The position numbers were made by a program, and so were the translations under genes. This document shows positions 1 to 64,000 of a DNA stretch of 64,000 bases, piece by piece. This DNA comes from Actinomycetes bacterium. GTDB taxonomy: Bacteria; Actinomycetota; Acidimicrobiia; Acidimicrobiales; RAAP-2. Where the stretch lies: the NCBI GenBank assembly GCA_021823525.1, contig JAKANY010000005.1, positions 861-64,860 on the forward strand. The letters are read 5' to 3'. The notes under the pieces are model-generated. The model made no database searches. It saw only the letters and a program-made list of their open reading frames with translations, and had not been told where the DNA came from. Position 1 is the first letter of the stretch, and the number at the start of each line of letters is the position of its first letter.

Positions 1-1160
1 TTGGCCATGGTCAGGCAGTAGGCGCCGGTGACGGGCACCGCCAGCACGTCGCCGGGCGCCGGCGCGTCCAGCGCGACCGCGTCGATCAGCTGGTCGCCCG
101 ACTCGCAGTGGCGCCCCACCAGCGCGTAGGTGTCGCCGCCGCCCACGCGGTCGACCAGGGTTGCGGCGAAGCGCTGGCCGTAGAGGGAGACCTCGAGGTT
201 GTCGGCCATGCCCCCGTCGACCGCGACGAACCGACGCGTCGCCTGGCGCTTGACGCCCACCACGCGGTAGAGCGTGCACGCCGCCTCGGCGACCATCGAG
301 CGCCCCGGCTCGATGAGCATCGTCGCGCCCGCGGGCAGCAGCGTGCGCGCCGCGCCGGTGAGCGCGTCGAGGTACTCCTCGACGCTCGGCGGCTGGTCGG
401 CGTCGGTGTAGCGCGCGCCGAGCCCCCCGCCCAGGTCGTAGACGGGGAAGTCGCCGAGCGGGGCGATCGCCTCCAGGGCGGCGACGAAGGGCGCGGTCGA
501 GGTGATCTGGGAGCCCACGTGGACGTGCAGGCCCTCGAGGCGCAGGTGGCGATGGCCCGCGAGGCGCCGGCGCGCCTCGGCCAGGTCGCGCGGGCTGAGG
601 CCGAACTTGGAGTCGACGTGACCCGTCGCGATGGCCTCGTGGGTCGCGGCCTCGACTCCCGGGGTCACGCGCAGCAGCACCGCCTGGGGCCCGCGGGCCA
701 GGCGCTCGAGCCGGTCGAGCTCGTCGAGGTTGTCCACCACGATCAGGCCCACGCCCACGGCCAGCGCCCGCGTCAGCTCGGCGTCGGTCTTGGCGTTGCC
801 GTGCAGCACGAGGTTCGCGGGGTCCATCGCGCCCGCGAGAGCCATCTCGAGCTCGCCCCCGCCCGCCACGTCGGCCCCGAGTCCCTCCTCGCCCATCAGC
901 CGGTAGATCGCGGTCACGGGCAGCGACTTGGACGCCCACACGACGCGCGAGGCCGGCCAGCGTCGTGCGAGGCCGTCGACGTAGCGACGCGCCCGGGCGC
1001 GCAGCGCGGCCTCGTCGAGCACCAGCGTCGGGGTGCCGAAGCGCTCGGCCACGTCGCTCAGGGCGCACCCGCCCACCTCCAGGCGGCCCCCGACGACCGC
1101 GGCGCTCGGCGGGAAGAGCCCCGCCACGCCGGCGCGGTCACTCGTCGTCTCGCAGGTCAC
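1..1160 (-). CDS. lysA: Diaminopimelate decarboxylase (3' end runs off the window)
   Basis: Not in the ORF track. Minus-strand translation from GTG at 1160 gives ...VAERFGTPTLVLDEAAL..., YASKSL, GADVAGGGEL, HGNAKT, HVHVGSQI, LGGGLG and ...VPVTGAYCLTMA at the window edge; these are PLP-dependent DAP decarboxylase motifs. Confidence 0.93.
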   Translation of the reverse strand, partial: MTCETTSDRAGVAGLFPPSAAVVGGRLEVGGCALSDVAERFGTPTLVLDEAALRARARRYVDGLARRWPASRVVWASKSLPVTAIYRLMGEEGLGADVAGGGELEMALAGAMDPANLVLHGNAKTDAELTRALAVGVGLIVVDNLDELDRLERLARGPQAVLLRVTPGVEAATHEAIATGHVDSKFGLSPRDLAEARRRLAGHRHLRLEGLHVHVGSQITSTAPFVAALEAIAPLGDFPVYDLGGGLGARYTDADQPPSVEEYLDALTGAARTLLPAGATMLIEPGRSMVAEAACTLYRVVGVKRQATRRFVAVDGGMADNLEVSLYGQRFAATLVDRVGGGDTYALVGRHCESGDQLIDAVALDAPAPGDVLAVPVTGAYCLTMA

Positions 1161-1225
1161 GTCCGCCGACCTTACCGACGTCGGCCGCCGCACCGCCACG
1201 GCCCGCGGCCGCCCCGGCCGGGGCC

Positions 1226-2386
1226 TCAGGTCCCCGCGAAGCGCACCACGCCGCGCACGTTGCGCCCGGCACGCAGGTCCGCGTAGCCCTGGTCGACCTC
1301 CTCGAGGTCGTACTCCCGGGTGATCAGGTCGTCGACGGGCAGGCGGCCCTCGTGGTGCCAGCGCGCCAGCATCGGGATCTGCAGGCGCGGGTTGCCCGCC
1401 CCGAACACCGTGCCGCGCAGGTCCTGGTTGTACATGGCGAACAGCGACGCGTTCAAGTCGACCTGGAGCACGTCGGCGGGCGCGAGCGAGGTCAGCACCA
1501 CCGTGCCGCCCTTGGCCGTGATGGAGCGGGCCTGCTCGATCAGGTCGCCGTGGAGCTTATTCACCGTGAGGATCACGACGTCGCAGTTCTTGCCCCAGGT
1601 GAGCTCGGGCAGGATCGTGAAGGCCGCGTCGAGCGTCGTGGCGCAGCCGTGGGTCGCCCCGAGGGCGCGGGCCCGCTCCACCTTGGACGGGTCGGTGTCG
1701 ATGGCGATCACCGCGCGCGCGCCCGCCTGCAGCGCCCCGAGGATGGCCCCCGAGCCCACGCCGCCGCAGCCCACCACGGCGACGACGTCGCCGGCGCGCA
1801 CCTGGCCGCGGTTGACCGCCGAGCCCCAGCCCGTCGACACCCCGCAGCTGATGAGCGCGCTCGCGCGCAGGTCGAGCCAGCCGTCGAGCTTGACCAGAGA
1901 CGCCTCGTGGACCACCACGCGCTCGGCGAAGGCCCCGACCTGGCACATGCGATTGAGCTCGACGCCCTCGAGCCGGTGCCGGTAGGTGCCATCGCTGATC
2001 TGGGGGCCCGCGACGATGGTCGCCATGAGGTCGCACAGGTAGGGACGGCCCGAGCGGCAGTAGTCACACGTGCCACACGACGGGACGAAGGAGATGGCCA
2101 CGTGGTCGCCGGGGGCCAGCCCGTGGACCTCGGGTCCCACGGCCTCGACGATGCCCGACCCCTCGTGGCCCGCCACGATGGGAAAGACCGAGTCGCGCCC
2201 GCTCACCAGGCGCAGGAGGTCGATCGGCAGGGTGATGCCGCCCTGGCGCAGCGTCTCGTCGGACCAGCACAGGCCGGCGAAGGACATGCGCACCTGGACC
2301 TCGTGGGCGACGGGTGGGTCGACCTCGATGGTGACGGGCTCGAAGGGCCCCCCGGCCTCGGTGACCACGACCGCGCGAACTTGCAT
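1226..2386 (-). CDS. Zn-dependent alcohol dehydrogenase (class III / NDMA-dependent-like)
   Basis: GLCWSD, GHEGSG, structural Zn CGTCDYC..C and GCGGVG nucleotide-binding motif; RBS GGAGGAG upstream. Confidence 0.88.
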   Translation of the reverse strand: MQVRAVVVTEAGGPFEPVTIEVDPPVAHEVQVRMSFAGLCWSDETLRQGGITLPIDLLRLVSGRDSVFPIVAGHEGSGIVEAVGPEVHGLAPGDHVAISFVPSCGTCDYCRSGRPYLCDLMATIVAGPQISDGTYRHRLEGVELNRMCQVGAFAERVVVHEASLVKLDGWLDLRASALISCGVSTGWGSAVNRGQVRAGDVVAVVGCGGVGSGAILGALQAGARAVIAIDTDPSKVERARALGATHGCATTLDAAFTILPELTWGKNCDVVILTVNKLHGDLIEQARSITAKGGTVVLTSLAPADVLQVDLNASLFAMYNQDLRGTVFGAGNPRLQIPMLARWHHEGRLPVDDLITREYDLEEVDQGYADLRAGRNVRGVVRFAGT

Positions 2387-2395
2387 GGCTCCTCC

Positions 2396-4114
2396 TTACA
2401 TGCGCTCGGGCGCCTCGATCCCCAGCGTGTCGAGTCCCTGGGCCAGCGTGCGCGCCGTGAGGTCGCACAGGGCCAGGCGCTGGGTGCGCACCGGCTCGGG
2501 GGCGCCCAGGACCGCGCAGGCCTCGTAGAAGGCGGTGAACGCCTGGGCCAGGGAGAACAGGTAGCCGCAGAGCCGGTGCGGCTGGGCGCTGGCGCGCGTG
2601 GCGGCCAGCGCGTCGGGCCAGTCGAGCAGCGCGCGCCCCAGGGCCCGCTCGGCGGGCTCGTCGAGGGCGAAGCGCGCTGGGGGCGCGACCGTCGTGGCGC
2701 CGGCGCGGCGCAGGATCGAGCGCACCCGCGTGTGCGCGTACTGGAGGTAGGGGCCGGTGTCGCCCTCGAAGGCGACCATGCGCTCGAGGTCGAAGACGTA
2801 GTCGCGCTGGCGCTCGGTGGACAGGTCCGCGTACTTGATGGCGGCGCGCGCGATCTGCTCGGCCAGCGCGCGCCGTGACGCCTCGTCGCCGGTGGCGCCG
2901 CGCTCGACCAGCGCCTGGTCGGCGCGGGCGATCGCCTCGTCGAGCAGGTCGATCAGCTTGACGGTGCCCCCGCTGCGGGTCTTGAGCATCTTGTGGTCGG
3001 CGCCCAGCACGTTGCCGAAGGCCACGTGCTCGCAGCGCACCGCGTCGGGCAGCCACCCGGCCAGGCGGGCCACGGCGAAGACCATGGAGAAGTGCTGGGC
3101 CTGGGGCGTGCCCACGACGTAGAGCATCGTGTCGGCCCCGAGGCGCGTCACGCGGTCGCGCACGGCGGCCAGGTCCGTCGCCGCGTAGCCGAAGCCCCCG
3201 TCGCGCTTCTGGACGATGAGGGGCAGCGGCTCGCCGTCGCGGTTGGCGAAGCCCGGCGGGAAGACGCAGCGCGCCCCGTCGCTGTCGACGAGCAGCCCGA
3301 GAGCGTCGAGGTCGGCGACCACGCCGGCCAGGTCGTCGTTGTAGGAGGACTCGCCGCGGATGTCCTCGGACCGCAGGGTCACACCCAGGCGCGCGTAGAC
3401 CTCGCTGAAGTAGGCGACCGACTGGTCCACCAGCAGCCGCCACAGCCGTCGCGTCTCGGGGTCGCCGGCCTGGAGGGCCACGACGCGCGCCCGGCTGCGC
3501 TCGCGAAACGCCTCGTCCGCGTCGAAGGCGGCGCGCGCGTCCTGGTAGAAGGCGGTCAGGTCGCCCACGGCCAGCTCGGCGGACCCGGCGTCCTCGCCCT
3601 GGTCGATCAGGTGCTCGATGAGCATCCCGAAGGGCGTGCCCCAGTCGCCCACGTGGTTGCGCGCGATCACGCGGTTGCCCACCAGTCGCTCGACGCGCGC
3701 CAGCGCGTCGCCGATGACCGTCGAGCGCAGGTGCCCGACGTGCATCTCCTTGGCGACGTTGGGGGCCGAGTAGTCGATCACGACCGTGCGCACCGGGTCG
3801 GCCGGGCGCACGCCGAGGCGCGCGTCGCCCGCCAGGGCCCGCAACCGCTCGTCGAGGAAGCCGGCGCTCAGGGTGACGTTGAGGAAGCCCGCCCCGGCCA
3901 GCTCGACCTCGGCCACGCCGGCCAGGTCGAGGTGCGCGCAGATCTCCTGGGCGAGGTCGCGCGGGGCGCGACCGAGTGCGCGCGCCAGGGCCAGGGCGCC
4001 GTTGGCTTGGAAGTCGGCCCGCTCCGAGGGCCGCAGCACCGGGTCGGCGCCCGGCGCCACGCGATCGAAGGCCGTCTGGAGCCGCGCGGCCAGGATCTCG
4101 CTCACCGTCTCCAT
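2396..4114 (-). CDS. argS: Arginine--tRNA ligase
   Basis: [19 protein letters not shown] (HIGH), KMLKTRSG (KMSKS-like), [13 protein letters not shown]; start re-picked at METVSE (ATG 4114). Confidence 0.96.
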
Positions 4115-4175
4115 CGGACCAGTCTCGCACGCCGGGCCGTTCGCGGGGTCCGGAGGGACGGGGCAGAATGGTGCC

Positions 4176-6848
<2,673 letters not shown>

Positions 6849-7702
6849 GACGGGCCGCCACCAAACTCCAGGGGTACCCCGATCCGAGTACGTCCAGCCT
6901 CGACGCCAACCCACGGCATCGAGGCCTCGTCACCGGGGACGTGCTGGTTCCGGAAGTCAACACCGACGACGTGGCCCGCGCGGTCGGCGGTGATGTCGTC
7001 CTGGTGCGATGGACTCATGTCCGGCACCGACGCGAGGTCGACCGGGTCTCGATGAACCAGTCGGGGCAGACCCGTTCCTGCGCCCGGCATGGTGCGCGGG
7101 CCAATCCGGCGCGACGACCGGCTCGCGTCCCTCCCCGCTCTCGGTCGCGAAGATGAGCGGATTCTCAAGAGCGTCTCGATGAAGGCGACACCGACGCCAA
7201 CGCGAACGAGGCGTTCGCCCACCCTAGGAATCCCGAAGACGCTATCGCCGGAGTCATGATTCGCCACTCTCCCGACATGCGCCGTACCGCCCTGCTCGAG
7301 CCATCGGAATGCGAACCGTCGAACCCGTTCGCGGTCGCGCTGACCACGGAGTGATCGGGCCGACGCTACGGCCGGATCACTCCTCCGGCTCTGGATTGGT
7401 GCACGCCACGCACGAGCACAACAGGACCCGGCAACGACCCAGCGAGAGAGGGCGGCCTCAAGGGGTCAGCGCGATACCCGGTGAGTCGTCCTTGGGCGGT
7501 TTCCACCGCTTGGGCTCAACTCGTCAGCGCAGCAACGGATCCAACGGGACTTCTCGTCCACGCGTCTCACGGCTTCCAGCCCGGCGGCGTCGTCCACGAC
7601 GCGACGCCGCCGCCGGGGCGCACGATCGCACGGGCGGGCACGCTGGTGCTATCCATTCATCGGGGAGTCGGCGCGAGCGCCGATTGGAGGGGACCAGACA
7701 CG

Positions 7703-9388
7703 GTGAGCGACCTTTCGTACGACCGGGGCATCGAACTCGGCGACCGCACGTGGTGGGTCGGCGCCGCGATGGCCGACGGGTCGTTTCCGAGCAACGTTTA
7801 TCTCATCGAGCAGGGCGATCGCTCCGTCGTCATCGACCCCGGATCGTCACTCGGCGCCGAGGAGACGGCGGAACGGATCAACGCGGTGGTCGGTCTGCGT
7901 AACGTGCGCTGGATCGTGTCCAGCCAACCCGACGCCGACAAGGTCGCGGCCCTGCCCCACCTCCTCTCGCGCGGGCTGCACCCCGAGGTCGCAGTCGTCA
8001 CCCACTGGCGGGCCCACGGGTCGCTGCGCCGCGCGGGCTTGGCCATCCCCCTGCACAGCATCGACGACGGGCGCCACCGCATCGAGCTGGACGACCGGAC
8101 CTTGCACTTCCTGCCCACGCCGTACCTGCGCTCGGCCGGGGCCTTCGCGACCTTCGACGAGCGCTCGAGAGTCCTCTTCAGCTCGGACCTCTTCGGCAGC
8201 TTCGAGTCCGGGTCCACGCTCTTCGTGGACGCCCCTGAAAATATCGACGCGATCCAGCGCTTCCACGTCTATTCCGTGGCGAGTCGCGACGTGCTCGCAC
8301 ACGCGCTGCTCGCAGTGCGATCGGCGAACCCGCGGATGATCGCACCCCAGCACGGACGCATCATCACCGAGGACTTCACCGACTTGGCAATCAGCGCCCT
8401 CAGCGACCTCGACTGCGGGGCCCTCCTGCTCACGCCCGACGACCCCGGTCTCTCGTTCCTCTTCGCGGCGAACCGGACAATCCACGGCATCATCAACACC
8501 CTCGTGAAGGAGCACGACTTCTCGACAGTCGCCGCGCACCTCGCGGGCCTGGCCGAGAAGACGCTCGGCGCCGAGTACTTCGAGCTGTGGGCGGGCACCA
8601 ACGGGGTGCTGTTTCGCTTCGAGCGCGAGGACGACTACGCCGGGCACCGCGACGTCCCGCCCGAGGACGTGGCCAGCGTGCTCGCCGGGCAGACCGTCGC
8701 GCCGGACCACCGGCTCGTCCTGGCGATGCGGTCGCCCTCGACGGGCACGATCGACGGAGTGATGCTCTGGGGCTTTCGCGAGCGGTGGGTGCCGAGCGAC
8801 GCGACGCTCGTGGTGCTGAACCAGATCATCTCGCTGGTCGAGGTCGGCCTCGAGCGCGAGATCCTGCGGCGCACCGCCGACCTCGAACTCTCGGAGTGGC
8901 ACACGCGCGCGATCTACGACCCGCTGACTGGACTGCGCAACCGTGCCTCGCTCGCCGACACTTACCACCAGCTCGCGGCCTTCGACGACCGCAACGCCGA
9001 GCCGCAGATGGCCGCGCTGATGGTCGACGTGGACCACTTCAAGGCCGTCAACGACACCTTCGGCCACGCCGTCGGCGACCTCGTGCTGCAGCGGATCGCG
9101 CACGCGATTCTCCAGAGCGTGCGCCCGAGCGACCCGTCCTTCCGCCTCGGCGGCGAGGAGTTCCTCGTGCTGCTCTCCAACGTCGACGGCACCGGTGCCG
9201 GCCTCGCCGCAGATCGGATCCGCGAGCGGGTCGCGCGCGCCACGCCCGACCTCCCGATCGTCACGGTCAGCGTCGGCCTGGCGATGCGTCGACTGAACGA
9301 GATCCAGGAGTTGCTGCTCTCGCGAGCCGACGCCGCCCTGTACCGCGCCAAGGAGAACGGCCGTGATCGCGTCGAGGTCGCCCCCTAG
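7703..9388 (+). CDS. MBL-fold (ODP/flavodiiron-like) + GAF-like + GGDEF diguanylate cyclase
   Basis: N-terminal NVYLI..VIDPG, FSSDLFG, IAPQHG; C-terminal YDPLTGLRNR, DVDHFKAVNDTFGHAVGD, RLGGEEF with an RxxD I-site. GTG 7703 follows GGAGG. Confidence 0.88.
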   Translation: MSDLSYDRGIELGDRTWWVGAAMADGSFPSNVYLIEQGDRSVVIDPGSSLGAEETAERINAVVGLRNVRWIVSSQPDADKVAALPHLLSRGLHPEVAVVTHWRAHGSLRRAGLAIPLHSIDDGRHRIELDDRTLHFLPTPYLRSAGAFATFDERSRVLFSSDLFGSFESGSTLFVDAPENIDAIQRFHVYSVASRDVLAHALLAVRSANPRMIAPQHGRIITEDFTDLAISALSDLDCGALLLTPDDPGLSFLFAANRTIHGIINTLVKEHDFSTVAAHLAGLAEKTLGAEYFELWAGTNGVLFRFEREDDYAGHRDVPPEDVASVLAGQTVAPDHRLVLAMRSPSTGTIDGVMLWGFRERWVPSDATLVVLNQIISLVEVGLEREILRRTADLELSEWHTRAIYDPLTGLRNRASLADTYHQLAAFDDRNAEPQMAALMVDVDHFKAVNDTFGHAVGDLVLQRIAHAILQSVRPSDPSFRLGGEEFLVLLSNVDGTGAGLAADRIRERVARATPDLPIVTVSVGLAMRRLNEIQELLLSRADAALYRAKENGRDRVEVAP

Positions 9389-9539
9389 CCCCTCCTGCGA
9401 CCTTCCGGGATGTTTCCCACGGTGTCGACGTCCTCCCAAATCAGGTGCTGTATCACGGCACGGGTCTCGTATGACCGAAGTCCGTTCAACTCCGCGGCGC
9501 GTAGGTGTCGAAGCCGAAGAACTTGTAGAGCTGGGACGG

Positions 9540-9695
9540 GGTGACGTCAGGACGGTCACCCGCGTCGGCGTGGCCGAGCAGTGGGATCGTGCCGGCGCGG
9601 GCCACGACGAAGCCCAAGCCGACGCGGCGCAGGTCGTGGTGCTTCTGCTCGGCGTGACCGCGCTGGCCGATCGAGGCGCGCGGGTTCGCCGAGCA
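9540..9695 (-). pseudogene. Transposase fragment, IS1634-like
   Basis: SANPRASIGQRGHAEQKHHDLRRVGLGFVVARAGTIPLLGHADAGDRPDVT resembles the conserved ...QRGxxKQKRxDLRxVGLGLVVTRDGGIPxxxHAYPGxRPDV segment of actinobacterial IS1634-type transposases (recognised from memory); no full-length ORF. Confidence 0.6.
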
Positions 9696-10683
9696 TGACG
9701 CGACGACAGATCGCTCGTGGCCCCGCCGCCTCCTCGCGCGCGACACCCGGTCCTGACTACGCAGCCCGAGCACCTCACGACGAGGAGGTCTTACCTCACG
9801 AGATTGACTTCGCTCGGGCGCCATGGACACGACCACGCACTATCGTGCTCACATCGGGCGCACGTCCCGACGACGGAGTTCGTATGGCGGTCGTCTTGGT
9901 GGTGTTGGTCTGCGCGGGGGCCTTTGTCGTGCCCCCCACGGCAATCGCCGTCCTGGGGATCGTCGGGCACTGGCAACCCGACATCCGCCGCAGCGGACGC
10001 CACCAGCTCAGCATCGGGTGGTGCCTGCCCATGCGGCCCATCCGGGGGGCATGCCGCGACGACTGTCCGGCGACTGCTCGGCCCAACTCCCCACCACCGG
10101 AGCCGTAGGACACGCGTCGGCGCGGGGCGGGGACCCTGGACCGCCGCACGTGCCCAGCCCGGGCACGGCGCCACGGTCCTCGGCGTGGATCCAGGCCGGA
10201 CGAGGCCGCGCTGACCGCCTGCGCCGAGTGGCTTGAGGGCGGTTGCCAGGCCACCGGGCGCGGTCAGCGCGGTGCCGAGGATGATGTCGACCAATCACCG
10301 GCGGCGCAGTCGCGGTACGCCGTCGCTGGCCCCACTCACGCGCACGCGCGTTGGGCAACGCGACGTCTCGGGCAGGGGGCCGACAGTGCGGGAGCCCGCT
10401 CCTTCTCGTGCGTCACGCCGACCTCCACGTTCACGCAGCGATGCATGTCGTGATGCGCCGTGCACGGGAACTGTCGTGATCGATGGCGACGATCGCCTCG
10501 TCATCGCCGAGAGCTCCTCGAGACTCGTCCCCACCGTACGCAATGACCCCCCGCGGCGTGGCGTGCAGCGCACCACGCGGTGAATCCTGAGGCTGTCGAC
10601 GAACCCGCGCGTGCGCAGGTAGCACCCGCACCCCATCGCGAATCGTGAATTCGAGGGTCGCTCTCAGCGACCGACGTCGTCGT

Positions 10684-12261
10684 TCAACGCGCTGAACTCA
10701 CGAGAGCGTCGACGAGCACCGTTGCGTAGGAGGACCGCAGAGCGCTGCTGTGGGGACCGCGAACCTCCACCGCGGCGCGCTCGCGCCCGTGGTGAATCAC
10801 GAGGATCGACCCGGCGTCGCGGGCTGGTCCGCTCACGCGCACAAAGCCGGCCGGCACGGTCAAACTCGCGCAGCCGCCGCGCACGAGGACCGTCGTTGGC
10901 CAGCGCGCCGCCGCACTCGCCGCGATCCTCACCTCCCAGGTCGTGCGCGCCCCACAGTGGCCGACCTCGACCAGGAGCGCCGAGCCCGACGTCATGCGTG
11001 CCGCGACGGGTGCCGGAACCGGGCGGTCGAGCGCCCGCGCCGCACCACCGGCGGCTTCGGCCAGCACCGGGCTCGCGGCCGGCGCGACGCTCGCAGCCAG
11101 CGCGGGCACCGAGCCCACGACGAGCACCCCCACGGCGACGAGCGACGCCGCCGAGGTGACCAGAGGCGCGAGACGCGGCACCCGGGCCGGGGCCTCGCTC
11201 GGAGCCGCGCGCAGCGCCAGGGCGCCCACGACCACGAGGATTGCCTGGGGCAGCATCGAGTTCGGGTCGGTCCCGACCCCTCCCCAGAAACCCATGTCCT
11301 GGACGATCACCCAGTCAACGAGCGTCAGCGCCACGAGCACGCCGACGCCCGCGCGCACGCTCGTGCGCCGACCCGTGAGCAGCAGCACACCGCTCGTCGT
11401 CATCAGCACCACGACGACGAGGTTCACCGCCCCGCCGTGCGCGCCCACGCCGCGAGCCGACGCCGCGATCAGCGACGCGAGCCAGTGGGGCTGGCTGTTG
11501 CCGGCCATGGTCTGGAGGGTCGCGGTGAGATTCCCGGTCGTGTGCCGGCCGGCGCCCTGCCAGGACCCGCGGCCCGGCCAGGCCTGCAGCAGCGCCATGG
11601 CCACCAGGAACGATCCGTAGATCGCCAGCAGGCGCCGTCCCAGGCGCGGCGTCCACGCGGTGAGGGGCAGGGCCACGAGCAGCCCGGCGACCGCGTAGAA
11701 GACCACGCCGCCCGGCGCGCCGGTGAGCCACGACAGGCCCGGGGCGAAGATGCCGCCGAAGGCCTCGCCGAGCGCCCACACGAGCACGCTCCAGGCCAGG
11801 CTGACCAGGCCCGCCGCCCGCGACCACCAGCCGCGCGGCGCGACCAGCAACCAGATCCCGATGCCCAGCTGGATCCACACCGCGGAGGCCGGGACACTGA
11901 TCGGGTGCTGGTTCCACAGGTTCCCGCCCCAGTTGACCATCGCCTGAACCCAGCCCGGGGACGTGCTGGCCGCGGGCGCCACCACCTGGGGCACCATCGC
12001 GAGCGGCATCGAGGCCTGGGCCTGAAGGATCCCGTCGAAGACCCAGATCGCCCCGAAGGCGACGCGCACCACGCACCGCGCCACGGGCTCGGCGGCGACG
12101 GCCGCCCGCGGCGCTCCGCGCAGCCGCCGCCAGGCGACAGCGCCCACGACCACGGCCAGCGCCACCGCGGCGATGGCCACCAGCTCGACGATCAGCTCGT
12201 GGTAGAAGCCCGACACCACCACCGGGCTTCCCGCCGACAACCCTGTCGACAGGCCCGGCAT
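10684..12261 (-). CDS. Polytopic membrane protein with two DoxX-like modules and a degenerate thioredoxin/SCO-like C-terminal tail
   Basis: RVAFGAIWVFDGILQAQ and GGVGTDPNSMLP motifs, many hydrophobic helices; soluble tail after ALDRPVPAP lacks CxxxC. Confidence 0.6.
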   Translation of the reverse strand: MPGLSTGLSAGSPVVVSGFYHELIVELVAIAAVALAVVVGAVAWRRLRGAPRAAVAAEPVARCVVRVAFGAIWVFDGILQAQASMPLAMVPQVVAPAASTSPGWVQAMVNWGGNLWNQHPISVPASAVWIQLGIGIWLLVAPRGWWSRAAGLVSLAWSVLVWALGEAFGGIFAPGLSWLTGAPGGVVFYAVAGLLVALPLTAWTPRLGRRLLAIYGSFLVAMALLQAWPGRGSWQGAGRHTTGNLTATLQTMAGNSQPHWLASLIAASARGVGAHGGAVNLVVVVLMTTSGVLLLTGRRTSVRAGVGVLVALTLVDWVIVQDMGFWGGVGTDPNSMLPQAILVVVGALALRAAPSEAPARVPRLAPLVTSAASLVAVGVLVVGSVPALAASVAPAASPVLAEAAGGAARALDRPVPAPVAARMTSGSALLVEVGHCGARTTWEVRIAASAAARWPTTVLVRGGCASLTVPAGFVRVSGPARDAGSILVIHHGRERAAVEVRGPHSSALRSSYATVLVDALVSSAR

Positions 12262-12265
12262 GGCC

Positions 12266-12820
12266 TCAGCCCTCCGTCGTCCGCGGCGAGCCCTGCTGGA
12301 CGCGCACCACGAGGGCGAGCAACGTGATCCACATCGCCAGCACCAGGGCCAGGAGCACGGCCACCGCCCAGCGGCCGATCAGGCCGTCGGTGCGCGTCGC
12401 GTTGATCGGCCCCGCGAAGGGGTCGGTGCGCGCGACCGACGCGGTCAGCGTGCCCTGGGCGATCGTCGAGCCGCCGAGGGCGGCGGTCGCCACGAAGCTC
12501 GTCGGACCGGCCCAGGTGGGCTGGTAGGTGAACGCGGCGACGCCTGACGCGTCGGTCGTGGCCCGGCCAATGGTCAGCAGGGGCGAGCCGGCGAACTCCG
12601 GGACGTGGACCTCGAAGGTCACGACCGCACCGGTGACCGGCGCACCCGCCGGCGAGTCGACGACGGCCGTGAGCGCGGTGCCCACGCCCGTGACCGGGGC
12701 GCCCGCGCGCAGCTGGAGGCTCGTGGCGCCCGACGCGCCCGCGACCCCGCCCAGGGCCAGCGCCAGGACGGCGACCCCGCCGACCAGCAGTCCCCCGAGC
12801 ACTCTCGTTGGCGTCCTCAC
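12266..12820 (-). CDS. Exported Ig-like (Big-type) protein with C-terminal membrane anchor
   Basis: GTG 12820 with AAGGAGG RBS, GTGA overlap with the upstream stop; signal peptide, beta-rich core (PVTGAVVTFEV, ATTDASGVAAFTY), C-terminal TM helix. Confidence 0.7.
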   Translation of the reverse strand: MRTPTRVLGGLLVGGVAVLALALGGVAGASGATSLQLRAGAPVTGVGTALTAVVDSPAGAPVTGAVVTFEVHVPEFAGSPLLTIGRATTDASGVAAFTYQPTWAGPTSFVATAALGGSTIAQGTLTASVARTDPFAGPINATRTDGLIGRWAVAVLLALVLAMWITLLALVVRVQQGSPRTTEG

Positions 12821-14214
12821 GACCGACCTCCTTGCGTCCGCGTCTCGTGGGCCAGCTCCTCCATCTCGGTGACCGACAGGGCCGGCACGAAGCGGAAGAC
12901 GATCAGGAGCAGCAGGAAGATGGCGGCGGTCGCGGCCACCGTGATCGAGATGGAGATCCAGGTGAAGTGGTAGGTCCCCCACCCCGTCGACACCCCGCCC
13001 GACGCCTTGGTCGCCGCGCGCACCAGGGGCTCGGTGGCGGCCGGGATCACGATGACGAGGCGCTTGACCCACAAGGAGAGCACCACGAAGACCGAGGCGA
13101 TGGTCACGCCGGTCTTGGTACGCAGGGGCTTGATCGCCATGATCAGCAGCGGCACGAGGCCGCCGGCCACGAAGTAGAACCAGAAGGGCACCCAGTAGCG
13201 GCCCGCGACGACCTGGTGGACCCAGGCCGCCGGTCCCGCGGTGTTGGAGTAGCCATCGATGAGGTACTCGGTGAAGGTCAGGTAGAGGTAGGCCGCACCG
13301 AAGGCGATCATCAAGAAGCCCAGGCGCACGAAGTGCCGCGACGCGATGTAGCTCTCCAGGTGGAACAGCTTGCGCACCGCGGCCACCGATATCACGACGA
13401 GGGCGACGCCCGAGTACAGGGCGGCCACGACGAAGTACACCGGGAGGATCGTCTCCATGTAGCCCGCCCGCGAGGAGGACGCGAAGGCAAAGCTGAGCAC
13501 CGAGTGCACCGAGACGGCCATGGGGATGATCATGATCGCGAGCAGCCCGATGGACCCGTTGAGGCGCCGGCGCTCGGTCGGCGTCCCGCCGTAGCGGCCC
13601 ACGAGGGTCCGGTAGAGCGTCTGGCGGACCTTCACCCGCGTCGAGGGGGCCTCGGCGTCGAGCTGCTCCAGGGCCACCTTGGCGTCGGGCACCAGGGGCA
13701 GGTAGAAGAAGACGATGGTCGCCATCAGGTAGGTCGACACCGCGAAGAAGTCCCAGAGGATCGGTGAGGACAGGTTCCAGTAGGGCGGCCAGACCAGCTC
13801 CCAGATCTTGCCCGGGTTCCCGAGGTGGGGGATGATGAAGATCATCCCGATGGGCAAGGTCACCAGCGCGGTCGCCTCGGCGATGCGCGTCAGGGGAGCG
13901 CGCCAACTCTGGTGGGTCAGGCGCAGGATCGCCGAGACGACGGCGCCTCCGTAACTCACGCCGATGAAGGTCACCAAGTTGGACTCGTAGATGCCCCAGA
14001 AGGCGTCGTCGTTGTAGCCCGCCGAGCCGAGCCCGTGGGCCAGCTGGAAGATCCACGCGACGATACCCAGCGCCACGACGGCCCCCAGAACCAGGACGCT
14101 CGGCCACCACCACCGTGGGGTCTCGAGCACCGGTCGCAGGACCGCGTGACGCAACTCGTGGTCGACCGGGTGCGCCTCGGAGGGCACCGGCTCGACGATC
14201 ACATCAGTCATCAC
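12817..14214 (-). CDS. nrfD: NrfD/PsrC-family membrane subunit, ActC-like
   Basis: About ten TM helices; VSAILRL..W..PLTRIAEA, PHLGNP, SSPILWDFFAVSTY, SVHSVLSF and PVYFVVAALYSG resemble alternative complex III ActC motifs. Confidence 0.88.
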   Translation of the reverse strand: MMTDVIVEPVPSEAHPVDHELRHAVLRPVLETPRWWWPSVLVLGAVVALGIVAWIFQLAHGLGSAGYNDDAFWGIYESNLVTFIGVSYGGAVVSAILRLTHQSWRAPLTRIAEATALVTLPIGMIFIIPHLGNPGKIWELVWPPYWNLSSPILWDFFAVSTYLMATIVFFYLPLVPDAKVALEQLDAEAPSTRVKVRQTLYRTLVGRYGGTPTERRRLNGSIGLLAIMIIPMAVSVHSVLSFAFASSSRAGYMETILPVYFVVAALYSGVALVVISVAAVRKLFHLESYIASRHFVRLGFLMIAFGAAYLYLTFTEYLIDGYSNTAGPAAWVHQVVAGRYWVPFWFYFVAGGLVPLLIMAIKPLRTKTGVTIASVFVVLSLWVKRLVIVIPAATEPLVRAATKASGGVSTGWGTYHFTWISISITVAATAAIFLLLLIVFRFVPALSVTEMEELAHETRTQGGRS

Positions 14215-14229
14215 ATTCCTCTCGTGGGG

Positions 14230-15075
14230 CTAGTCGCCCGAGTCGTTGTCGTTGACGAGGTCCTGGCCGTGGCCCGGGATGTAGAAGACGCGCGGGTGCG
14301 TCCCGTACTCCTCCTTGAAGACCATCCCGTTGTTCTCGGCCAGGAAGGTCGAGATCTTGATCGTCTGGCCCATCCCGTTCACCGCCGTGTCCGAGGTCAG
14401 GTCGCCGAAGTAGATGACGCCCATCGCGCAGTGCGTCGCGCACTCGGGGATCTGCCCGGTCGGCAGCATGGCCGCGCAGTCGATGCACTTGCCCACGGTC
14501 CCCTGCACCTGGGGCACCGGCCACTCGGGGCTCTGGGCGTAGGGCTGCTTCGGCGCGGGCTCGGGAGCTCCCCAATTGAAGTAGCGCGCGTCGTAGGGGC
14601 AGGCGTTCATGCAGATGCGCGTGCCGATGCACTTGGACTGGTCCACCAGCACCAGGCCCTCGGGCGTGCGGAAGTTGGCGCCCACCGGGCACACCGGCAC
14701 GCACGCCGGGTCCTCGCACTGCATGCACGGCCGCGGCATCGGGTACTCCTCGCCCGCGGCGTTGGTCATGGTGTAGACCTTCATCCACGTCTGGTCCTCG
14801 TGGAGGAAGTGCGCCGTCTGGCACGCGGTCGTGCACAGCTGACAGCCGTTGCACATGCGCAGGTCGATGATCATGCACCACTGCTTGGTCGGGCCGCTCG
14901 TCGTCGTCGTCGTTGACGCCGGCTCGGCGGCCAGAGCCACCGTCCCACCGACCGCGCCGAGCACGCCGAGCCCGATCCCGCCGATCGCCGCCGCACGCAG
15001 GACGCTGCGGCGCTGGATGGTGACGGCGGTTGCCGTCGCCCCCGCCGTCGTCGTGTCGATCATTGCCTCACTCAT
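14230..15075 (-). CDS. Tat-exported multi-Fe-S ferredoxin-type subunit (NrfC/PsrB/ActB2-like)
   Basis: Start MSEAMID (ATG 15075, TGATG overlap); QRRSVL twin-Arg signal; CNGCQLCTTAC, CMQCEDPACVPVC, CIGTRICMNAC, KCIDC-x11-CATHC. Confidence 0.92.
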   Translation of the reverse strand: MSEAMIDTTTAGATATAVTIQRRSVLRAAAIGGIGLGVLGAVGGTVALAAEPASTTTTTSGPTKQWCMIIDLRMCNGCQLCTTACQTAHFLHEDQTWMKVYTMTNAAGEEYPMPRPCMQCEDPACVPVCPVGANFRTPEGLVLVDQSKCIGTRICMNACPYDARYFNWGAPEPAPKQPYAQSPEWPVPQVQGTVGKCIDCAAMLPTGQIPECATHCAMGVIYFGDLTSDTAVNGMGQTIKISTFLAENNGMVFKEEYGTHPRVFYIPGHGQDLVNDNDSGD

Positions 15076-15815
15076 CAGTCCACCACCTTGATGTCGCCTT
15101 CCATCCAGTTCGTCGTCGACATGGCGCCACTGCCGCCGTTGGCGCCCGCACCGCACGGCGCGTAGCACTGCCACACGAAGGTTCCCGTCTTGGTCGGGAT
15201 GAACGTCGCTTCAACGGTGACGTGGCCGTTGCCCGTGGCCGCGGGGATCGGCATGTTGAAGTTGAACGCGTCGATCGTGAAGGTGTGGGCGACCGTCACG
15301 TCCGAGATCGACGACACGGTCTTGCCGCCGATCGTCTCGGTGCCGGTCGTGGACCCCATGACGTGGTCGAACATCATCTGGGCGCCCTGGAGGGGTGCCG
15401 TTCCGTTGTCGTAGCTGGTGATGATCACCGTGACCTTCTCGTCCTTCTTCACCGTCCAGGACGCGTTGGTGTACTTGGGCTGGCCGCCGAGCGCGCCCGT
15501 GGTGTTGGTGATGATCGACATGCGCTCAGTGACGGCGCCGTGGGCCACGACCGCCGGCACGGCCGTCGAGGGCTTGGTCGCGTCGCGGATGGCGGCCGCC
15601 ACTCCGCTCACGATCGCGACGGTCACGCCCAGGCCCACGAGGATCACGGCCAGCGAGCCGATCACGATCGTGCCGCCGGCGGCCGCCCGCTTGGGGCGTC
15701 GCCAGCTCAGGCGACCGAGACGGGCCAGCGGATCGCTGGCCCCGAGACGGGCGAGCGGATCCCGGGCGCTGTCGCGCCCGGGATCCGTCGTGCGGGAAGA
15801 GCGGTCGTCGCTCAC
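15075..15815 (-). CDS. Membrane-anchored cupredoxin-fold protein (copy C)
   Basis: GTG 15815 overlaps the upstream stop; single TM helix; AHTFT...WQCYAPCG...MSTTNWMEGDIKV. Confidence 0.75.
   Translation of the reverse strand: MSDDRSSRTTDPGRDSARDPLARLGASDPLARLGRLSWRRPKRAAAGGTIVIGSLAVILVGLGVTVAIVSGVAAAIRDATKPSTAVPAVVAHGAVTERMSIITNTTGALGGQPKYTNASWTVKKDEKVTVIITSYDNGTAPLQGAQMMFDHVMGSTTGTETIGGKTVSSISDVTVAHTFTIDAFNFNMPIPAATGNGHVTVEATFIPTKTGTFVWQCYAPCGAGANGGSGAMSTTNWMEGDIKVVD
15757..15786 (-). promoter_or_regulatory. 12-bp perfect stem-loop just after the stop of cupredoxin B (inside the 5' end of copy C)
   Basis: GGATCCCGGGCG (15757-15768) pairs with CGCCCGGGATCC (15775-15786); 6-nt loop. Confidence 0.55.
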
Positions 15816-16372
15816 GCCACGACCCGGATCTTGCCGGTCATCCACGTCATGGTCGACATGGCGCCGCTCATGCCGTTCGCGCCACTGCCGCAGGGGGCGT
15901 AGCAGTGCCACACGAACGTCCCGGTCTTCTCGGGCACGAAGGTCGCGCTGACCACGATGTGACCGCTCGTGGGCGCGACGGGGATCGGCATGTTGAAGTC
16001 GAGGCCCGGCACGGTGAAGGTGTGGGCGATGTTGATGTCCGACACCGTCGAGACGACCTTGCCGCCCGCCAGCTCCTTGCCGTTGGTGGTGCCCAAGACC
16101 TTGTCGTACTTCACGTAGCTGCCGACCAGGGGCGCGGTGCCGTCGTCGAAGCTGATGATGCGCACGGTGACCGTCTCACCCTTCTTCACGGTCCAACTGG
16201 AGTTGAGGATCTTGGGCCAGCCGGAGCGGCCGTCCATGTGACCCGTCACGAGACGCATGGTCTCGGTCACGTGCGTCGAGGCGGCGCTGGCCGACGTGGT
16301 CGCCAGGGCGCCGGTGGCCAGCGGGGCGAGGGCGAGAACCAGGGAGGCCGCCTTGGCCATCGGGTGCTTCAT
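15812..16372 (-). CDS. Secreted cupredoxin-fold protein (copy B)
   Basis: ATG 16372 with AGGAGG RBS; Sec signal MKHPMAKAASLVLALAPLA; AHTFT...WHCYAPCG...MSTMTWMTGKIRV. Confidence 0.8.
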   Translation of the reverse strand: MKHPMAKAASLVLALAPLATGALATTSASAASTHVTETMRLVTGHMDGRSGWPKILNSSWTVKKGETVTVRIISFDDGTAPLVGSYVKYDKVLGTTNGKELAGGKVVSTVSDINIAHTFTVPGLDFNMPIPVAPTSGHIVVSATFVPEKTGTFVWHCYAPCGSGANGMSGAMSTMTWMTGKIRVVA

Positions 16373-16424
16373 CGTGGAATTCCTCCTATGTGTGCTAAAT
16401 GTCATGGCTGGGGGGATTGGCGTC

Positions 16425-16461
16425 TCGCCTCGCGCCGCCCCTCGGGGGCGGCGCGAGGCGA
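16425..16461 (-). promoter_or_regulatory. 17-bp perfect stem-loop between cupredoxin A and B
   Basis: TCGCCTCGCGCCGCCCC (16425-16441) pairs with GGGGCGGCGCGAGGCGA (16445-16461); 3-nt loop; no U-tract on the minus strand. Confidence 0.7.
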
Positions 16462-16471
16462 AGGCGAACTG

Positions 16472-17032
16472 CTAGGCGAGGACCTTGATCTGGCCCTCCA
16501 TCCACGTCATGGTCGCCATGGAGCCCTTCATGCCGTCCGAGCCGCTGCCGCACGGGGCGTAGCAGTGCCAGATGAAGGTGCCGGACTTCTTGGCGACGAA
16601 GGTCGCGACGATGACGTTGGTCTTGCCCGTGGGCGCAGCGGGAATCGGCATGTTGAACCCGAGGCCCGGGATGGTGAAGGTGTGGGCGATGTTGATGTCC
16701 GACACCAGCGTGGTGGCCTTGCCGCTCACCAGCTCCTTGCCGGTGGTGGTGCCCATGACCTTGTCGTACTTCATGTAGTTGCCCGTCAGCGGGGCCGTGC
16801 CGTCATCGTGGTTGATGATGCGCACGGTGACCGTCTCGCCCTTCTTCACGGTCCAGCTGGAGTTCAGGATCCTGGGCTGTCCGCCGAGCGGGCCGGTCGT
16901 GTTGGTGACCAGCGTCATGGTCTCGGTGACGTGCGTCGAGGCGGCGCCCGCCATCCCGGCGACCAGGGCGCCGCTCGCCAGCGGGGCCAGTGCCAGGACC
17001 AGGGATGCCGCCTTGGCCATCGGGTGCTTCAT
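16472..17032 (-). CDS. Secreted cupredoxin-fold protein (copy A)
   Basis: AGGAGG RBS; same signal peptide start as copy B; AHTFT...WHCYAPCG...MATMTWMEGQIKV. Confidence 0.8.
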   Translation of the reverse strand: MKHPMAKAASLVLALAPLASGALVAGMAGAASTHVTETMTLVTNTTGPLGGQPRILNSSWTVKKGETVTVRIINHDDGTAPLTGNYMKYDKVMGTTTGKELVSGKATTLVSDINIAHTFTIPGLGFNMPIPAAPTGKTNVIVATFVAKKSGTFIWHCYAPCGSGSDGMKGSMATMTWMEGQIKVLA

Positions 17033-17072
17033 TCTGGGATTCCTCCTGTTTGGTGGTGGTACTGCCTCGCCA

Positions 17073-17102
17073 CCCGCCGCCGCCCCTTTTCCTGGCGGCG
17101 GG
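17073..17102 (-). promoter_or_regulatory. 9-bp stem-loop between cupredoxin D and A
   Basis: CCCGCCGCC (17073-17081) pairs with GGCGGCGGG (17094-17102); 12-nt loop. Confidence 0.5.
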
Positions 17103-17111
17103 AGACGACCT

Positions 17112-17669
17112 CTACGCCGTGACCTTCAGGAAGCCGCGCATGTACCCGTTGGTGGCCATCGACCACTTGTCGCAGGGCAGCGCGCAGAACCACTGGAACG
17201 TGCCGGTGGACTTGGGCGTGAAGGTGAAGTGGGTGACCGAGGGCGACGAGGCGCTCCCCGCAGGGGTGCTGGCGTTGATGTTGAAGTTGGGCAGCGTCCA
17301 GGTGTGGGCGTGCGCGTCGTAGTTGTAGATCACGACGTCGTAGGTGGTGCCCTTGGTCATGGTGAGCAGTCCGGGCACGAACGCGTCCTGGACGACGCCG
17401 TTGACCTTGACGCCACCGACCGGCGGCGGGTTGATCGAGAGCTTCACCGTCACGGCCTTCGGCGCACTGGCGACGGCGGGCGCGCTCGCGGTGACCGTCG
17501 TGGCCGCGCTCGGTCCCGTGACGCGGTGCCACACCCAGCCCACGCCCGCGGTCAGGGCGAAGAGCACTGCGGCGACGTAGACGGTCGCCAGCAGCAGGGT
17601 GACCAGGCCGCGCACGCGGCGGGGCTGCTCGCTCGTGGAAGGACGCAGGACGCTGGACTCGCTACTCAT
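17112..17669 (-). CDS. Membrane-anchored cupredoxin-fold protein (copy D, first gene of the operon)
   Basis: ATG 17669 with GAGGAG RBS; N-terminal TM; AHTWT...WFCALPCDKWSMATNGYMRGFLKV. Confidence 0.78.
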   Translation of the reverse strand: MSSESSVLRPSTSEQPRRVRGLVTLLLATVYVAAVLFALTAGVGWVWHRVTGPSAATTVTASAPAVASAPKAVTVKLSINPPPVGGVKVNGVVQDAFVPGLLTMTKGTTYDVVIYNYDAHAHTWTLPNFNINASTPAGSASSPSVTHFTFTPKSTGTFQWFCALPCDKWSMATNGYMRGFLKVTA

Positions 17670-17760
17670 GGACTCTCCTCGGCCGGGCTGATGTCGTGCC
17701 CACGTCCAGCCAGTTTGGTGAGCGCCGCGCTTGAGGTGTAGTGGGCAACCGCGGGTCAAC

Positions 17761-17782
17761 TCTCCCGTGTTTCCACGGTAGA
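17761..17782. promoter_or_regulatory. Imperfect inverted repeat, candidate response-regulator box
   Basis: TCTCCCGTG-TTTC-CACGGTAGA (9-bp arms, 1 mismatch) in the divergent promoter region between the operon and the regulator. Confidence 0.4.
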
Positions 17783-17819
17783 AAGACGACGTTCGACCTG
17801 GTGGCCTATCCTCAATGGC

Positions 17820-18494
17820 GTGTCAGAGGGGCCAGCGGCGTCGGCGTCGCCGATCACGGTGGTCGTGGTCGACGACCACACGGTCGTGCGCCGGGGCACC
17901 CGCGAGATGCTCGAGCGCGAGCCCGACATCACCGTCGTCGACGACGTGGGGACCATTGAGGAGGCCCTGGCCGCCGTGCGACGCCACCAGCCCACGCTGC
18001 TGGTCGTCGACGTCGAGCTGCCTGACGGCTCCGGGGTCGACATCGTTCGGCACCTCGTGGAGGAGAACTCGCCGGTGCGCTGCCTCATGCTCTCGGCTCA
18101 CGACGACTACGTCTACTTCTCCGAGTCCCTGGCGGCCGGAGCCGCCGGGTACCTGCTCAAGACCGTCTCGACCGAGAAGTTCATCGCCGCGGTGCGCACC
18201 GTCGCCCTGGGGGGGACCGTGATCGACGGCGTCCTCTCCCACCGTCTGGCCGGGCGCCGCCAGCAGCCCGAGGAGCGCCTGGCGGCCTCGCTGACCGCGC
18301 GCGAGTTCGACGTGATCCGGGGCCTCGTGCGAGGGCGCTCCAACAAGGAGATCGCCAAGGAGCTCGGGGTGGGCCTGCGCACCGTCGAGAGCTACGTCTC
18401 GACGATCCTGTCCAAGCTCGGGGTGCGCTCGCGCGCCGAGGCCATCGTCTACGTCCTCGAGCACCACCTCGTGACGCCCGGGTCGGCCCGATGA
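17820..18494 (+). CDS. NarL/LuxR-family response regulator
   Basis: REC domain (VVDDH, VVDVELPD, GYLLK) plus LuxR HTH (LTAREFDV..GRSNKEIAKELGVGLRTVESY); TATCCT -10 lies 7 nt before the GTG (leaderless). Confidence 0.95.
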   Translation: MSEGPAASASPITVVVVDDHTVVRRGTREMLEREPDITVVDDVGTIEEALAAVRRHQPTLLVVDVELPDGSGVDIVRHLVEENSPVRCLMLSAHDDYVYFSESLAAGAAGYLLKTVSTEKFIAAVRTVALGGTVIDGVLSHRLAGRRQQPEERLAASLTAREFDVIRGLVRGRSNKEIAKELGVGLRTVESYVSTILSKLGVRSRAEAIVYVLEHHLVTPGSAR

Positions 18495-19891
18495 GCCCCG
18501 AGCCGCCCAGGGTCGCCCTGCGCGAGGTGCTCGCGCGCGCCCTCCACCCCCCGGTGCGCGAGCGGGCTTTCTGGTTCGTCCAACTCATGGTCGCCGTGTG
18601 GGCCGTCGTCCACCTGCTGATCGACGCGCACGGGTTCCTCAGTCCCTCGTGGTTCCCCTACGGGACACCCATCGACCTGCTCCTGATCCCGGTGGGCTAC
18701 GCGGCCCTCCACTACGGGCTCTCGGGCTCGGCCGCCACCACCCTGTGGTCGATCCTGCTGTGGATGCCCGATCTGCTCATGCCCGACGATCGGGGCCACT
18801 ACCACCACGACCTGGTCCAGCTGGCCGTCGTGGCCGTGGTCGCGCTCTTCGTGGGGCTCGAGATCGAGCGCTCCCATCTGCAGCGCAACCGCGCCGAGGC
18901 CGCCGAAGCCGAGCGACGCGCGGCCGAGGCCCACTACCACCAGCTCTTCGCCGCCAACATCGCGCCGATCCTGCTCGTCAACAGCGCGGGGCACGTCGTC
19001 GAGCACAACGAGGCCACGCGAACGCTCTGGGAGGACCCCCTGGGCCAGACCCTCGAGGAGTTGCTCGGCGTGGACCCGCGCGACTGGCCCGACTCGCTGA
19101 CGGTGGCCCTCGAGACCCCGAGCGGCGAGCGGACCTACCGCGTCTCGACGACGGTCCTCGCCGGCACCGCGCCTCCGCTCTCCCAGGTCATCCTCGAGGA
19201 CATCACGGCCGAGCGCCGCAGCGAGGCCGAGGCGCGCGCCTGGGCCATCGAGGTGCTGCGAGCCCAGGAGCAGGAGCGCCGCCGGATCGCCCGCGAGATC
19301 CACGACGACCCGCTCCAGGAACTGCTCCAGCTGGCGCGCGAGTTCGAGGTGCTCGAGCGCGGCACCTCCGAGACGGGCGTCACGACCGCGCGCGAGCACC
19401 TGCTCGACACCGTCGCGCACCTGCGCGAGGTGACTCGCGGGCTGCACCCGGCCGGGCTCGACCAGCACGGCCTGGTCGCCGCCCTGCGGGGCCTGCTCGT
19501 CGACGTCGAGATCGAGACGGGTGTGCTCACGAGCTTCGCGCTCGCGGGCGAGCCCCTGGACGAGCGACCCGAGGTCGAGGTGGCGCTCTTTCGCATCGTC
19601 CAGGAGGCGGTGCGCAACGCCGTGCGCCACGCCCGGGCCGATCACCTGCGCGTCGAGCTCGACATCGACGACGCGGCGGCGACCGTCACCATCACCGACG
19701 ACGGCGTGGGCTTCGACCCGGACACCAACCCCGCGAGCGGGCACCTCGGGCTCCAGAGCATGACCGAGCGTGCCGTGCTGCTCGGGGGCACCTGCGAGGT
19801 GGTGAGCGCCCCGGGGGCCGGGACGCGCGTGCGCGCGACCCTGCCGCTCGTGGCGACATCGGGTCTCCCCCTCGTCCGCCATCACGTCTGA
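18491..19891 (+). CDS. Sensor histidine kinase (membrane sensor, PAS-like, HisKA_3, HATPase)
   Basis: ERRRIAREIHDD H-box, QEAVRNAVRH N-box, DDGVGF and GLQSMTERA; ATGA overlap with the regulator. Confidence 0.93.
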   Translation: MSPEPPRVALREVLARALHPPVRERAFWFVQLMVAVWAVVHLLIDAHGFLSPSWFPYGTPIDLLLIPVGYAALHYGLSGSAATTLWSILLWMPDLLMPDDRGHYHHDLVQLAVVAVVALFVGLEIERSHLQRNRAEAAEAERRAAEAHYHQLFAANIAPILLVNSAGHVVEHNEATRTLWEDPLGQTLEELLGVDPRDWPDSLTVALETPSGERTYRVSTTVLAGTAPPLSQVILEDITAERRSEAEARAWAIEVLRAQEQERRRIAREIHDDPLQELLQLAREFEVLERGTSETGVTTAREHLLDTVAHLREVTRGLHPAGLDQHGLVAALRGLLVDVEIETGVLTSFALAGEPLDERPEVEVALFRIVQEAVRNAVRHARADHLRVELDIDDAAATVTITDDGVGFDPDTNPASGHLGLQSMTERAVLLGGTCEVVSAPGAGTRVRATLPLVATSGLPLVRHHV

Positions 19892-19906
19892 GCCCACCTA
19901 CAATCG

Positions 19907-22009
19907 GTGGCGATGCGCACCGTCGGTCCGTCACGCCCACGCGCACCCCGCGCGCGGGTGCGGCGTGCGCTGACGCACCTGGTCGCGGCGCCGCGCGCCG
20001 CCGCGTCGCGCTGGCTCGCCACCACCACCTACGGGCGCAAGTGGCTGGTGCTGGGCTCGCTGATCGGGCTCGTGGCGGGACTCGGCGCCGTCGTGTTCTA
20101 CGAGGCGCTGGTGGGCGTCACGCACCTCCTGCTGGGCACGCTCGGCCAATACCGCCCACCCACGCCCGCGGGCGAGGGCGGGCTCGCGGGCAGCGGATCG
20201 TTCGCGCGTCCCTGGGCCATTCCCCTGATCGTCGCGGGCGGCGCGCTGCTCGCGAGCCTGCTCGTCGTCTACGTCGCCCCCGAGGCCGAGGGCCACGGGA
20301 CCGACGCGGCCATCGCGGCGGTGCATCACAACCCGCGCGGCATCCGCCTGCGCGCCGTCGCGGTCAAGATCGTCGCCTCGGCCCTGACCATCGGAGCGGG
20401 AGGCTCGGGCGGGCGCGAGGGGCCCACCGGCCAGATCAGCGCCGGCTTCGGCTCGGCCCTGGCGCGCCTGTTCGACCTCGGGCCCCGTGACGCGCGCATC
20501 GCCGTCTCGGCGGGGATCGGGTCGGGCATCGGGGCGATCTTCGGCGCCCCTCTCGGCGGAGCGGTGCTGGCCTCCGAGGTCCTCTACCGCGACGACTTCG
20601 AGGTCGACTCCCTGCTCCCCGCCTTCATCGCCTCGATCGTCGCGTACGCGCTGTTCGGCTCGATCCTGGGCTTCACGCCGCTGTTCGGCTACGTGGGCAC
20701 CTATCACCTTCTGAGCGCGGGACCGCTCGCCTGGTTCGCCGTCATCGGGGTCGTCAGCGGCCTGGTCGGCCTGGCCTACGCCACCGTCTTCTACCGCTTG
20801 GCCGACGCCTTCGCCCGCTCGCGCGTGCCGCGCTGGCTGCGCCCCGCCCTGGGCGGCCTGGTCGTGGGCCTGGTGGGCCTGGCTGTCCCCCAGGTCCTGG
20901 GAACCGGCTACGGCTGGGTCCAGCACGCCTTCGACCAGCGCCTGCTCGCGATGCCCCTGTGGCTGGTGCTGGTGATCCCGCTCGCGCGGATCGTGGCGAC
21001 GGGTCTGTCGATCGGCTCGGGGGGATCGGGCGGGATCTTCGGGCCCGGCATGGTCATCGGGGCGTTCGTGGGCGCGGCGGTGTGGCGCGTCTTCGCGCCC
21101 CTCACCCCGGGCCTCGGCCACGACCCAGCGCCCTTCGCCATCGTGGGCATGATGGCGTGCTTCGGCTCGATCGCCCGGGCGCCACTCGCGGTGATGCTCA
21201 TGGTTGCCGAGATGACCGGGACGCTGTCCCTGCTCATCCCGGCGATGGTGGCCGTGGGCATCGCCACGCTCATCGTCTCGCGCACCGACGCCACCATCTA
21301 CCGCAGCCAGCTGCGCAACCGAGCCGAGGCGCCCGCGCACCGGATCGTGACGGGCCTGCCGCTGCTCGCCACGGTGCGCGCCGAGGCCGCCGTCAGCCCG
21401 CCGCGCCTGGTCCTGGACGGCGCCACCCCCGTCGCCGCGGCAGCGGCGCTCGTGGACGAGCTGGGCGTCGCGGGCGCGCCGGTCGTCGACGACGACGGGC
21501 GCCTGCGCGGTGTGGTGCGCGTCACGGACCTCGCGGGCGCGAGCGCGACCCCCGAGCGACCGGTTGCCGACGTCGCCGACGGGGACGCCCTGCCCCTGCG
21601 CGGCTCGGACCACCTGGACCGGGTCGTCGAGGCGCTTCTCGCCACGCCCGACGCCTGGGCGCCGGTCGTGGACGACGCGCGCCACGTGGTGGGGGTGATC
21701 GGCCTCGCCGACGTGGTGCGCGCCTACCGCTCCAGCCTGCGCGAGCGCCTGGCCGCGCTCGCGCCCACGACGGACGTCGACGGCGTGCGCGCCCTGACCA
21801 TCGCACCGGGCTCGGCGCTCGACGGCGCACCGGTGCGCTCGACGGTCGTCCACGGCGTGCTGCTCACGACGATTCAGCGCGGCGATGCGATCATCGAGCC
21901 TCGCGGCACGACGGTGCTGGCCGCGGGCGATCGGATCACCGCGCTGGGCTCGGCGGGGGCCCTCGAGCGCGTCGCGCGTGCGGCGAGCACGCCGGGCCCG
22001 GCGAGCTAG
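19907..22009 (+). CDS. ClC-family chloride channel/antiporter with CBS and TrkA-C domains
   Basis: GHGTD, GSGGREGP, GGSGGIFGP motifs; CBS pair and C-terminal IQRGD..IEPRG RCK_C segment. The true start may be ATG 19913. Confidence 0.92.
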   Translation: MAMRTVGPSRPRAPRARVRRALTHLVAAPRAAASRWLATTTYGRKWLVLGSLIGLVAGLGAVVFYEALVGVTHLLLGTLGQYRPPTPAGEGGLAGSGSFARPWAIPLIVAGGALLASLLVVYVAPEAEGHGTDAAIAAVHHNPRGIRLRAVAVKIVASALTIGAGGSGGREGPTGQISAGFGSALARLFDLGPRDARIAVSAGIGSGIGAIFGAPLGGAVLASEVLYRDDFEVDSLLPAFIASIVAYALFGSILGFTPLFGYVGTYHLLSAGPLAWFAVIGVVSGLVGLAYATVFYRLADAFARSRVPRWLRPALGGLVVGLVGLAVPQVLGTGYGWVQHAFDQRLLAMPLWLVLVIPLARIVATGLSIGSGGSGGIFGPGMVIGAFVGAAVWRVFAPLTPGLGHDPAPFAIVGMMACFGSIARAPLAVMLMVAEMTGTLSLLIPAMVAVGIATLIVSRTDATIYRSQLRNRAEAPAHRIVTGLPLLATVRAEAAVSPPRLVLDGATPVAAAAALVDELGVAGAPVVDDDGRLRGVVRVTDLAGASATPERPVADVADGDALPLRGSDHLDRVVEALLATPDAWAPVVDDARHVVGVIGLADVVRAYRSSLRERLAALAPTTDVDGVRALTIAPGSALDGAPVRSTVVHGVLLTTIQRGDAIIEPRGTTVLAAGDRITALGSAGALERVARAASTPGPAS

Positions 22010-23259
22010 CGAGCCTCGGGGGCCGCGGCGCGCGCTCGCGCGTCCCCGGCCACGAGCGGCGTGAAGGCCGCTCCCACGAGCACGAACAGGGCGGCCAGGA
22101 TCAGCCAGCCGACCCGTCCCAGGGTGATCGCGGTCGCGGTCACCAGGCTCGGACCCACGACGCCCGAGACGCCCCGGCCCAGGTTGAACGCTCCCTGGTA
22201 CTGGCCCTGCAGCTCCTCTTGGGCCAGACCGTAGCCGATGCCCCACGAGGCCCCCGAGCTCGCGAGCTCGCCGAGAGTGTGCAGCACCATGCCCGCGAGC
22301 AGCACGGCCGCCGCCGGCACCACCGGGAGGCCCGCGGCGAGCGAGTACGTCACGCACGCCAGCCCGACCAGCACCCCGGAGCGGCGGAAGGTCCGCGCCG
22401 CGCGCACGACGTCGCCCGAGCCGCGGCTGATGCGCACCTGCAGGGCGATCACCATCGACGTGTTGACGATGAGCAGCACCGACACCCACCAGCGCGGCGC
22501 GCGCGTGTGGTCCACGATCCATAGCGGCAGCCCGACGCTCTGGATCACGAAGTGGATGGCGAACAGGCCGTTGAGCAGCGCGGCGGCGAGGTAGCGGCGG
22601 TCGCGCAGGACGACGGTCATCGGGGCGCGCCGCTCGCCGGGCGCCACGGGCCGCGGCGCCATCGCGGGCAGCCGCAGGACGAAGAGCGCCGCGACGAGGA
22701 AGGTCGCCGCGTTGCCCAGCACCATCGCCACGTAGGCGGTGCGCGTGTCGAGGGCCAGGCCCACCCCCGACAGGGCGATGCCGATCGACATGCCGAAGTT
22801 CGTCACGGCGCGCTGGTAGGCGCGCACGTGCACCCGCTCCTCGCCCTGGCCGAAGCGACCCATCATCACCGAGCGCGTCGAGCCCGACGCCCCGGCGCAC
22901 AGCCCCTCGACGAGGCTCAGGGCGAGGAACGCCGAAAAGGAGTGCACGAGGGTGAAGCACGCCATGATCACGCCCTGGCCGAGCGTCGCCGCCGCGACGA
23001 TCGCGCGTGGGTCGACGCGGTCGGCCTGGTGGCCGCTCGGCACCGAGACGAGCAGGCCGACCACCGCCGCGAGGCCGAGGCCCAGGGCCACGCGGTGCAC
23101 CCCGAGGCCGACCGAGCGGGTGAAGAAGATGACCTCGACCGTGTAGTAGAGGCCGTTGCCGACGGTGTTGACCAGGGTCGCGGTCGTCAGGGTACGCAGC
23201 GGTCCCGCCGGGGGGATCACGCCGCGCGCGCGACGCGCCCCCTCCTCCCCCTCGTTCAT
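22006..23259 (-). CDS. MFS transporter
   Basis: About 12 hydrophobic helices, GHQADRVDPR motif-A-like loop. Confidence 0.85.
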   Translation of the reverse strand: MNEGEEGARRARGVIPPAGPLRTLTTATLVNTVGNGLYYTVEVIFFTRSVGLGVHRVALGLGLAAVVGLLVSVPSGHQADRVDPRAIVAAATLGQGVIMACFTLVHSFSAFLALSLVEGLCAGASGSTRSVMMGRFGQGEERVHVRAYQRAVTNFGMSIGIALSGVGLALDTRTAYVAMVLGNAATFLVAALFVLRLPAMAPRPVAPGERRAPMTVVLRDRRYLAAALLNGLFAIHFVIQSVGLPLWIVDHTRAPRWWVSVLLIVNTSMVIALQVRISRGSGDVVRAARTFRRSGVLVGLACVTYSLAAGLPVVPAAAVLLAGMVLHTLGELASSGASWGIGYGLAQEELQGQYQGAFNLGRGVSGVVGPSLVTATAITLGRVGWLILAALFVLVGAAFTPLVAGDARARAAAPEAR

Positions 23260-23312
23260 GGCGCCAACCTACCCGTCGACCCTCCCGGGACCCGAGGGAT
23301 CGCGAGGACCGC

Positions 23313-25007
23313 TCAGGTTGCGCTCCAGGCGAGCGCCGCCGCGTCCACGCTCTCGTAGAGGGTGAGGGCCGCGAGCGGGCCACCGGCGGCGCTCAGCTGG
23401 TGGCGCACGGCGTCGTTGGCCCGGGCGATCACCAGGCTGGTCCCCTCGGCCGTGAGGTCGCGCACGACGTCGGCCAGGGTCACCAGCGCCGTGTAGTCGA
23501 TCTCGGACATCGCGACGGCGTCGAGCACGACGTGGTGGCTCTCGGGGTGCGCGGCCAGCAGCCGGTGCAGCTCGATACGGAAGACCCCGGCGTTGGCGAA
23601 GTAGAGCGTCTCGTCGAAGAGCGCCACCACCACGCCCGCCACAGCGGCGACGCCCTCGCGCCCGAGGGGCTCCCAGCTCGTCGTCCCCTCCCGTCGGCCG
23701 AGCTCGATCATGCGCGGGCGGGCGCTGCGCCAGGTGCGCAGCACGATCGCCAGGCCCACCGCGACCGCGAGGCCCAGCTCGACGCCGAGCAGCAGCACGC
23801 CCAGCGCCGAAGCGATCGCGACGGCGAGCTCGCCGCGGCCCGCGCGCGCGATGGCCCCGAGCTGGCGCACCTTGATGAGCCGTCCGGCGACGAAGAACAG
23901 CACGCCCGCGAGCACCGGCAGCGGGATGAGGTGGGCGTAGGAGGCAAAGGGAGTCAGGATGAGCATGCCCAGGCCCGCGACCAGCCCGACCATCCGGGTT
24001 CGCCCTCCCGCCAGGGCCACCACCATCGTGCGCGGCGGGCTGGCGTCCACGGGGAAGGACCCGAGGAGTCCCGCCAGCACGTTGGAGGCGCCCACGCCGA
24101 CGAAGTCGCGGCTGAGGTCCTCGCCCGCCCCGATCTCGTCGGAGGACACGCGCGAGGTCATGGCGCTCTGGGAGATGACGACGACCGCGAGCGTCAGGGC
24201 GATCGTGACGACCGAGCCCCACTGGCTCAATGTCAGCCACCGCAGACGCCACACCGGCGTGCCCGCCACGACCGTGCCCAGCTCGGCCACGCCGTGATGG
24301 CTGAGCGACAGCGCCGCGGTCAGGACGATCGCGCCCACGACCGCGGCCAGGGCCCAGGGCAGGCGCGGGTTCACCCGCTCGCCGACGACCATCACGATGA
24401 TGGTCCCCACGGCCAGCGCCAGGGGCCAGGCGTGCACCTGGGAGAGCTGGGTCGCGATCACGTGGAGCCGCCCGAACAGGCTCGCCCCCCCGCCGGGCAC
24501 CCCCAGGGCGTCGGGGAGCTGGTGGACCATGATGATCAGGCCGATGCCGCCCATGAACCCGGTGATGATGGGCCGCGAGAGCAGGTCGGCCATCCAGCCC
24601 AGGCGCAGGAGGCCCACGACCCCCACCAGGATTCCCGTGAGGACGGCCGCAGTCGCCACGAGCTCGAGGTAGGCGGGCGACCCGGTCGCGGCCAGGTGGC
24701 CGAGGGCCACCGCGAACAGGGGCGCGATCGTCGAGTCCGCGCCCACGGACATGATGGGGTTCGACCCCAGGGCGACGAAGGCGAGGGTTCCCGCGATGAA
24801 GGCGATCATCGCGAGGAAGGCGGGCACGCCGGCCAGTCGCGAGGTCGCCAGCTGCTCGGGGATGGCGATCGCGAGCAGGGTGATTCCCGCCACCACCTCG
24901 CGGGGAAGGGTCGCGCGCGACACCCCGGAGAACAGGTCGCGCAGCCCACGCGCGGCGACACGCCGGCCGACCGGTGTGCGTGGGGTCGGCCGGCGCGTCA
25001 AGCTCAC
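23313..25007 (-). CDS. SulP-family anion transporter with STAS domain
   Basis: AGITLLAIAIPEQLA, SVGADST, LSRPIITGF, LYFANA and STAS (VLDAVAMSEIDYTA). Confidence 0.92.
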   Translation of the reverse strand: MSLTRRPTPRTPVGRRVAARGLRDLFSGVSRATLPREVVAGITLLAIAIPEQLATSRLAGVPAFLAMIAFIAGTLAFVALGSNPIMSVGADSTIAPLFAVALGHLAATGSPAYLELVATAAVLTGILVGVVGLLRLGWMADLLSRPIITGFMGGIGLIIMVHQLPDALGVPGGGASLFGRLHVIATQLSQVHAWPLALAVGTIIVMVVGERVNPRLPWALAAVVGAIVLTAALSLSHHGVAELGTVVAGTPVWRLRWLTLSQWGSVVTIALTLAVVVISQSAMTSRVSSDEIGAGEDLSRDFVGVGASNVLAGLLGSFPVDASPPRTMVVALAGGRTRMVGLVAGLGMLILTPFASYAHLIPLPVLAGVLFFVAGRLIKVRQLGAIARAGRGELAVAIASALGVLLLGVELGLAVAVGLAIVLRTWRSARPRMIELGRREGTTSWEPLGREGVAAVAGVVVALFDETLYFANAGVFRIELHRLLAAHPESHHVVLDAVAMSEIDYTALVTLADVVRDLTAEGTSLVIARANDAVRHQLSAAGGPLAALTLYESVDAAALAWSAT

Positions 25008-25015
25008 GCGCTCAC

Positions 25016-25057
25016 CCTAGGTCCGGCGTCTGCAGTGCGCACTGACGCCGGCCTAGG
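25016..25057. terminator. Long bulged hairpin after the DUF5666-like gene
   Basis: CCTAGGTCCGGCGTC pairs with GACGCCGG-CCTAGG (1-nt bulge), enclosing the palindrome AGTGCGCACT. Confidence 0.5.
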
Positions 25058-25064
25058 AGAACTG

Positions 25065-26597
25065 TCAGTTGTCCACGCTGAGGCTGATCAAGGTTTCGAC
25101 GCCGCCGACCCACTGGACAACAGCCTTGATCTGGACGCCGGTGGTGTATACCGTGCCCGTGCCGAACAGGCTGGCGGCCAGTGCAGCGGGAACGGTCAAG
25201 TTCACAGTTGCACCGCTCTCCCCGTGCTGGAGCACGAGCTCACCACTGGCGTAGGACACGATCGTACCGTCGACCGTGAAGAGACCCGGCACGTTGCCCT
25301 GGTTCCCCTGACTTCCCTGGTCGCCTGAGCCTTGTGCCCAGATCTGCGTCAACGTGAGCTGACCCGACGCGAGAGTCCCGCGCGCGTGGACCCGCAAGCC
25401 GCTCGTGATGCTCGCGGGTAGGGGGTAGATCGCGGGGTTGATGGTGAAGGTGATGGACGAGTTGCTGCCTTCGCCATCGTTGCGCTGGATCGAGATCGAC
25501 GTCGCATTCGCCGCGGTCGACCCGGCAGGAAGGAGGGTCACGATGCCCTCAGCCTCGGTCGTCATGCTTCCCTCGCCGTGTTGAACCTCGAACGAGGTCA
25601 GCGTGTTCGTCGACGACGTGCCGGAGATCGCCACGGTGCCCTCGGCATCGACCCGCATGCCGACGCTCAGGCTGGAGACGTCCATGCCGGCCGGGACGAC
25701 GAAGGTCACCGCGGAACCTTCGCCAGGCTGGATGGTGAGCGAGCCGGAAGCTGAGGCGGAGGAGTCCGTGACGGCGCTGACTAAGCCCTCGGCCTCGATC
25801 GTGTTGCTGTCACTGGTGCTCACCACGGCACCGCCTTGGGGCACCTCGCTCGTGATGGTCACGAGGGTGAAGGTCGACGACGTCGCGTCATAGCTCACCA
25901 GCATCTCGACTGCGGTGCCCGCCGTGAAGTTGGAGGGCAGCGCCAGCGAGCCCGGGATAGCAACGGTCGTCAGCGCGCCATTCTCGACGCTGATGACCAG
26001 CGACGTCGCGTTCACGGTAGTGAGGGTGCCGTTGAGCTCGATGAAGGCGCTCTGGCCCACGACTTGGACGTTGGTCGCGTCGAGACCCGTGGGCGTGAAG
26101 GTGATGCCTGCGCGCACCACCTGGCCCGGAGTGAAGCTCGCGTGGCTGGCGTGAGACTGGCGCGCCCCCAGACTGAGAGCAAACTGGCTGCCGCCACTCG
26201 ACACCACGAGCTCCTTGGCCGTCGCGCTCACCACGGTGCCGCGCACCTCAGTGTGGTGGGCGCGTCCGTGCTCGCGCATGCTGGTCGCGCTGTAGGTGCC
26301 GTCGGCAAGCTTGGCTGCCACCGCGACGACTTGGCCACCGAGATAGACCTTGCTCAGGGCAGCAGCGTTCACGTGGACCGCGACCGCGCCACGCGGCGTA
26401 TTGAGGGTGACGGTACCGAGCGTCGCGCTGTCAGCGACCACGATGCCGCGGATCGCACGGCCATGAGGCGCTGTGCCGCTCTTGCCGTGGCCGCTGTGAT
26501 GGCCACTGGCTCCGGCCAGCGCTGGCAAGAACGGTGCCGCCAGCGCGAGGGCTGCGACGAGCGAACCCGCGCGCACTGCGTGCTTGGTGGAATGCAT
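25065..26597 (-). CDS. Secreted protein with repeated OB-fold-like (DUF5666-like) domains
   Basis: Signal peptide; repeated units E/x-G-x-V...L-x-I...V-G-x-x-V-x-x-x-G (e.g. EAEGLVSAV, EAEGIVTLL, TVDGTIVSY). Confidence 0.65.
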   Translation of the reverse strand: MHSTKHAVRAGSLVAALALAAPFLPALAGASGHHSGHGKSGTAPHGRAIRGIVVADSATLGTVTLNTPRGAVAVHVNAAALSKVYLGGQVVAVAAKLADGTYSATSMREHGRAHHTEVRGTVVSATAKELVVSSGGSQFALSLGARQSHASHASFTPGQVVRAGITFTPTGLDATNVQVVGQSAFIELNGTLTTVNATSLVISVENGALTTVAIPGSLALPSNFTAGTAVEMLVSYDATSSTFTLVTITSEVPQGGAVVSTSDSNTIEAEGLVSAVTDSSASASGSLTIQPGEGSAVTFVVPAGMDVSSLSVGMRVDAEGTVAISGTSSTNTLTSFEVQHGEGSMTTEAEGIVTLLPAGSTAANATSISIQRNDGEGSNSSITFTINPAIYPLPASITSGLRVHARGTLASGQLTLTQIWAQGSGDQGSQGNQGNVPGLFTVDGTIVSYASGELVLQHGESGATVNLTVPAALAASLFGTGTVYTTGVQIKAVVQWVGGVETLISLSVDN

Positions 26598-26737
26598 CTG
26601 GACTCCTTTCGGGACGCTGGAGCGTCACTGCCACCGTACGAGGGGAGTCTCAGGAGAGCCCGGGGGAAGTCTGTGAGAACGGTGAGAATCCAGGATCCCA
26701 GTCCACGCGTCGGAACGGGGAATCGACCAGGGATCGG

Positions 26738-28699
26738 TCAGATCTCGCTGCCGGCGACGAGCCCGTCGAGCACGGCCTCCTCGACGCTGCGCGGGGCCAG
26801 GCAGTCCCCGATCCCCACGGCGGGCACCCCACGCGCGAGCAGGTCGTCGAGCAGGTCGCTGACCGGCTCGTGGCCCGCCGCGAGCACGACGCCCGCCAGT
26901 CCCTCGAGGAGGACGGGCTCGTCGGTCAGCACGTGCTGGAGATACAGCGTGTCCTCGTCGGCCCCGAAGGCCCGCACCAGGGGGACGACGCGCACCTGGG
27001 CGCGCACCAGACCGACCATCTGCTGGTCCCGCACGTACTGGGGCAGCGTCTCGCCGGGCGCGTAGCCGGTCGTGGCCAGGCTGACGCGGTGACCGTGGGC
27101 GGCGAGCAGCCGAGCCACGCCCATCCCGACCCAGTCGCCGCGCGTGTCGATGACCGCCCACGCTCCCGCCGGCACGCGATCAGGACTCTCGACCACGTCC
27201 CAGGCGCTCAGCACGCGCGCGTCCCCGCGCAGCTCGAGATCCGGACGGTAGGGCCGCGCGCCGGTCGCGACGATGACCGCGTCGGCGCCCTCGCGCTCGA
27301 CCACCTCGGCGTCGACGCGCTGACCGGTCTCGAGGGCGGCGCCCGCCCGCCGGGCCTCGCGCAGCAGGTTGTCGATCACCCCGGCGAACTCGTCGCGTCC
27401 GGGCAGTCGACCGGCGAGGCGCACCTGGCCCCCGGGTGCCGACGCGGCCTCGAGCACGCGCACGCGGTGACCCCGTGCCGCCGCGATCGCGGCCGCCTTG
27501 AGGCCCGCCGGCCCGGCGCCCACGACGAGGATCCGCCGGGCCGGCGAGGCCGGCACCAGGCGGCCGAAGCGACGCTCGCGTCCGGTCTCGGGGTGCTGGA
27601 TGCACGAGATCGGGTAGCCCGCGTGGAAGTGGCCGATGCAGGCCTGGTTGCACGCGACGCACGCGCGGATCTCCTCGCCGCGGCCCTCGCGCACCTTGCG
27701 GGGCATCTCGGGGTCGCAGATCAGCGCGCGGGTCATGACGCACGCGTCGGCCTGGCCCGCAGCGAGCACCCTCTCGGCCTCCTGGGGCTGGTTGATCCGC
27801 CCCGCGACCAGGACCGGCACCGGCACCGCCGCGCGCAGGCGACCGGCCGCGCTCGCGAGGTAGGCGTTGGGAAAGGTCATGTCGGGCACGATGTGGCCCG
27901 CGCCGCGCCGCGTCGCCGACGTGCCCGTCGTGACGCTGAGGTAGTCGACCAGGCCCGCGTCGGCGATGGCGCGCGCGGCGGCGAGCGCGTCCTCCTCGGG
28001 CAGGCCACCGGGATCGTCCTCGCCGAGCGACAGGCGCAGGCCCACGACGGCACCCGGTCCCGCGCCCGCGCGCGCGGCAGCCAGCACCTGCGCGAGGAAC
28101 CGCTGGCGACCCGCGGGACCGTCCCCGTAGGCGTCGGTGCGCACGTTGGCGTGGGGGTTGAGGAACTGGGCGGGCAGGTAGCCGTGGCTGGCGACGACCT
28201 CGACGCCGTCGAGTCCCGCCGCGATCAGGCGCGCGGCCGCCGCGCCGTAGGCGGCGACGATCTCGTCGATCTCCCGGGTGCGCAGGGCGCGGGGCATCAC
28301 GCGGAAGCGCTCGGTCGGCACGGCCGAGGGCGCCAGCGCGACCGGCGCGGCGCCATCAGACGACTCGGCCACCTCGCGCCCGGGGTGGAAGAGCTGGCCC
28401 ACCAGCACCGTGCCGTGGGGGCGGACGGCCTGCGCCAGGCGCGCGTAGCCCGGGATGCAGGCGTCGTCGTCGGCGAGCAGCACGTGGCTCGTGTAGCGGG
28501 CGCTCGGGTGCACCGCGCCCACCTGGACGACGATCATCCCGGCCCCGCCGCGCGCGCGCGCCTCGTGGTAGGCGACGAGCTGGTCGCCGACGCGCCCGGC
28601 GTCGACCATGACGGTGTCGTGGCCCGACGAGACGATCCGGTTGGGCAGGGTGACCGGGCCCAGCGCGAGAGGTGTGAGCAGCAGGGGCGTCTCTGCCAT
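26738..28699 (-). CDS. OYE/FadH-like NADH:flavin oxidoreductase (TIM barrel FMN + Fe-S + FAD)
   Basis: LPNRIVSSGH, SHGYLPAQFLNP..N.RTDAYG, CVACNQAC, VVGAGPAGL; start re-picked at MAETPL (ATG 28699). Confidence 0.9.
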   Translation of the reverse strand: MAETPLLLTPLALGPVTLPNRIVSSGHDTVMVDAGRVGDQLVAYHEARARGGAGMIVVQVGAVHPSARYTSHVLLADDDACIPGYARLAQAVRPHGTVLVGQLFHPGREVAESSDGAAPVALAPSAVPTERFRVMPRALRTREIDEIVAAYGAAAARLIAAGLDGVEVVASHGYLPAQFLNPHANVRTDAYGDGPAGRQRFLAQVLAAARAGAGPGAVVGLRLSLGEDDPGGLPEEDALAAARAIADAGLVDYLSVTTGTSATRRGAGHIVPDMTFPNAYLASAAGRLRAAVPVPVLVAGRINQPQEAERVLAAGQADACVMTRALICDPEMPRKVREGRGEEIRACVACNQACIGHFHAGYPISCIQHPETGRERRFGRLVPASPARRILVVGAGPAGLKAAAIAAARGHRVRVLEAASAPGGQVRLAGRLPGRDEFAGVIDNLLREARRAGAALETGQRVDAEVVEREGADAVIVATGARPYRPDLELRGDARVLSAWDVVESPDRVPAGAWAVIDTRGDWVGMGVARLLAAHGHRVSLATTGYAPGETLPQYVRDQQMVGLVRAQVRVVPLVRAFGADEDTLYLQHVLTDEPVLLEGLAGVVLAAGHEPVSDLLDDLLARGVPAVGIGDCLAPRSVEEAVLDGLVAGSEI

Positions 28700-28707
28700 G
28701 GGCCGGC

Positions 28708-29439
28708 TCAGCCGGTGGTGACCACCCGGAAGGACTCGGCGCGGCGCTTCGGGCCCAGACCGGCGCGCTTGGCGGTCGCGCGCGCGCCCGCCTCGATCAT
28801 CTTGCGCAGTCCCTTGCGCTCGCCGACCTGCGAGACGTGGCAGCGCAGGGCGCGCACCTTGTCCTCGAGGGTGGCGGTGATGTCCACGACCATCGTGGCC
28901 CCCACCGACGTGGCGAGCCACACCTGGCCCACCACGTGGGGCGCCAGGCCCTCGGCGGCGAGCTCGGGGAAGGCGTGGGGATTGCGCGCGTCGGGGTAGA
29001 TCGCCCGGAGCGTCGCCTCGCCCACGGCCAGGTGGTCGGGGTGCGAGGCGTAGATGCGCTCGTAGTTGCGCTCGGGGCTCTGGCAGATCACCAGGTCGGG
29101 TCGCTTCGTGCGGATCACGCGCGCCAGCTGGGCGCGCAGCTCGAGGGTCACCTCGACGCGCCCGTCGGGCCAGCGCAGGAAGGTCAGGTCGCTCACGCCG
29201 AGCGCCGCTGCGGCGGCGCGCTGCTCGGCCTCGCGCGTGACGGCGCGCTCCTCGGGGGTCGCGCGCGAGCTGTCGCCTCCCGCGTCGCCCGAGGTCACCA
29301 GGCAGTACGAGACGCTCACGCCGTCGCGCACCAGGCGCGCGACGGTCCCGCCGGCGCCGAAGTCGACGTCGTCGGGGTGGGCCATGATCACCAGGGCCCG
29401 GGCGACCTTCGCGTCGCGGCGGTAGCGCGCGAGCTTCAC
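28708..29439 (-). CDS. PIG-L/LmbE-family deacetylase
   Basis: AHPDDVDFG and HPDHLAVG motifs; GTG 29439 overlaps the helicase stop. Confidence 0.9.
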   Translation of the reverse strand: MKLARYRRDAKVARALVIMAHPDDVDFGAGGTVARLVRDGVSVSYCLVTSGDAGGDSSRATPEERAVTREAEQRAAAAALGVSDLTFLRWPDGRVEVTLELRAQLARVIRTKRPDLVICQSPERNYERIYASHPDHLAVGEATLRAIYPDARNPHAFPELAAEGLAPHVVGQVWLATSVGATMVVDITATLEDKVRALRCHVSQVGERKGLRKMIEAGARATAKRAGLGPKRRAESFRVVTTG

Positions 29440-30710
29440 GCGCTGGCCGCGGTCGCGGTCGGGTCCCACGTGTCCAGGTGCGCGAGCTGCGGGTTGTTGG
29501 AGAAGACCTCGACGACCGGCTGCTTGAGCGCGAGGCGCTTCATGAGGATCTCGGCGCCCAGCACCTGGTTCCACAGCAGCAGCGAGACCACCACGCCCGT
29601 CGACCCGGCGCGCGCGGTGCGCCCGGAGCGGTGCAGGTAGGCCTTCTCGTCCTCGGGCGGGTCGAAGTGGATCACGCAGTCCACCCCGTCGATGTCGAGG
29701 CCCCGCGCCGCGACGTCGGTCGCGACCAGCACCGCGAGCTGGTTGCTCGAGAAGTCCGCCAGGGTGCGCTCGCGCTGGGCCTGGCGCAGGTCGCCGTGGA
29801 TCGCGCCCGCGATGACCCTCTCCTTGGCCAGCTGCTCGACCAGGCGGTCGGCGCCGCGCTTGGTGCGCACGAAGACGATGACCTTGTCGAGGGGCCGCAC
29901 GATGGAGGCGACCACCTTGATGCGGTCGAGCTGGTGGACCTGGAGGAAGTGGTGGACCATCGCCGACACCGTGACGGTGTCGGAGGCCACCTCGTGGAAG
30001 ACGGGCTCGTGGAGGTAGCGCTTGACCAGGCGGTCGACGGCGCCGTCGAGCGTCGCCGAGAACAGCAGCGTCTGGTGCGCGTGGCGGCCGATGTGGCGCA
30101 GCACCCACTCGACCTGGGGCATGAAGCCCATGTCGGCCATGCGGTCGGCCTCGTCGATGACGAGCTCGGCGATCTTGTCCAGGGCCACCTCGCCCCGGTC
30201 GCCCAGGTCGATCAGGCGCCCGGGCGTGGCGATGACCAGGTCGACGCCCCCGCGCAGCTTCTTGATCTGGCGCTCGATGTCCGCACCCCCGTAGAGGGCG
30301 CCGACGCTCACGCCGACGGCCTTGCCCAGGGGCGCGAGCACGTCGCGCACCTGGATGGCGAGCTCGCGGGTGGGCACGAGCACCAGGCCGCGCGGACGCG
30401 CCGGGCGCACCCCCTCGATCGCCGGGGTCGCCGCCAGGCGCTGGAGCACGGGCAGGCCGAACCCGAGCGTCTTGCCCGAGCCGGTCTTGGCCTTGCCGCA
30501 CACGTCGCGACCCGCCAGGGCGTCGCCGATGGTCAGCGCCTGGATGGGGAAGGCCGTGGTGATCCCCTGGTCAGCCAGGGTGGCGATCAGCCGCTCGTCG
30601 ACCCCGAGGTCGGAAAAGGTCTGGTCCGTGGCGTACGACTCGGTCGCCGCCACGCTGCTGGAAATGGTCACTGCAACGTCCGTCTTCTCGGTCGGGCCCG
30701 AGACCGGCAT
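29436..30710 (-). CDS. DEAD-box RNA helicase
   Basis: AKTGSGKT, PTRELA, TPGRL, DEAD, SAT, ARGLD, HRSGRTAR. Confidence 0.96.
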   Translation of the reverse strand: MPVSGPTEKTDVAVTISSSVAATESYATDQTFSDLGVDERLIATLADQGITTAFPIQALTIGDALAGRDVCGKAKTGSGKTLGFGLPVLQRLAATPAIEGVRPARPRGLVLVPTRELAIQVRDVLAPLGKAVGVSVGALYGGADIERQIKKLRGGVDLVIATPGRLIDLGDRGEVALDKIAELVIDEADRMADMGFMPQVEWVLRHIGRHAHQTLLFSATLDGAVDRLVKRYLHEPVFHEVASDTVTVSAMVHHFLQVHQLDRIKVVASIVRPLDKVIVFVRTKRGADRLVEQLAKERVIAGAIHGDLRQAQRERTLADFSSNQLAVLVATDVAARGLDIDGVDCVIHFDPPEDEKAYLHRSGRTARAGSTGVVVSLLLWNQVLGAEILMKRLALKQPVVEVFSNNPQLAHLDTWDPTATAASA

Positions 30711-30789
30711 CGTGGCAGGGGGCCCCGGCCCACGTCTGGGGCCTGCCCCCTAGTCTAGGGGCGACCAGCACCCCGTGGACGGAGACGAT

Positions 30790-31260
30790 ATGCGACTCGC
30801 GGTGGGCGACGTGGCGCCCGACTTCACGCTCGAGGACACGACGGGTCGACGCGTGGCCCTGCGCGACTTCGCGGGCCAGCGCGTCGCGCTCTACGCCTAC
30901 CCCGCCGACCTCACGCCCGGGTGCACCACCGAGGCCTGCGAGTTCAACGACGAGCTCGCGGCCTTCGCCGACCTGGGCGTCACGGTGCTGGGGATCTCGC
31001 CCGACCCGGTCGCCAAGCACCAGAGGTTCACCGCGCGCTACGGCCTGCGCTTCGCGCTGCTGAGCGACCCCGAGCGCACGGTGCTCGCCGCCTACGGCGC
31101 CTACGGCGAGAAGCGCCTCTACGGCAAGACGGTCGTCGGCGTGATCCGCTCGACCTTCGTCATCGGGCCCGACGGCCGCCTCGAGCACGTCTGGTACGGC
31201 GTGCGCGCCGGGGGCCACGCCGCGCGCGTGCGCGCGGCCCTCGAGCAGTCGGCGACCTAG
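30790..31260 (+). CDS. bcp: Peroxiredoxin (BCP/PrxQ)
   Basis: YPADLTPGCTTEACEF active site. Confidence 0.92.
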   Translation: MRLAVGDVAPDFTLEDTTGRRVALRDFAGQRVALYAYPADLTPGCTTEACEFNDELAAFADLGVTVLGISPDPVAKHQRFTARYGLRFALLSDPERTVLAAYGAYGEKRLYGKTVVGVIRSTFVIGPDGRLEHVWYGVRAGGHAARVRAALEQSAT

Positions 31261-31895
31261 CGGCGCGCGTGGCGCCCGCGGGCGGGCGTGCTCGCTGCGT
31301 GGCGGCGCACCGAGCGGATCCGCAGCGCGAAGCCCCACACCAGGGCGATCACGATCACGATGATGGTGGGCGTCTGGAACAGGTGCGCGTCGTGGCTGAC
31401 GCGCGTCCAGCTGGCGCCCGCAGCGTGGCCGAGCCCCGTGAGCAGGCCGATCCAGACCGCCGAGCCGATCACCGTGAGCACGACGAAGCGCCCGCGCTTC
31501 ATCTCGGCGACCCCCGCGGGCAGGGAGATCACCGTGCGCACGACGGGCAGCACCCGGCCGATCAGCACCGAGAGCGCGCCGTAGCGGTCGAACCAGCGCT
31601 CGGCCACGTCCAGGTCGTGGTGGGTCAGCAGGACCCACTTGCCCCAGCGATCCACGATCGCGCGCCCGAGGGACCGGCCCACCTCGTAGGCGATGACCGA
31701 GCCGATCAGCGAGCCGACGACCCCCACGACGAGCACCCCGAGGATCGAGAACTGTGCGTGACCGGTCACCGCCGCGGTCGTCAGGGCGCCGGCGAACCCG
31801 AAGGTCACCTCCGAGGGGACCGGCACCAGCGCTGACTCGCCGATGGCGAGCAGGAACAGCGCCAGGTACCCGTAGTTCTGGACGAACGAGGACAT
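31257..31895 (-). CDS. DedA family membrane protein
   Basis: ESALVPVPSE, RVLPVVRTVISLPAG motifs. Confidence 0.92.
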   Translation of the reverse strand: MSSFVQNYGYLALFLLAIGESALVPVPSEVTFGFAGALTTAAVTGHAQFSILGVLVVGVVGSLIGSVIAYEVGRSLGRAIVDRWGKWVLLTHHDLDVAERWFDRYGALSVLIGRVLPVVRTVISLPAGVAEMKRGRFVVLTVIGSAVWIGLLTGLGHAAGASWTRVSHDAHLFQTPTIIVIVIALVWGFALRIRSVRRHAASTPARGRHARR

Positions 31896-31958
31896 CGGAC
31901 CATTCTCGCGCCTGCGGGCGCGATCCGTGCGCTTCGCGGGCGCGTTCTTGGCGAATTC

Positions 31959-32750
31959 TTACCCGGGGACGACCTGGTGGAGGGGGCACCAGTAGGTCGA
32001 GCGCCCCCCGACGACCCCGTGGGCCAGCGGCGTCCCGTCGCGCGGGCAGCGCCCCTCGCGGTGGCGCGCCTCCTGGTGGTCCCCGGTGTGGGACCCGCCG
32101 CGGCGCTCCAGGGTGCGCAAGGTCGCGCGCAGCGCCCGCAACAGGCGCGCGCGACTCGCGGCGTCGAGACGTCCCACCGGCGTGCGCGGGTCGAGCCCCG
32201 CGCGAAAGAGCGCCTCGTCGGCGAGCAGGTTGCCCACGCCCGCCAGGCGCGACTGGTCGAGCAGGCGTGCCTTGATCGCCGGACCCGGACCGCGGCTGGC
32301 CAGGGCCTGCGCGAACTGCGCCGCGCGCAGCGAGAGCACGTCGGGGCCGAGCGCGTCGAGGTCGGGGTCGAGCTCGACGCGCGCCAGGCGGCGGGGGTCG
32401 TGGAGCAGGAGGCGCCGCCCGTCGGCCAGCTCCAGGCCCGCGCGGATCCAGCGCTCCTGGTAGCCGTGGGGTCCGTAGAAGAGGCCCGTGATGCCCGCGG
32501 TGCCCTCGAGCAGCAGCACGCCGGTCATCCCGAAGCGCAGGCCGAGGTCCGGCCCGTCGGTCGTGAGCACGAGCAGCTTGCCGCGGCGCGCGGTGCCCGT
32601 CACCGTGCGCCCGCGCGTCGCCGCGGCCCACGCGCGCGTCGAGGGGAGCTTGGCGGCGGCGTAGGCGTCGGCGAAGCCGCGCGCCACCCGCGCCCCCACG
32701 ACCCCCTCGGCCAGGCGCCGGTAGCTCTCGACCTCGAGCACTTCGGGCAC
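31959..32750 (-). CDS. Fpg/Nei-family DNA glycosylase/AP lyase
   Basis: Start re-picked at (M)PEVLEVE with catalytic Pro-Glu; RRGK, GMTG, H2TH AGVGNLLADE, C-terminal zinc finger. Confidence 0.9.
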   Translation of the reverse strand: MPEVLEVESYRRLAEGVVGARVARGFADAYAAAKLPSTRAWAAATRGRTVTGTARRGKLLVLTTDGPDLGLRFGMTGVLLLEGTAGITGLFYGPHGYQERWIRAGLELADGRRLLLHDPRRLARVELDPDLDALGPDVLSLRAAQFAQALASRGPGPAIKARLLDQSRLAGVGNLLADEALFRAGLDPRTPVGRLDAASRARLLRALRATLRTLERRGGSHTGDHQEARHREGRCPRDGTPLAHGVVGGRSTYWCPLHQVVPG

Positions 32751-32787
32751 CGGGGCAGCGTAGCGGGGTGCTCGGTACCATGGGGCG

Positions 32788-33912
32788 GTGACCCCCGACA
32801 AGCCCCAGTGGCTCGAGCTGTTCGCCGAGGTGGTGACGACGGGGCTGTGCACCGGGTGCGCCGCCTGCGTGGTCGCCTGCCCCCACGACGTGCTCGGCTA
32901 CGACGACGCGCAGGGCCTCTACCGGCCCTTCCACGTGGAGGCCGACGGCGGGCCGACCGACTGCACCCACGGCCAGCGCGGCTGCACCATGTGCACGCGG
33001 GCCTGCCCGCGCTTTCGCACCTGGGAGCCCGAGATCGACGTGCACCGCGTGGGCCGCGAGCGGCGCGACGACGAGGTCGCGGGCGTGGGCGACGTCGTGC
33101 TGGCGCGCGCGCTCGATCCCGAGGTGGCCGCCACCGGCCAGGACGGCGGCTTCGTGTCGGCCCTGCTCATCCACGCGCTGGCCCACGACCTCATCGACGC
33201 GGCCCTGGTCTCCGGGCGCGAGGGCGACGGGACCTCGTGGCGCGCCGTGCCCGCGGTCGTGCGCACGCGCGACGAGGTGCTGGCGGCCGCCGGCTCGCGC
33301 TACACCTACAGTGCGAACCTGCTCGCCTACCCCGAGGCGGTCGCCGGGGGCGCCGAGCGCCTGGCCCTGGTCGGCATGGGCTGCGCGGCCTCGGCGCCGG
33401 GCGCCATGCAGGCGCGCAAGGCCGGCAAGATCGCGCGGCGCCTGGTGCTCAGCATCGGCCTGCTGTGCTCCAAGACCTTCGACGACGCCATCTTCCCCGA
33501 GCTCTTTGAGGCCCGCTACGGTCTGGCGCGCGCCGACATCGCCAAGATGAACATCAAGGGCGCCTTTCGCGTGACCACGCGCGACGGGCAGCGCCACGAC
33601 ATCCCCCTGCGCGAGGCCCACGACTTCACGCGCACGGGATGCGTGATGTGCCCGGACTTCGCGGCCGAGCACGCCGACCTGTCCGCGGGGGGCATCGGGG
33701 CCCTCGACGACTGGACGCTGGTCGTGGTGCGCACCGAGCTCGGGCGCAGCCTGCTCGACGCGCTGGTGGCCGCCGGCGCCGTGGAGACGCGGCCCGCCCA
33801 CGAGGACCCCCGCGCGCTGGCGCTGCTCGCGCGCCTGGCGCGCGCGTCGCGCACGCGCTGGCCCGACTGGGCCGACGCCCACCCGGGACGCACGGGCGCG
33901 CCGGCCTCGTGA
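32788..33912 (+). CDS. F420 hydrogenase/dehydrogenase beta-subunit (FrhB) family protein with ferredoxin domain
   Basis: CTGCAACVVAC, CTMCTRAC, QDGGFVSAL, GSRYT, VGMGC, IGLLCSKTF, GCVMCPDF. Confidence 0.88.
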   Translation: MTPDKPQWLELFAEVVTTGLCTGCAACVVACPHDVLGYDDAQGLYRPFHVEADGGPTDCTHGQRGCTMCTRACPRFRTWEPEIDVHRVGRERRDDEVAGVGDVVLARALDPEVAATGQDGGFVSALLIHALAHDLIDAALVSGREGDGTSWRAVPAVVRTRDEVLAAAGSRYTYSANLLAYPEAVAGGAERLALVGMGCAASAPGAMQARKAGKIARRLVLSIGLLCSKTFDDAIFPELFEARYGLARADIAKMNIKGAFRVTTRDGQRHDIPLREAHDFTRTGCVMCPDFAAEHADLSAGGIGALDDWTLVVVRTELGRSLLDALVAAGAVETRPAHEDPRALALLARLARASRTRWPDWADAHPGRTGAPAS

Positions 33913-34523
33913 CGGCGCCCACCACCCTCGTCCTGGTGCGCCACGGGCGCACGGCCACGACCGGTCGCGAGCTGCCCACCGCCGACGTCCCCCTCGACGA
34001 GCGCGGGCGCGCCCAGGCCGACGCCGTCGCCCGGGCCCTCGGCGCGCTGGACCCGGCGCCCACCGCCCTGTACACCTCGCCGATCCGGCGCTGCCGCGAG
34101 ACCGCCGCGCCCCTCGCCCGAGCCCTCGGGCTGCGCGCCCGCACCGCGGCGGGACTGCGCGAGTGCGACTACGGCGAGTGGACCGGCCAGCGCCTCGCGC
34201 GGCTGCGCCGCCTCGCGGCCTGGCGCACGGTGATCACGACGCCCTCGCTCGTCACGTTCCCCGGCGGCGAGTCGCTCGCGGGCATGAGCCAGCGCGTGTG
34301 GGCGACGCTGCTGGCCCTCGCCGCAGCCCATCCCGGCGAGCGCGTCGTCGCCGTCTCCCACGCCGACCCGATCCGCGCGGCGGTCGCGGCGGCCGCGGGG
34401 ATGCCGCTCGACCTGTTCGGGCGCCTCGTCGTGGCGCCGGCCTCGCTCAGCGTGCTGCGCCTCGGACCCGCCGTCGGCGTGCTCGGGGTCAACCTCACGG
34501 ACCTGACCGCGGTGGTGGGCTGA
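33909..34523 (+). CDS. Histidine phosphatase family protein (MSMEG_4193-like)
   Basis: LVRHGRT, SPIRRC.ETA, ECDYGEWTG, SHADPI; GTGA overlap. Confidence 0.88.
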   Translation: MTAPTTLVLVRHGRTATTGRELPTADVPLDERGRAQADAVARALGALDPAPTALYTSPIRRCRETAAPLARALGLRARTAAGLRECDYGEWTGQRLARLRRLAAWRTVITTPSLVTFPGGESLAGMSQRVWATLLALAAAHPGERVVAVSHADPIRAAVAAAAGMPLDLFGRLVVAPASLSVLRLGPAVGVLGVNLTDLTAVVG

Positions 34524-35002
34524 TGCGGTACCTCTTCGAGCACCCGGACCGGGTGGTCGTGGGCGCCCACGGTGAGGTCGGCCAGCGCCGGTTCCTGCTC
34601 CAGGTGCGCCAGGGGCCCCAGCTGGTCGTGGTCAAGGTCGAGAAGCAGCAGATGGTCGCGCTCGCCGAGTGGGTGGTGCGCGTGCTCGACGACCTGGGCC
34701 GTCCCGGACACCTGCCCGAGGACCTCTCTCTCGAGCCCGAGCTCGAGGCGGACCTCGAGGCCGGCTCGATCACCGTGGGCCTCGACGCCGAGGCCCAGCG
34801 CCTCACGGTCTCGATCGAGGCCCGCGAGGGCGAGGACCTCCTCGAGTTCACCCTCAGCGCCACCTGGGCCGCGGCCCTGGCCATCGAGGTGACCCGCCTG
34901 GTCGAGGCCGGGCGGCCCCCGTGCCCGCTGTGCGGGCTCCCCCTGGACCCGCGGGGCCACGACTGCCCCCGCACGAACGGCCACCGAGCCCCCCTCGCCT
35001 GA
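34523..35002 (+). CDS. DUF3090 family protein
   Basis: VGEVGQRRFLLQ, EKQQ, C-terminal AGRPPCPLCGLPLDPRGHDCPRTNGH. Confidence 0.85.
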   Translation: MRYLFEHPDRVVVGAHGEVGQRRFLLQVRQGPQLVVVKVEKQQMVALAEWVVRVLDDLGRPGHLPEDLSLEPELEADLEAGSITVGLDAEAQRLTVSIEAREGEDLLEFTLSATWAAALAIEVTRLVEAGRPPCPLCGLPLDPRGHDCPRTNGHRAPLA

Positions 35003-35707
35003 GTGGAGCGGGCCGACCAGCGCGAGCTGCTCGAGCGCGGTCGCCTGCGCGTGGAGGGCCGGGTGCTCGGCTCCTCGAACCAGGCCCTGCTCGTGCGCGT
35101 GACCGGCGCGGGCGCCGAGGCGCTCGCCTGCTACAAGGCCGAGCGGGCCGAGCGCGCCCTGGCCGACTTCCCCCCGGGGCTGTGGCGTCGCGAGGTGGCC
35201 GCCGAGCGCCTCGACGAGCTGCTCGGCCTCGACCTGGTGCCCGCGACGGTCGCCCGCCTCGACGGGCCGCTCGGGCCCGGGTCGCTCCAGTGGTGGGTCG
35301 AGGCCACCGCGGACACCTTCTTCGAGCTGCGCGAGGACCCCGCGCACCGGGCGTGGCTGGTCGACCTGGCCGCCTACGACGTGGTGGCCAACAACGCCGA
35401 CCGCAAAGGCGGCCACGTGCTGGACGAGGACGGCCGCCTGTGGGCGATCGACCACGGGCTGTGCTTCCACGAGCGCGACAAGCTGCGCACGGTCGTGTGG
35501 GACTACGCGGGCGAGGAGATCGACCAGCGGTGGGATGAACGCCTGGCGCACCTGCCCGAGGGTCTCGACACGCTGCGCGCGTGGCTGAGCGACGCCGAGG
35601 TCGACGCGACGGCGGCGCGCGCGCGCGCCCTGGCGCTCACGGGGCGCCTGCCGTGGCCCGACACGCAGCGCGAGTGGCCCCCGCCCTATCCGTGGCCCCT
35701 GGTGTGA
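35003..35707 (+). CDS. SCO1664 family protein (PI3/4-kinase-like fold)
   Basis: GSSNQALL, YKAE..ER.L.DFP, NNADRKGGH, IDHGLCFH, KLRTVVW. Confidence 0.88.
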   Translation: MERADQRELLERGRLRVEGRVLGSSNQALLVRVTGAGAEALACYKAERAERALADFPPGLWRREVAAERLDELLGLDLVPATVARLDGPLGPGSLQWWVEATADTFFELREDPAHRAWLVDLAAYDVVANNADRKGGHVLDEDGRLWAIDHGLCFHERDKLRTVVWDYAGEEIDQRWDERLAHLPEGLDTLRAWLSDAEVDATAARARALALTGRLPWPDTQREWPPPYPWPLV

Positions 35708-35751
35708 CGCGCCTGCGCGACGGTGCGATACTGGGCGCAGAGAGGAGCCCT

Positions 35752-36468
35752 ATGGATTCCCTGCGACCCCTGACCCTGGTTCTGGCCGTCGCGACGGTCG
35801 TGGGCGCGATCGCCGTGGGCGACGCGCTCGCCCGCCCGAGCGCGTCAGTGGCGCGCACCGTGAGCGTCACGGGCGTGGGCACCGTCACCGCGGCGCCCGA
35901 CACCTTCACCTTCAGCGTCGACGTCGTCACCTCCGCGCCCACGACGGCGGCCGCGCTCGCGGCCAACGACGCGCGCGTCGTGGCGCTCGACCGCGCTCTC
36001 GCGACCCAGCGCGTCACCCGCCGCGAGCTGTCCACCACGTCGCTGTCGGTCAACCCCACCTACGACGGGCACGGACACGTCACCGGCTACCAGGTCGACG
36101 ACCAGGTCACGGTGACCTCCCACCAGGTCACCCACGCGGGCGCGATCCTCGGGGCTGCGGTCGCCGCTGCGGGCAACCCCGGGCAGATCTCCGGACTCAC
36201 CTTCTCGGTCTCGAGCCAGTCCGCCGCCCGCGCGCGCGCCCGGGCCGACGCGATCCTCGCGGCCGCGAGCGCCGCGAAGACGTTGGCCCGCGCCGCGGGG
36301 ACGACGGTCGGTCGGGTCATCAGCATCGTCGACGAGGAGAACGCGTCACCGATCGTGATCCCCGAGCCGGTCTTCGCCGCGGCGAGTGCCCGCGCGCCGA
36401 ACGTCCCGGTCTCCCCGGGCACCCAGACCATCTCGGTCACCGTGAAGGTCGTCGACCAGCTCGGCTAA
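35752..36468 (+). CDS. SIMPL domain (DUF541) protein
   Basis: Signal peptide, VSVTGVGTVTAAPD, PGTQTISVTVKV; ATG 35752 after AGGAG. Confidence 0.88.
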   Translation: MDSLRPLTLVLAVATVVGAIAVGDALARPSASVARTVSVTGVGTVTAAPDTFTFSVDVVTSAPTTAAALAANDARVVALDRALATQRVTRRELSTTSLSVNPTYDGHGHVTGYQVDDQVTVTSHQVTHAGAILGAAVAAAGNPGQISGLTFSVSSQSAARARARADAILAAASAAKTLARAAGTTVGRVISIVDEENASPIVIPEPVFAAASARAPNVPVSPGTQTISVTVKVVDQLG

Positions 36469-36488
36469 CCCGACCCGGCCGGCCCGTG

Positions 36489-36848
36489 CTACTGGGGACG
36501 GTCCTGGAGCAGCCCGAGCAGGTTGCCGTCGACGTCGCTCACCGTGGCGACGAGGCGCCCGCCGCCCACATCGCGCACCCCGTCGTGGACCGACGCTCCC
36601 GCGGCCATGACCTCGGCCAACTTGGCCTGGATGTCGGCCACGTGCCAGTAGGCGACGGGGGACGCCGCGGCGCTGGCGGCGCGCGGCACCAGACCGATGT
36701 GCTGGCCCTGCGCATCGAAGCCCACGTAGAAGTCGCTGGCGAACGTCGGCTCGACGCCCAGCAGCGCCGCGTAGAGCGGCGTCGCGGCCGCGAGGTCGGC
36801 GACCGGGTGCAAGACGGTCTTGATGCCCTGGGTGGGGGTGGGGGTCAC
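36489..36848 (-). CDS. VOC/glyoxalase family protein
   Basis: [23 protein letters not shown]...DVDGNLLGL. Confidence 0.88.
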
Positions 36849-36882
36849 GGGTCCTCCTGGTCGTCGCGATCGTACTGCGGGC

Positions 36883-38367
36883 TCAGGTCCCGGGATCGGG
36901 CGTGAGGTCCAGGGCCCCCGAGCGCAGCACCACCAGCGAGACGACGGCGCCGAAGAGGAAGAAGCCCGCGGCCCACCAGAACGCGATGACGTCGCCGTGC
37001 ACCGTCGCGCTGGCCAGGCGCAGCGCTCCGGGCGCCGAAGAGTGCAGGTAGGCCCGCGTGCCCGCGCTCACCGCGATGGTGTTGAGCAGCGCGGTGCCCA
37101 TGGAGCCGCCGACCTGCTGGACGGTGTTGACACTGGCCGAGGCCGCGCCGGCGTCGGCCGCGCGCACCCCGGCTGTGGCGCTGGCGATCGCCGGCGCGAA
37201 GACCAGCCCGAGCCCGAGGCCCGCGACGACCAGGCCCGGCAGCACCGACGACACGTACGAGGCGTGCAGGGGCAGCCGGGTGAAGAGGATCAGCCCGAGG
37301 GCCGCGAGGATCATCCCGGTGGGCACCAGCGGTCGGGGCCCGACCAGGCCCAGCAGCCGCGCGCTGGCGATGGCGGCCGTCACGACGAGCGCGCCGACCA
37401 TGGGCAGGTAGGCGACGCCGGTGCGCAGGGGCGAGTACCCGTCGAAGTTCTCCAGGTAGTAGGTGAGGAAGAGCGAGACGCCAAAGAGCCCGGCGTTGGT
37501 CAGGAAGAGCGCCACCAGGGATCCCCCGCGCGTGCGCTCGACCACGATGCGCAGGGGCAGCAGCGGGTGGCGGCTGCGCCGCTGCCAGGCGACGAAGGCG
37601 GTGAGCAGCGCCACGCCCCCGACCAGGCTGGCGATCGTCACGGCGTCGCCCCACGAGGCGGTCACGGCGTTGGCGAAGCCGTAGACGACGAGGAAGAGGC
37701 CCCCACCTCCCAGCAGCACCCCGGGCAGGTCGAGCGGGTCGTGGGAGGCCGGGCGGCCACCCGGCACCAGGAGCAGCACGCCGACCAGGGCCACCAGGCC
37801 GAGCAGGACGTTGACGTAGAGCGTCCAGCGCCACGACACCCACTGGGTGAGCGCACCGCCCACGATCAGGCCGATGGCCGCGCCCGACCCGGCGAGCGCC
37901 CCGTAGATGGCGAAGGCCCGGGCGCGCTCGTGGGCCTCGGTGAAGGTCGTGGTCAAGGCAGCCAGGGCCGCGGGCGCCAGCACCGCGGCGAACGCGCCTT
38001 GGACCGCCCGGGCCGACACCAGCATGGCGAAGGACGTCGCGGCCCCGCCCACGGCGCTCGCCAGGGCGAAGCCCACCAGGCCCACGACGAGGGCCGTGCG
38101 CCGGCCCCACCAGTCCCCGAGGCGCCCCCCGAGCAGCAGCAGCGCGCCGAAGGCCAGCGCGTAGCCCGTCAGCGGCCACTGGCGCAGCGCCGTGGCGAAG
38201 TGCAGGTCGGCCTGGGCCCGCGGCAGGGCGATGTTGATGATGGTGACGTCGAGGGCGACCATCAGCTGGACCAGCCCGAGGACGCTCAGCGTCCACCACC
38301 GTCGGCGGTGGTGGACGGTGGCGGTGCGGTCGACGGTCGCGGCGGGAGACCCGCCGGCGTCGGTCAC
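36883..38367 (-). CDS. DHA2 (14-TM) MFS drug-efflux transporter
   Basis: [33 protein letters not shown]. Confidence 0.92.
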
Positions 38368-39329
38368 GACGAGCGGGCCTTCAGCAGGTCGATCAGGGCC
38401 GGGAGGACCTTCTGGACCTCGCCGACGATCCCCAGGTCGGCGACCTGGAAGATGGGCGCGTCGGGGTCCTTGTTGACCGCCACGATCGCCTTGGAGCCCT
38501 TCATGCCCACCAGGTGCTGCGTGGCCCCCGAGATGCCGCAGGCCACGTAGACGGTGGGCTTGACGGTCTTGCCGGTCTGGCCGACCTGGCGCGCGTAGGG
38601 CACCCAGCCCGCGTCCACGATCGCCCGGCTCGCCCCGGCCGCGCCGTGGAGCAGGCGCGCGATCTCCTCGACCCAGGCGTAGTGCGCGGCCTCCCCGAGG
38701 CCCCGGCCCCCGGCGACCACGACGGCCGCGTCCTCGAGCTGCGGGCCCTCGCGGACCTCCTCGTGGCGCGCGACGATGCGTGCGGCACCCGCGGCGCCCA
38801 CGTCACCGGCCGGTGCGGCCACGACGGTCGCGGGCGCGCCCCCGGCCGCCTCGGCGGCGAAGGACTTGGCGCGCACGACGAACAGGCCCGGGCCCGACCC
38901 GCGGAAGCGGGCGTGGACCAGCTGGGTCCCACCAAAGGCCGGGTGCTCGCTCACCAGCCCGCCGTCGTCGGCCAGTCCCGTCACGTTGGTCAGCACCGGC
39001 CGGTCGAGTCGCGCCGAGAGGCGTCCGGCGATGTCGCGGCCGTCGTAGCTGGCCGGGATCAGGATCGCGTCGGGCGCCTCGGCGCCCGCCAGCGCCGCCA
39101 GGGCCGCGGCGACGGGTGCGCCGGGCAGGGCGTCGCCCACGTCGGGCACCTGGTAGAGGGTGGTGGCGCCGTAGTCGCCCGCCTGGGCGGCGTGGTCGCC
39201 CGCGCCCCAGGTCACGGCCGCGACCGACGACGCCAGGCCGCGCGCGGCGCTGAGCAGCTCGAGAGAGGTAGTCGACAGCGCCGTGCCGGCGGGCTCGGCG
39301 ACCACCCAGATCGTTCCCAGTGTCATCAT
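38364..39329 (-). CDS. etfA: Electron transfer flavoprotein alpha subunit
   Basis: [36 protein letters not shown]. Confidence 0.95.
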
Positions 39330-39334
39330 CCCTC

Positions 39335-40108
39335 CTAGAGGACCTTGATCGACTCGAGGAAGGCCACGATGCGCTGGGCGCCGTCACCCTCGTCCACGTG
39401 CTTCTCGCCCGCCGCGCGGGCCTCGGCGGCCACCACGTCGACGATCTCCTGGCGGGCCCCCGCGGGGCCGACCTCGCCGGCGAGGCCCAGATCCGCGACG
39501 CTCAGCTGCTCGACCGGCTTGGACTTGGCCGCCATGATGCCCTTGAAGGAGGCGTAGCGCGGCTCGACGACGCCCGCGGTAACGGTCACGACCGCCGGCA
39601 GCGGCGCGACGACCTCGTCGTAGCCGGCCTCGGTCTGGCGCGCCACGCTGACCTGCCCACCCTCGGCGGTGACGGCCTTGGCGAAGGTGATCGAGGGCCA
39701 TCCCAGGAGCTCGGCCAGCTGCACGGGCAAGGTGCCCGTGTAGCCGTCGGAGGACTCGGTCGCGGCCAGGACGAGGTCCGGGGCGGCGCGGCGCACCGCG
39801 GCGGCCAGCACCTTGGCGGTGCCCAGGGCGTCGGTGCCGCGCAGCGACTCGTCGCTGACGACGATCGCCTTGGCCGCGCCCATCGCCAGGGCGTTGCGGA
39901 TGCCCGCCAGGTCGGCCGCCGAGCCCATCGACACGACGGTGACCTCCCCGCCGCCGGCCTTGTCGACCAGCTGCAGGGCCATCTCGACACCGTAGGTGTC
40001 GGCCTCGTCCAAGATGAGCTTGCCCGTCCGGTCCAGGTTGTGGTTGGCGTCCAGCGACTGGGGTGCGGTCGGGTCGGGAATCTGCTTGACACAGACGACG
40101 ACGTTCAT
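39335..40108 (-). CDS. etfB: Electron transfer flavoprotein beta subunit
   Basis: MNVVVCVKQIPD start (ATG 40108), PRYASFKGIMAAK. Confidence 0.95.
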   Translation of the reverse strand: MNVVVCVKQIPDPTAPQSLDANHNLDRTGKLILDEADTYGVEMALQLVDKAGGGEVTVVSMGSAADLAGIRNALAMGAAKAIVVSDESLRGTDALGTAKVLAAAVRRAAPDLVLAATESSDGYTGTLPVQLAELLGWPSITFAKAVTAEGGQVSVARQTEAGYDEVVAPLPAVVTVTAGVVEPRYASFKGIMAAKSKPVEQLSVADLGLAGEVGPAGARQEIVDVVAAEARAAGEKHVDEGDGAQRIVAFLESIKVL

Positions 40109-40140
40109 GTCCCTCAATCTACGCCAGGCGCGCGTACCCC

Positions 40141-40824
40141 TCAGTAGGTAGCGGCCCGGCGCAGGATCGCGCGCGCCGGGACGTCGGTGATGACGCCCGT
40201 CACACCCAGCGCCAGGCACCGGTCCAGGTCGGCGTCCTCGTTGACCGTCCACACGAAGAGCGCCAGGGCGCGCGCGCGCGCCTGGGCGACGAGCGGGGCG
40301 TCGAGCGACGCGAGGGGGGGGTTGACGCCCGACAGCCCGAGCTCCTCGGCGCGCGCCAGGGCCGCCAGGGCGTCCTCGCCGACGTCGAGCAGGCCGTCGA
40401 CGGGGGCCGCGCCCACGAGCGCAGCGGCCGTCTCCCAGGCGAAGCTCGAGTAGCGCACGCGCGTGTGGGCCCCCCGTGACTCCACGCTCGCGCGCACCGC
40501 GGCCGCCAACTCGGCGGGGTCCTCGACGACGGGCTCGCCCGAGCCGGGGCCGTTCTTGACCTCGACGTTGACGAGGAGATCGCCGGTCGCCTCGAGGGCG
40601 GCCTCCAGGGTCGGCACCCACGCGGGCAGGTCCGCCGCGGGGGTGCGGGCGATCGCGTGGCCCGCGACCTCGGGGTCGTGGTGGACGACCAGGACCCCGT
40701 CGGCGCTGCGGCGCACGTCGAGCTCGACGCCGTCCACGCCGAGGGCCCGGGCGGCTGCGAAGGCCGCCAGGGTGTTCTCGCGGTGGCGGTCGTGGAGGCC
40801 CCGATGGGCCAGGATGAGGGTCAC
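40141..40824 (-). CDS. Glycerophosphodiester phosphodiesterase
   Basis: AHRG, ENTLAAF, ELDVRRSADGVLVVHHD, NVEVK, VWTVN, GVITD. Confidence 0.92.
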   Translation of the reverse strand: MTLILAHRGLHDRHRENTLAAFAAARALGVDGVELDVRRSADGVLVVHHDPEVAGHAIARTPAADLPAWVPTLEAALEATGDLLVNVEVKNGPGSGEPVVEDPAELAAAVRASVESRGAHTRVRYSSFAWETAAALVGAAPVDGLLDVGEDALAALARAEELGLSGVNPPLASLDAPLVAQARARALALFVWTVNEDADLDRCLALGVTGVITDVPARAILRRAATY

Positions 40825-40933
40825 GGAGCCATTTTTGCAGGCAAAACCCCTTGTGAAGTGATGCACCACCCTCTACACTGGTGGGGCCGAATGGCCCTCC
40901 CCCCCAGTTCGCCGGCCGGCTGAAGGACCCAAG

Positions 40934-41230
40934 ATGTCGCTGATGTGGAACCGCACCTACGCGTGGGACGACGCGGAGTGGCGTAGCCGGGCCGCCTGCC
41001 GAGACACCGAGCCGGACCTGTTCTTCCCGATCGGGTCGACCGGGCTCGCGACCGACCAGATCGAGTCGGCCAAGCGCGTGTGTGACAAGTGCGACGCCCA
41101 GAAGGCCTGCCTGGAGTTCGCTCTGGCGACGAACCAGGAGTCGGGCGTCTGGGGTGGCACGACCGAGGACGAGCGCCGCAAGCTGCGCAAGCAGTGGCTG
41201 GCGGCTCGCCGGCGCGCCAGCCAGCGCTAA
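40934..41230 (+). CDS. whiB: WhiB family Fe-S transcriptional regulator (WhiB1/WblE-like)
   Basis: AAC..DLFFP, CxxC-x5-C, GVWGG, TTEDER. Confidence 0.95.
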   Translation: MSLMWNRTYAWDDAEWRSRAACRDTEPDLFFPIGSTGLATDQIESAKRVCDKCDAQKACLEFALATNQESGVWGGTTEDERRKLRKQWLAARRRASQR

Positions 41231-42702
41231 CGCCGCGCGTCGAGGGGCACCTCGACGCGCACCAGGGTCCCCCCGCCCGCCGCGGGCTCGACGGTCGTGA
41301 TCTCGATCGTGCCGCGCATCTGGGTGCGCACGAGGTCGCGCACGATCGACAGCCCGAGGCTGGTCGGCGCGTCGAGGGAGAAGTCGGGGCCCACCCCCAC
41401 GCCGTTGTCGCGGACCTCGGCGATCGCCTCGTCGCCGTGGCGCGCCAGGCGCAGCGTCACCACGCCCACCGGTGAGGGATCCGCGTCGGTGAAGTCGACG
41501 AAGGCGTGCTCGACGGCGTTGGTCAGCAGCTCGGCGAGAGCCACCGCGAGCGGCGTTGCGACGTCGGTCGAGAGCACCCCGAGCTCGCCGCTGACGACGA
41601 TCTCGACGGGGTGCAGTGCGAGCACCGTGTCCTCGACCAGCAGGACCAGCGAGCGCACGATCTCGTCGAAGGAGACGTCCTCGCCCGGCTCGCGGCTCAG
41701 GACCTCGTGGACCACGGCGATCGAGCGCACCCGGCGCTCGGCCTCGAGCAGCGCGGTGCGCGTCTCGCGCTCGAGGCTGCGGCGGGCCTGGAGGCGCAGC
41801 AGCGAGGAGATCGTCTGCAGGTTGTTCTTGACGCGGTGGTGCACCTCGCGCACGGCCGCCTCCTTGGAGAGCACCACGCGGTTGAGGCGACGCAGGTCCG
41901 ACACGTCGCGCACGAGCACCATGACCGCGCTCGTGCGGTCGTCCTCGAGCAGCGGGACGCAGTGGAAGACGATGGCCACGTCGCTGCCCCGGTCGACCTC
42001 CTCGAGGGTCGGCATCGCGAAGGCCCGGGCCCGCTCCAGGGCGCGCAGGCGCAGCCCCAGCTCGGGCAGCGTGCGCCCCTCGACCGACAGCGCGACGCCC
42101 ACGCGGTGCAGCGCGTTCACGGCGTTCGGGGTGGCGAAGTCGACGCGCCCCTCGGCGTCGAGCAGGATGATGCCGTCGCCCACGCGCGGCAGGCCCGGCC
42201 CGGCGACGTCGTCCTCGCGGAAGGGGAAGCTCGAGGCCGCCACCATGTCGCACAGGCGCACGAAGATCGACAGGTAGGCCTGCTCGTAGAGGGAGGAGGG
42301 CCCCCGCATCGGGCCCTGGAGGCGCACCAGCGCGGCCACCACCGCCCCGTTGGCGCGCACCGGGATCGCCCACACGAGGGTGGGCTCGCCCACGACCTCG
42401 GGCGAGGCGTAGCCCGTGACGCGCTCGCCCTCGGCCAGCGAGCGGTGCACCAGGGGCCAGTCGGCGGCCCGGTGGGAGGTCCCCACCAGGTCCGGGGTGA
42501 CCACCGTGGCGCGGTTGTTGGGCCGCACCTGGCCCAGTACGACGAGCGCCTCGGGGTCGTCGGCGTCGGGGGCCATGAGCACCATGTCGGAGAACGCCAG
42601 GTCTGCGAGCAGCGACCAGGACGCCGTCAGGCGCAGCAGGTGGTCGATGGCCGGCTCTCCGAGGCCCGCCCGGGCCGCGGCCAGCTCGGCCAGGGTGGCC
42701 AC
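41227..42702 (-). CDS. pdtaS: Cytoplasmic sensor histidine kinase, PdtaS-like (GAF-PAS-HisKA_2)
   Basis: WSLLADLAFSD N-terminus, EVHHRVKNNLQT H-box, DNGVG, LGLSIV; converges on whiB; GTG 42702. Confidence 0.9.
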   Translation of the reverse strand: MATLAELAAARAGLGEPAIDHLLRLTASWSLLADLAFSDMVLMAPDADDPEALVVLGQVRPNNRATVVTPDLVGTSHRAADWPLVHRSLAEGERVTGYASPEVVGEPTLVWAIPVRANGAVVAALVRLQGPMRGPSSLYEQAYLSIFVRLCDMVAASSFPFREDDVAGPGLPRVGDGIILLDAEGRVDFATPNAVNALHRVGVALSVEGRTLPELGLRLRALERARAFAMPTLEEVDRGSDVAIVFHCVPLLEDDRTSAVMVLVRDVSDLRRLNRVVLSKEAAVREVHHRVKNNLQTISSLLRLQARRSLERETRTALLEAERRVRSIAVVHEVLSREPGEDVSFDEIVRSLVLLVEDTVLALHPVEIVVSGELGVLSTDVATPLAVALAELLTNAVEHAFVDFTDADPSPVGVVTLRLARHGDEAIAEVRDNGVGVGPDFSLDAPTSLGLSIVRDLVRTQMRGTIEITTVEPAAGGGTLVRVEVPLDARR

Positions 42703-43577
42703 TAGTGACTGCGCAGCGGCACGAGGCGGCGCTGGCGCCCGCTGTAGGAGGCGAGCTGGGTCACCCCGCGAGCCTCGAGCAGCGCGGCCAGGTCGCCGAC
42801 GCGCTCGGCGACGCGACCCAGGCGGTGCGCGTCGCTCGCGGTGGTGAAGGTCGCCCCGCGGGCCGCCAGCCGGTCGAGGAACCCCTCGGCCGGGTACTGC
42901 TCGGCGGCCGGCTTGGACCACCCGGCCGAGCTGCACTCGACCGACACGTCGGCCGCGGCCGCCGCCTCGGCCATGGCGTCCCAGTAGCCGGTGGGGTCCC
43001 CGGGCCGGTAGCCGGCCACCTTGATCAGGTCCGGGTGGGCCAACACGTCCACGGCCCGGCAGCTGATGAGCTCCTCGAGGGCCCGCGTGTACTCGGCCCA
43101 GCTGCGGTCGACGTCGCGCACCGTCCACTGCGCCATGGGGATCGGGTTGTCCACGTCGTCGAAGCCCCAGCTGCCCAGCCAGTGCACCGAGCCGATGAGC
43201 ACGTCGAAGGGGTACTGGGCCAGCAGCTCACTGACCACGTCCATCTGGTCGCGGTAGTAGTCGACCTCGAGGCCGATCTTGACGGGCAGCCCCTCGTCCT
43301 TGGCGCGCTGGGCGAGCGTCACGTAGTCGTCGAGCCGGTTGCGCGCCGTGAAGGCCATGTACTGGCCCATCACCGGGCTGGTCACCTCGTCGGGGAAGCG
43401 CTCCCAGAACGGCCCGACCCGGTCCAGCACGTCGACGAAGCGGTGGGCGTGCTCGGTGAGGGCCAGCTCCTCGACACCGGCCTCCGCGGCGCGCTCGCAG
43501 TAGTGCGCGATCTGGTCGAGGCGGTACCAGACCGAGGAGTCCTCGTGGGGCCAGAGGTGGAGGTGGTAGTCGAGCAC
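42702..43577 (-). CDS. PHP-domain phosphatase (histidinol-phosphatase HisJ/HisK-like)
   Basis: DYHLH, LTEH, GLEVD, IGSVH, AHPD, ASDAH; GTG 43577. Confidence 0.88.
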   Translation of the reverse strand: MLDYHLHLWPHEDSSVWYRLDQIAHYCERAAEAGVEELALTEHAHRFVDVLDRVGPFWERFPDEVTSPVMGQYMAFTARNRLDDYVTLAQRAKDEGLPVKIGLEVDYYRDQMDVVSELLAQYPFDVLIGSVHWLGSWGFDDVDNPIPMAQWTVRDVDRSWAEYTRALEELISCRAVDVLAHPDLIKVAGYRPGDPTGYWDAMAEAAAAADVSVECSSAGWSKPAAEQYPAEGFLDRLAARGATFTTASDAHRLGRVAERVGDLAALLEARGVTQLASYSGRQRRLVPLRSH

Positions 43578-43578
43578 G

Positions 43579-43809
43579 TCAGGCGGCGCCGAAGCCGACC
43601 GTGCGGCCCGACGCCGCGCCGACCTCGACGAAGGCGATCCGCGAGGCCGGGATGCCGACCTGGCGCCCCTTGCGGTCCACCAGCCACAGGACGCCGTCAC
43701 CGCCCAGGGCCGCCTCCACGCGCGCGACCAGCTCGTCGCGGTCCGTGTCGTCGGCCAGCTCGATGTCGAGCTCTCGCATCGACTGCACGATCCCGATCCG
43801 GATGTCCAT
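43579..43809 (-). CDS. DUF3107 family protein
   Basis: MDIRIGI..S.REL...L.D.KGR.V.IP...IAFVEVG......VGF. Confidence 0.9.
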   Translation of the reverse strand: MDIRIGIVQSMRELDIELADDTDRDELVARVEAALGGDGVLWLVDRKGRQVGIPASRIAFVEVGAASGRTVGFGAA

Positions 43810-43868
43810 GGGTCTCCTCGCTGCACCGCTCTTGGCCTCATGTTACGGCGACCGGGCACAATGGGGAC

Positions 43869-44963
43869 ATGGCAACCCCCGCGCGACACGAGCGATGGGC
43901 CGCCACCATGGGGGGCCACTCGGGCCCCGACGCGGTGGCGCGCGCCCACGCCGACTCCTCGGCACGGCTCGAGCGGGTCGCCCTGGTCACGCGGGAGTCC
44001 TGGGAGAGCGACGACGCGCGCCTGAGCACGGGCGCCACCCCAGCGCACGGCGCCGGCACCCGAGCGCGACCCGAGGAGCCCGACGCCTATCGCACGTGCT
44101 TCGAGCGCGACCGCGACCGGATCCTCCACGCCAACGCCTTTCGCCGCCTGGCGGGCAAGACCCAGGTCTTCGTCTTCCCCGAGGACCACATGCGCACGCG
44201 GCTGACCCACGCCCTCGAGGTGGCCCAGGTCGCGGTGGGTGTGGCCCGACCCCTCGGGCTCAACGTCGCGCTGACCGAGGCCATCGCGCTCGGGCACGAC
44301 TGCGGCCACGGTCCGGGAGGGCACGCCAGCGAGGAGGCCCTCGACCTCTACCTTCCCGGAGGCTTCGACCACGCCACCTGGGGCGCCGACGTCGCTCTCG
44401 CCCCCCTCAACCTGTGCGCCGAGACCCTCGACGGCATCCGCAACCACTCCTGGAGCCGCCCGGCCCCGACAACCCCCGAGGGGGAGGTCGTCAGCTGGGC
44501 CGACCGCGTCGCATACGTATGCCACGATCTGGAGGACGCGGTCTCGGCGGGGATCGTCGAGGCCACGGCGCTGCCCGCCGAGGTCGCGACCCTGGTGGGC
44601 ACGCGCCGCGGTGAGCAGCTGGGCCACTTCATCCAGGCGATGATCGCCACCACCGTCTCCACGGGCTGGATCGGGCTCGACGAGCGCCACGCCCAGGCCC
44701 TGGCCGCGTTCCGCGCGTTCAACTACGAGCGCATCTACCTGCGCCCGGCCTCGCGCGAGCAGGCCGAGCGCGTGGTCGCGATGCTGCGCGCCCTCGTCGA
44801 GCACTACGCCGCCCACCCCGAGGACCTCGAGGAGGCCGACGGCGACCCGCTGACGCGCGCGGTGGCCTACGTCGCGGGCATGACGGACCGCTACGCCTGC
44901 CGCCAGGCAGTCGCGCTGCTCGACTGGCCCGAGTCGCGTCTCCCCACGGGCATCGACCGCTAG
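43869..44963 (+). CDS. dgt: HD-domain deoxyguanosinetriphosphate triphosphohydrolase-like protein
   Basis: FERDRDRILH..AFRRLAGKTQVF, RTRLTH, GHDCGHGPGGH, WADRVAY, YVAGMTD; ATG 43869 lies 6 nt after CACAAT. Confidence 0.9.
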   Translation: MATPARHERWAATMGGHSGPDAVARAHADSSARLERVALVTRESWESDDARLSTGATPAHGAGTRARPEEPDAYRTCFERDRDRILHANAFRRLAGKTQVFVFPEDHMRTRLTHALEVAQVAVGVARPLGLNVALTEAIALGHDCGHGPGGHASEEALDLYLPGGFDHATWGADVALAPLNLCAETLDGIRNHSWSRPAPTTPEGEVVSWADRVAYVCHDLEDAVSAGIVEATALPAEVATLVGTRRGEQLGHFIQAMIATTVSTGWIGLDERHAQALAAFRAFNYERIYLRPASREQAERVVAMLRALVEHYAAHPEDLEEADGDPLTRAVAYVAGMTDRYACRQAVALLDWPESRLPTGIDR

Positions 44964-45169
44964 CTGCAGCGGTCCCCGCTCGTTGGGTTCGCGACCACTG
45001 GCGCGCTGGCGGCGCGCACGGCGCCCCCATTCCCGATTCCACCTCCACGGCGCGTTCCCCCCGCGGAGCTCGAGGGAACGCGCCTCGCGTACCGAAGTCA
45101 CGGCCCCGCTGGGCCCCGTGGGTTCCGAGCCGGACGCGCACGGCGAGTCGTGACCCGTATGCCGTTTAA

Positions 45170-45189
45170 CCGTCATCCCATGATGACGG
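45170..45189. promoter_or_regulatory. 8-4-8 inverted repeat, probable antitoxin operator
   Basis: CCGTCATC-CCAT-GATGACGG, 12 nt upstream of the antitoxin ATG. Confidence 0.6.
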
Positions 45190-45201
45190 CATCCTGGGGG
45201 C

Positions 45202-45486
45202 ATGCCCAAGAGGAAGACGACCATCTACCTCGACGCGGACGTCCTGACCGCGACGAAGGCCGCGGCACTCGTGTCGACCCGCTCCGAGAGCGCCATCATC
45301 GAGGAGGCCCTGCGGGCGTACTTGCGCAGCCGCCCCGGCGCGGCGGCCCACGACGAGCTACGCGCGTTGCTCGATCGTGTGGCGTCGGCCAGCGATCTCG
45401 ACGAGGAGGCGGCGCTGGAGCAGGCCGTGCACGAGGTGCACAGCGTGCGCCACGAGCGTCGATCGTCTTCGACGCGTCGTGGCTGA
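45202..45486 (+). CDS. Ribbon-helix-helix (CopG-like) antitoxin
   Basis: KRKTTIYLD...S.S.IIEEALR.YL; directly upstream of and overlapping a PIN gene. Confidence 0.8.
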   Translation: MPKRKTTIYLDADVLTATKAAALVSTRSESAIIEEALRAYLRSRPGAAAHDELRALLDRVASASDLDEEAALEQAVHEVHSVRHERRSSSTRRG

Positions 45487-45908
45487 TCGGCATGGGGTCG
45501 TCTTCGACACCAACGTCTTCGTGGCTGCGGTCACGTCGCGAGAAGGGGTATCGGCCCGACTCCTCCTCGCTGCACGGGACCAGCGGTACCAGCTCGTGGT
45601 CTCGCCGAGGCTGCTCGACGAGTTGTCCGCAGTGCTCGCCCGGTCGAAGTTTCGACGGTATCTGAGCCTCGAGGATGCCGACGCCTTCGTGAGTGCGATC
45701 CAAGGGTTGGCAGAGGTCGTCGATGATCCCCCCGGAGCAACAGGGGTCGATCACCGACGATCCGAACGAGGACTATCTGGTTGTCCTAGCCGAGGCCGTC
45801 GGCGCGGAGGCGCTCGTGTCCGGCGATCCCCATCACACGACTCCCCGGCGCACGGGGCTCCGCGTAGTGACACCTCGGGGTCTCCTCGACGACCTCCACG
45901 CCAGGTGA
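45479..45908 (+). pseudogene. PIN-domain toxin interrupted by a 1-nt insertion in a C6 run
   Basis: VVFDTNVFV in one frame, DDPNEDYLV and LVSGD in the next; deleting one C at 45728-45733 gives a continuous 142-aa ORF (VVDDPPEQQGSITDDPNEDYL). Confidence 0.8.
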
Positions 45909-45997
45909 CGCCCCCCCATCGTGTCGGCTCCGGACCGGCGAAGCGCAGTCCCGCTCCTCCCCCTTGGGTGTCGGCCGCTCGCCCGTAGACTCGGGGC

Positions 45998-46720
45998 ATG
46001 TCGCGTCGGGTCTACCTCGCCCTCGTGCTCGCCCTGGCGGTGACCATCGTCATCGCGGGCACCGCGCTCGTGCTCGTGCTGCGTCACCGCTCGAGCGCGA
46101 ACTCCTCGACCCTGCTGCGCCCGACCGGGATCCCGGCAGCCGTCACGACCTACCAGGCAGACCTGATGGCCCTGTCGCCGGTCCCCCGCAAGGCGGCCAC
46201 GCCCTTCACCCTGACCGACCAGAACGGGCGCACCGTGACGCTCGCCCAGTTCCGCGGCCACCCGATCGTGCTCAACTTCATGGACCCGCACTGCACGGAC
46301 ATCTGCCCGCTGGTCTCCGAGGAGCTGCGCGACGCCGAGGCCGACCTGCCCGCCTTCGCCCGCGGGACGGTGTTCCTGGCCATCGACGTCAACCCCTACG
46401 TGCGCACCCCCGCCGGGCTGATGACCTTCAGCCGCGCCCACGGCCTCACCACGATCCCGACGTGGCACTTCCTGGCCGGACCGGTCCCGGCGCTGCGCGC
46501 CCTCTGGCACGCCTACGGGATCCAGGTCATCTCCCGGGGGCCGACCGCCGACGTGGTGCACTCCTCGCTCACCTACTTCATCGACGGGCACGGCCGCCTG
46601 CGCTACGTCGCGGCCCCGCAGGTCGACCACACGGCAGCGGGCGCGGCGTTCCTCCCGGCCAACCAGCTGCGCGCCTGGGGTCACGGGATCGCGGAGGTCG
46701 CGACCTCGCTCGTCGGGTGA
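45998..46720 (+). CDS. SCO1/SenC family copper chaperone
   Basis: N-terminal TM, FTLTDQNG, CTDIC (CxxxC), VVHSS His ligand; TAGACT 6 nt before the ATG. Confidence 0.92.
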   Translation: MSRRVYLALVLALAVTIVIAGTALVLVLRHRSSANSSTLLRPTGIPAAVTTYQADLMALSPVPRKAATPFTLTDQNGRTVTLAQFRGHPIVLNFMDPHCTDICPLVSEELRDAEADLPAFARGTVFLAIDVNPYVRTPAGLMTFSRAHGLTTIPTWHFLAGPVPALRALWHAYGIQVISRGPTADVVHSSLTYFIDGHGRLRYVAAPQVDHTAAGAAFLPANQLRAWGHGIAEVATSLVG

Positions 46721-46721
46721 G

Positions 46722-47552
46722 CTAGGCGCGCGCCGCGCGCTGCAGGTCGATGCCGGGCATCGGTCCCCCGCGCATCCAGTCGAGGCGCTGCTCGGTCGTG
46801 CGCAGGGCCACCCGCTCGTGGGTGAGGATCCAGAACTGCCCGGTGCGCACGGCCTCGACGACGCGCTGGGCAACGGTGGTCGGATCGATGCCCGCCGCGA
46901 CCGCGGCGGCCGCGGCGGCCTGGAGGGTTTCGTCGGTCGGGGCGAGCGCGCGCAGGTCCTCGGGCATGGCGCGGTCCGACTCGGCGATGCGCGTGCGCAC
47001 GAAGCCGGGGCACAGCACCGAGACCCCGACGCGGCTCCCGCGAGCGGTCAGCTCCTGGGCCAGCGACTCGGCGATGCCCACGACGGCGAACTTGCTCGCG
47101 ACGTAGGGACCCATGCCGGGCACGCCCCCGAGCCCGGCCAGCGACGCGGTGAGCACGAGGTGCCCCTCGTCGCGCGCGAGCATCTCGGGCGCCAGGGCGT
47201 TGAGGACGTTCACGACGCCCCCGACGTTGATCCCGAGCACCCAGTCCCAGGCGGCCTTGGGCGTGAAGAGCGTTGCCCCGCTGCCCACCCCCGCGTTGGC
47301 GAATCCGACGTGCACGTCACCGAAGGCCTCGTGCGCCGCCTCGAGCGCGCGCACGACGTCGCCCTCGACGCTGACGTCACCGGCGACCCCGCGCGCCGCG
47401 TCACCGAGCTCCGTCACGACTGCGGCGAGGGCCTCCTCGTCGCGGTCGAGCAGGGTGACGCGCACGCCTTCGGCGACCAGGCGGCGCGCGGTCGCCAGCC
47501 CGATCCCGCTGGCCCCACCCGTGATGAGCGCGGAACGCCCGTCGAGGTCCAC
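46722..47552 (-). CDS. SDR family oxidoreductase
   Basis: TGGASGIG, NAGVG, YVASK. Confidence 0.93.
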   Translation of the reverse strand: MDLDGRSALITGGASGIGLATARRLVAEGVRVTLLDRDEEALAAVVTELGDAARGVAGDVSVEGDVVRALEAAHEAFGDVHVGFANAGVGSGATLFTPKAAWDWVLGINVGGVVNVLNALAPEMLARDEGHLVLTASLAGLGGVPGMGPYVASKFAVVGIAESLAQELTARGSRVGVSVLCPGFVRTRIAESDRAMPEDLRALAPTDETLQAAAAAAVAAGIDPTTVAQRVVEAVRTGQFWILTHERVALRTTEQRLDWMRGGPMPGIDLQRAARA

Positions 47553-47556
47553 GGGC

Positions 47557-48660
47557 TCAGACCAGCTTGAGCTCGCGGCGGTAGACGCGCGCCGGGCCCT
47601 GCTTCTCGATGGCGTCGGCCAGCGCGACGAAGGCCTGGGCGGCCTCGCGCTCGGGCTCGAACACGACGATGGGATCGCCGAGGTCCCCGCCCTGGCGCAG
47701 GACCGGGTCGAGCGGGATCTGGCCCATGAGGGGCACGCCGAGCTCGGCCGCCAGCTGGGCGCCGCCGCCGGAGCCGAAGAGCTCGTAGCGCACGCCGTCG
47801 TCGCCGGTGAACCAGCTCATGTTCTCGATGACCCCGCGCAGGGCCAGCTTGAGGGCGCGCGCCGCGTAGGCCGAGCGCTGGGCGACGCGCTGGGCGGCCG
47901 GCTGGGGCGTCGTCACCACGTACATCTCGATCCGGGGGATCACCTCGGAGACCGTGAGGGCCACGTCGCCCGTCCCGGGGGGCATGTCGATGAGCAGGAA
48001 GTCGGGCTCGTCCCACCAGGCCTCCGAGACCAGCTGCTCGATCGCCTTGTGGAGCATCGGGCCGCGCCAGATCACCGGCTGGGAGTCGGGGACGAAGTAG
48101 CCCATCGAGACGCAGCGCACGCCGTGGGCCAGGGTGGGGATCACCGTGTCGCCCAGCACGATGGGGTCGTGGTCGGACCCGAGCATCTTGGGCAGCGAGA
48201 AGCCGTAGACGTCGGCGTCGAGCACGCCGACCTGGTGGCCGCGCTGGGCGAGCGTGATCGCCAGGTTCACCGTGACCGAGGACTTGCCCACCCCGCCCTT
48301 GCCCGAGGAGATCCCGAGCACGCGCGTCTTGGCCAGCTTGTCGAGGAAGGACGGCGTCGCGGTCCCGTGGTCGTGGCCGTGGTCGTCCGAGGGGGTGCTC
48401 ATCTGCCCGCGCAGGAAGTTGCGCAGGCCCAGGCGCTCGTCCTCGCTCATCGCGCGCACGCGCACGCTCGCGCCGGGCGCGGTCTCGAGGACCTCCTCCT
48501 CGAGCCAGGCGCGGTTGGGCCACTCGAGCACGGGCAGCACCAGCTCGACGACGGGGCTCGCGCCGGACTCGTCCACCTCGCCGAGGAAGCCCAGCTCGGC
48601 CAGGGTGCGCACCAGCTGGGGCTCGGCGATCGCCCCCAGGGCGCTGCGCAGGTCACTCAC
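47557..48660 (-). CDS. mrp: Mrp/NBP35 family P-loop ATPase (Fe-S carrier ApbC-like)
   Basis: SGKGGVGKSS, DADVYG, WRGPML, DMPPGTGD, ENMS; GTG 48660. Confidence 0.92.
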   Translation of the reverse strand: MSDLRSALGAIAEPQLVRTLAELGFLGEVDESGASPVVELVLPVLEWPNRAWLEEEVLETAPGASVRVRAMSEDERLGLRNFLRGQMSTPSDDHGHDHGTATPSFLDKLAKTRVLGISSGKGGVGKSSVTVNLAITLAQRGHQVGVLDADVYGFSLPKMLGSDHDPIVLGDTVIPTLAHGVRCVSMGYFVPDSQPVIWRGPMLHKAIEQLVSEAWWDEPDFLLIDMPPGTGDVALTVSEVIPRIEMYVVTTPQPAAQRVAQRSAYAARALKLALRGVIENMSWFTGDDGVRYELFGSGGGAQLAAELGVPLMGQIPLDPVLRQGGDLGDPIVVFEPEREAAQAFVALADAIEKQGPARVYRRELKLV

Positions 48661-48729
48661 GAGTGGTCTCCTTCTCCCCCGCGCCAGGTTACCGTCGCGG
48701 GGCGCGAGCCCCCCTCGTAGACTGCCGGT

Positions 48730-49431
48730 GTGAGCCAGACGGACCTCGATCCCGGCCTGTTCGACGCCACGGTCTCGAGCCTCACCCACTCCTTCGGCGA
48801 CCGGACGCGACGCGCCATCTACCTGTACGTGCGCGAGCACCCCGGCGCCACGGCGACCGCGCTGGCCGAGCACTGCGGCGTGCACCCCAACGTCGTGCGC
48901 CACCACCTCGAGCGCCTGGTCGAGGGCGGCTACGTGGTCGCCGAGGCCGTGCATCGCGCGACCGTGGGCCGCCCCGCCAAGGGCTACCGGGCCCTCGAGA
49001 CCGCCGGAACCATGGAGGCCCTGGTACGACGCGACGCGCTGCTGGTCTCGCTGCTCGAGCGGGCCCTCGCGCGCCTCGACGCCGAGACGGCCGAGTCGAT
49101 CGCTCGCGAGGTCGGCGTCGAGTACGCGCGGGGCCTGTCGGGCGACGTCACCCTCGAGGCGACGCGCCCCATCAAGGCGGCGCTGGCCTCGATCTCGGGC
49201 CTGCTCAGCGCCCACGGGTACGCCGCGCGGGCCGAGCACGATGGCGAGGAGATCGTCGTCGTCGCCGAGACCTGCCCCTTCGGGGTCGCCGCCCAGAGCC
49301 ACCCGATGCTGTGCGCGGTCGACCGCGGGCTGCTCGCGGGCATGCTCGAGGGCGTCGGGCGCACGCGCAGCGCCGTCACCTTGACCTCGCGCGCCGAGGG
49401 CGCCGACGCCTGCCGCCACCGCCTGGGCTGA
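48730..49431 (+). CDS. Winged-HTH transcriptional regulator, SufR-like C-terminal domain
   Basis: N-terminal HTH with VRHHLERL and VGRPAKGY; C-terminal TCPF..HPMLC...C. Confidence 0.8.
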   Translation: MSQTDLDPGLFDATVSSLTHSFGDRTRRAIYLYVREHPGATATALAEHCGVHPNVVRHHLERLVEGGYVVAEAVHRATVGRPAKGYRALETAGTMEALVRRDALLVSLLERALARLDAETAESIAREVGVEYARGLSGDVTLEATRPIKAALASISGLLSAHGYAARAEHDGEEIVVVAETCPFGVAAQSHPMLCAVDRGLLAGMLEGVGRTRSAVTLTSRAEGADACRHRLG

Positions 49432-49486
49432 CGCCGCCGCTCACCTCCCCGAGGGAGCGCTTCGTCCTGAGTGGTATCATTATGGT

Positions 49487-49693
49487 ATGTCCTTCACCCT
49501 GCGCACCGATGGGGAGTTGGAGCACGCCCTCGACGCGCTGAGCGCGCGCGAGAACTCGTCGCGCCAGGCCGTCGTGCGACGCGCCATCCTCGCGTACTAC
49601 GCCGCCCACGAGCACGACGCGGCGGTCCACGACGCCGCCGAAGCGATGCTGGAGCGCTGGCACGACGTCCTCGACCGCCTGGCCGACGCGTAG
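49487..49693 (+). CDS. RHH/CopG antitoxin
   Basis: MSFTLRTD..L..AL..L...E..SRQ.VVRRAI; extended -10 TGGTATCAT 6 nt before the ATG. Confidence 0.8.
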   Translation: MSFTLRTDGELEHALDALSARENSSRQAVVRRAILAYYAAHEHDAAVHDAAEAMLERWHDVLDRLADA

Positions 49694-50074
49694 GTGGCGA
49701 CGACCCTCTCGCTTCGCGACGCCCTCTCCCTGATCGAGCTCCTCGGCGTCGGACCGGTGCGCGACGCGGGGCTCCTCGACTCGGCCCTGGCGCGGCCGCG
49801 CGCGCACTTCGCCGGCCACGATCTGTATCCCACGCTCCACGAGAAGGCGGCAGCCCTGCTGCACTCGCTGGTCGCCAACCGCGCTCTCGTCGATGGCAAT
49901 AAGCGTCTGGCGTGGCTGGCGACCACCGTCTTCCTGGCGCTCAATGGGGCCCCCTGCGCGCTGAGCGATCGGGACGCGTTCTCGCTGGTTCTCGACGTCG
50001 CCACGGGCCACGGCGAGATCGGGGACATCGCGGCGCGCCTCGCCGGCACTGAGGCACCCGATGGGCGCCCGTGA
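49694..50074 (+). CDS. Fic/Doc family toxin (catalytic His replaced by Arg)
   Basis: VRDAGLLDSALARP, YPTLHEKAAALLHSL, NRALVDGNKR. Confidence 0.88.
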   Translation: MATTLSLRDALSLIELLGVGPVRDAGLLDSALARPRAHFAGHDLYPTLHEKAAALLHSLVANRALVDGNKRLAWLATTVFLALNGAPCALSDRDAFSLVLDVATGHGEIGDIAARLAGTEAPDGRP

Positions 50075-50131
50075 CGCTCGGGCGTGACGCCGCGGCGAGG
50101 GGGTCACGACACCGGCATGCGCGACGACGTC

Positions 50132-50707
50132 CTAGCGGGTGCGACGCACGCGCCCGCGGCCCGACTGCCCCCACGGGATCGCGGGGAGAACGGCCAGCAC
50201 CACGAGCAGGACGACCTGCAGGGCGATCCACCACGGCTCGCCCCAGACGTTGGCGAGGGCCGAGCGCACCTGGGACTCGATGACGATGGTCGTCGAGACG
50301 TAGAGCGTGTAGGTGACCAGTCGACCGGCGAGGAAGCCCAGGCAGAGGAGTCCGAGCGGCAGGTCGAGCATCCCCGCCGCACCGAAGAGCTGGGCCGAGG
50401 GCAGCGGCGAGATGACGAACAGCGTCACGAGGGTGGCCACGACGCTGCGCCGCCCCACGAGGCGCGCTTCCAGGGCCGCGAGGTTGGCGCGTGAGGACGC
50501 GGGAAAGACGCCACGCACGCGGCGGGCGCCCGTGGCCAGCACGAAGCGCCCCGCCGTCGCCGCCAGCGCGCCCAGCCCGACCAGAGCGACCGGATCGAGG
50601 TGCCAGCGAAGGCGCGCGTAGACCAGCACGGACCAGGTGGGCGGACCAAAGGCCGGCAGGAGGTTCACCCCGAAGACGACGCCGACCAGTGCGAGGTAGC
50701 GCACCAT
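50132..50707 (-). CDS. Hypothetical membrane protein (DedA/VTT-like)
   Basis: Several TM helices, NLLPAFGPPTW and SPLPSAQLF re-entrant-like motifs. Confidence 0.7.
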   Translation of the reverse strand: MVRYLALVGVVFGVNLLPAFGPPTWSVLVYARLRWHLDPVALVGLGALAATAGRFVLATGARRVRGVFPASSRANLAALEARLVGRRSVVATLVTLFVISPLPSAQLFGAAGMLDLPLGLLCLGFLAGRLVTYTLYVSTTIVIESQVRSALANVWGEPWWIALQVVLLVVLAVLPAIPWGQSGRGRVRRTR

Positions 50708-50852
50708 CTCAGTAGAGCACGCGGCGCGAGAGACGGCCGCGTGCCGGAGTCCGAGTCACGCCGGTCACGACACCCGACTGGCGCACCGGACCCATCGACG
50801 CGCCGAGGGAGGTCACCACGAAGCGCCCGCCGTCCGAGCTCTCGCGGAGTCC

Positions 50853-51110
50853 TCAGCGGTCCACGTCGCGTCGATGGCCCAATGTGACGACGACGATCAG
50901 CAGGACGTCGTCAGTGACCGTGTAGATCACGCGATAGTCGCCGATGCGAACGCGGTAGCCCGGTCGACCCGTGAGAGGTCGCGACGCCGGCGGTCGAGGG
51001 TCCTGGGCCAGGAGGGCGATGGCGCCCGCGATGCGAGGACGGACGTTGGGGTCGAGCTTGCGCAGCGCGCGAAGTGCGGCGGGGCGAAGCTCGACCCGGT
51101 AGCGACTCAC
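50853..51110 (-). CDS. RelE/ParE family toxin
   Basis: YRVEL..AA.RALRKL, GYRVRIGDYRVIY, LGHRRDV. Confidence 0.93.
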   Translation of the reverse strand: MSRYRVELRPAALRALRKLDPNVRPRIAGAIALLAQDPRPPASRPLTGRPGYRVRIGDYRVIYTVTDDVLLIVVVTLGHRRDVDR

Positions 51111-51355
51111 CGCCAGCCGAGATCGGACCGAACCTGCTCCCAGGGGATGTTGGGGCCCTCTTCGGCCAGGGCGGCGTCGAAGGCGGCGATGTCCTGGGCC
51201 TCTTCGAAGCCATCGAGGAGCTGCTCGTAGCGCTCGACGCTCACGACCACGGCCGCTGGCCGACCGTAGCGCTCCAGGACGACAGCCTCGGACTGGGCCT
51301 CGTCAAGCACGCGGGCCAGATTCTCACGCGCCTCACTGACATTGATCGTGCCCAC
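51107..51355 (-). CDS. Phd/YefM family antitoxin
   Basis: (M)GTINVSEARENL..V...A..E.V...RYGRP.AVVVS; GTG 51355 lies 6 nt after TACAAT. Confidence 0.92.
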   Translation of the reverse strand: MGTINVSEARENLARVLDEAQSEAVVLERYGRPAAVVVSVERYEQLLDGFEEAQDIAAFDAALAEEGPNIPWEQVRSDLGWR

Positions 51356-51360
51356 GCCGG

Positions 51361-51392
51361 TATTGTACAATATACCTGAAAGTTCTGTACAA
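51361..51392. promoter_or_regulatory. Promoter/operator with two TGTACA cores
   Basis: Perfect palindrome TATTGTACAATA (51361-51372) and a second TGTACA (51386-51391), overlapping the candidate -10 (TACAAT) and -35 (TTGTAC). Confidence 0.75.
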
Positions 51393-51737
51393 GATGGCGG
51401 GTCACGAACCGTCGCGTCGCCCGCGGCGTGGTGGCGCTCGACCCTCCCTGCGAGCACGGCCCCCATCGCGCGGGCCTCCCGCGACGATCACACTCCCAGG
51501 GCCGCCCCGAAGACGGACGTGGCTCAGCGCGCGGCGCCGCGTGCCCGCAGGTGGGGAAGCGGCCACGCGCCGCGCGAAGGTCCGCGCGTGACGCCGAGTC
51601 ATCGCGAAGGAGCGCGCCCTCAGGAGAGCACGCAGCGAGCCGCGGTCGCCCCGCGAGGACACCGTGGCGACGATGCCCAGCCCTCGATGCAGTGTTCCCC
51701 GCCGCACGAGATACCGCGCGAGAGCATTCGTCGTCGC

Positions 51738-54122
51738 TCAGCGCAGGGATGCCGTTGCCAGGGCGACGCGGAAGCTGCGACGCTCGGTCACCGTCGCGGA
51801 TTGCAGTGCGATCCAGCCCACGATCGCTCGGCGAGCAAAGGAGGGGACACGCCAGGTGCACGTGAGGGCACCGCGCGCATCGTGCGCGCGCGCGCGTGGG
51901 GGGATCGCGTGTCCGGCACTGCCCGCCGCGCACGACCCCAGAAGGTCAGCGAGGCCGGCGGGCCGCGGCACGAGGGTGACCACGAGCAGGTCTCCCGGGA
52001 CTGGACGGGCGACCGGGCGCCCGGCGGCGCTGCGCGCTCGCACCTGCAGCACTGCGCCGGTGAGCGACATCGGCGAGGTGGGCGTCGTCACCGCCGCCAC
52101 GATCGACGACAAGGGTGCGCGCACGACACCCTGTCCGTAGGTGGCGAGGTAGAGGTCGCCGCCACTGACCACCGCCTGATGGACGAAGCGCGCACGCAGG
52201 TCGCCCGAGACATCGACCCAGGGCGTCTGTCCCGGAATCTGGGCGAAGACCCCGTCGGTCGTGGACGCGATCAGCACCGTCGTCGCACCCGACGTCGCCG
52301 TCGTCAGCGACTCGACCGCCGGCCAGAGCTCCGATGCGAGCACCGTGGGAAGGACGGGCAGGCCCTCGCTGTCGGACTGGAAGGTCACGCCGCCGTCGTG
52401 GCTCACGACGACGCCGGCGTTCGTCCCCACGAAGACGTCGCCAGCGAGAAACGCCACGCTGGACGGGAACGACCCGATGTCGACGGTCTGCCACGTCGAC
52501 CCACCGTCGCTCGTGACGTGGAGCTCGCCCGAGGTCGGGTACGCGTTGGCGTCGTGGGTGCCCACGAGGATGTGGGACGCATTGGCCGGATCGATGGCGA
52601 CCAGATCAGCGTTCGTCATTGGCCATCCGGTCAACGCCCACGTCGCCCCGCCGTCGTGGGTCGCGACGACACCGGCGTTCGTCGCCACGTCGACCGTCGA
52701 GGGATCGAGCGGGCTGATGGCGACCGTCTGGTCGCCCGGGGCGAACGTGTCCACGTTGGCGACCGAGGTCCAGGTGTGCCCCCCGTCACTCGACCAGGTG
52801 AGGCCGTCGGCCGTCCCGATGCCGTAGACGTTGCTCGGCTGACTGGGACTGAAGACGAGGTCGCCGTTCTCACCTCCGGCGGCCGTCAGCATCTGCCACG
52901 TCGCCCCACCGTCGAAGCTGGCGATGATCGAGAAGTCCTGCTCGCGCGCCAGGATCGTCGAGCCACTGACGGCGACGGCGTAGGTGAGCCCGGTCGTGAG
53001 GTCCCCGTTGAGGCTCGCCCACGCGGCGCCCTGTTCGGTCATGCGGTAGAGGCCCTGGTCGGTCACGACGAGCATGGCGCCCGCGACTCCCGGGTCGGGC
53101 ACGAGTCCCCAGATGTCCAGGCCCACACCCGTGCCCGTGAAGGTCTGGCCCCCATCGGTGGAGACGGTGAGCACCTCGTCGCCACCGATGTAGACCGTCG
53201 AGGCGTTCGCGGGGTCCAGGGCGATGGTGCGGACCGTGAAGTGGGCGTTGATGGGGTTGACCGCGAAGGTGAGGGGCGTCCACGTCACGCCCCCGTCGCT
53301 CGTGCGAAACGCCTGGCTGGTGCCGGCCGCCGCGCCGTAGGCGACGGCCGGGTCCGTCGGGTCGATGGCCAGGGCGGACCAGCCGATGGGCGGTGACGTC
53401 GGGGCGGCCACTACGCGAAAATCGCGTCCCGTCCCCACGAGCACGGCGCCACTGAACTCCCCGGCCATCACCTCGCCGCCACCGGCAGCCACGGCGGTGA
53501 CCTCGGACGTCCCGGGCACGAGTTGCCAGGTGACACCCCCGTCGCTCGAGGTCAGCAGCCCACCGTCGCCGCCCACGTAGATCGTGTCACCGAGCGCGAC
53601 GATCGCGCGCTGGGCCCCGCTCGCGACGCGCGTCCACGCGCCACCGCTCGTGGTGGTGCGAAACAGACCATCGGTCGTCGCGCACAGCAGGATCGTGGGG
53701 TCCTGGGGATCGATCCACAGGCTCGCAATCGACGTCGACGTGAGACCCGCGTCGAGAGGAGTCCAGGTCGTGCCCCCGTCGGTGGTGCCAAAGACACCCG
53801 CACCGCTGGGACCCCCGCCCCACCACATCCCCCCACCCGCGCCGACGTACATCACCGACGGGTTCGACGGGTCCACCGCGACCGTCGTGACCTCTCCGGC
53901 GGCCGGCAGTCCGAGGGTCGCCGGCGACGCGTTGACGCCCTGGGGTCCGAATCCGATGAGGAGGTTCGGCACCGCGCGGGGGCCGAGCTCCTGCCAGGTG
54001 ACGCGGGCACTGGCGTGCGTCGACGCCGTGGCGTCGCCCGGGGACCAGCCCGCGACCCCGCCCGCCGTCAACAGCATCACGACGAGCAGACCAGTGCGCC
54101 AGCAGTGCGTCCGCCCGCTCAC
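51738..54122 (-). CDS. Secreted Asp-box (BNR) beta-propeller protein, GH74/Vps10-like
   Basis: Signal-like N-terminus and about ten S/T-x-D-G-G-x-T-W/F repeats; start uncertain. Confidence 0.8.
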   Translation of the reverse strand: MSGRTHCWRTGLLVVMLLTAGGVAGWSPGDATASTHASARVTWQELGPRAVPNLLIGFGPQGVNASPATLGLPAAGEVTTVAVDPSNPSVMYVGAGGGMWWGGGPSGAGVFGTTDGGTTWTPLDAGLTSTSIASLWIDPQDPTILLCATTDGLFRTTTSGGAWTRVASGAQRAIVALGDTIYVGGDGGLLTSSDGGVTWQLVPGTSEVTAVAAGGGEVMAGEFSGAVLVGTGRDFRVVAAPTSPPIGWSALAIDPTDPAVAYGAAAGTSQAFRTSDGGVTWTPLTFAVNPINAHFTVRTIALDPANASTVYIGGDEVLTVSTDGGQTFTGTGVGLDIWGLVPDPGVAGAMLVVTDQGLYRMTEQGAAWASLNGDLTTGLTYAVAVSGSTILAREQDFSIIASFDGGATWQMLTAAGGENGDLVFSPSQPSNVYGIGTADGLTWSSDGGHTWTSVANVDTFAPGDQTVAISPLDPSTVDVATNAGVVATHDGGATWALTGWPMTNADLVAIDPANASHILVGTHDANAYPTSGELHVTSDGGSTWQTVDIGSFPSSVAFLAGDVFVGTNAGVVVSHDGGVTFQSDSEGLPVLPTVLASELWPAVESLTTATSGATTVLIASTTDGVFAQIPGQTPWVDVSGDLRARFVHQAVVSGGDLYLATYGQGVVRAPLSSIVAAVTTPTSPMSLTGAVLQVRARSAAGRPVARPVPGDLLVVTLVPRPAGLADLLGSCAAGSAGHAIPPRARAHDARGALTCTWRVPSFARRAIVGWIALQSATVTERRSFRVALATASLR

Positions 54123-54201
54123 GCGGACCGGACGCCTCTTGTCACCACCAGGAAACACCGCTCCCGACGCTAGCGACGCGCACCTGCGCCAGCAAGGAGT
54201 C

Positions 54202-54924
54202 CTAGTGCGCGATCCCCAGCGCGCGCAGGTAGGGAGCGGCGATCGCGCGCTGCGCGCGCGAGGGGGCGAGCGTGAGGAACATGCGCAGCTGGGCGCGAGC
54301 CGTCGCCGCATTGCCCGGCGTCGAGGATGCCGCGATCCCCAGATACAGGTGGGGCGCGGGATCCTGCGGCGCCACCTCGACGGCCCGGCGCAAGGTGGCC
54401 AGGCCCGCGCGCACCGCGGCCACGTCGTGGGCCGCGCTGCCCGCCGAGAAATCCAGCCAGCCGCTCTGCGTGAGGGCGACCACGTCGTCGGGCGCGATCG
54501 CGAGGACCTGGGCGTAGGCGGCGAGGGCGGTGACCTCGTGGCCACCCGCGGCGTCGGCCTGGGCCGCCGCGAGCAGCTGGGCGACACGCTGGGCGCGCGA
54601 GAGGCTGAGCCCTCCGGTGATCGAGCTGCCCGGCTGGCGCAGGGCGAGCGCGCCCACCAGCGTCAGCGCGACCGCCCCCGCGACCGCCACCCCGGCGACG
54701 ACCAGCCACACCCGCCGGCGGCGGCGCGCCGCGCGCGGCGTGCGCGATGCCGCGGGAGGCGCGGCGACGGGCAGGCGTGCGCGCAGCTCGGCCAGCGCGG
54801 CCAGCTCGCGCCCCTCGATGCGCGCGAGACCCGCGTCGTCGAGGTCGCCCGCCGCGTGCTCGGCGCGCGCGTCGGCGAGCGACGCCTCGCGCAGGGCGAT
54901 CTCGTCGGCCAGCCGGTCGCTCAT
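54202..54924 (-). CDS. ccmI: TPR protein, CcmI/CycH-like
   Basis: A..DA.AEHAAGDLDD N-terminus, TM helix, TPR repeats; ATG 54924 overlaps the ccmH stop. Confidence 0.75.
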   Translation of the reverse strand: MSDRLADEIALREASLADARAEHAAGDLDDAGLARIEGRELAALAELRARLPVAAPPAASRTPRAARRRRRVWLVVAGVAVAGAVALTLVGALALRQPGSSITGGLSLSRAQRVAQLLAAAQADAAGGHEVTALAAYAQVLAIAPDDVVALTQSGWLDFSAGSAAHDVAAVRAGLATLRRAVEVAPQDPAPHLYLGIAASSTPGNAATARAQLRMFLTLAPSRAQRAIAAPYLRALGIAH

Positions 54925-55307
54925 CGCCGTCGCCGCCAGCGCCAGGCGAAGGCACCGAGGGCCGCGAGGACGAGGGCGAGCGGCCCGGCCCACAGCAGCG
55001 CTCCCAGTCCCCGAGTCGGGGGGCTCAGCAGGATGCTCGGGCCGTAGGCGGTCTCGAGCGAGGTGAGGATCGACGCGTCGGACTGGCCGCGCGCGACGTC
55101 GCGGGCGATCGCGCGGCGCACGGCGAGCGCCGTGGGCGCGCTCGACTGGGCGACCGAGAGGTCCTCGCAGCTCGGGCAGCGCACCAGCGTCTCGAGGTGG
55201 GCGACGCGCGCGGCGCGCGAGGGCGTGCGCGGGCTGAGCACCAGGGTCACGGCGGCCAGGACCACGACGGCGACCCCGAACAGCCAGGGCGAGCGCAGCG
55301 CCCTCAC
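54921..55307 (-). CDS. ccmH: Cytochrome c biogenesis protein CcmH
   Basis: VRCPSCEDLSVAQS, YGPSILLSP. Confidence 0.9.
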   Translation of the reverse strand: MRALRSPWLFGVAVVVLAAVTLVLSPRTPSRAARVAHLETLVRCPSCEDLSVAQSSAPTALAVRRAIARDVARGQSDASILTSLETAYGPSILLSPPTRGLGALLWAGPLALVLAALGAFAWRWRRRR

Positions 55308-55834
55308 GCGCGCACCCGGGCGACCGCGCGGCGCAGCTGGGCCGCGCTCACCGGGCCGAGCAGCTCGGCGGCGACGGTGCCGCGCGGGCCGATGACGTAG
55401 GTCGTGGGCGGCGAGGTCACCCCGTAGCGGTTGGCGATCGCCCCGCCCGGGTCGATGACCGAGGGGTAGAGCGAGCCGTAGTGACGGCTGAAGGCGCGCG
55501 CGGCGCCCACCGTGTCGTCAAAGACCACCCCCACCACCTCGACCCCCCGGTGGCGCATCGACCACGCGAAGGTGGACAGCTCGGGCGCCTCGGCGACGCA
55601 CGGCCCGCACCACGAGGCCCAGAAGCTCACCACCACCACGCGGCCACGCTGAGCGGCGAGGTCGAAGCGGCCCCCCGAGAGCTCGGCACCCACCAGGGCG
55701 GGCGCCGGGCGCCCGAGCAGGGGGCTCGGGGCGCTCGTCGCCTCGCTCACCGGGTGGCGGGTGGCGAGCAGCACCGACAGCCCCACGACCAGGACCAGCG
55801 CCACCGCGGCCGCGACCCGCACCGCGCGCCTCAC
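55304..55834 (-). CDS. ccmG: TlpA/CcmG thiol-disulfide oxidoreductase
   Basis: FWASWCGPC, YGVTSPPTT; position within the ccm operon. Confidence 0.88.
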   Translation of the reverse strand: MRRAVRVAAAVALVLVVGLSVLLATRHPVSEATSAPSPLLGRPAPALVGAELSGGRFDLAAQRGRVVVVSFWASWCGPCVAEAPELSTFAWSMRHRGVEVVGVVFDDTVGAARAFSRHYGSLYPSVIDPGGAIANRYGVTSPPTTYVIGPRGTVAAELLGPVSAAQLRRAVARVRA

Positions 55835-57783
55835 GCGGCCTCCCCGTGATGCCGGCGCACCAGGGCGACCGCGCTACCCAGGCCGATCAGCAGCCCGCCG
55901 ATCCACAGCCAGCTGAGGAGGGGCTCGACGGTCACCCCGAGCGCGACCGCCCCGGGGGGCAGGGTGCCCGCGACCTGGGCGCCCGAGGTCGCACCCGAGC
56001 CCCCGATGGCGTCGAAGGTCACGTAGACGTCGCGCAGCAAGTTCGAGTCGATCGCCGGGGTGCCCACGGGCTGGGAGGCGCGCCCGACGTACGTGGTGAC
56101 CGCCGGATGCAGCGTCGCGCCATCGACGCTCACCACGAGCTGGGTCGCGCTGGCCAGCGCCGTGCGCACCTGGCGCAGGCCGTGGTAGCCGACGAGCTGG
56201 CCGTCGACGAGCGTGCGCTGGCCCGGGCGCAAGGCGACCTCGGTGCGCTGGGCGTAGCTGGTCGAGGTCACGATCCCCACCGCGAGCACCACGACACCGA
56301 GATGCGTCACCATGCCCCCCGTCGAGGGTGCCCGCAGCATGCGCCACGCCGCGCCGCGGCGCCGCGCCGCGCTCCACGCCCCGCGCAGGCCGCGCAGGGC
56401 CGCCCCGGCGGCCACGACCGCGAGCAGGTAGGCGAGCAGGTCGCGCCAGCGCCGTACGCCAAGGCCGACCAGCACCGCGTCGAGGGCCAGGCCCGTCCAG
56501 GCTGCCAGGCGCACCCGTTCCCAGAGCACGCGCGGCGCGTGCTGGCGCCACGGCACGAGCGGCGCGATCGCCATCAGGGCGAGCGTCGCGATCGCGGCGG
56601 GCGCGACGACCGCCGCGAAGTACGGGGTGCCCACGGTGACCGCGACGCCGTTGACCGCCTGGTAGAGGAGGGGGAAGACCGTCCCGAGCAGCACCACGAG
56701 GGCCACGCCCACGAAGAGCACGTTGTTCAGGAGGAAGAGGCCCTCGCGCGAGAGCGGGTGGTCGACCCCGACCGGGCTGCGCAGGCGGTCCCCGCGCGCC
56801 ACCAGCAGCGCCGCGCCGCCCCCCGCGGCCAGCGCGAACAGCCCGATGAGGAGGGGACCGAGGGTGGACGAGCTGAAGGCGTGCACGCTCTGGAGGACCC
56901 CCGAGCGGGTGAAGAAGGTGGCCAGCACCGTCAGGGCGAAGGTCGCGATCGCCAGGGCCAGGTTCCACACCCGCAGCAGGCCACGCCGGTCCTGGACGAT
57001 CGTCGAGTGCAGGTAGGCCGTCCCGGTCAGCCACGGCAGCAGGGCGGCGTTCTCGACCGGGTCCCAGCCCCAGAACCCGCCCCAGCCCAGCACCTGGTAG
57101 CTCCACCACGCCCCGAGCACGATGCCCACGCTGAGGCTCCCCCAGGCCAGCACCGCGAAGCGGCGCTGGCGGCGCAGCCAGTCCTCGCCGACGCGCCCGG
57201 TCGCGAGCTGGCCGATGGCGAAGGCGAAGGGCACCGCGAAGCCCACGAAGCCCAGGTAGAGCAGGGGCGGGTGGATGGCGACGAGCGGGTTGTCCTGGAG
57301 CAGGGCGTTGGGCCCGGCCCCCTGGCGCAGGGCGACGGGGCTCGTGAGGAACGGATCGGCCGGCAGCACGAGCAGGTAGGTGAAGAAGGCACTCACCAGG
57401 CCCAGGACGCCCGTCGCGACGCGTACCACGTCGTCACGGGCCCGCGACGCGTTGGCCAGCACCACGGCCACCACCAGCGCGTCGAGCAGCAGCACCCACA
57501 GCAGCAGCGAACCCTCGAGAGCCGACCACAGGCCCGTCACCGAGTAGAGCAGCGGCGTGACCGTGGCGTTGTTGGCCGCCACGTAGGCCAGGGAGAAGTC
57601 GTGGGTGATCAGGGCAGTCTCCAGGGCCCCGACCGCGAGCGCGACGCCCCCGAGGGCCAAGAGCGCGAGCCCCCGGGCGTGGCCGCGCCGGTCGCGCCGC
57701 CAGGCGACGGCCTGGTCGAGGGCGAGGGCCAGCGAGGCCGCGAGGGCGAGGCCGGTCCCGAGGCGGCCGAGCAGCGCGATCAT
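55831..57783 (-). CDS. ccmF: Cytochrome c heme lyase CcmF
   Basis: WSALEGSLLLW, IHPPLLYLG, WGGFWGWDPVEN, RSGVLQSVHAF. Confidence 0.96.
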   Translation of the reverse strand: MIALLGRLGTGLALAASLALALDQAVAWRRDRRGHARGLALLALGGVALAVGALETALITHDFSLAYVAANNATVTPLLYSVTGLWSALEGSLLLWVLLLDALVVAVVLANASRARDDVVRVATGVLGLVSAFFTYLLVLPADPFLTSPVALRQGAGPNALLQDNPLVAIHPPLLYLGFVGFAVPFAFAIGQLATGRVGEDWLRRQRRFAVLAWGSLSVGIVLGAWWSYQVLGWGGFWGWDPVENAALLPWLTGTAYLHSTIVQDRRGLLRVWNLALAIATFALTVLATFFTRSGVLQSVHAFSSSTLGPLLIGLFALAAGGGAALLVARGDRLRSPVGVDHPLSREGLFLLNNVLFVGVALVVLLGTVFPLLYQAVNGVAVTVGTPYFAAVVAPAAIATLALMAIAPLVPWRQHAPRVLWERVRLAAWTGLALDAVLVGLGVRRWRDLLAYLLAVVAAGAALRGLRGAWSAARRRGAAWRMLRAPSTGGMVTHLGVVVLAVGIVTSTSYAQRTEVALRPGQRTLVDGQLVGYHGLRQVRTALASATQLVVSVDGATLHPAVTTYVGRASQPVGTPAIDSNLLRDVYVTFDAIGGSGATSGAQVAGTLPPGAVALGVTVEPLLSWLWIGGLLIGLGSAVALVRRHHGEAA

Positions 57784-58253
57784 CGCACCGAGCCGTTGGG
57801 CGCGCGCACCCGCGACGGGTGCGCCGCGATGTACTGCGCGGTGTGCTTGACCAGGATCTGGGTCCCGGTGAAGACCCGCGCGGTGGCGCTGGCGAAGTGG
57901 CCCACCACGACGACGGGGATGTTGGGCCCGAACAGCTCGGGCGGCGCGCCCGACTCGTGGACCGGGATGGACCCGCGCGAGCCGGTCACGACGAAGTTCG
58001 CGCCCAGCGCCGTGCGCTCGATGGAGTGGGGCGCGACGAGCCCCTCGAGGCGCACCTCGTGGCTGCCGAGACTCGCCCGGCTGGCCAGCACCTGGTCGAC
58101 GGTCTCGAAGTAGTTGAGGTTGCTCAGCAGCCCCTGGCTGAGCAGCAGCACGATCAGGCCCGCCAGCACCACCAGGACGACCAGCGTGCGCCGGCGCGAG
58201 CGGTCGGGCGCCGGCGGCGGCGCGACCGGCGCGAGCGGGTCAGCGACGCTCAC
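57780..58253 (-). CDS. ccmE: Heme chaperone CcmE
   Basis: TM anchor, RLEGLV..S, PPELF, ILVKHTAQY (HxxxY). Confidence 0.9.
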   Translation of the reverse strand: MSVADPLAPVAPPPAPDRSRRRTLVVLVVLAGLIVLLLSQGLLSNLNYFETVDQVLASRASLGSHEVRLEGLVAPHSIERTALGANFVVTGSRGSIPVHESGAPPELFGPNIPVVVVGHFASATARVFTGTQILVKHTAQYIAAHPSRVRAPNGSVR

Positions 58254-58335
58254 GGCGGCCCCGCCAGACCAGCGAGAGCGCGTAGAGCCCGATGCCCCCC
58301 AGGGCGGCCGCGTAGCCGGCCAGGACGTAGCTCAC
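58240..58335 (-). CDS. ccmD: Heme exporter protein CcmD (31 aa)
   Basis: (M)SYVLAGYAAALGGIGLYALSLVWRGRRERR, hydrophobic then basic, between ccmC and ccmE with overlaps on both sides. Confidence 0.8.
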   Translation of the reverse strand: MSYVLAGYAAALGGIGLYALSLVWRGRRERR

Positions 58336-59051
58336 GGACGCCCCTCGAGCACGCGGGCGGCCAGCGCCGCGGTGAGGTCGTCGGACTCCCGGCGCGCGCG
58401 GGCCACCTCGAGGCGGTAGCGGGCGCGCAGCAGCCAGAGGTAGGCGAGCGAGAAGGCGACGAAGCTGAGCAGCAGCGTCCAGGCCATCAGCCCGTGGATC
58501 TTCAAGGTGTGGTTCGCGGTGAAGACCGTCGCGCCCTGGTGGAGCGTCTTCCACCACAGCACCGAGAAGTGGATGATGGGCACGTTGATCGCGGCCACCA
58601 GCGCGAAGACGGCGCTGCGCGTGGCGCGGCGCTGCGGGTCGTCGTTGGCGCGCCGCAGCGCGAGGTAGCCCGCGGCCAGCACCCCGAGGATGGCCGTCGA
58701 GGTCAGCCGGGCGTCCCAGGCCCACCACACCCCCCAGGTCGGGCGGCCCCAGATCGAGCCGGTCACCAGGGTGAGCACGATGAACACCAGGCTCACCTCC
58801 ATGGCGCTCACCGCCACCCGGTCCAGGGTCACCGAGCGCGTGCGCCGCCACAGGTAGAGCGCCGAGGCGATGGTCGCGGTGCCAAAGGAGAGGTACAGCG
58901 CGACCCAGGCGACGGCCGGGTGGACGTAGACCAGGCGCGCGAGGTTCCCCTGGACCCGGTCGGGCGGCGTCACCACCAGGCCCAGCCACACCGTCAGGGC
59001 GAGCAGCGCGAGGGTCGCGGGTCCGAGCAGTCGCGCCAGCGTCCGGTGCAT
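58332..59051 (-). CDS. ccmC: Heme exporter protein CcmC
   Basis: YVHPAVAW, GSIWGRPTWGVWWAWDARLT (WWD domain), IHFSV.WW.TLHQ. Confidence 0.95.
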   Translation of the reverse strand: MHRTLARLLGPATLALLALTVWLGLVVTPPDRVQGNLARLVYVHPAVAWVALYLSFGTATIASALYLWRRTRSVTLDRVAVSAMEVSLVFIVLTLVTGSIWGRPTWGVWWAWDARLTSTAILGVLAAGYLALRRANDDPQRRATRSAVFALVAAINVPIIHFSVLWWKTLHQGATVFTANHTLKIHGLMAWTLLLSFVAFSLAYLWLLRARYRLEVARARRESDDLTAALAARVLEGRP

Positions 59052-59710
59052 CACGAGTCCTCGAGGACACCGTAGGCGAGCACGCCAACCGCCAGGTACG
59101 CAGCCAAGGCCACCAGCGTAATGACCCACCAGCGGGCCTCCGCCTGGCGGCTGAGAGCCGCTGAGAAGGCCCGCTCGCCGGCGATCAGCAGGGGCGCGAA
59201 GGCCGGCAGGGCGAGCACCGGCAGCAGGGTGGAGGCGACCGGCCCCTCGCCGACGATCGCCCCGTAGAGGGTGCCCGCCGCGGCCAGCGTCGCCAGCGTC
59301 ACGACGACGCTCGGCAGGGCGACCAGGGCGCCCGCGAGGGCCACGTGGAGCATCACGACCGCGAGCGCCTCGAGCACCAGGCCCATCGTGACCAGCTCGA
59401 GCGCCAGGGCCGCCGACTTGCCGAGGAACACCCCGGCCGGGTCCAGCCCGAGCGTGGCGACCGAGGCCCGGGTGCCCGCGGCGCGCTCGAGGGACTGGCT
59501 GCGCCCGACGGCGAGCAGGGTCACGAGCAGGAGCACCAGGTAGAAGAGCCCCGGGGCGGCACCCGAGTGGCCCGCGCGCGCCGGGCCGAGCGCCAGGCCC
59601 GCGAGCACCAGGGCCATCACCCCGAAGGGCAGCACCTGGGAGGCGAGCACCCGGCTGCGCGCCTCGATGCGCAGGTCCTTACCCGCGACCAGCAGCGCGA
59701 CGCGGATCAC
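59051..59710 (-). CDS. ccmB: Heme exporter protein CcmB
   Basis: KDLRIEARSR, FLGKS, LLPVLALP; six TM helices. Confidence 0.9.
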   Translation of the reverse strand: MIRVALLVAGKDLRIEARSRVLASQVLPFGVMALVLAGLALGPARAGHSGAAPGLFYLVLLLVTLLAVGRSQSLERAAGTRASVATLGLDPAGVFLGKSAALALELVTMGLVLEALAVVMLHVALAGALVALPSVVVTLATLAAAGTLYGAIVGEGPVASTLLPVLALPAFAPLLIAGERAFSAALSRQAEARWWVITLVALAAYLAVGVLAYGVLEDS

Positions 59711-60363
59711 CCGACCACCCGCCCGCCAGCGAGACGCACCTCGCGGTCCCCGTCGAAGGCGAGCGCCTCGTGGGCACTCGCCACGATCGTGACCCCGGCC
59801 GCGCGCGCCTCGACCAGGAGCTCTCCCACGAGCTCGCGGCCCTCGTCGTCGAGGGCCGCGTAGGGCTCGTCGAGCAGCCACAGCTCGGCCCGGCGCACCA
59901 GCAGCCAGGCGACCCCGAGGCGCCGACGCTGGCCGGCCGAGAGGCGGCGCGCCGCGGTGGCGGCGCGCGCCGTCAGCCCCACGCGCGCCAGGGCCGGGCC
60001 GACCGCCGCGCCGGGGCGGCCCAGGGCCCGCGCGGCGAAGCGCAGGTTCTCCTCGGCGGTCAGGTCGTCGTAGAAGGAGCCCTCGTGGCCGACCCAGCCC
60101 ACCTTCCGGCGCAGGAGCCGCCGGTCCCCGTGGGCCAGGTCGACGCCCGCGACGACCCCCCGACCGCCGCTCAGCGGCTCGAGCCCGCCGAGCAGGCGCA
60201 GCAGGCTGGTCTTGCCCGCGCCGTTGGGCCCGCGCAGGATGGTGAGGGTCCCGGGAGCGAGCTCCAGGGTCACGCCCGCGAGCAGGGGGAACCCGCCGTG
60301 CGCCACGACCGCGCCCTCGAGCGCGACGACGGGTCCCGTCGGCGCCGGTCCGGCGAGGCTCAC
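59707..60363 (-). CDS. ccmA: Heme ABC exporter ATPase CcmA
   Basis: [22 protein letters not shown]. Confidence 0.92.
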
Positions 60364-61322
60364 CCGACGAGGGCCGCCCGGTCGGCCGCGACCATCATCT
60401 CGATGAGCCCGTAGAAGTCGACCTGGGCGCGCCAGGAGAGTTCGCGCGCGGCGCGGCTGGCGTCGCCCACCAGCAGGTCCACCTCGGCGGGGCGCAGCAG
60501 GGCCGGGTCCACCACGACGTGGTCCTCCCAGTTGAGGCCCAGGGTCCCGAAGGCCACCTCGCACAGCTCGCGCACGCTGTGGGTCTGTCCCGTGGCGATG
60601 ACGTAGTCGGTGGGCTCGTCGCGCGCCAGCATCGCGACCATGGCCTCGACGTAGTCACCCGCGTAGCCCCAGTCGCGCCGGGCCTCCAGGTTGCCCAGGC
60701 GCAGCTCGCGCTGGAGGCCCGCGGCGATTCGCGCGGCCCCGTGGGTGACCTTGCGCGTGACGAACTCGAGGCCCCGGCGCGGCGACTCGTGGTTGAAGAG
60801 GATCCCGCTGGTGGCGAAGAGCCCGTAGCTCTCGCGGTAGTTGACGGTGATCCAGTGGCCGTAGACCTTGGCCACGCCGTAGGGGCTGCGCGGGTAGAAG
60901 GGCGTCGTCTCGTCCTGGGGCACCTGGCGCACCCGCCCGAACATCTCCGAGGAGCTGGCCTGGTAGAAGCGGATCTCGGGGTCGACGATGCGGATCGCGT
61001 CGAGCAGGCGCGTCACCCCGAGCGCCGTCGTCTCGCCCGTCAGGACCGGCTGGGACCACGAGACCTGGACGAAGCTCTGGGCGGCCAGGTTGTAGACCTC
61101 GGCGGGGCGGAACTCGCGCAGCAGGTTGATCAGGGACACCTCGTCGGTCAGGTCGCCCGAGACCAGCGTGAGCCGGTCCTGGATGTGGCCGATGCGCTCG
61201 ATCGACGTCGTCGAGGTGCGCCGCAGCAGGCCGATGACCCGGTAGCCGCGGCTGAGGAGCAGCTCGGCGAGGTAGGAGCCGTCCTGCCCGGTGATCCCCG
61301 TGATGAGCGCCGTGGGACCCAT
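60360..61322 (-). CDS. gmd: GDP-mannose 4,6-dehydratase
   Basis: [42 protein letters not shown]. Confidence 0.96.
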
Positions 61323-61394
61323 ACCCCTCCGCTGACTGGCTGACGGGCCAGTCTACCGACGGTCCGTCGCGGCGGCCGCCCTAGTCTCGGGACG

Positions 61395-62411
61395 ATGCGC
61401 GCGGCCCTGGTGAGCTTTCGCCTCGGGGGGACCGACGGCGTCTCGGTGGAGGCGGCCAAGTGGGCGGGCGCCCTCGCGCGCCTCGGTCACGACGTGCGCA
61501 CCCTCGCGGGCGAAGGAGACGCCGACGTCGTGCTCGCGGGCCTGGCCGCGAACGCGCCGCGCGGCCCCGACCGCGAGGCCCTCGCCGGGGCGCTCGCCGA
61601 CTGCGCGCTCGTCGTCGTGGAGAACCTGGCCTCCCTGCCGCTCAACCCGGCCGCGCGCGACGCGCTCGAGGAGGTCCTCGCGGGGCGCCCGGCGATCTTC
61701 CACCACCACGACCTGCCCTGGCAGCGCGCGGCCCTGGCCCACCTACGGGGCCCGCGGACCGGACCGGGCTGGGTGCACGTGACCATCAACGAGCGCTCGG
61801 AGCGCGAGCTGGCCGCGCGCGGGGTGGCGGCCACCACGCTCTACAACCACTTCGACTGCGACCCGCCGCGCGGGCAGCGCTCCGCCACGCGCGCGGCCCT
61901 CGAGGTCGGCGACGAGCCCCTGGTGCTCTTCCCCTCGCGGGTGGTTCCACGCAAGAACGTGGCGGCGGCCCTGGCCCTGGCCGAGGACCTGGCCGCGACG
62001 CTCTGGCTGCTCGGGCCCGCCGAGGACGGCTACGGCGACGAGCTGGCACGCCTGGTCGCGGCGAGCCCCGCGCGCGTCGAGCGCGGGCCGGTGGGATCGA
62101 TCGCCGACGCCTACGCGGCCTGCGACCTCGTGGTCGTCCCCTCGACTTGGGAGGGCTTCGGCAACCCGGTCGTCGAGTCGATCACCCACGGGCGCCCGCT
62201 CGCCGTGGCGCCCTACCCGGTGCTGGCCGAGCTCCGGGCCCTGGGCCTCGACCTGATCGACCTCGAGGACCGCGCCGCGATCCGGAGCGCCCTGCGCGAG
62301 GGCGACGAGGAGCGCCTGGCTGCGAACCTGGCCGTCGTGCGGCGCACGCTGAACCTCGCCGACCTGCCCGCACGGCTCGCGCCACTGGTAGCCGCCACCG
62401 GTGCTCGGTAG
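61395..62411 (+). CDS. Glycosyltransferase family 4
   Basis: DGVSVE, RVVPRKN, PSTWEGFGNPVVE. Confidence 0.88.
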   Translation: MRAALVSFRLGGTDGVSVEAAKWAGALARLGHDVRTLAGEGDADVVLAGLAANAPRGPDREALAGALADCALVVVENLASLPLNPAARDALEEVLAGRPAIFHHHDLPWQRAALAHLRGPRTGPGWVHVTINERSERELAARGVAATTLYNHFDCDPPRGQRSATRAALEVGDEPLVLFPSRVVPRKNVAAALALAEDLAATLWLLGPAEDGYGDELARLVAASPARVERGPVGSIADAYAACDLVVVPSTWEGFGNPVVESITHGRPLAVAPYPVLAELRALGLDLIDLEDRAAIRSALREGDEERLAANLAVVRRTLNLADLPARLAPLVAATGAR

Positions 62412-62420
62412 GCTGGGAGG

Positions 62421-63032
62421 ATGCTCGCCGATCGCGACCGCTCCAAGGTCGCCGGACGGCGCGCGCACCTGCTCGGGGTGGCCCGCACCATCTTCGCCGA
62501 GCGCGGGTACCAGGCCACGACCATGGACGACGTGGCGCGCGCCGCCGGCTTCACCAAGCCGATCCTCTACCAGTACTTCGACTCCAAGGCCGCCCTCTAC
62601 CGCGAGATCGTCGCCGACGTGGCCGAGCGCCTGCTCGCGCGCATGGCCGAGGCCGTCGCGACCTCCGAGAGCCCCCGCGAGCGCCTGGAGCTGGCCTTGC
62701 GGGCCTACTTCGTGACCGTCGTCGAGGAGACCGACGCCTTCCGGATCCTCTTCATCCACCACCACGACGGCGACACGGTGCGCGTGCTGCGCCGCCTCGA
62801 GAGGGGCCTCGTCTCCTTCCTCGAGCCCTACATCAACGCCGAGATCAGCGACGAGCACCGCCGCCAGGTGGCCGGCGGGGTCGTGGGCATGGCCGAAGGC
62901 GTGGCGACAACCTGGCTCGTCGAGCAGGAGGGCCGCGGCCGCCCGGCGCCCGCCCCAGGCGAGGCCGACCGCCTGGCCGCCCGCGCGGCGACGCTCGCCT
63001 GGAGCGGCCTGCGCGCCGTTCACGAGGAGTAG
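62421..63032 (+). CDS. TetR/AcrR family regulator
   Basis: A...FAERGY..TTMDDVA..AG.TKPILYQYF.SK. Confidence 0.93.
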   Translation: MLADRDRSKVAGRRAHLLGVARTIFAERGYQATTMDDVARAAGFTKPILYQYFDSKAALYREIVADVAERLLARMAEAVATSESPRERLELALRAYFVTVVEETDAFRILFIHHHDGDTVRVLRRLERGLVSFLEPYINAEISDEHRRQVAGGVVGMAEGVATTWLVEQEGRGRPAPAPGEADRLAARAATLAWSGLRAVHEE

Positions 63033-63033
63033 C

Positions 63034-63531
63034 TCAGCGACCCCAGAGCTCGACGAGCTCGTGGGCGATGCCCCAGAGCTGCTGAGCCACCGTGCGATAG
63101 GTTTCGGCATCGCCGCCCGCCGGGTCGAGGATGTCGTAGGCCTCCAGGGGCTCGAGCGTGTCGAGGCCGGTAGTGACCTCCTCCCAGGTCCCGGGTCGCG
63201 CGAGCAACTGGGCCAGCGAGACCGTCCGGGGAGCCGCCGAGGGAAACCGTTGGCGCATGACGCGAACCTGGGAGGCTTCGACGGCGAGGACGAGGTCGGC
63301 TCCCGCGACGAGCGCCGCATCGAGGGAGCGACTGCGATGCCCGCTCAAGTCCCGTGGCGGGCGCCCCGTTACGGCGACGTAGGCATCGAGGGTCCGACCA
63401 CTGACCGTCGCCCCGGGTGACGCGTGCGTTCCCGCGCTTGCGACGTCCAGGTCACCGTCGAGGAGTTGGACCATGGCAGCGAGCATCGGCGAACGGGCCA
63501 CGTTGCCGGTGCACACGACCAGCCATCGCAC
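63034..63531 (-). CDS. Low-molecular-weight phosphatase / ArsC-like protein
   Basis: VCTGNVARS P-loop, SAGT, H.SR.L, DILDPAGG; start uncertain. Confidence 0.82.
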   Translation of the reverse strand: MRWLVVCTGNVARSPMLAAMVQLLDGDLDVASAGTHASPGATVSGRTLDAYVAVTGRPPRDLSGHRSRSLDAALVAGADLVLAVEASQVRVMRQRFPSAAPRTVSLAQLLARPGTWEEVTTGLDTLEPLEAYDILDPAGGDAETYRTVAQQLWGIAHELVELWGR

Positions 63532-63545
63532 GCGAGACGTCCCGA

Positions 63546-64000
63546 CTACGGCGCTGCGTGCCACCCCCGCGGGCAGCGCGACCCTGGCGTACCGTAGTGA
63601 CGACGGTGCGCGCCGCGCAGGCACGTCAGCCCGGGGGCCGGAGCGAACGCCTCCGCCGAGGCCGGAGCGTTCGACCCGTACTGCGAGATCACCTCGACGC
63701 CGTAGGGGACGAAGAGCGAGAGGCCGCTGAACGTGCACGACGAGGTAGCGGTGTTCTGGGTAAAGCCCGTCGGGTCGTGAAACCCCAGGAGAAGCACGCA
63801 GCGATACGGAGCGCCCCCTCCGGTCCACGACAGCGTGAGCGTCGACCCGATGCGTTGCGCGGTCACGTTCTCGGGCCGGCGCACCCCAAAGCTGCTGAGC
63901 GGCACCGCGACGATGTTTTCCCCGTCGTAGTTGCCCACGTAGAGCGTGTCGCCGACGACGGCCAGCGGCTGGGGGCCTTCGACCGCGGGCGTCGTCGCAT
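63546..64000 (-). CDS. C-terminal part of a probable secreted protein (propeller repeat + FN3-like domain); 5' end outside the window
   Basis: Frame is open to the window edge: ...GPQPLAVVGDTLYVGNY, PENVTA..IGSTLTLSW, Y.V.V, then the tail LTCLRG...SRCPRGW. Confidence 0.6.
   Translation of the reverse strand, partial: ATTPAVEGPQPLAVVGDTLYVGNYDGENIVAVPLSSFGVRRPENVTAQRIGSTLTLSWTGGGAPYRCVLLLGFHDPTGFTQNTATSSCTFSGLSLFVPYGVEVISQYGSNAPASAEAFAPAPGLTCLRGAHRRHYGTPGSRCPRGWHAAP

Follow-up and report, generated by a model that had tools for sequence, protein, structure and literature searches.

A conserved gene module for a putative haem- and molybdenum-free menaquinol:cupredoxin oxidoreductase related to alternative complex III

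The window analysed here, a stretch of 64,000 nucleotides, contains an operon of eight tightly packed, co-directional genes at positions 10684–17669 (Table 1). All eight genes that the initial annotation had described as co-directional with overlapping or short junctions were found on the minus strand, and each has a GC3 of 0.90–0.97. We refined the gene boundaries using the junction sequences, which comprise GTGA, TGATG, and GTGA overlaps and gaps of 4–15 nt. The GTG start of Cup4 overlaps the stop codon of Cup3 (GTGA), and the ATG of the NrfC-like gene overlaps the stop codon of Cup4 (TGATG), both of which indicate translational coupling. A gap of 15 nt separates the NrfC-like gene from NrfD, whose stop codon is overlapped by the GTG start of the Ig-like gene (GTGA), and 4 nt lie between the latter and Mem525. 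The true start of Cup3 is the ATG following AGGAGGA, not position 16405. The hairpin between Cup2 and Cup3 has a perfect 18-bp GC stem without a U-tail and a predicted RNA folding energy of −46.8 kcal/mol (z = −5.4), with none of 200 shuffled sequences equally stable, and is possibly an internal attenuator or a transcript-stabilising element. The divergent NarL-type two-component system probably regulates the operon; regulator and kinase genes adjoin it in 36–40 of the 78 species-representative loci that formed our conservation set.

Table 1. Features of the operon and its divergent neighbours, with positions counted from the first nucleotide of the window.
Feature	Position	Strand	Description
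Cup1	17112..17669	-	ATG start, GGAGAG ribosome-binding site; 185 aa
Cup2	16472..17032	-	CuA-like cupredoxin, Sec-type leader; 186 aa
Intergenic hairpin	16373..16471	-	Between Cup2 and Cup3
Cup3	15812..16372	-	CuA-like cupredoxin, Sec-type leader; 186 aa
Cup4	15075..15815	-	TM-anchored CuA-like cupredoxin; 246 aa
NrfC/ActB2-like protein	14230..15075	-	Tat-type Fe-S subunit; 281 aa
NrfD	12817..14214	-	ActC-like membrane subunit, ~10 TM helices; 465 aa
Ig-like protein	12266..12820	-	Extracytoplasmic protein; 184 aa
Mem525	10684..12261	-	Polytopic membrane protein; 525 aa
Two-component system	17820..19891	+	Divergent from the operon; Pfam matches
NarL-type response regulator	17820-18494	+	Pfam match
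HisKA_3 histidine kinase	18491-19891	+	Membrane and PAS-like sensor; Pfam match

Judging from their sequences, the operon cupredoxins belong to a family without annotation whose core, H…Cx3C, is CuA-like. Cup2 and Cup3 carry Sec-type leaders, and in Cup1 and Cup4 a single TM helix is read behind an N-terminal tail. This agrees with the two secreted and two TM-anchored cupredoxins of the initial annotation, to which we add that the proteins resemble the CuA domains at the C-termini of COX2 and NosZ, not blue-copper proteins. In an alignment of 46 family members, C157, C161, M172, and M178 (Cup2 numbering) are invariant, and H117 is nearly so. Profile alignments match H117, C157, and C161 with His583, Cys618, and Cys622 of the NosZ CuA site and also with the CuA His and Cys pair of the host genome's own COX2. 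The full CuA ligand set, H...C-x3-C-x3-H-x2-M, could nevertheless be ruled out, as all 46 aligned cupredoxins are devoid of a His after the second Cys and have the two invariant Met residues instead. A type-1 blue copper site was also rejected because it requires an H...C-x(2-4)-H-x(2-5)-M loop, whereas we found C-x3-C-...-M-x5-M without a His. Cup2 matches the CoxB and L-NosZ profiles weakly, and the scores for the COX2 (14.5 bits vs a cut-off of 22) and CoxB (22.4 bits vs 147.7) profiles both remained below threshold. The AF2 model of Cup2 (pLDDT 87.4) adopts a cupredoxin fold, for which Foldseek retrieved CotA domains, the NosZ CuA domain, nitrosocyanin, rusticyanin, and AcoP; the probability was 1.00 for the NosZ CuA domain, CotA, rusticyanin, and AcoP, with TM-scores of just ~0.4. 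Since the site lacks the second CuA His and is rich in Cys and Met like Cu(I)-trafficking sites, redox-active copper remains unproven, and copper binding by this non-canonical site is an inference.

The four copies differ in their relationships. Cup1, the first gene of the operon, has a short-loop variant of the site (H...C-x3-C-x4-M-x5-M), scores below the cut-off against Cupredoxin_1 (PF13473, 21.9 bits), and falls into a separate, strongly supported clade of the cupredoxin tree. Cup2 and Cup3 constitute a young clade, sister to the NrfC-adjacent cupredoxin, and Cup3, with 73% identity, is a recent duplicate of Cup2. The core copy is the one directly upstream of NrfC, conserved in 60 loci; in our operon this is Cup4, which carries a conserved cytoplasmic tail of DPLxRLG repeats.

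The NrfC/ActB2-like protein has a twin-arginine leader (QRRSVL) and satisfies the Tat criterion of a twin-arginine motif plus a hydrophobic stretch at the N-terminus, TIQRRSVLRAAAIGGIGLGVLGAVGGTVALA, from which export is inferred. It had been annotated as a Tat-exported 15-Cys protein; the leader was confirmed, and the Cys residues number 16, with 15 of them in four cluster motifs (4+4+3+4) that would hold three [4Fe-4S] clusters and one [3Fe-4S] cluster. The third motif, CIGTRICMNACP (CIGTRICMNAC), lacks the second Cys, which is replaced by Thr in 55 of the 55 main-clade loci (NrfD at least 64% identical). A four-Cys third motif is kept in eight loci of a cupredoxin-linked clade of ~50% identity, as well as in the cupredoxin-free relatives checked. 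The three-Cys motif, predicted to be of the [3Fe-4S] type, is in these alignments a mark of the main cupredoxin-linked clade. One [3Fe-4S] cluster is also found in each of ActB and QrcC (PMC8076601 Table 1). The protein matches Fer4_11 (58.8 bits), PsrB (2e-27), and the B2 domain of ActB (3e-20), and its alignment with 6F0K_B is confined to residues 796–953, the B2 domain.

NrfD is the sole match to PF03916 in the host genome (101.1 bits, cut-off 25.8, profile positions 5–309 of 313). As the initial annotation had it, the subunit is ActC-like: its only sequence matches in the PDB were four ActC chains of alternative complex III (ACIII; E 3e-44 to 2e-35), aligned over the full length, and ActF, and PsrC was not matched even at E≤1. 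Among the 23 ActC signature residues, which are >95% conserved in 521 ActC sequences (PMC8076601 Table 2), 13 are kept, namely three of four at the quinol site, seven of 13 on the N-side, and three of six on the P-side, including Arg395. Equivalents of His139, Ser164, and Asp169 are likewise present, in keeping with a putative quinol site, and the substitutions include Asp253 to Ala and Glu394 to Lys.

The last two genes encode less familiar proteins. The product of the gene following NrfD starts with a leader and is anchored, as annotated, through a TM segment at its C-terminus, although its Ig-like character rests merely on sub-threshold matches to Big_1 (21.7 bits). The gene comes after NrfD in most loci, and in a natural fusion in P0221 an equivalent domain forms the C-terminal extension of NrfD (126 aa aligned at 35% identity, E 2e-8), so that the protein is likely a stoichiometric subunit. 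Mem525 has a conserved N-terminal region of ~300 aa with invariant W, D, Q, E, and G residues and no conserved His or Cys, followed by ~190 lineage-specific residues; the N-domain was found in 30–43 loci, frequently between NrfC and NrfD. For the initial designation as a DoxX-like protein the support is only faint: Mem525 itself has no Pfam or NCBIfam match, including none to DoxX, DoxX_2, or DoxX_3 at E≤5, and one of 22 relatives matches DoxX_3 (E 0.0098). The all-helical AF2 model (pLDDT 82) gave NACHO/TMEM35A as the sole probable Foldseek match (probability 0.84, E 1.3), NACHO being a member of the DoxX family.

The host is an uncultured Acidimicrobiia-type MAG (95% complete) from a mine-drainage metagenome, which agrees with the suspected acidophilic Acidimicrobiia origin, and the module also occurs in Ferrimicrobium acidiphilum. 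No CxxCH motif is present among the eight operon proteins, nor a PF00384 domain in the operon. The absence of a molybdopterin catalytic subunit and of haem c from the operon, as first described, extends to possible partners elsewhere in the genome: no Mo-bisPGD enzyme was found, the single PF00384 match being NuoG inside the nuo operon, and QcrC was the only c-type cytochrome found, without any multihaem cytochrome. The term cytochrome-free is therefore valid for the operon but not for the genome, which encodes ctaE-qcrCAB with a dihaem QcrC. Because QcrB is kept in all 12 operon-bearing genomes tested, the module is an accessory that adds to the bc1 complex rather than replacing it. RuBisCO is absent from 11 of these 12 genomes, which makes uphill electron flow for CO2 fixation unneeded. 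The gene for another cupredoxin of this family immediately precedes coxB-coxA, which encode a second haem-copper oxidase (host contig C37). This cup-coxB-coxA synteny recurs in at least 24 genomes of the host's genus, in F. acidiphilum (twice), and in G450 (twice), G451, and G216, and the oxidase-linked cupredoxins group as one clade. Most genomes of the genus have the cupredoxin-linked oxidase without the NrfCD module, and five of the 12 operon-bearing genomes lack this oxidase; hence, the two are not obligatorily coupled.

The gene order, whose conservation had been an open point of the initial annotation, is kept elsewhere: cupredoxin, NrfC, and NrfD are adjacent in 61 of the 78 loci, across phyla. 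The operon-bearing loci belong mostly to mine and acid-drainage MAGs, in addition to Ca. Dormibacteria and the cultured F. acidiphilum. An NrfD identity of 67% between Acidimicrobiia and Dormibacteria suggests lateral spread within the mine/acid habitat. Neighbour-gene clustering of the 78 loci revealed no other conserved redox partner.

We propose, with a probability of roughly 60%, that the operon encodes a haem-free and Mo-free relative of ACIII working as a menaquinol:cupredoxin oxidoreductase. This proposal builds on the observed gene content, packing, homology, motifs, conservation, and linkage, from which copper binding, complex formation, the direction of flow, and the acceptor, and hence all function, are inferred. 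Every element of the previously suggested quinone:copper-protein oxidoreductase that could be tested in silico held, with function and flow direction inferred only; the evidence, if anything, points opposite to the "cupredoxin-fed" direction. Menaquinol would give up its electrons at the P-side site of NrfD, the ActC-like subunit, and these would pass to the adjacent [3Fe-4S]-type cluster of the NrfC/ActB2-like subunit and then to its three [4Fe-4S] clusters. They might exit via the membrane-anchored Cup4, standing in for the haem subunits ActA and ActE, and the anchored Cup1 together with the secreted Cup2 and Cup3 could relay them by like-protein exchange to a high-potential acceptor. The most likely acceptor would be the second aa3-type haem-copper oxidase with its own cupredoxin gene upstream of coxB, and soluble Fe(III) at low pH could be an alternative. 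The Ig-like protein and the cofactor-less N-domain of Mem525 may be structural or membrane subunits, and the divergent two-component system presumably turns the operon on. Secreted carriers without an anchor are hard to reconcile with a monoderm cell, and together with the unproven copper site, the retained bc1 complex, the incomplete coupling to the second oxidase, the absence of the ActB B1 domain, ActF, ActA, and ActE, and the ten lost ActC signature residues, they count against the oxidoreductase. In the literature searched, we found no published description of NrfD or ACIII combined with cupredoxins in this manner, in line with the initial impression that no such complex had been described. 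A possible role of this conserved module is electron transfer linking the quinones of the membrane with oxygen or iron.

Alternative complex III (ActABCDEF; PDB 6F0K, 6BTM, 6LOD, 8K9E) is a quinol:cytochrome c/HiPIP/auracyanin oxidoreductase, and it shares with our operon the ActC-type membrane subunit, the periplasmic Fe-S subunit with one [3Fe-4S]-type and three [4Fe-4S] motifs, and the lack of a Mo cofactor. In addition, the final acceptor of the Chloroflexus ACIII is the cupredoxin auracyanin, and ACIII operons are often linked to haem-copper oxidases. However, our operon has no pentahaem ActA, monohaem ActE, Mo-less molybdopterin-like B1 domain of ActB, ActD, ActG, or second NrfD-like subunit ActF, and it encodes cupredoxins as subunits along with the additional Ig-like protein and Mem525. 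The rus operon of Acidithiobacillus ferrooxidans (cyc2-cyc1-acoP-coxBACD-rus) likewise employs several copies of cupredoxin electron carriers in acidophile respiration, and its TM-anchored cupredoxin gene acoP ("cup") lies directly upstream of coxB, matching cup-coxB-coxA. Nevertheless, the rus chain relies on Cyc2 and Cyc1, both c-type cytochromes, and is connected to quinone by a bc1 complex, and AcoP and rusticyanin have mononuclear His-Cys-His-Met sites, not H-Cx3C-M-M. NosGH, the NrfCD-type menaquinol dehydrogenase of clade II nos clusters as in Wolinella succinogenes, also functions without a Mo subunit, and its electrons end on the CuA cupredoxin domain of NosZ; they travel via the cytochromes NosC1 and NosC2, though, the CuA domain belongs to the catalytic NosZ itself, and the NrfD subunit is not known to be ActC-like. 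The nos genes are absent here. In the SoxM supercomplex of the acidophile Sulfolobus, the membrane-anchored sulfocyanin SoxE replaces cytochrome c between the quinol-oxidising module and the haem-copper oxidase, but that module is of the Rieske/cytochrome b type and sulfocyanin belongs to the type-1 blue copper proteins. DsrOP (of DsrMKJOP) and QrcCD (of QrcABCD) also pair a periplasmic four-cluster Fe-S subunit, with a [3Fe-4S] cluster in QrcC, with a 10-TM NrfD-like subunit; unlike our operon, they use the haem c subunits DsrJ or QrcA, and DsrMK and QrcB are absent here.

The strongest competitor to the oxidoreductase, still an unlikely one in our judgement, is a module for iron respiration, in which surface cupredoxins would react with soluble iron at low pH and the complex would be an anoxic menaquinol:Fe(III) reductase or a reversible Fe(II):quinone link, not mainly feeding an oxidase. 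The near confinement of the module to mine/acid-drainage lineages across phyla is in its favour, as are the operon-bearing genomes without a cupredoxin-linked oxidase and the presence in F. acidiphilum, an organism capable of both Fe(II) oxidation and Fe(III) reduction, in which only an aa3 oxidase is spectrally visible and multihaem cytochromes are lacking (PMC8350767; PMC8790237). Family cupredoxins that stand alone were also found in Sulfobacillus and further acidophilic Bacillota, in one case next to FTR1 and an Fe-dependent repressor. However, direct evidence for a cupredoxin-iron reaction is absent, moving electrons uphill from a high-potential copper site into Fe-S clusters of low potential is thermodynamically difficult, RuBisCO is missing from most hosts, and the close form of the module occurs in just ~1% of the sampled Acidimicrobiia species. 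A bolder, speculative version makes the module the link to the quinone pool that iron respiration of Gram-positive acidophiles has been missing: a haem-free "copper complex III" with an ActC/Fe-S core wired to surface cupredoxins, whose new, CuA-derived and possibly binuclear His-Cys2-Met2 centre would exchange electrons both with an aa3 oxidase of the rus type and, directly, with Fe(II)/Fe(III) dissolved at pH 2. If true, such a quinone link would account for the aa3-only spectra of F. acidiphilum.

The cupredoxins could instead handle copper, as Cu(I) chaperones or as a Cu(II)/thiol reductase powered by quinol via NrfCD, for CuA assembly or for copper tolerance in acid water rich in metals, which seems to us improbable. 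Cys/Met sites are employed by Cu(I) chaperones of the cupredoxin fold, for instance CupA of Streptococcus pneumoniae, and the fold of PCuAC is cupredoxin-like as well. A site with two Cys and a pair of invariant Met residues but without the second CuA His, the copper-rich habitat, and a family member in a possible assembly-factor position upstream of coxB would fit such a role. On the other hand, a four-cluster one-electron wire with an ActC-type quinol site has the build of an electron-transfer device, the H...Cx3C register agrees with CuA electron-transfer sites, and around the 78 loci no genes for CopA, CopZ, CsoR, Sco, or PCuAC are conserved. For the placement upstream of coxB, AcoP also offers a redox precedent (bioRxiv 10.1101/2020.03.01.968255).

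Very little speaks for a sulfur module, a DsrOP- or TQO-like quinone-linked system acting on thiosulfate, polysulfide, or similar compounds with the DoxX-like protein as a second quinone subunit. Public annotations name the NrfD subunit "polysulfide reductase", Mem525 has its faint DoxX-like signal, and DsrO (163.4 bits) and DsrP (74.6 bits) are the best NCBIfam matches of the NrfC/NrfD pair, but these scores fail the equivalog cut-offs of 200 and 350 bits, so that an identity as DsrO/DsrP was rejected. Moreover, DsrJ, DsrK, DsrM, and PsrA are absent, there is no Mo enzyme in the genome, NrfD matched ActC (3e-44) and not PsrC, and conserved cupredoxins have no known role in such systems. Least credible of all is that NrfC and NrfD work for a catalytic subunit whose gene lies elsewhere, with the cupredoxins as unrelated neighbours: NrfCD modules normally dock a catalytic subunit (PMC8076601), but the host genome offers neither a Mo-bisPGD enzyme (NuoG excepted) nor a multihaem cytochrome, the Cup4 and NrfC genes overlap, and their linkage persists across phyla.

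The best-supported reading of the operon is a haem-free and molybdenum-free menaquinol:cupredoxin oxidoreductase resembling alternative complex III (ACIII), all functional steps of which are inferred. Quinol would be oxidised at an ActC-like site, from which electrons would travel through a [3Fe-4S]-type cluster and three [4Fe-4S] clusters, exit via the anchored cupredoxin Cup4, and be passed on by the paralogous cupredoxins to a high-potential acceptor. This acceptor is inferred to be most probably an aa3 oxidase partnered by a cupredoxin, with Fe(III) as another possible candidate. The quinol-oxidising direction is favoured because of the [3Fe-4S] signature, the similarity to ActC, and the lack of autotrophy. 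The quinone:copper-protein oxidoreductase proposed in the initial annotation is thereby supported as far as sequence evidence goes.

Third-position G+C content (0.90-0.97, in a window of 69-77% G+C) picks out eight co-directional minus-strand genes at 10684-17669, whose boundaries were refined by reading the junction sequences. The overlaps and short gaps bear out the tight packing first described, and the only longer spacers are those after Cup1 and after Cup2. The Cup2-Cup3 spacer (16373-16471) contains a perfect GC hairpin of 18 bp that lacks a U-tail (-46.8 kcal/mol, z = -5.4), and a weaker hairpin (z = -1.6) is found in the Cup1-Cup2 spacer (17033-17111). By analogy with the rusticyanin excess in the rus system, these spacer hairpins may produce an abundant short Cup1-Cup2 transcript. 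The promoter scan found no sigma-70-like promoter, and the terminator scan gave terminator-like sites no more frequently than chance. All eight proteins lack the CxxCH motif, as had been claimed.

Genes of the operon, with window coordinates and junction features
Gene	Position	Strand	Start or junction
Cup1	17112-17669	-	ATG start, GGAGAG ribosome-binding site
Cup2	16472-17032	-	79-nt gap from Cup1
Cup3	15812-16372	-	ATG preceded by AGGAGGA
Cup4	15075-15815	-	GTG start overlaps Cup3 stop (GTGA)
NrfC-like	14230-15075	-	ATG start overlaps Cup4 stop (TGATG)
NrfD	12817-14214	-	15-nt gap from NrfC-like
Ig-like	12266-12820	-	GTG start overlaps NrfD stop (GTGA)
Mem525	10684-12261	-	4-nt gap from Ig-like

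We scanned one genome per prokaryotic species for conservation of the module and obtained 170 cupredoxin-encoding stretches, from which 78 loci were kept. Cupredoxin, NrfC, and NrfD genes adjoin in 61 of the 78, and the search for NrfD and NrfC genes beside this cupredoxin family, suggested at the outset, thus revealed a conserved gene order. The full order together with the divergent NarL-type regulator and kinase recurs in two genomes of the same genus (G002 and, in two copies, G030), in three of the same taxonomic order (G043, G050, and G054), and in Ca. Dormibacteria. The two complete copies in G030 lie on contigs C27 (locus L014) and C89 (locus L015), each with its own regulator and kinase. 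The architecture is identical in the NrfD clade at ~52% identity, and the nearest cupredoxin-free NrfD relatives are 34-47% identical. A distant NrfC/NrfD pair in L114 (G292:C6:60000-74562), with an NrfD of 36% identity and a 4-Cys motif, is flanked by cytochrome genes with 9, 7, and 6 CxxCH motifs; in this other lineage of Acidimicrobiia, the same NrfC/NrfD core is apparently connected to multihaem proteins. At L110 (G352:C13) and L115 (G200:C70), NrfC and NrfD genes occur with an anchored Ig-like protein and no detectable adjoining cupredoxin; L115 also has a Mem525-like gene, and the cupredoxins of genome G200 sit on another contig.

The module is accessory, and its occurrence is tied to habitat. 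Of 401 genomes sampled evenly from the class, only 4 encode an NrfD of at least 58% identity; the window comes from a mine-drainage metagenome, and the 61 adjacency loci derive nearly all from mine or acid-drainage MAGs, one being from Ferrimicrobium acidiphilum strain YE2023. Short metatranscriptome contigs from the same mine-drainage study (runs X4 and X5), 85-90% identical, cover NrfD, NrfC, Cup3, and Cup2 (window 13456-16689), and related strains appear to transcribe their own module copies in situ. The window organism itself was not detected in these metatranscriptomes, and because the contigs derive from relatives, they are uninformative on co-transcription here. With such a distribution, a dedicated role in iron respiration is a less likely rival to the oxidoreductase reading, in which the complex would reduce Fe(III) or, reversibly, link Fe(II) to quinone. 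Work on F. acidiphilum reports no multihaem cytochromes and a single visibly redox-active one, the aa3-type 'cytochrome 605' (PMC8350767), and mechanisms of Fe(III) reduction have been modelled for Acidithiobacillus only (PMC8790237). Bacillota, including Sulfobacillus benefaciens, carry stand-alone copies of the cupredoxin. One of these, in a Bacillota MAG (L022, GCA_019683835.1), lies near genes for the iron permease FTR1 and an Fe-dependent repressor.

The four cupredoxins share a C-terminal domain with weak, sub-threshold matches to COX2/CoxB and to the C-terminal CuA domain of NosZ. An AlphaFold model (pLDDT 87) has the cupredoxin fold, with structural matches to CotA domains, the NosZ CuA domain, nitrosocyanin, rusticyanin, and AcoP. 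In an alignment of 46 sequences, C157, P160, C161, M172, M178, D76, and N127 are invariant and H117 nearly so. Profile alignments place H117, C157, and C161 on His583, Cys618, and Cys622 of NosZ CuA and likewise on the His and the Cys pair of CuA in the COX2 encoded by this genome, and no His follows the second Cys. Since the three residues match CuA ligands but this His is missing, the first half of the predicted site is CuA-like and the second half novel, with copper binding and nuclearity inferred. A CuA-like site with Met in place of the second His would be of interest to copper-site chemists. At 50% identity, the family falls into 413 clusters (E<=1e-10) among 1.84 billion representatives, and nearly all of the 145 close proteins are labelled 'hypothetical' and have no Pfam domain. 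The tree resolves four groups, namely the Cup1 type, an oxidase-linked type, the Bacillota stand-alone type, and the NrfC-adjacent type, of which Cup2 and Cup3 are recent duplicates. Copper handling is an unlikely rival reading; clustering of all the neighbouring ORFs gave no further conserved partner, whether a copper-homeostasis gene, a cytochrome, or a molybdenum enzyme. At the N-terminus of Cup4 (15663-15815), a conserved tandem DPLxRLG...DPLxRLGRLSWRRP precedes the TM helix as a cytoplasmic tail and is also present in proteins P0043, P0050, and P0058; its RR could, from the motif, be a Tat-type signal anchor.

The membrane protein NrfD (465 aa) scores 101 bits against PF03916 and is the only NrfD-family gene product of the 1.83-Mb, 95%-complete genome. 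Against all PDB sequences it matched ActC of 6F0K (3e-44), 6LOD (4e-42), 6BTM (4e-39), and 8K9E (2e-35); beyond these four ACIII chains only ActF was matched, weakly, and PsrC was not, even at E<=1. The 23 ActC residues conserved at >95%, as listed by Calisto and Pereira (PMC8076601), were transferred to NrfD through the 6F0K alignment. NrfD keeps equivalents of the quinol-site residues His139, Ser164, and Asp169 and of the putative gate Arg395. Because only 13 of the 23 are identical, with Asp253 replaced by Ala and Glu394 by Lys, the subunit is, by its residues, ActC-like yet atypical as ActC.

The NrfC-like Fe-S protein carries a twin-arginine leader (QRRSVL) and four Cys motifs, and the ActB B1 domain is absent. 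Among named proteins, it comes closest to DsrO (163 bits, short of the cut-off of 200), PsrB (2e-27), and the B2 domain of ActB (3e-20). Sulfur chemistry is a further but improbable reading: public annotation calls the NrfD subunit a 'polysulfide reductase' and the cupredoxins 'hypothetical', while the PDB matches of NrfD point to ActC. The third Cys motif, CIGTRICMNACP, lacks the second Cys, a sequence signature from which a [3Fe-4S] cluster is inferred; ActB and QrcC likewise have such a cluster (PMC8076601). Thr replaces this Cys in all 55 related loci with NrfD at least 64% identical, and the 4-Cys form CIGCRMC is kept in the 8 loci of a ~50%-identity clade and in six more distant cupredoxin-free relatives.

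The Ig-like protein, with a Big_1 match below cut-off, follows NrfD in most loci and is fused to the NrfD C-terminus in P0221; on these grounds it is taken to be a putative subunit of the complex. Mem525 has an N-terminal domain of ~300 aa that is found again in 30-43 loci, often between NrfC and NrfD, and has no conserved His or Cys. Mem525 belongs to no Pfam or NCBIfam family, and with only faint signals elsewhere its original label 'DoxX-like' could not be upheld beyond a weak lead. The model is all-helical with NACHO/TMEM35A as the only probable structural match, and Foldseek found no PDB match for the N-terminal domain at E<=0.001.

The genome has a canonical actinobacterial ctaE-qcrC-qcrA-qcrB cluster and an aa3 oxidase. 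A genome-wide lack of c-type cytochromes, indicated by a GC3-filtered CxxCH scan, was dropped when the unfiltered scan gave the dihaem QcrC and the full ctaE-qcrCAB. An unlinked catalytic partner, whose co-purification had been named as a refutation, finds little room, as NuoG, inside the nuo operon, is the sole molybdopterin-family (PF00384) match in the genome and QcrC the only c-type cytochrome found. Beyond the window, on contig C37 (8509-13751), a second operon for a haem-copper oxidase, cup-coxB-coxA-coxC-ctaG-like, encodes an anchored 234-aa cupredoxin of the same family. This cupredoxin and those of close relatives have, besides the H/Cx3C/M/M set, a further C-x4-C pair within an insert (VCGAGPC). 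The cup-coxB-coxA synteny recurs in at least 24 genomes of the genus; F. acidiphilum and G450 each have it twice, and G451 and G216 have it as well. It resembles the Acidithiobacillus rus operon, where acoP ('cup') lies upstream of coxB (bioRxiv 10.1101/2020.03.01.968255). Coupling of the module to this oxidase cannot be obligate: of the 12 operon-bearing genomes, 5 lack the cupredoxin-linked oxidase, and in most of the genus the oxidase occurs where the module does not. Replacement of bc1 was rejected, with QcrB present in 12/12 of the operon-bearing genomes tested, and uphill flow for autotrophy is disfavoured by the absence of RuBisCO from 11 of the 12.

To our knowledge, quinol is connected to high-potential carriers by the bc1/b6f complexes and ACIII, both of which use haem. 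If the menaquinol:cupredoxin oxidoreductase is real, a module of Fe-S and copper proteins alone would add a third design to the known exits from the quinol pool, and the ActB2/ActC core could be rewired to different exit modules. Bioleaching and the chemistry of acid mine drainage are driven by Gram-positive acidophiles (Ferrimicrobium, Acidimicrobiaceae, Sulfobacillus), and as far as we know the chains by which these oxidise Fe(II) and reduce Fe(III) have yet to be defined. The module and the cupredoxin gene upstream of coxB are concrete candidates for these chains, testable in a cultured strain carrying both, and the current database labels mislead metabolic reconstructions of mine-drainage MAGs. 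A review of the NrfD family covers no copper-linked complex (PMC8076601), and we found no description of the module in literature on NrfD or ACIII with cupredoxins, Acidimicrobiia, or acid mine drainage. It is a conserved variant of NrfCD/ACIII-type modules, testable in a cultured acidophile.

Elsewhere in the window, a plus-strand gene (7481-9388) encodes a protein that combines an ODP-type metallo-beta-lactamase domain (128 bits) with a GGDEF domain (129 bits), possibly a diguanylate cyclase sensing O2, NO, or iron, and its homologues occur near the module in loci L075, L083, and L097. Adjoining the two-component system, a ClC-type channel/antiporter with CBS and TrkA_C domains is encoded at 19907-22009 (plus strand); such proteins are typical of acid-tolerant cells.

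Follow-up and report, generated by a model that had tools for sequence, protein, structure and literature searches.

An NrfC/NrfD respiratory module with cupredoxin partners in Acidimicrobiia, a candidate haem-free menaquinol:cupredoxin oxidoreductase

Electron transfer from quinol to a carrier, whether soluble or tethered, is known from the bc1/b6f complexes and from alternative complex III (ACIII), both of which use haem. Reference structures of ACIII are those of Rhodothermus marinus (6F0K), Flavobacterium johnsoniae (6BTM) and Roseiflexus castenholzii (6LOD), together with 8K9E. Among the residues of the membrane subunit ActC, His139, Ser164 and Asp169 have been named as part of the quinol site (PMC8076601), and Arg395 has been proposed as a gatekeeper (PMC13059093). 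Auracyanin of Chloroflexi provides a precedent for a copper protein as the acceptor of ACIII (PMC10873879, PMC3150298). NrfC/NrfD-type pairs are also found in DsrMKJOP, where DsrO carries four [4Fe-4S] clusters and DsrP has a strictly conserved Asp (bioRxiv 10.64898/2026.08.25.746951), and in QrcABCD, a cytochrome c3:menaquinone oxidoreductase.

The locus described here lies in a window of 64,000 nucleotides (the whole stretch of DNA that was analysed) from a genome of an Actinomycetes bacterium that is 95% complete. An earlier note on this DNA had interpreted an NrfC/NrfD pair as a minimal ActB2+ActC core. The coordinates and motifs that it gave for the pair (CIGTRIC, PHLGNP and SPILWD) were all located, and the pair is embedded among the following genes:

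10684..12261, minus strand: M525, a polytopic (10-helix) membrane protein of 525 aa, of no known family
12266..12820, minus strand: Ig-like subunit of 184 aa with one TM helix at each terminus (sequence; weak Big_1 match)
12817..14214, minus strand: NrfD-family membrane quinol subunit of 465 aa (Pfam NrfD, PDB matches, phylogeny)
14230..15075, minus strand: NrfC-type four-cluster iron-sulfur subunit of 281 aa (Pfam, motifs, PDB matches)
15075..15911, minus strand: cupA, membrane-anchored CuA-derived cupredoxin; translation probably begins downstream of 15911
15812..16405, minus strand: cupB, exported CuA-derived cupredoxin (CoxB, 0.0029)
16472..17032, minus strand: cupC, exported CuA-derived cupredoxin (weak NosZ and CoxB matches)
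17112..17759, minus strand: cupD, divergent paralogue with a membrane anchor and a short loop between Cys and Met (Cupredoxin_1, 2.7e-4)
17820..18494, plus strand, divergent: NarL/LuxR-type response regulator (Response_reg 8e-24, GerE 2e-17)
18491..19891, plus strand: histidine kinase with a membrane sensor domain (weak PAS match, HisKA_3, HATPase_c)

The NrfC start is M34 of the ORF at 14230-15174, that is, base 15075, and the N-terminus of the protein contains a twin-arginine (Tat) signal, MSEAMIDTTTAGATATAVTIQRRSVLRAAAIGG, with the core QRRSVL. Such a signal of its own had been claimed for this subunit, as had the lack of the large B1 domain, and both claims hold: a Pfam search of the 281 aa detected Fer4-type domains alone (Fer4_11, 6.5e-16) and no molybdopterin-like B1 domain. 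With four Cys motifs, Fer4_11 and the Tat signal, the protein is a four-cluster ferredoxin subunit of the NrfC/PsrB type. The motifs are C108xxC111xxC114xxxC118, C150xxC153x4C158xxxC162, C182-I-G-T185-R-I-C188-M-N-A-C192-P (CIGTRICMNAC, with Thr instead of the second Cys) and C230xxC233x11C245xxxC249. The ligand cysteines number 15, as previously counted, but the total is 16, the extra residue being C100 in QWCMIIDL, where PsrB and ActB have Ala in the alignment. The PDB matches were PsrB (2e-27), ArrB (1.5e-24) and ActB (3e-20), with CIGTRIC aligned to CIGTRYC of ActB (6f0k_B); the top NCBIfam model was DsrO, at 163 bits under a 200-bit cut-off. Because Thr185 stands in for the second Cys, the membrane-proximal cluster is predicted to be [3Fe-4S].

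NrfD is a member of the NrfD/PsrC superfamily (PF03916, 101 bits over residues 67-393, cut-off 25.8), with about 10 TM helices predicted by a hydropathy scan. PHLGNP occupies residues 129-134 and SPILWD residues 150-155, and the key residues are His130, Ser150, Asp155, Ala243 and Lys384-Arg385 (WVKR). In the phmmer comparison with solved structures, the matches were the ActC chains 6f0k_C, 6lod_C, 6btm_C and 8k9e_C plus a weak match to ActF, and PsrC was absent. His130, Ser150 and Asp155 occupy the positions of His139, Ser164 and Asp169 of R. marinus ActC (6f0k_C, E = 3e-44), and Arg385 of the conserved WxxR motif is equivalent to Arg395. Thus, the earlier note was right about the ACIII-type residues, the His and Asp of NrfD as well as the CIGTRIC of NrfC, except that the third quinol-site residue of ActC, Asp253, is replaced with Ala243, an Ala found clade-wide; the position of ActC Glu394 is occupied by Lys. 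Across the NrfD family, whether the position of His130 holds His or Asp does not tell whether a member oxidises quinol or reduces quinone. Among orthologous NrfC loci, 58 retain the Thr motif, C[IV]GTRIC, and the His/Ser/Asp of the quinol site is invariant within the clade, so that neither pattern is due to chance.

The phylogeny does not place NrfD with ActC. The tree was built from the 150 nearest 50%-identity representatives and three structurally solved ActC, with NCBIfam model scores and residue states from the literature serving as proxies for verified DsrP, QrcD, PsrC and TtrC sequences, which were not among its rows; the ActC and ActB reference sequences were used as they appear in the phmmer alignments, with a check on the lengths of ActC. 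ActC formed a 37-row clade (SH-aLRT 98), and the NrfD of the window belonged to a separate 66-row clade (SH-aLRT 98). The union of NrfD with ActC was rejected by an AU test (54 rows, LG+G4; delta lnL 114, p = 0.001), for which the constrained group was chosen only after the first tree had been inspected. Neither NrfC nor NrfD branched with Psr, Ttr or Hyb, and the His and Asp of NrfD align with the ActC ligands, so that the interpretation in the earlier note withstood the refuting conditions that the note itself had set. With the DsrP model, true ActC scored 42-62 bits, the NrfD of the window 75 and its Asp-type neighbours 86-132. At the position of the His, 46 of the 52 other members of the NrfD clade have Asp (D[VMLI]GRP[DE]). 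In NrfC, CIGCR[MIF]C is the motif of the sister subclade and of outer relatives, and the Thr-type NrfC form one clade nested among Cys-type relatives; the nearest outgroup of the NrfC family was ActB B2 (support 94/90) in a small tree that is indicative only, the ActB, PsrB and ArrB references being partial. On this phylogenetic evidence, NrfD is not an ActC but belongs to a separate, uncharacterised clade, and, since Asp in NrfD and Cys in NrfC are the usual states of the clade, the His and the Thr are secondary, convergent acquisitions within it.

The NrfC/NrfD unit is not minimal but has conserved partners: cupredoxins, the Ig-like subunit, often M525, and a two-component system. A cupredoxin is encoded directly upstream of NrfC in all 44 related loci with enough flank, and the cupA stop codon overlaps the NrfC start (TGATG). 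The GTG start of the Ig-like gene, with AGGAGG 8 nt upstream, overlaps the NrfD stop (GTGA); judging from the overlaps, both pairs are translationally coupled. The Ig-like gene directly follows NrfD in 68 of 80 loci, is fused to the C-terminus of NrfD in at least 16 cluster representatives, and is present also in outer relatives (L086, L087 and L094). It is a subunit common to Asp-type relatives and has no match among ACIII chains. Another relative, P0140, encodes an NrfD-NrfC fusion. M525 starts 4 nt past the end of the Ig-like gene, is present in 26 of the 44 loci with enough flank, and in Ferrimicrobium is placed between NrfC and NrfD. Its conserved core of about 350 aa includes G70, W73, D76, Q80, H119, E166, GAPG and GTDPN. 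No Pfam or NCBIfam match was obtained for M525, and a Foldseek search with its AF2 model (mean pLDDT 68.9) found nothing significant; a weak lead is NACHO/TMEM35A, of the DoxX family, at E = 1.7 only. A response regulator gene, a kinase gene or both adjoin the operon in 40 of 44 loci. All partner proteins have export signals or TM anchors and are thus expected on the same side as the Tat-exported NrfC.

The cupredoxins share a common pattern of potential metal ligands. The invariant residues of cupC are D76, H117, W155, C157, P160, C161, M172 and M178; its H...C...C...M pattern aligned with CtaC (8hcr_E, 0.005), and its AF2 model (pLDDT 90.7) matched the N2OR CuA domain, CotA, AcoP, rusticyanin and ba3 subunit II in Foldseek. 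From the CuA ligand set H...C-x-E-x-C-x3-H-x2-M, the cupredoxins retain H117, C157, C161 and a Met, whereas the second His (C2+4) is absent in all 163 homologues. We did not find an H, C, C, M, M metal site without the second His described as a copper centre.

A fifth cupredoxin paralogue in the genome (contig C37:13050-13730) lies directly upstream of CoxII-CoxI-CoxIII (A-type). The order cupredoxin-CoxII-CoxI recurs in G586, G488 and G541, and twice each in G569 and Ferrimicrobium acidiphilum. The cupredoxin family is present in all 15 NrfCD carriers and in none of eight non-carriers from other families; genus-mates have the cupredoxin-oxidase operon without NrfCD. The source genome already encodes QcrCAB and CtaCD.

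These observed sequence features, phylogeny, synteny, gene fusions, translational coupling and cupredoxin-oxidase synteny define a respiratory module of Acidimicrobiia that is undescribed: no account of an NrfCD-cupredoxin complex was found in the searched literature, with subscription journals mostly outside its reach. On balance, and with moderate confidence, we favour an interpretation in which a haem-free menaquinol:cupredoxin oxidoreductase feeds aa3-type oxidases and NrfC/NrfD forms its quinone-reactive core. The putative complex would most likely consist of the cupredoxin(s), NrfC, NrfD, the Ig-like subunit and often M525, with neither haem nor molybdenum. Menaquinol would give up its electrons at the outer-face site of NrfD (His130, Ser150 and Asp155), with protons released outside. 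By way of the proximal NrfC cluster, a predicted [3Fe-4S], and then three [4Fe-4S] clusters, the electrons would reach the membrane-tethered or exported CuA-derived cupredoxins. These, in turn, could reduce the paralogous cupredoxin that heads the CoxII-CoxI-CoxIII operon and, through the oxidase, O2; energy coupling might proceed through the conserved Arg385. In function, the module would be a copper-wired analogue of ACIII, parallel to the canonical QcrCAB-aa3 route; in its phylogeny, as reconstructed from sequence, it is not ACIII. Against this interpretation, the direction of electron flow is not readable from sequence, and copper binding, nuclearity and potential are only putative for a cupredoxin site without the second CuA His. 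Furthermore, the retention of the cupredoxin-oxidase operon by genus-mates without NrfCD makes the oxidase branch independent of NrfCD, so that the cupredoxins may have another electron source, and, given QcrCAB and CtaCD, the need for a second quinol-oxidising route is not obvious.

The similarity to ACIII, namely, the ActC chains as the only strong relatives of solved structure, the shared CIGTRxC, HxG and SPxLWD motifs, and ActB B2 as the nearest NrfC outgroup, could suggest a degenerate or minimal ACIII, in which ActB2+ActC was left after the loss of ActA, ActD, ActE, ActF and B1. The absence of these subunits, as asserted in the earlier note, was borne out by the genome search: there is a single PF03916 match, hence no ActF, and no PF11821 match that would indicate ActD, and a CXXCH motif scan found no ActA/ActE-type haem proteins in the operon or the 80 related loci. 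The core itself, however, did not survive scrutiny. NrfD lies in an Asp-type clade outside ActC (AU p = 0.001), Thr-type NrfC is nested among Cys-type relatives, Asp253 and Glu394 of ActC are replaced, and the unit has conserved partners of its own, including the Ig-like subunit shared with Asp-type relatives; we therefore reject an ACIII remnant as very improbable. An even smaller probability attaches to an anchor or electron-transfer module that serves a conventional enzyme whose gene lies elsewhere (a Psr/Ttr/Dms molybdoenzyme, Hyb hydrogenase, Nrf nitrite reductase or DsrMKJOP), although DsrO and DsrP are the top NCBIfam models and homologues are automatically annotated as 'polysulfide reductase NrfD', 'HybB-like' or 'molybdoenzyme membrane anchor'. 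The equivalog scores are under the cut-offs (DsrO 163 vs 200, DsrP 75 vs 350, TtrB 116 vs 416, NrfC 86 vs 378 and HybA 74 vs 263), the cluster content of DsrO and the strict Asp of DsrP differ from what is predicted or seen here, and none of the 80 related loci contains such a partner gene. The sole molybdopterin-fold protein of the genome (PF00384), on another contig, resembles NuoG, and the CXXCH scan of genomic ORFs with coding-like composition yielded no multihaem proteins, the dihaem QcrC being the only find. Anchors of a molybdoenzyme or hydrogenase and DsrOP were accordingly rejected.

The more serious competitor, which we nevertheless consider unlikely, retains the same complex but reverses it or links it to iron: electrons would pass between the exported cupredoxins and extracellular Fe(II)/Fe(III), and NrfCD would connect the cupredoxins to menaquinone. 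It could do so as a pmf-driven uphill cupredoxin:quinone reductase in Fe(II) oxidation, much as bc1 runs in reverse in Acidithiobacillus, or, under anoxic conditions, as a menaquinol:Fe(III) reductase; the cupredoxin-oxidase operons would be the downhill branch. The potential of menaquinone is about -74 mV, and the step from a high-potential copper centre to menaquinone would be steeply uphill for an NrfD-type module; soil, not an acidic site, is the source of some members of the wider clade. Conversely, the carriers are mostly MAGs with isolate names suggesting mine sites, plus the cultured F. acidiphilum, an organism capable of Fe(II) oxidation as well as Fe(III) reduction (PMC8790237). Known iron oxidases have been reported absent in some iron-oxidising acidophilic Actinomycetota (PMC13272565), and a-type cytochromes are reduced by Fe(II) in intact cells of Ferrimicrobium and Acidimicrobium (PMC5143472). 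The presence of as many as four exported cupredoxin paralogues in an operon, the acid-stable AcoP and rusticyanin among the Foldseek matches, and the oxidase operon without NrfCD in genus-mates, which fits two separable branches, also speak for a link to iron. In its most specific form, slightly less probable again, the NrfCD-cupredoxin and cupredoxin-headed oxidase operons would together be the iron-respiration chain so far missing for Gram-positive acidophilic members of the Acidimicrobiia, F. acidiphilum among them. Surface-exposed, Met-rich, CuA-derived cupredoxins would then trade electrons with Fe(II)/Fe(III); one branch would lead from them to aa3-type oxidases, and the other, the convergently ACIII-like NrfCD module, would link them reversibly to the menaquinone pool, serving either Fe(III) reduction or reverse electron flow.

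Compared with described systems, the candidate menaquinol:cupredoxin oxidoreductase resembles QrcCD in the NrfCD-type dimer, the 10-helix subunit and the quinone-site Ser. However, the match to the QrcC model reaches 98 bits where the cut-off is 400, the QrcD model (NF041784) gives no match at E <= 0.01, QrcD has Asp120, Tyr113 beside the proximal cluster of QrcC corresponds to Ile187 in the NrfC of the window, and the Qrc partners are QrcA (haem) and QrcB. With DsrOP and the DsrOhPhCyt of cable bacteria, the module shares a small NrfC paired with a 10-helix NrfD without a molybdopterin subunit, the top NCBIfam matches, and the DsrP-type Asp of its nearest uncharacterised relatives; it differs in scores far below the equivalog cut-offs, His in place of DsrP Asp107, Thr for Cys in the NrfC motif, and the lack of a detectable DsrJ-like multihaem cytochrome. 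The cupredoxins resemble the CuA domains of cytochrome oxidase subunit II and NosZ in the fold, the first His (AHTF vs HSF/HAF), C-x3-C and a downstream Met, but are free-standing, anchored or exported proteins with invariant M172, M178 and Asp76 and no second His.

The closest parallel is ACIII (ActABCDEF), which likewise has a 10-helix cofactor-free NrfD-type subunit with outer-face His/Ser/Asp and the WxxR arginine, a Tat-exported four-cluster FeS subunit in which the membrane-proximal CxGTRxC predicts [3Fe-4S], no catalytic molybdenum and, in Chloroflexi, a copper protein, auracyanin, to which it donates. Unlike ACIII, the module has an NrfD outside the ActC clade, with Ala and Lys for Asp253 and Glu394; it lacks B1, the pentahaem ActA, the monohaem ActE, ActD and ActF, and adds the Ig-like two-helix protein, CuA-derived cupredoxins and M525. 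The presence of the module in the cultured F. acidiphilum makes these hypotheses directly testable. If the favoured interpretation is correct, the module would be a third complex-III-type solution, in which an NrfCD core with extra subunits of its own is wired to copper proteins only, and its independent convergence on the ACIII hallmarks, the proximal [3Fe-4S] cluster and the His, would be a natural experiment on their role.

The iron-sulfur protein NrfC (281 aa) and the membrane protein NrfD (465 aa) are encoded within a tight minus-strand operon, cupD-cupC-cupB-cupA-NrfC-NrfD-Ig-like-M525, with a two-component regulatory pair facing away from it:

cupD, 17112-17759, minus strand, cupredoxin paralogue
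cupC, 16472-17032, minus strand, cupredoxin paralogue
cupB, 15812-16405, minus strand, cupredoxin paralogue
cupA, about 15075-15650+, minus strand, cupredoxin paralogue, start uncertain
NrfC, 14230-15075, minus strand, iron-sulfur subunit
NrfD, 12817-14214, minus strand, membrane quinol subunit
Ig-like protein with two TM helices, 12266-12820, minus strand
M525, 10684-12261, minus strand, polytopic protein of 525 aa
NarL/LuxR response regulator and HisKA_3 kinase, 17820-19891, plus strand, divergent from the operon

The stop codon of cupA shares one base with the start of NrfC (TGATG), and the Ig-like gene, with AGGAGG upstream, begins with a GTG that overlaps the NrfD stop (GTGA). In the cupA ORF, an N-terminal extension (15650-15911, minus strand) carries DPLARLG twice as a short direct repeat and runs ~100 nt into the end of cupB, so that the true start is uncertain. 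Directly 3' of the kinase gene lies a gene for a chloride channel/antiporter of the ClC type that has CBS and TrkA_C domains (19907-22009, plus strand), an adjacency not kept in relatives. Just past the operon, a 635-aa sensor protein with a C-terminal GGDEF diguanylate cyclase domain is encoded (7481-9388, plus strand). In P0141, a NrfD relative at greater distance, the C-terminus bears an MshE-like motif for c-di-GMP binding, which hints that c-di-GMP may be relevant to some members of the NrfD family.

The motifs typical of alternative complex III (ACIII) that an earlier note had read in this pair are real. NrfC contains a twin-arginine signal (QRRSVL) and four cluster motifs, the third of which, C182-I-G-T185-R-I-C188-M-N-A-C192-P, leaves 15 ligand cysteines and one further non-motif residue, Cys100; only Fer4-type domains were detected, consistent with the proposed lack of a molybdopterin-like B1 domain. 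NrfD, with about 10 predicted TM helices, has PHLGNP at 129-134 and SPILWD at 150-155. Among solved structures (E <= 0.01), it matched only four ActC chains (6f0k_C, 3e-44; 6lod_C; 6btm_C; 8k9e_C) and, weakly, ActF; PsrC was absent from these matches. His130, Ser150 and Asp155 of NrfD align with His139, Ser164 and Asp169 of Rhodothermus marinus ActC, which Calisto and Pereira name as quinol-site residues (PMC8076601), and CIGTRIC of NrfC aligns with CIGTRYC of ActB.

The inference of a minimal ActB2+ActC core did not hold as a statement of descent. A maximum-likelihood tree was built from the 150 best NrfD matches among 1.84 billion 50%-identity representatives, together with three ActC sequences (transcribed from alignments, lengths verified) and NrfD, HybB and DmsC of Escherichia coli. 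All three solved ActC fall within a clade of 37 rows (SH-aLRT 98), and the 14-row Acidimicrobiia clade of the window is nested in a distinct 66-row clade (SH-aLRT 98). A joint clade with ActC was rejected by the AU test on 54 rows (delta lnL 114, p-AU 0.001), the group having been chosen after the tree was viewed. None of the 10 tested tree neighbours reached the DsrP or QrcD equivalog cut-offs, and the 66-row clade is therefore uncharacterised. The residues aligned with the ActC quinol site differ between these groups:

Residues at quinol-site and gate positions in the NrfD tree
ActC clade: His position H (36/37); Ser S; Asp D; Asp253 position D (35/37); gate E-R
Own clade plus relative P0125: His position H; Ser S; Asp D; Asp253 position A; gate K-R
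Rest of the 66-row clade: His position D (46/52); Ser S; Asp D; Asp253 position hydrophobic; gate K/E-R

The motif across the rest of the 66-row clade is D[VMLI]GRP[DE]; because the NrfD of the window is nested inside this Asp-type clade, its His is a secondary acquisition. In NrfC, C[IV]GTRIC was found in 58 loci, and CIGCR[MIF]C in a deeper Acidimicrobiia subclade (loci L062-L081) and in outer relatives (L085-L087). The Thr-type sequences form a single clade (99/98) nested among Cys-type ones, with R. marinus ActB-B2 as the long-branched sister of the entire family (94/90). Judged from the sequences, the Thr state of NrfC, like the His of NrfD, is secondarily acquired.

The genomic context was compared across 80 loci, all from Actinomycetota MAGs plus the cultured Ferrimicrobium acidiphilum, 44 of them with enough flank. 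In all 44, a homologue of the cupredoxins of the window lies beside NrfC-NrfD; 40 have a gene for a response regulator, a kinase or both, and 26 have M525. The Ig-like gene is located 3' of NrfD in 68 of the 80 loci and is fused to it in at least 16 cluster representatives; many relatives with a length of 670-740 aa are such fusions (P0070, P0088, P0093, P0101 and others), and in P0140, NrfD and NrfC are joined in one 765-aa protein. Outer relatives of the Asp type possess the Ig-like gene as well, and one of them encodes a monohaem cytochrome c in place of the cupredoxins. This is the Asp-type, Cys-type locus L087 (the context of P0144), where ResB/CcsA and a multihaem protein adjoin. Given this pairing, the NrfC-NrfD-Ig core seems to serve as a platform whose exit carriers, haem or copper, can be exchanged. 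M525 belongs to no known family. In Ferrimicrobium its gene separates those of NrfC and NrfD; two genus-mates (L088, L090) carry it at a distance of 1-2 kb upstream of their cupredoxin-oxidase operon, so that it tracks the cupredoxins and not NrfCD. Foldseek gave a DoxX-family fold (NACHO/TMEM35A) as no more than a weak lead (E = 1.7).

The cupredoxins are distant relatives of CoxII and NosZ CuA domains. The AF2 model of cupC (pLDDT 90.7) matched the N2OR CuA domain, CotA, AcoP, rusticyanin and ba3 subunit II in Foldseek. D76, H117, W155, C157, P160, C161, M172 and M178 show no or almost no variation among 163 homologues, all of which differ from CuA in the absence of the second His. The family was present in 15 of 15 tested NrfCD carriers and in none of eight non-carriers from other families.

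The genome (1.83 Mb, 95% complete) encodes QcrCAB, with a dihaem QcrC that is the sole c-type cytochrome noticed, and a CtaC-CtaD oxidase. A second A-type haem-copper oxidase operon, outside the window on another contig (C37:9392-13790), comprises CoxII with canonical CuA, CoxI and CoxIII; the operon opens with a gene (C37:13050-13730) for a fifth variant-cupredoxin paralogue. The cupredoxin-CoxII-CoxI order recurs in three genus- or family-mates without NrfCD (G586, G488, G541) and twice each in genome G569 and F. acidiphilum; the latter has its third paralogue upstream of NrfC. The genome contains no molybdopterin enzyme other than a NuoG-like protein and, as the earlier note had supposed, no ActD, no second NrfD (hence no ActF) and no multihaem protein that could be ActA. 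System I cytochrome c maturation genes (CcmC-like, CcmE, CcmF and thioredoxin-like CcmG) occupy 55304-59129 on the minus strand; Actinobacteria are usually described with System II (ResBC/CcsBA).

The relatives belong to Acidimicrobiia and other Actinomycetota. Of 201 genomes sampled from the same order, 26 contain a member of the NrfD clade, as do 18 of 401 from the phylum; three genus-mates and one family-mate are without it. GC content of the operon region (12001-18000) is 0.675-0.706, compared with 0.72-0.77 in most of the window (about 73% overall), and the closest copies (L002-L004, 89-90% protein identity) lack the flanking ClC and GGDEF genes. The lower GC, the three genus-mates without the operon and the differing flanks suggest an accessory, possibly horizontally transferred module. 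No description of it was found in the literature searched, and Actinobacteria are not among the ActC/F carriers surveyed by Calisto and Pereira (PMC8076601).

The most likely role, held with moderate confidence, is that of a haem-free menaquinol:cupredoxin oxidoreductase. Quinol would be oxidized at the outer-face NrfD site, and electrons would pass through the Thr-motif cluster, predicted to be [3Fe-4S], and three [4Fe-4S] clusters to the tethered cupredoxins and onward to the oxidase-associated paralogue, CuA and O2. The main rival, which we consider rather unlikely, is that the same hardware links extracellular Fe(II)/Fe(III) with the quinone pool: F. acidiphilum cycles iron (PMC8790237), known iron oxidases are reportedly missing from some acidophilic Actinomycetota (PMC13272565), and genus-mates possess the oxidase branch without NrfCD, but the uphill direction is thermodynamically demanding.

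The best NCBIfam matches of the pair are DsrO and DsrP, although both are sub-threshold (163 vs 200 bits and 75 vs 350 bits, respectively). Identity with DsrOP was ruled out because DsrO carries four clusters of the [4Fe-4S] type, as against the Thr motif of NrfC, and DsrP has a strictly conserved Asp at the position of the NrfD His (2026 preprint, bioRxiv 10.64898/2026.08.25.746951). Compared with ACIII, NrfD retains the arginine of the proposed proton gate (WFER in ActC, WVKR in NrfD) but has Ala243 in place of the third ActC residue, Asp253. As a menaquinol:cupredoxin oxidoreductase, the module would resemble the ACIII-auracyanin couple as a functional analogue.

Follow-up and report, generated by a model that had tools for sequence, protein, structure and literature searches.

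Four neighbouring genes of a mine-drainage actinobacterium encode secreted predicted cupredoxins within a conserved heme-free operon, which raises the question of what metal site these proteins hold and what the operon does with it. The window, i.e. the whole stretch of 64,000 nucleotides that was analysed, originates from a mine drainage metagenome (features in Table 1). A sequence-only reading had claimed a non-canonical motif common to the four proteins and, from it, a new copper site. Alignment and a hand count bear out the motif, as H-x39-C-x3-C-x(10 or 4)-M-x5-M was found in all four minus-strand ORFs between positions 15075 and 17669. Cupredoxins A, B, C and D alike display HT[FW]T, exactly 39 residues and then W-x-C-x-x-P-C, and after a spacer between second Cys and first Met of ten residues in A, B and C and four in D, each continues with M-[AS]-T-x-x-[WY]-M-x-G-x-[IL]-[KR]-V. 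The only two Cys of each protein both belong to the C-x3-C pair.

Table 1. Features of the cupredoxin locus; ORFs of cupredoxins A-D are given with corrected starts, positions are those of the window.
Feature	Position	Strand	Description
Cupredoxin D	17112..17669	-	185 aa; N-terminal membrane anchor; short-loop H-x39-C-A-L-P-C-x4-M-x5-M
Cupredoxin C	16472..17032	-	186 aa; signal peptide; long-loop type
H117 of C, putative ligand codon	about 16682-16684	-	
C157 of C, putative ligand codon	about 16562-16564	-	
C161 of C, putative ligand codon	about 16550-16552	-	
M172 of C, putative ligand codon	about 16517-16519	-	
M178 of C, putative ligand codon	about 16499-16501	-	
Cupredoxin B	15812..16372	-	186 aa; signal peptide; long-loop type; 73% identity to C
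Cupredoxin A	15075..15815	-	246 aa; cytoplasmic tail and membrane anchor; long-loop type
FeS protein	14230..15075	-	TAT signal; NrfC/PsrB/ActB-C-terminal type; Pfam Fer4_11
NrfD-family membrane subunit	12817..14214	-	Pfam NrfD 1.2e-28; ten hydrophobic segments
Small protein	12266..12850	-	N-terminal anchor, Ig-like domain, C-terminal anchor; start approximate
Polytopic membrane protein	10684..12261	-	525 aa
Divergent two-component system	17820..19891	+	synteny with the operon across many related loci
NarL/LuxR-type response regulator	17820-18494	+	
HisKA_3 kinase	18491-19891	+	

The four copies share 31-73% identity, and their agreement reflects no more than common descent, so that conservation in distant relatives is the meaningful test. 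An exhaustive profile search yielded relatives in 1374 clusters at 50% identity. In an alignment of 147 listed representative clusters, for which presence of the motif was not used as a filter, H117 and C157 (numbering of copy C) are conserved to 100%, C161, M178 and G180 to 99.3% and M172 to 98%, and other positions reach at most 97%. The five motif residues His, Cys, Cys, Met and Met are the best conserved positions of the family, and the Met pair, whose invariance the sequence-only reading had proposed as a check, proved near-invariant across homologues. The exact x39 spacing is confined to these four paralogues, the distance between His and Cys being variable across the family. The motif is conserved beyond the four paralogues in a widespread, large, unnamed and uncharacterised family, with up to four tandem copies per operon and with members in Ferrimicrobium acidiphilum, Sulfobacillus (including Sulfobacillus benefaciens) and many Acidimicrobiia MAGs from mine sites as well as in Dormibacteria, Solirubrobacterales and soil MAGs, the latter groups not being known as acidophiles. 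This pattern bears on the notion that the proteins hold no metal at all, the Cys pair being a structural disulfide and His and Met serving structural roles or protein contacts, as in the CuA-less subunit II of quinol oxidases. Disulfides are common in extracytoplasmic Cys pairs, and in CyoA, the subunit II of quinol oxidase, the CuA fold persists without copper; in CyoA-type proteins, however, the ligand residues are lost, whereas here the five ligand-type residues are the most conserved at 30-45% identity, and a metal-free protein is regarded as highly improbable.

The cupredoxin fold, which had been assumed before, is confidently predicted for copy C, whose AlphaFold model shows a pLDDT of 87.5 overall, rising above 95 within the domain, and is matched by Foldseek with multicopper oxidase domains, the NosZ CuA domain, nitrosocyanin and rusticyanin (probability 1.00 each) as well as AcoP. 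The model of copy D (pLDDT 68.8) reaches 86-93 in the core and less than 50 in the metal loop, and was matched with a Cupredoxin_1 structure, 4hcf (TM 0.78 on target), CuA domains of caa3 and ba3 oxidases, NosZ and CupA; a Pfam Cupredoxin_1 match of copy D stayed below cut-off. Searching the PDB with hmmsearch revealed CtaC (8hcr_E, E 0.003), with HTFT on HAFW and C-Y-A-P-C-G on C-A-E-M-C-G, and the NCBIfam models of CoxB and NosZ matched below cut-off. When 262 family domains were aligned with six COX2 domains in hhalign (probability 95.7%, E 9e-9), the family His and both Cys were superposed on the CuA ligands of COX2, and this profile-profile match marks the family as a CuA homologue derived from CuA. 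H117, aligned with the CuA His of CtaC and COX2, occupies the place of the N-terminal CuA His and C157 and C161 that of the bridging pair C-x3-C, so that the CuA-like character formerly ascribed to the Cys pair stands.

The second His of the CuA sequence C-x3-C-x3-H is missing in the family, window copy D included, and for lack of this loop His the definition of CuA fails. Its position, C2+4 as counted from the second Cys, is held by P, S, T or A, and a His between Cys and Met was encountered in just 8 of 267 family domains. The position of the CuA Met, C2+7, is not conserved (of 117 representative long-loop domains, 58 have W there and 29 have M), and the invariant Met pair is placed at C2+11 and C2+17 in long loops and at C2+5 and C2+11 in short ones. 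The downstream His was thus rightly said to be absent in the long-loop type, for which its rarity among homologues speaks against an ordinary CuA site, but this does not extend to short-loop, D-type homologues, 13 of 23 of which possess a His two residues past the first Met (C2+7), where copy D has Thr. Type 1 loops of the form C-x(2-4)-H-x(2-5)-M were not found either, since no conserved His follows the Cys and a second Cys stands at C+4.

Our best explanation, a CuA-type dicopper site in proteins that serve ActC-linked electron transfer, is given a probability of about 0.5 as a whole. The family descends from the CuA domain of COX2/NosZ, with loss of the loop His, retention of the first CuA His and of C-x3-C, and two invariant Met on the segment that links the Cys pair to the last beta-strand. 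We infer that these five residues bind copper, most likely as a dicopper centre of CuA type, bridged by the Cys pair, in which the second His would be replaced by Met172 and the axial Met would be Met178, next to the start of the last strand; a new copper site, as envisaged earlier, is in this respect plausible. According to DSSP of the copy C model, C157 ends the strand of residues 151-156, M172 is part of a brief helical turn and M178 immediately precedes the last strand (179-185). In sequence these positions agree with the cupredoxin pattern of one His on an earlier strand and the other metal ligands on the loop joining the last two strands. As counterpart of the CuA Met, hhalign points to M172, while strand register and the motif M-x-G-x-h-x-V point to M178; this disagreement and the low pLDDT of the metal loop of copy D are counted against the best explanation. 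Likewise against the dicopper reading, to our knowledge there is no natural CuA precedent for a Cu with two thiolates and a thioether but without imidazole.

The same features may be read as a mononuclear site in electron-transfer cupredoxins, with the operon role unchanged, and although we consider this unlikely, several observations suit it. Such a site could be type-1-like, with Met172 substituting for the C-terminal His alongside His117, Cys157 and axial Met178, and with Cys161 as second thiolate or second-sphere residue, or Sco-like, with His and bis-thiolate. M-x5-M exceeds H-x4-M, the spacing in plastocyanin and rusticyanin, by a single residue, the placement of M172 in a helical turn and of M178 before the last strand of the model resembles type 1 loops, Foldseek also gives rusticyanin, including its His143Met mutant 2cal, AcoP and nitrosocyanin, and a single His would leave one Cu of a dicopper site without a strong terminal ligand. 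However, Cys161 is as conserved as stated above (99.3%), C-x3-C-G matches the CuA motif residue for residue, and mononuclear Cu(II) with two thiolates is prone to auto-reduction, for which the Cu2S2 diamond is a known stable solution. Furthermore, spectra recorded on whole cells of Ferrimicrobium, Acidimicrobium and Sulfobacillus respiring iron, genera that include family carriers, displayed a-type cytochromes only and no blue-copper trough (PMC5143472), which is weak evidence against a mononuclear site, as those cells may not express the family. The missing blue-copper signal is also listed against the best explanation, together with the family members of Bacillota, which stand alone without NrfCD.

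As to function, the gene context points to electron transfer. Cupredoxin D starts with ATG downstream of a GAGGAGA Shine-Dalgarno sequence, the GTG start of cupredoxin A (homologues of 245-246 aa) overlaps the stop of B (GTGA), and the stop of A overlaps the start of the FeS gene (TGATG), i.e. the two are translationally coupled. The FeS protein exhibits one 3-Cys motif (C-I-G-T-R-I-C-x3-C-P) besides three cluster motifs with four Cys each, resembles DsrO, TtrB and QrcC in NCBIfam (every match below cut-off) and matches PsrB (2vpw) and ActB (6f0k) in the PDB, the 281-aa protein matching no more than residues ~796-953 of the 1039-aa ActB. Among solved structures, the NrfD protein comes closest to ActC of alternative complex III, in four entries (6f0k_C, then 6lod_C, 6btm_C and 8k9e_C; E from 3e-44 for 6f0k_C to 2e-35, nearly full length). 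Cupredoxin genes followed by both FeS and NrfD genes occur in about 55 of 78 related loci, Dormibacteria included, and the heme-c motif C-x-x-C-H is absent from all eight operon proteins. The small protein, with a weak Big_1 match below cut-off, keeps its position 3' of the NrfD gene in most related loci; the 525-aa membrane protein has no family match in Pfam, NCBIfam or PDB, and in many related loci a homologue of its N-terminal ~320 aa is found between the FeS and NrfD genes.

A fifth family paralogue is located directly upstream of COX2, COX1 and CtaG at the head of an aa3-type oxidase operon, whose COX2 shows the canonical C-S-E-L-C-G-I-W-H-G-A-M; this order recurs in four other Actinomycetota genomes, and one locus (L042) has its oxidase module back to back with the NrfCD module. 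The most likely role of the cupredoxin operon is therefore seen in carrying electrons between membrane quinol and an O2-reducing oxidase. On this view the operon would encode a pared-down relative of alternative complex III that lacks heme, with the cupredoxins as its redox partners in the periplasm. Quinol would be oxidised at the ActC-like subunit, and the NrfC-like subunit would use its four FeS clusters to pass the electrons to the cupredoxin(s), from which they would reach the aa3-type oxidase as putative partner. Alternative complex III reduces the cupredoxin auracyanin. Genes for cytochrome b and cytochrome c maturation are also present in the source organism, so this pathway would not be its sole route to oxygen, a further point against the best explanation.

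The oxidase neighbourhood and the mine-drainage origin also invite another function, namely acidophilic iron respiration, in which the cupredoxins would take electrons of Fe(II), directly or via a cell-surface oxidase, and split the flow into a downhill branch to the aa3 oxidase of the fifth-paralogue operon and an uphill branch, driven by proton-motive force, through the FeS/ActC-like module to the quinone pool, an arrangement akin to that of Acidithiobacillus ferrooxidans with its rus and petI operons. The needed high potential and acid tolerance would come from a site that is Met-rich and His-free, given that replacing His by Met raises the potential of cupredoxins and that exposed His ligands become protonated at low pH. 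The iron oxidisers F. acidiphilum and S. benefaciens and the many mine-site Acidimicrobiia MAGs carry the family, cupredoxin, coxB and coxA follow one another as acoP, coxB and coxA do in the rus operon, and the fold search also recovered AcoP. We nevertheless hold this function to be distinctly unlikely: NrfC-type FeS clusters are usually of low potential, which would render the uphill step very steep, carriers include the groups not known as acidophiles, no RNA runs holding the locus were found, and since the family is carried by just 6 of 301 genomes of the phylum, it is tied to no single known physiology. The previously suggested acid stability gains circumstantial support from the mine-drainage source and the relatives in F. 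acidiphilum and Sulfobacillus, and the sequence-only interpretation is overall partly supported.

A function in copper handling or thiol redox rather than electron transfer would combine features of CupA, PCuAC and Sco, either as Cu(I) chaperones metallating the CuA site of the neighbouring oxidase or as Cys-x3-Cys thiol-disulfide proteins reduced via the FeS/NrfD module, and appears very improbable. His, Cys and Met are classical ligands of Cu(I) trafficking, CupA (4f2e), a cupredoxin-fold Cu(I) chaperone with Cys and Met ligands, is among the fold matches of copy D, Sco uses C-x3-C and His, and one subfamily always adjoins COX2, where assembly factors such as CtaG are encoded. Yet the strong linkage across phyla and the translational coupling to a quinone-linked FeS module would be unexpected of a chaperone, CopA, CopZ and CsoR-type genes were not found nearby, up to four tandem copies per operon fit a relay or abundant carrier better, and neither C...C-x-M-x-M of CupA nor H(M)-x10-M-x21-H-x-M of PCuAC is present in A-D, the fold not being the thioredoxin fold of Sco.

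Compared with known systems, CupA of Streptococcus pneumoniae and PCuAC share a cupredoxin-like fold and ligands for Cu(I), which are Cys with Met in CupA and His with Met in PCuAC, but their ligand motifs differ, and CupA belongs to a cop operon with CopA and not, as here, to a quinone-linked FeS module or oxidase. AcoP and rusticyanin of the rus operon have mononuclear His2-Cys-Met sites with a single Cys, and beyond the fold a sequence relationship is undetectable; both are nevertheless acidophile cupredoxins encoded beside coxB-coxA and fold matches, and the fifth paralogue occupies the position of AcoP relative to COX2-COX1. In contrast to alternative complex III (ActABCDEF), the operon is devoid of pentaheme ActA, monoheme ActE and the molybdopterin-like N-terminal half of ActB, ActF was not detected in it, and its cupredoxins are operon-encoded, translationally coupled and CuA-like, unlike the type 1 auracyanin; alike are the ten-helix quinol-interacting ActC-like subunit, the periplasmic four-cluster FeS module with one 3-Cys motif, as in the C-terminal half of ActB, and a cupredoxin as likely electron acceptor. 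The CuA domains of COX2/CtaC and NosZ differ by the His at C2+4, where the family has P, S, T or A, by having no counterpart of its two invariant Met at the spacings given above, and by lacking the ~38-residue insertion between Asp and His of the long forms; moreover, the family proteins are free-standing or singly anchored and not oxidase subunits with two fused transmembrane helices. In common with these domains are the cupredoxin fold, the position of the first ligand His within a strand of H-[ST]-F type, the C-x3-C-G loop superposed in profile alignments, the conserved Asp before the His (D76 on the Asp of COX2 D-V-x-H) and a Met that opens the last strand with x-G-x-h-x-V after it, a feature also of Thermus ba3 and NosZ.

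The four cupredoxin genes, termed A to D, lie in tandem in a window of about 70% G+C, whose source genome (1.83 Mb, 95% complete) was assembled from a mine drainage metagenome and has its nearest relatives among Acidimicrobiales MAGs. The motif that the sequence-only reading had counted by hand was recovered in all four copies by alignment and residue count: HT[FW]T, 39 residues and W-x-C-x-x-P-C are followed by a spacer after the second Cys of 10 residues in A, B and C (long-loop type) and of 4 in D (short-loop type), and then by M-[AS]-T-x-x-[WY]-M-x-G-x-[IL]-[KR]-V. Each of the proteins contains exactly two Cys. A single hydrophobic anchor was found at the N-terminus of A and D and a signal-peptide-like segment at the start of B and C, and hence all four domains should face the outside of the membrane.

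Features of the cupredoxin operon, its surroundings and related proteins; positions refer to the window unless a locus or genome contig is named
Feature	Position or identifier	Strand	Remarks
Cupredoxin D gene	17112-17669	-	ATG preceded by GAGGAGA
Cupredoxin C gene	16472-17032	-	start corrected
Cupredoxin B gene	15812-16372	-	start corrected
Cupredoxin A gene	15075-15815	-	GTG start overlaps stop of B as GTGA
FeS protein, 281 aa	14230-15075	-	Pfam, NCBIfam, PDB PsrB and ActB matches
NrfD-family protein	12817-14214	-	
Ig-like protein, anchors at both ends	12266-12850	-	conserved operon member; Big_1 sub-threshold only
525-aa membrane protein, eight segments	10684-12261	-	conserved operon member
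ODP-type metallo-beta-lactamase and GGDEF diguanylate cyclase fusion	7481-9388	+	Pfam ODP 4e-37, GGDEF 1e-37
CLC-type chloride channel/antiporter	19907-22009	+	CBS and TrkA-C domains
Two cytochrome c assembly matches, ResC/CcsA type	~56900-59040 (G000:C17:57762-59899)	-	PF01578
Oxidase operon headed by the fifth paralogue (234 aa)	source genome G000, contig 37, locus L091 3671-9752	-	paralogue motif C-F-V-P-C-x12-M-A-T-Q-N-Y-M
Two-domain fusions, ~400-420 aa	P0129, P0157, P0181		
Two-domain fusions, ~300 aa	P0186, P0219, P0220, P0245, P0263		

As the agreement of four paralogues is little proof by itself, distant relatives were tested. A word-seeded search yielded 145 homologues. When 1.84 billion representatives were searched exhaustively with an HMM, 1374 clusters reached E ≤ 1e-3; of these, 433 also passed E ≤ 1e-10, and about 940 weaker ones lie between E 1e-10 and 1e-3. 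Motif counts refer to 268 sequences. C-x3-C...M-x5-M-x-G was present in 259 of the 268, the exceptions being mostly M-x6/7-M variants or damaged sequences. All sequences were aligned over their last 160 residues with no motif filter, and conservation was scored in 147 representatives of at most 50% pairwise identity. The most conserved positions of the domain (numbering of copy C) were H117 and C157 (100% each), C161, M178 and G180 (99.3% each) and M172 (98%), so the supposed invariance of the Met pair holds across the family with few exceptions. That proteins with these positions carry no metal at all is regarded as extremely improbable.

The further claim that the loop His of CuA is absent stood for the family at large, only 8 of 267 domains having any His from the second Cys to the last Met, with a qualification for the short-loop subfamily: 13 of 23 short-loop homologues (copies in loci L028-L084) read W-x-M-x-H-x-G-[YF]-M, with His two residues past the first Met. 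Thr occupies this position in copy D, and Thr or Asn in its closest relatives; the residue may be a second-sphere or optional ligand. Four residues after the second Cys, where CuA has its His, the family has P, S, T or A. Seven residues after it, at the CuA Met position, 58 of 117 long-loop representatives have Trp and 29 have Met, and the semi-conserved Met found there (M168) was rejected as the CuA Met because Trp takes its place in half of the representatives.

A cupredoxin fold, as had been presumed, was predicted by the AlphaFold model of copy C, built on a 56-sequence alignment (pLDDT 87.5 overall, above 95 from residue 31 onwards). Its Foldseek matches were cupredoxin domains only, namely CotA-type multicopper oxidases, the CuA domain of NosZ (20-21% identity), nitrosocyanin, rusticyanin and AcoP. 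The model of copy D is weaker (pLDDT 68.8, metal loop below 50) and contributes fold evidence only; its core matches Cupredoxin_1 proteins, the CuA domains of caa3 and ba3 oxidases, NosZ and the Cu(I) chaperone CupA. That the family acts as copper chaperones or in thiol redox chemistry is considered very unlikely. No Pfam or NCBIfam model captures the four cupredoxins; COX2, Cupredoxin_1, CoxB, NosZ and L-NosZ were tried and rejected, their matches all lying below cut-off, and the literature found on L-NosZ says nothing on its CuA motif.

Descent from CuA was addressed by three alignments. The four-sequence profile matches actinobacterial CtaC (8hcr_E) at E 0.003, placing HTFT on HAFW and C-Y-A-P-C-G on C-A-E-M-C-G; hhalign against the genome's own COX2 returned the same register; and an hhalign comparison of 262 domains of the family with six CuA domains from COX2 reached a probability of 95.7% (E 9e-9), D76 coinciding with the Asp in D-V-x-H of COX2. 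As these alignments are concordant, the family is taken to be CuA-derived. Long forms carry an insertion of about 38 residues between the Asp at the D76 position and the His, short forms none, and from its sequence the short-loop type looks nearer to the ancestral architecture than the long-loop type.

Which of M172 and M178 is the counterpart of the CuA Met is ambiguous. M172 is equated with it by hhalign; in the copy C model, DSSP places M178 immediately before the last strand and M172 in a short helical turn, and the context of M178, M-x-G-x-h-x-V, resembles that in Thermus ba3 and NosZ. Favoured on the model is M178 as the axial Met, with M172 replacing the lost His. We thus arrive at a combined reading, to which we assign a probability of roughly one half: a Cys-bridged dicopper centre with His117 and Met172 as terminal ligands and Met178 as axial ligand, operating in a pared-down, heme-free counterpart of alternative complex III (ACIII). 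A dicopper site is favoured, as both Cys are conserved as in CuA and align with those of CuA; a mononuclear copper site with the same electron-transfer role is unlikely. On chemical grounds, Met in place of an exposed, protonatable His would be a sensible adaptation at pH 1-3, which fits the mine drainage origin and the named carriers, among them Ferrimicrobium acidiphilum and Sulfobacillus benefaciens; the former has the operon at locus L034.

The analogy with ACIII stems from the genes that follow the cupredoxins. At the junction of A with the FeS gene, stop and ATG overlap (TGATG). The FeS protein bears a twin-arginine signal (IQRRSVL) and contains three 4-Cys motifs plus a single 3-Cys motif; the latter, the third cluster motif, reads C-I-G-T-R-I-C-x3-C-P and suggests one [3Fe-4S] cluster. 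One such cluster is reported for ActB. Downstream lies the gene of an NrfD-family protein with ten segments, whose four significant full-length PDB relatives are all ActC subunits of ACIII (E 3e-44 to 2e-35). For the 525-aa and Ig-like proteins, family-library and structure searches gave no significant match; in many relatives, the FeS and NrfD genes flank a homologue of the N-terminal ~320 aa of the 525-aa protein. C-x-x-C-H was found in no operon protein. Divergent from the operon runs a two-component system, a NarL-type regulator with its kinase. Next to it lies the CLC-type gene, of a family frequently linked with acid resistance. The window also encodes the ODP-GGDEF fusion protein.

In about 55 of 78 related loci (tblastn), the FeS and NrfD genes both directly follow the cupredoxin gene or genes, an order also present in Dormibacteria, and the two-component system accompanies the operon in most Acidimicrobiia loci. 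One to four cupredoxin copies occur per locus, a short-loop copy often standing ahead of one or more long-loop copies. Family members in Bacillota (L061, L066 and L072, from Sulfobacillus and other Bacillota) stand alone, without NrfCD; each of these is directly followed by a gene of ~338 aa with a radical-SAM-like C-x3-C-x2-C N-terminus (VTRACQLHCKHC). With the best 10 candidates scored per genome, at least 6 of the 301 genomes sampled from the phylum carry the family. A congeneric genome, 99% complete (G173), showed no match at E ≤ 1e-8 among the 10 candidates scored; the module thus appears to be accessory and of scattered occurrence.

The fifth paralogue heads an operon continuing with COX2, A-type COX1, a 216-aa gene and CtaG, and this COX2 carries the canonical CuA motif H-S-F-W ... 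C-S-E-L-C-G-I-W-H-G-A-M. The order cupredoxin-COX2-COX1 recurs in four further genomes of Actinomycetota, drawn from three families (L098-L101). In MAG WH2.bin132 (L042, 1464-11637) such a cluster lies back to back with a response regulator and a cupredoxin-FeS-NrfD operon, so that the oxidase and NrfCD modules are physically linked there. Taken together, a CuA-derived secreted cupredoxin, its translational coupling to FeS and ActC-like genes, the lack of hemes c and the paralogue in the oxidase operon lead us to infer a heme-free ACIII analogue. The ActC-like subunit would be the site of quinol oxidation, from which electrons would pass via the FeS clusters to the anchored cupredoxin A, perhaps onward through B, C and D, and finally to CuA of the aa3 oxidase, possibly through the fifth paralogue. 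ACIII reduces the cupredoxin auracyanin, so the proposed quinol-to-cupredoxin chemistry would be ordinary. In some relatives two complete family domains, each with its own C-x3-C...M-x5-M, are fused in one chain, which fits a multi-centre relay.

A more far-reaching version is put forward tentatively, the odds being against it: a natural and widespread His-Cys2-Met2 dicopper centre of CuA type, acid-proof and possibly high-potential through a thioether in place of the exposed imidazole, with one to four cupredoxins replacing all six c-hemes of ACIII as a periplasmic wire from an ActB/ActC-like quinol module to the aa3 oxidase. An organism without cytochromes was rejected, since the genome encodes cytochrome b and also proteins of cytochrome c maturation (ResC/CcsA type); the ResC/CcsA-type matches in the window indicate that c-type cytochromes are made, though the operon encodes none, and the cupredoxin pathway would therefore be an addition and not the sole chain. 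For the operon, a role in iron respiration with bifurcated electron flow, on the pattern of the Acidithiobacillus rus and petI operons, is distinctly unlikely. Whole-cell spectra of iron-respiring Ferrimicrobium, Acidimicrobium and Sulfobacillus displayed a-type cytochromes only (PMC5143472), a finding compatible with, but no argument for, a copper protein of weak colour or low abundance.

Homologues bear source names such as "hypothetical protein", "cupredoxin domain-containing protein" and "plastocyanin". A full-text literature search aimed at the family and the operon found no description of either, and literature on acidophile iron oxidation, as well as PMC8239418, contained nothing on them. 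The case at the level of sequence is strong, and the family is large. CuA is among the best-studied biological metal sites, and its ligands (two His, two Cys, one Met, one carbonyl) have been regarded as invariable in natural proteins, variants being known from engineering only. A natural family with the Cys2 core, one His and an invariant Met for the other His would, if true, be a new point in copper-site space, whether purple, mononuclear or other, and would test ideas on exposed His ligands limiting copper proteins at low pH. The conserved operon points to a relative of ACIII reduced to a heme-free form with a built-in cupredoxin acceptor, together with a dedicated cupredoxin partner for the aa3 oxidase, and it bears on the respiratory chains of Gram-positive acidophiles, e.g., Ferrimicrobium and Sulfobacillus; should the more far-reaching version be true, these would possess a fully heme-c-free chain from quinol to oxygen (or one linked to Fe(II)).

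Compared with known systems, the family fails the ligand loop of type 1 copper proteins. It descends from CuA domains and would function as they do, but the defining loop His is missing, and for this reason it was not filed as CuA. The membrane module is similar to ACIII as regards ActC and the FeS half of ActB, whereas ActA, ActE and the molybdopterin-like half of ActB are lacking.
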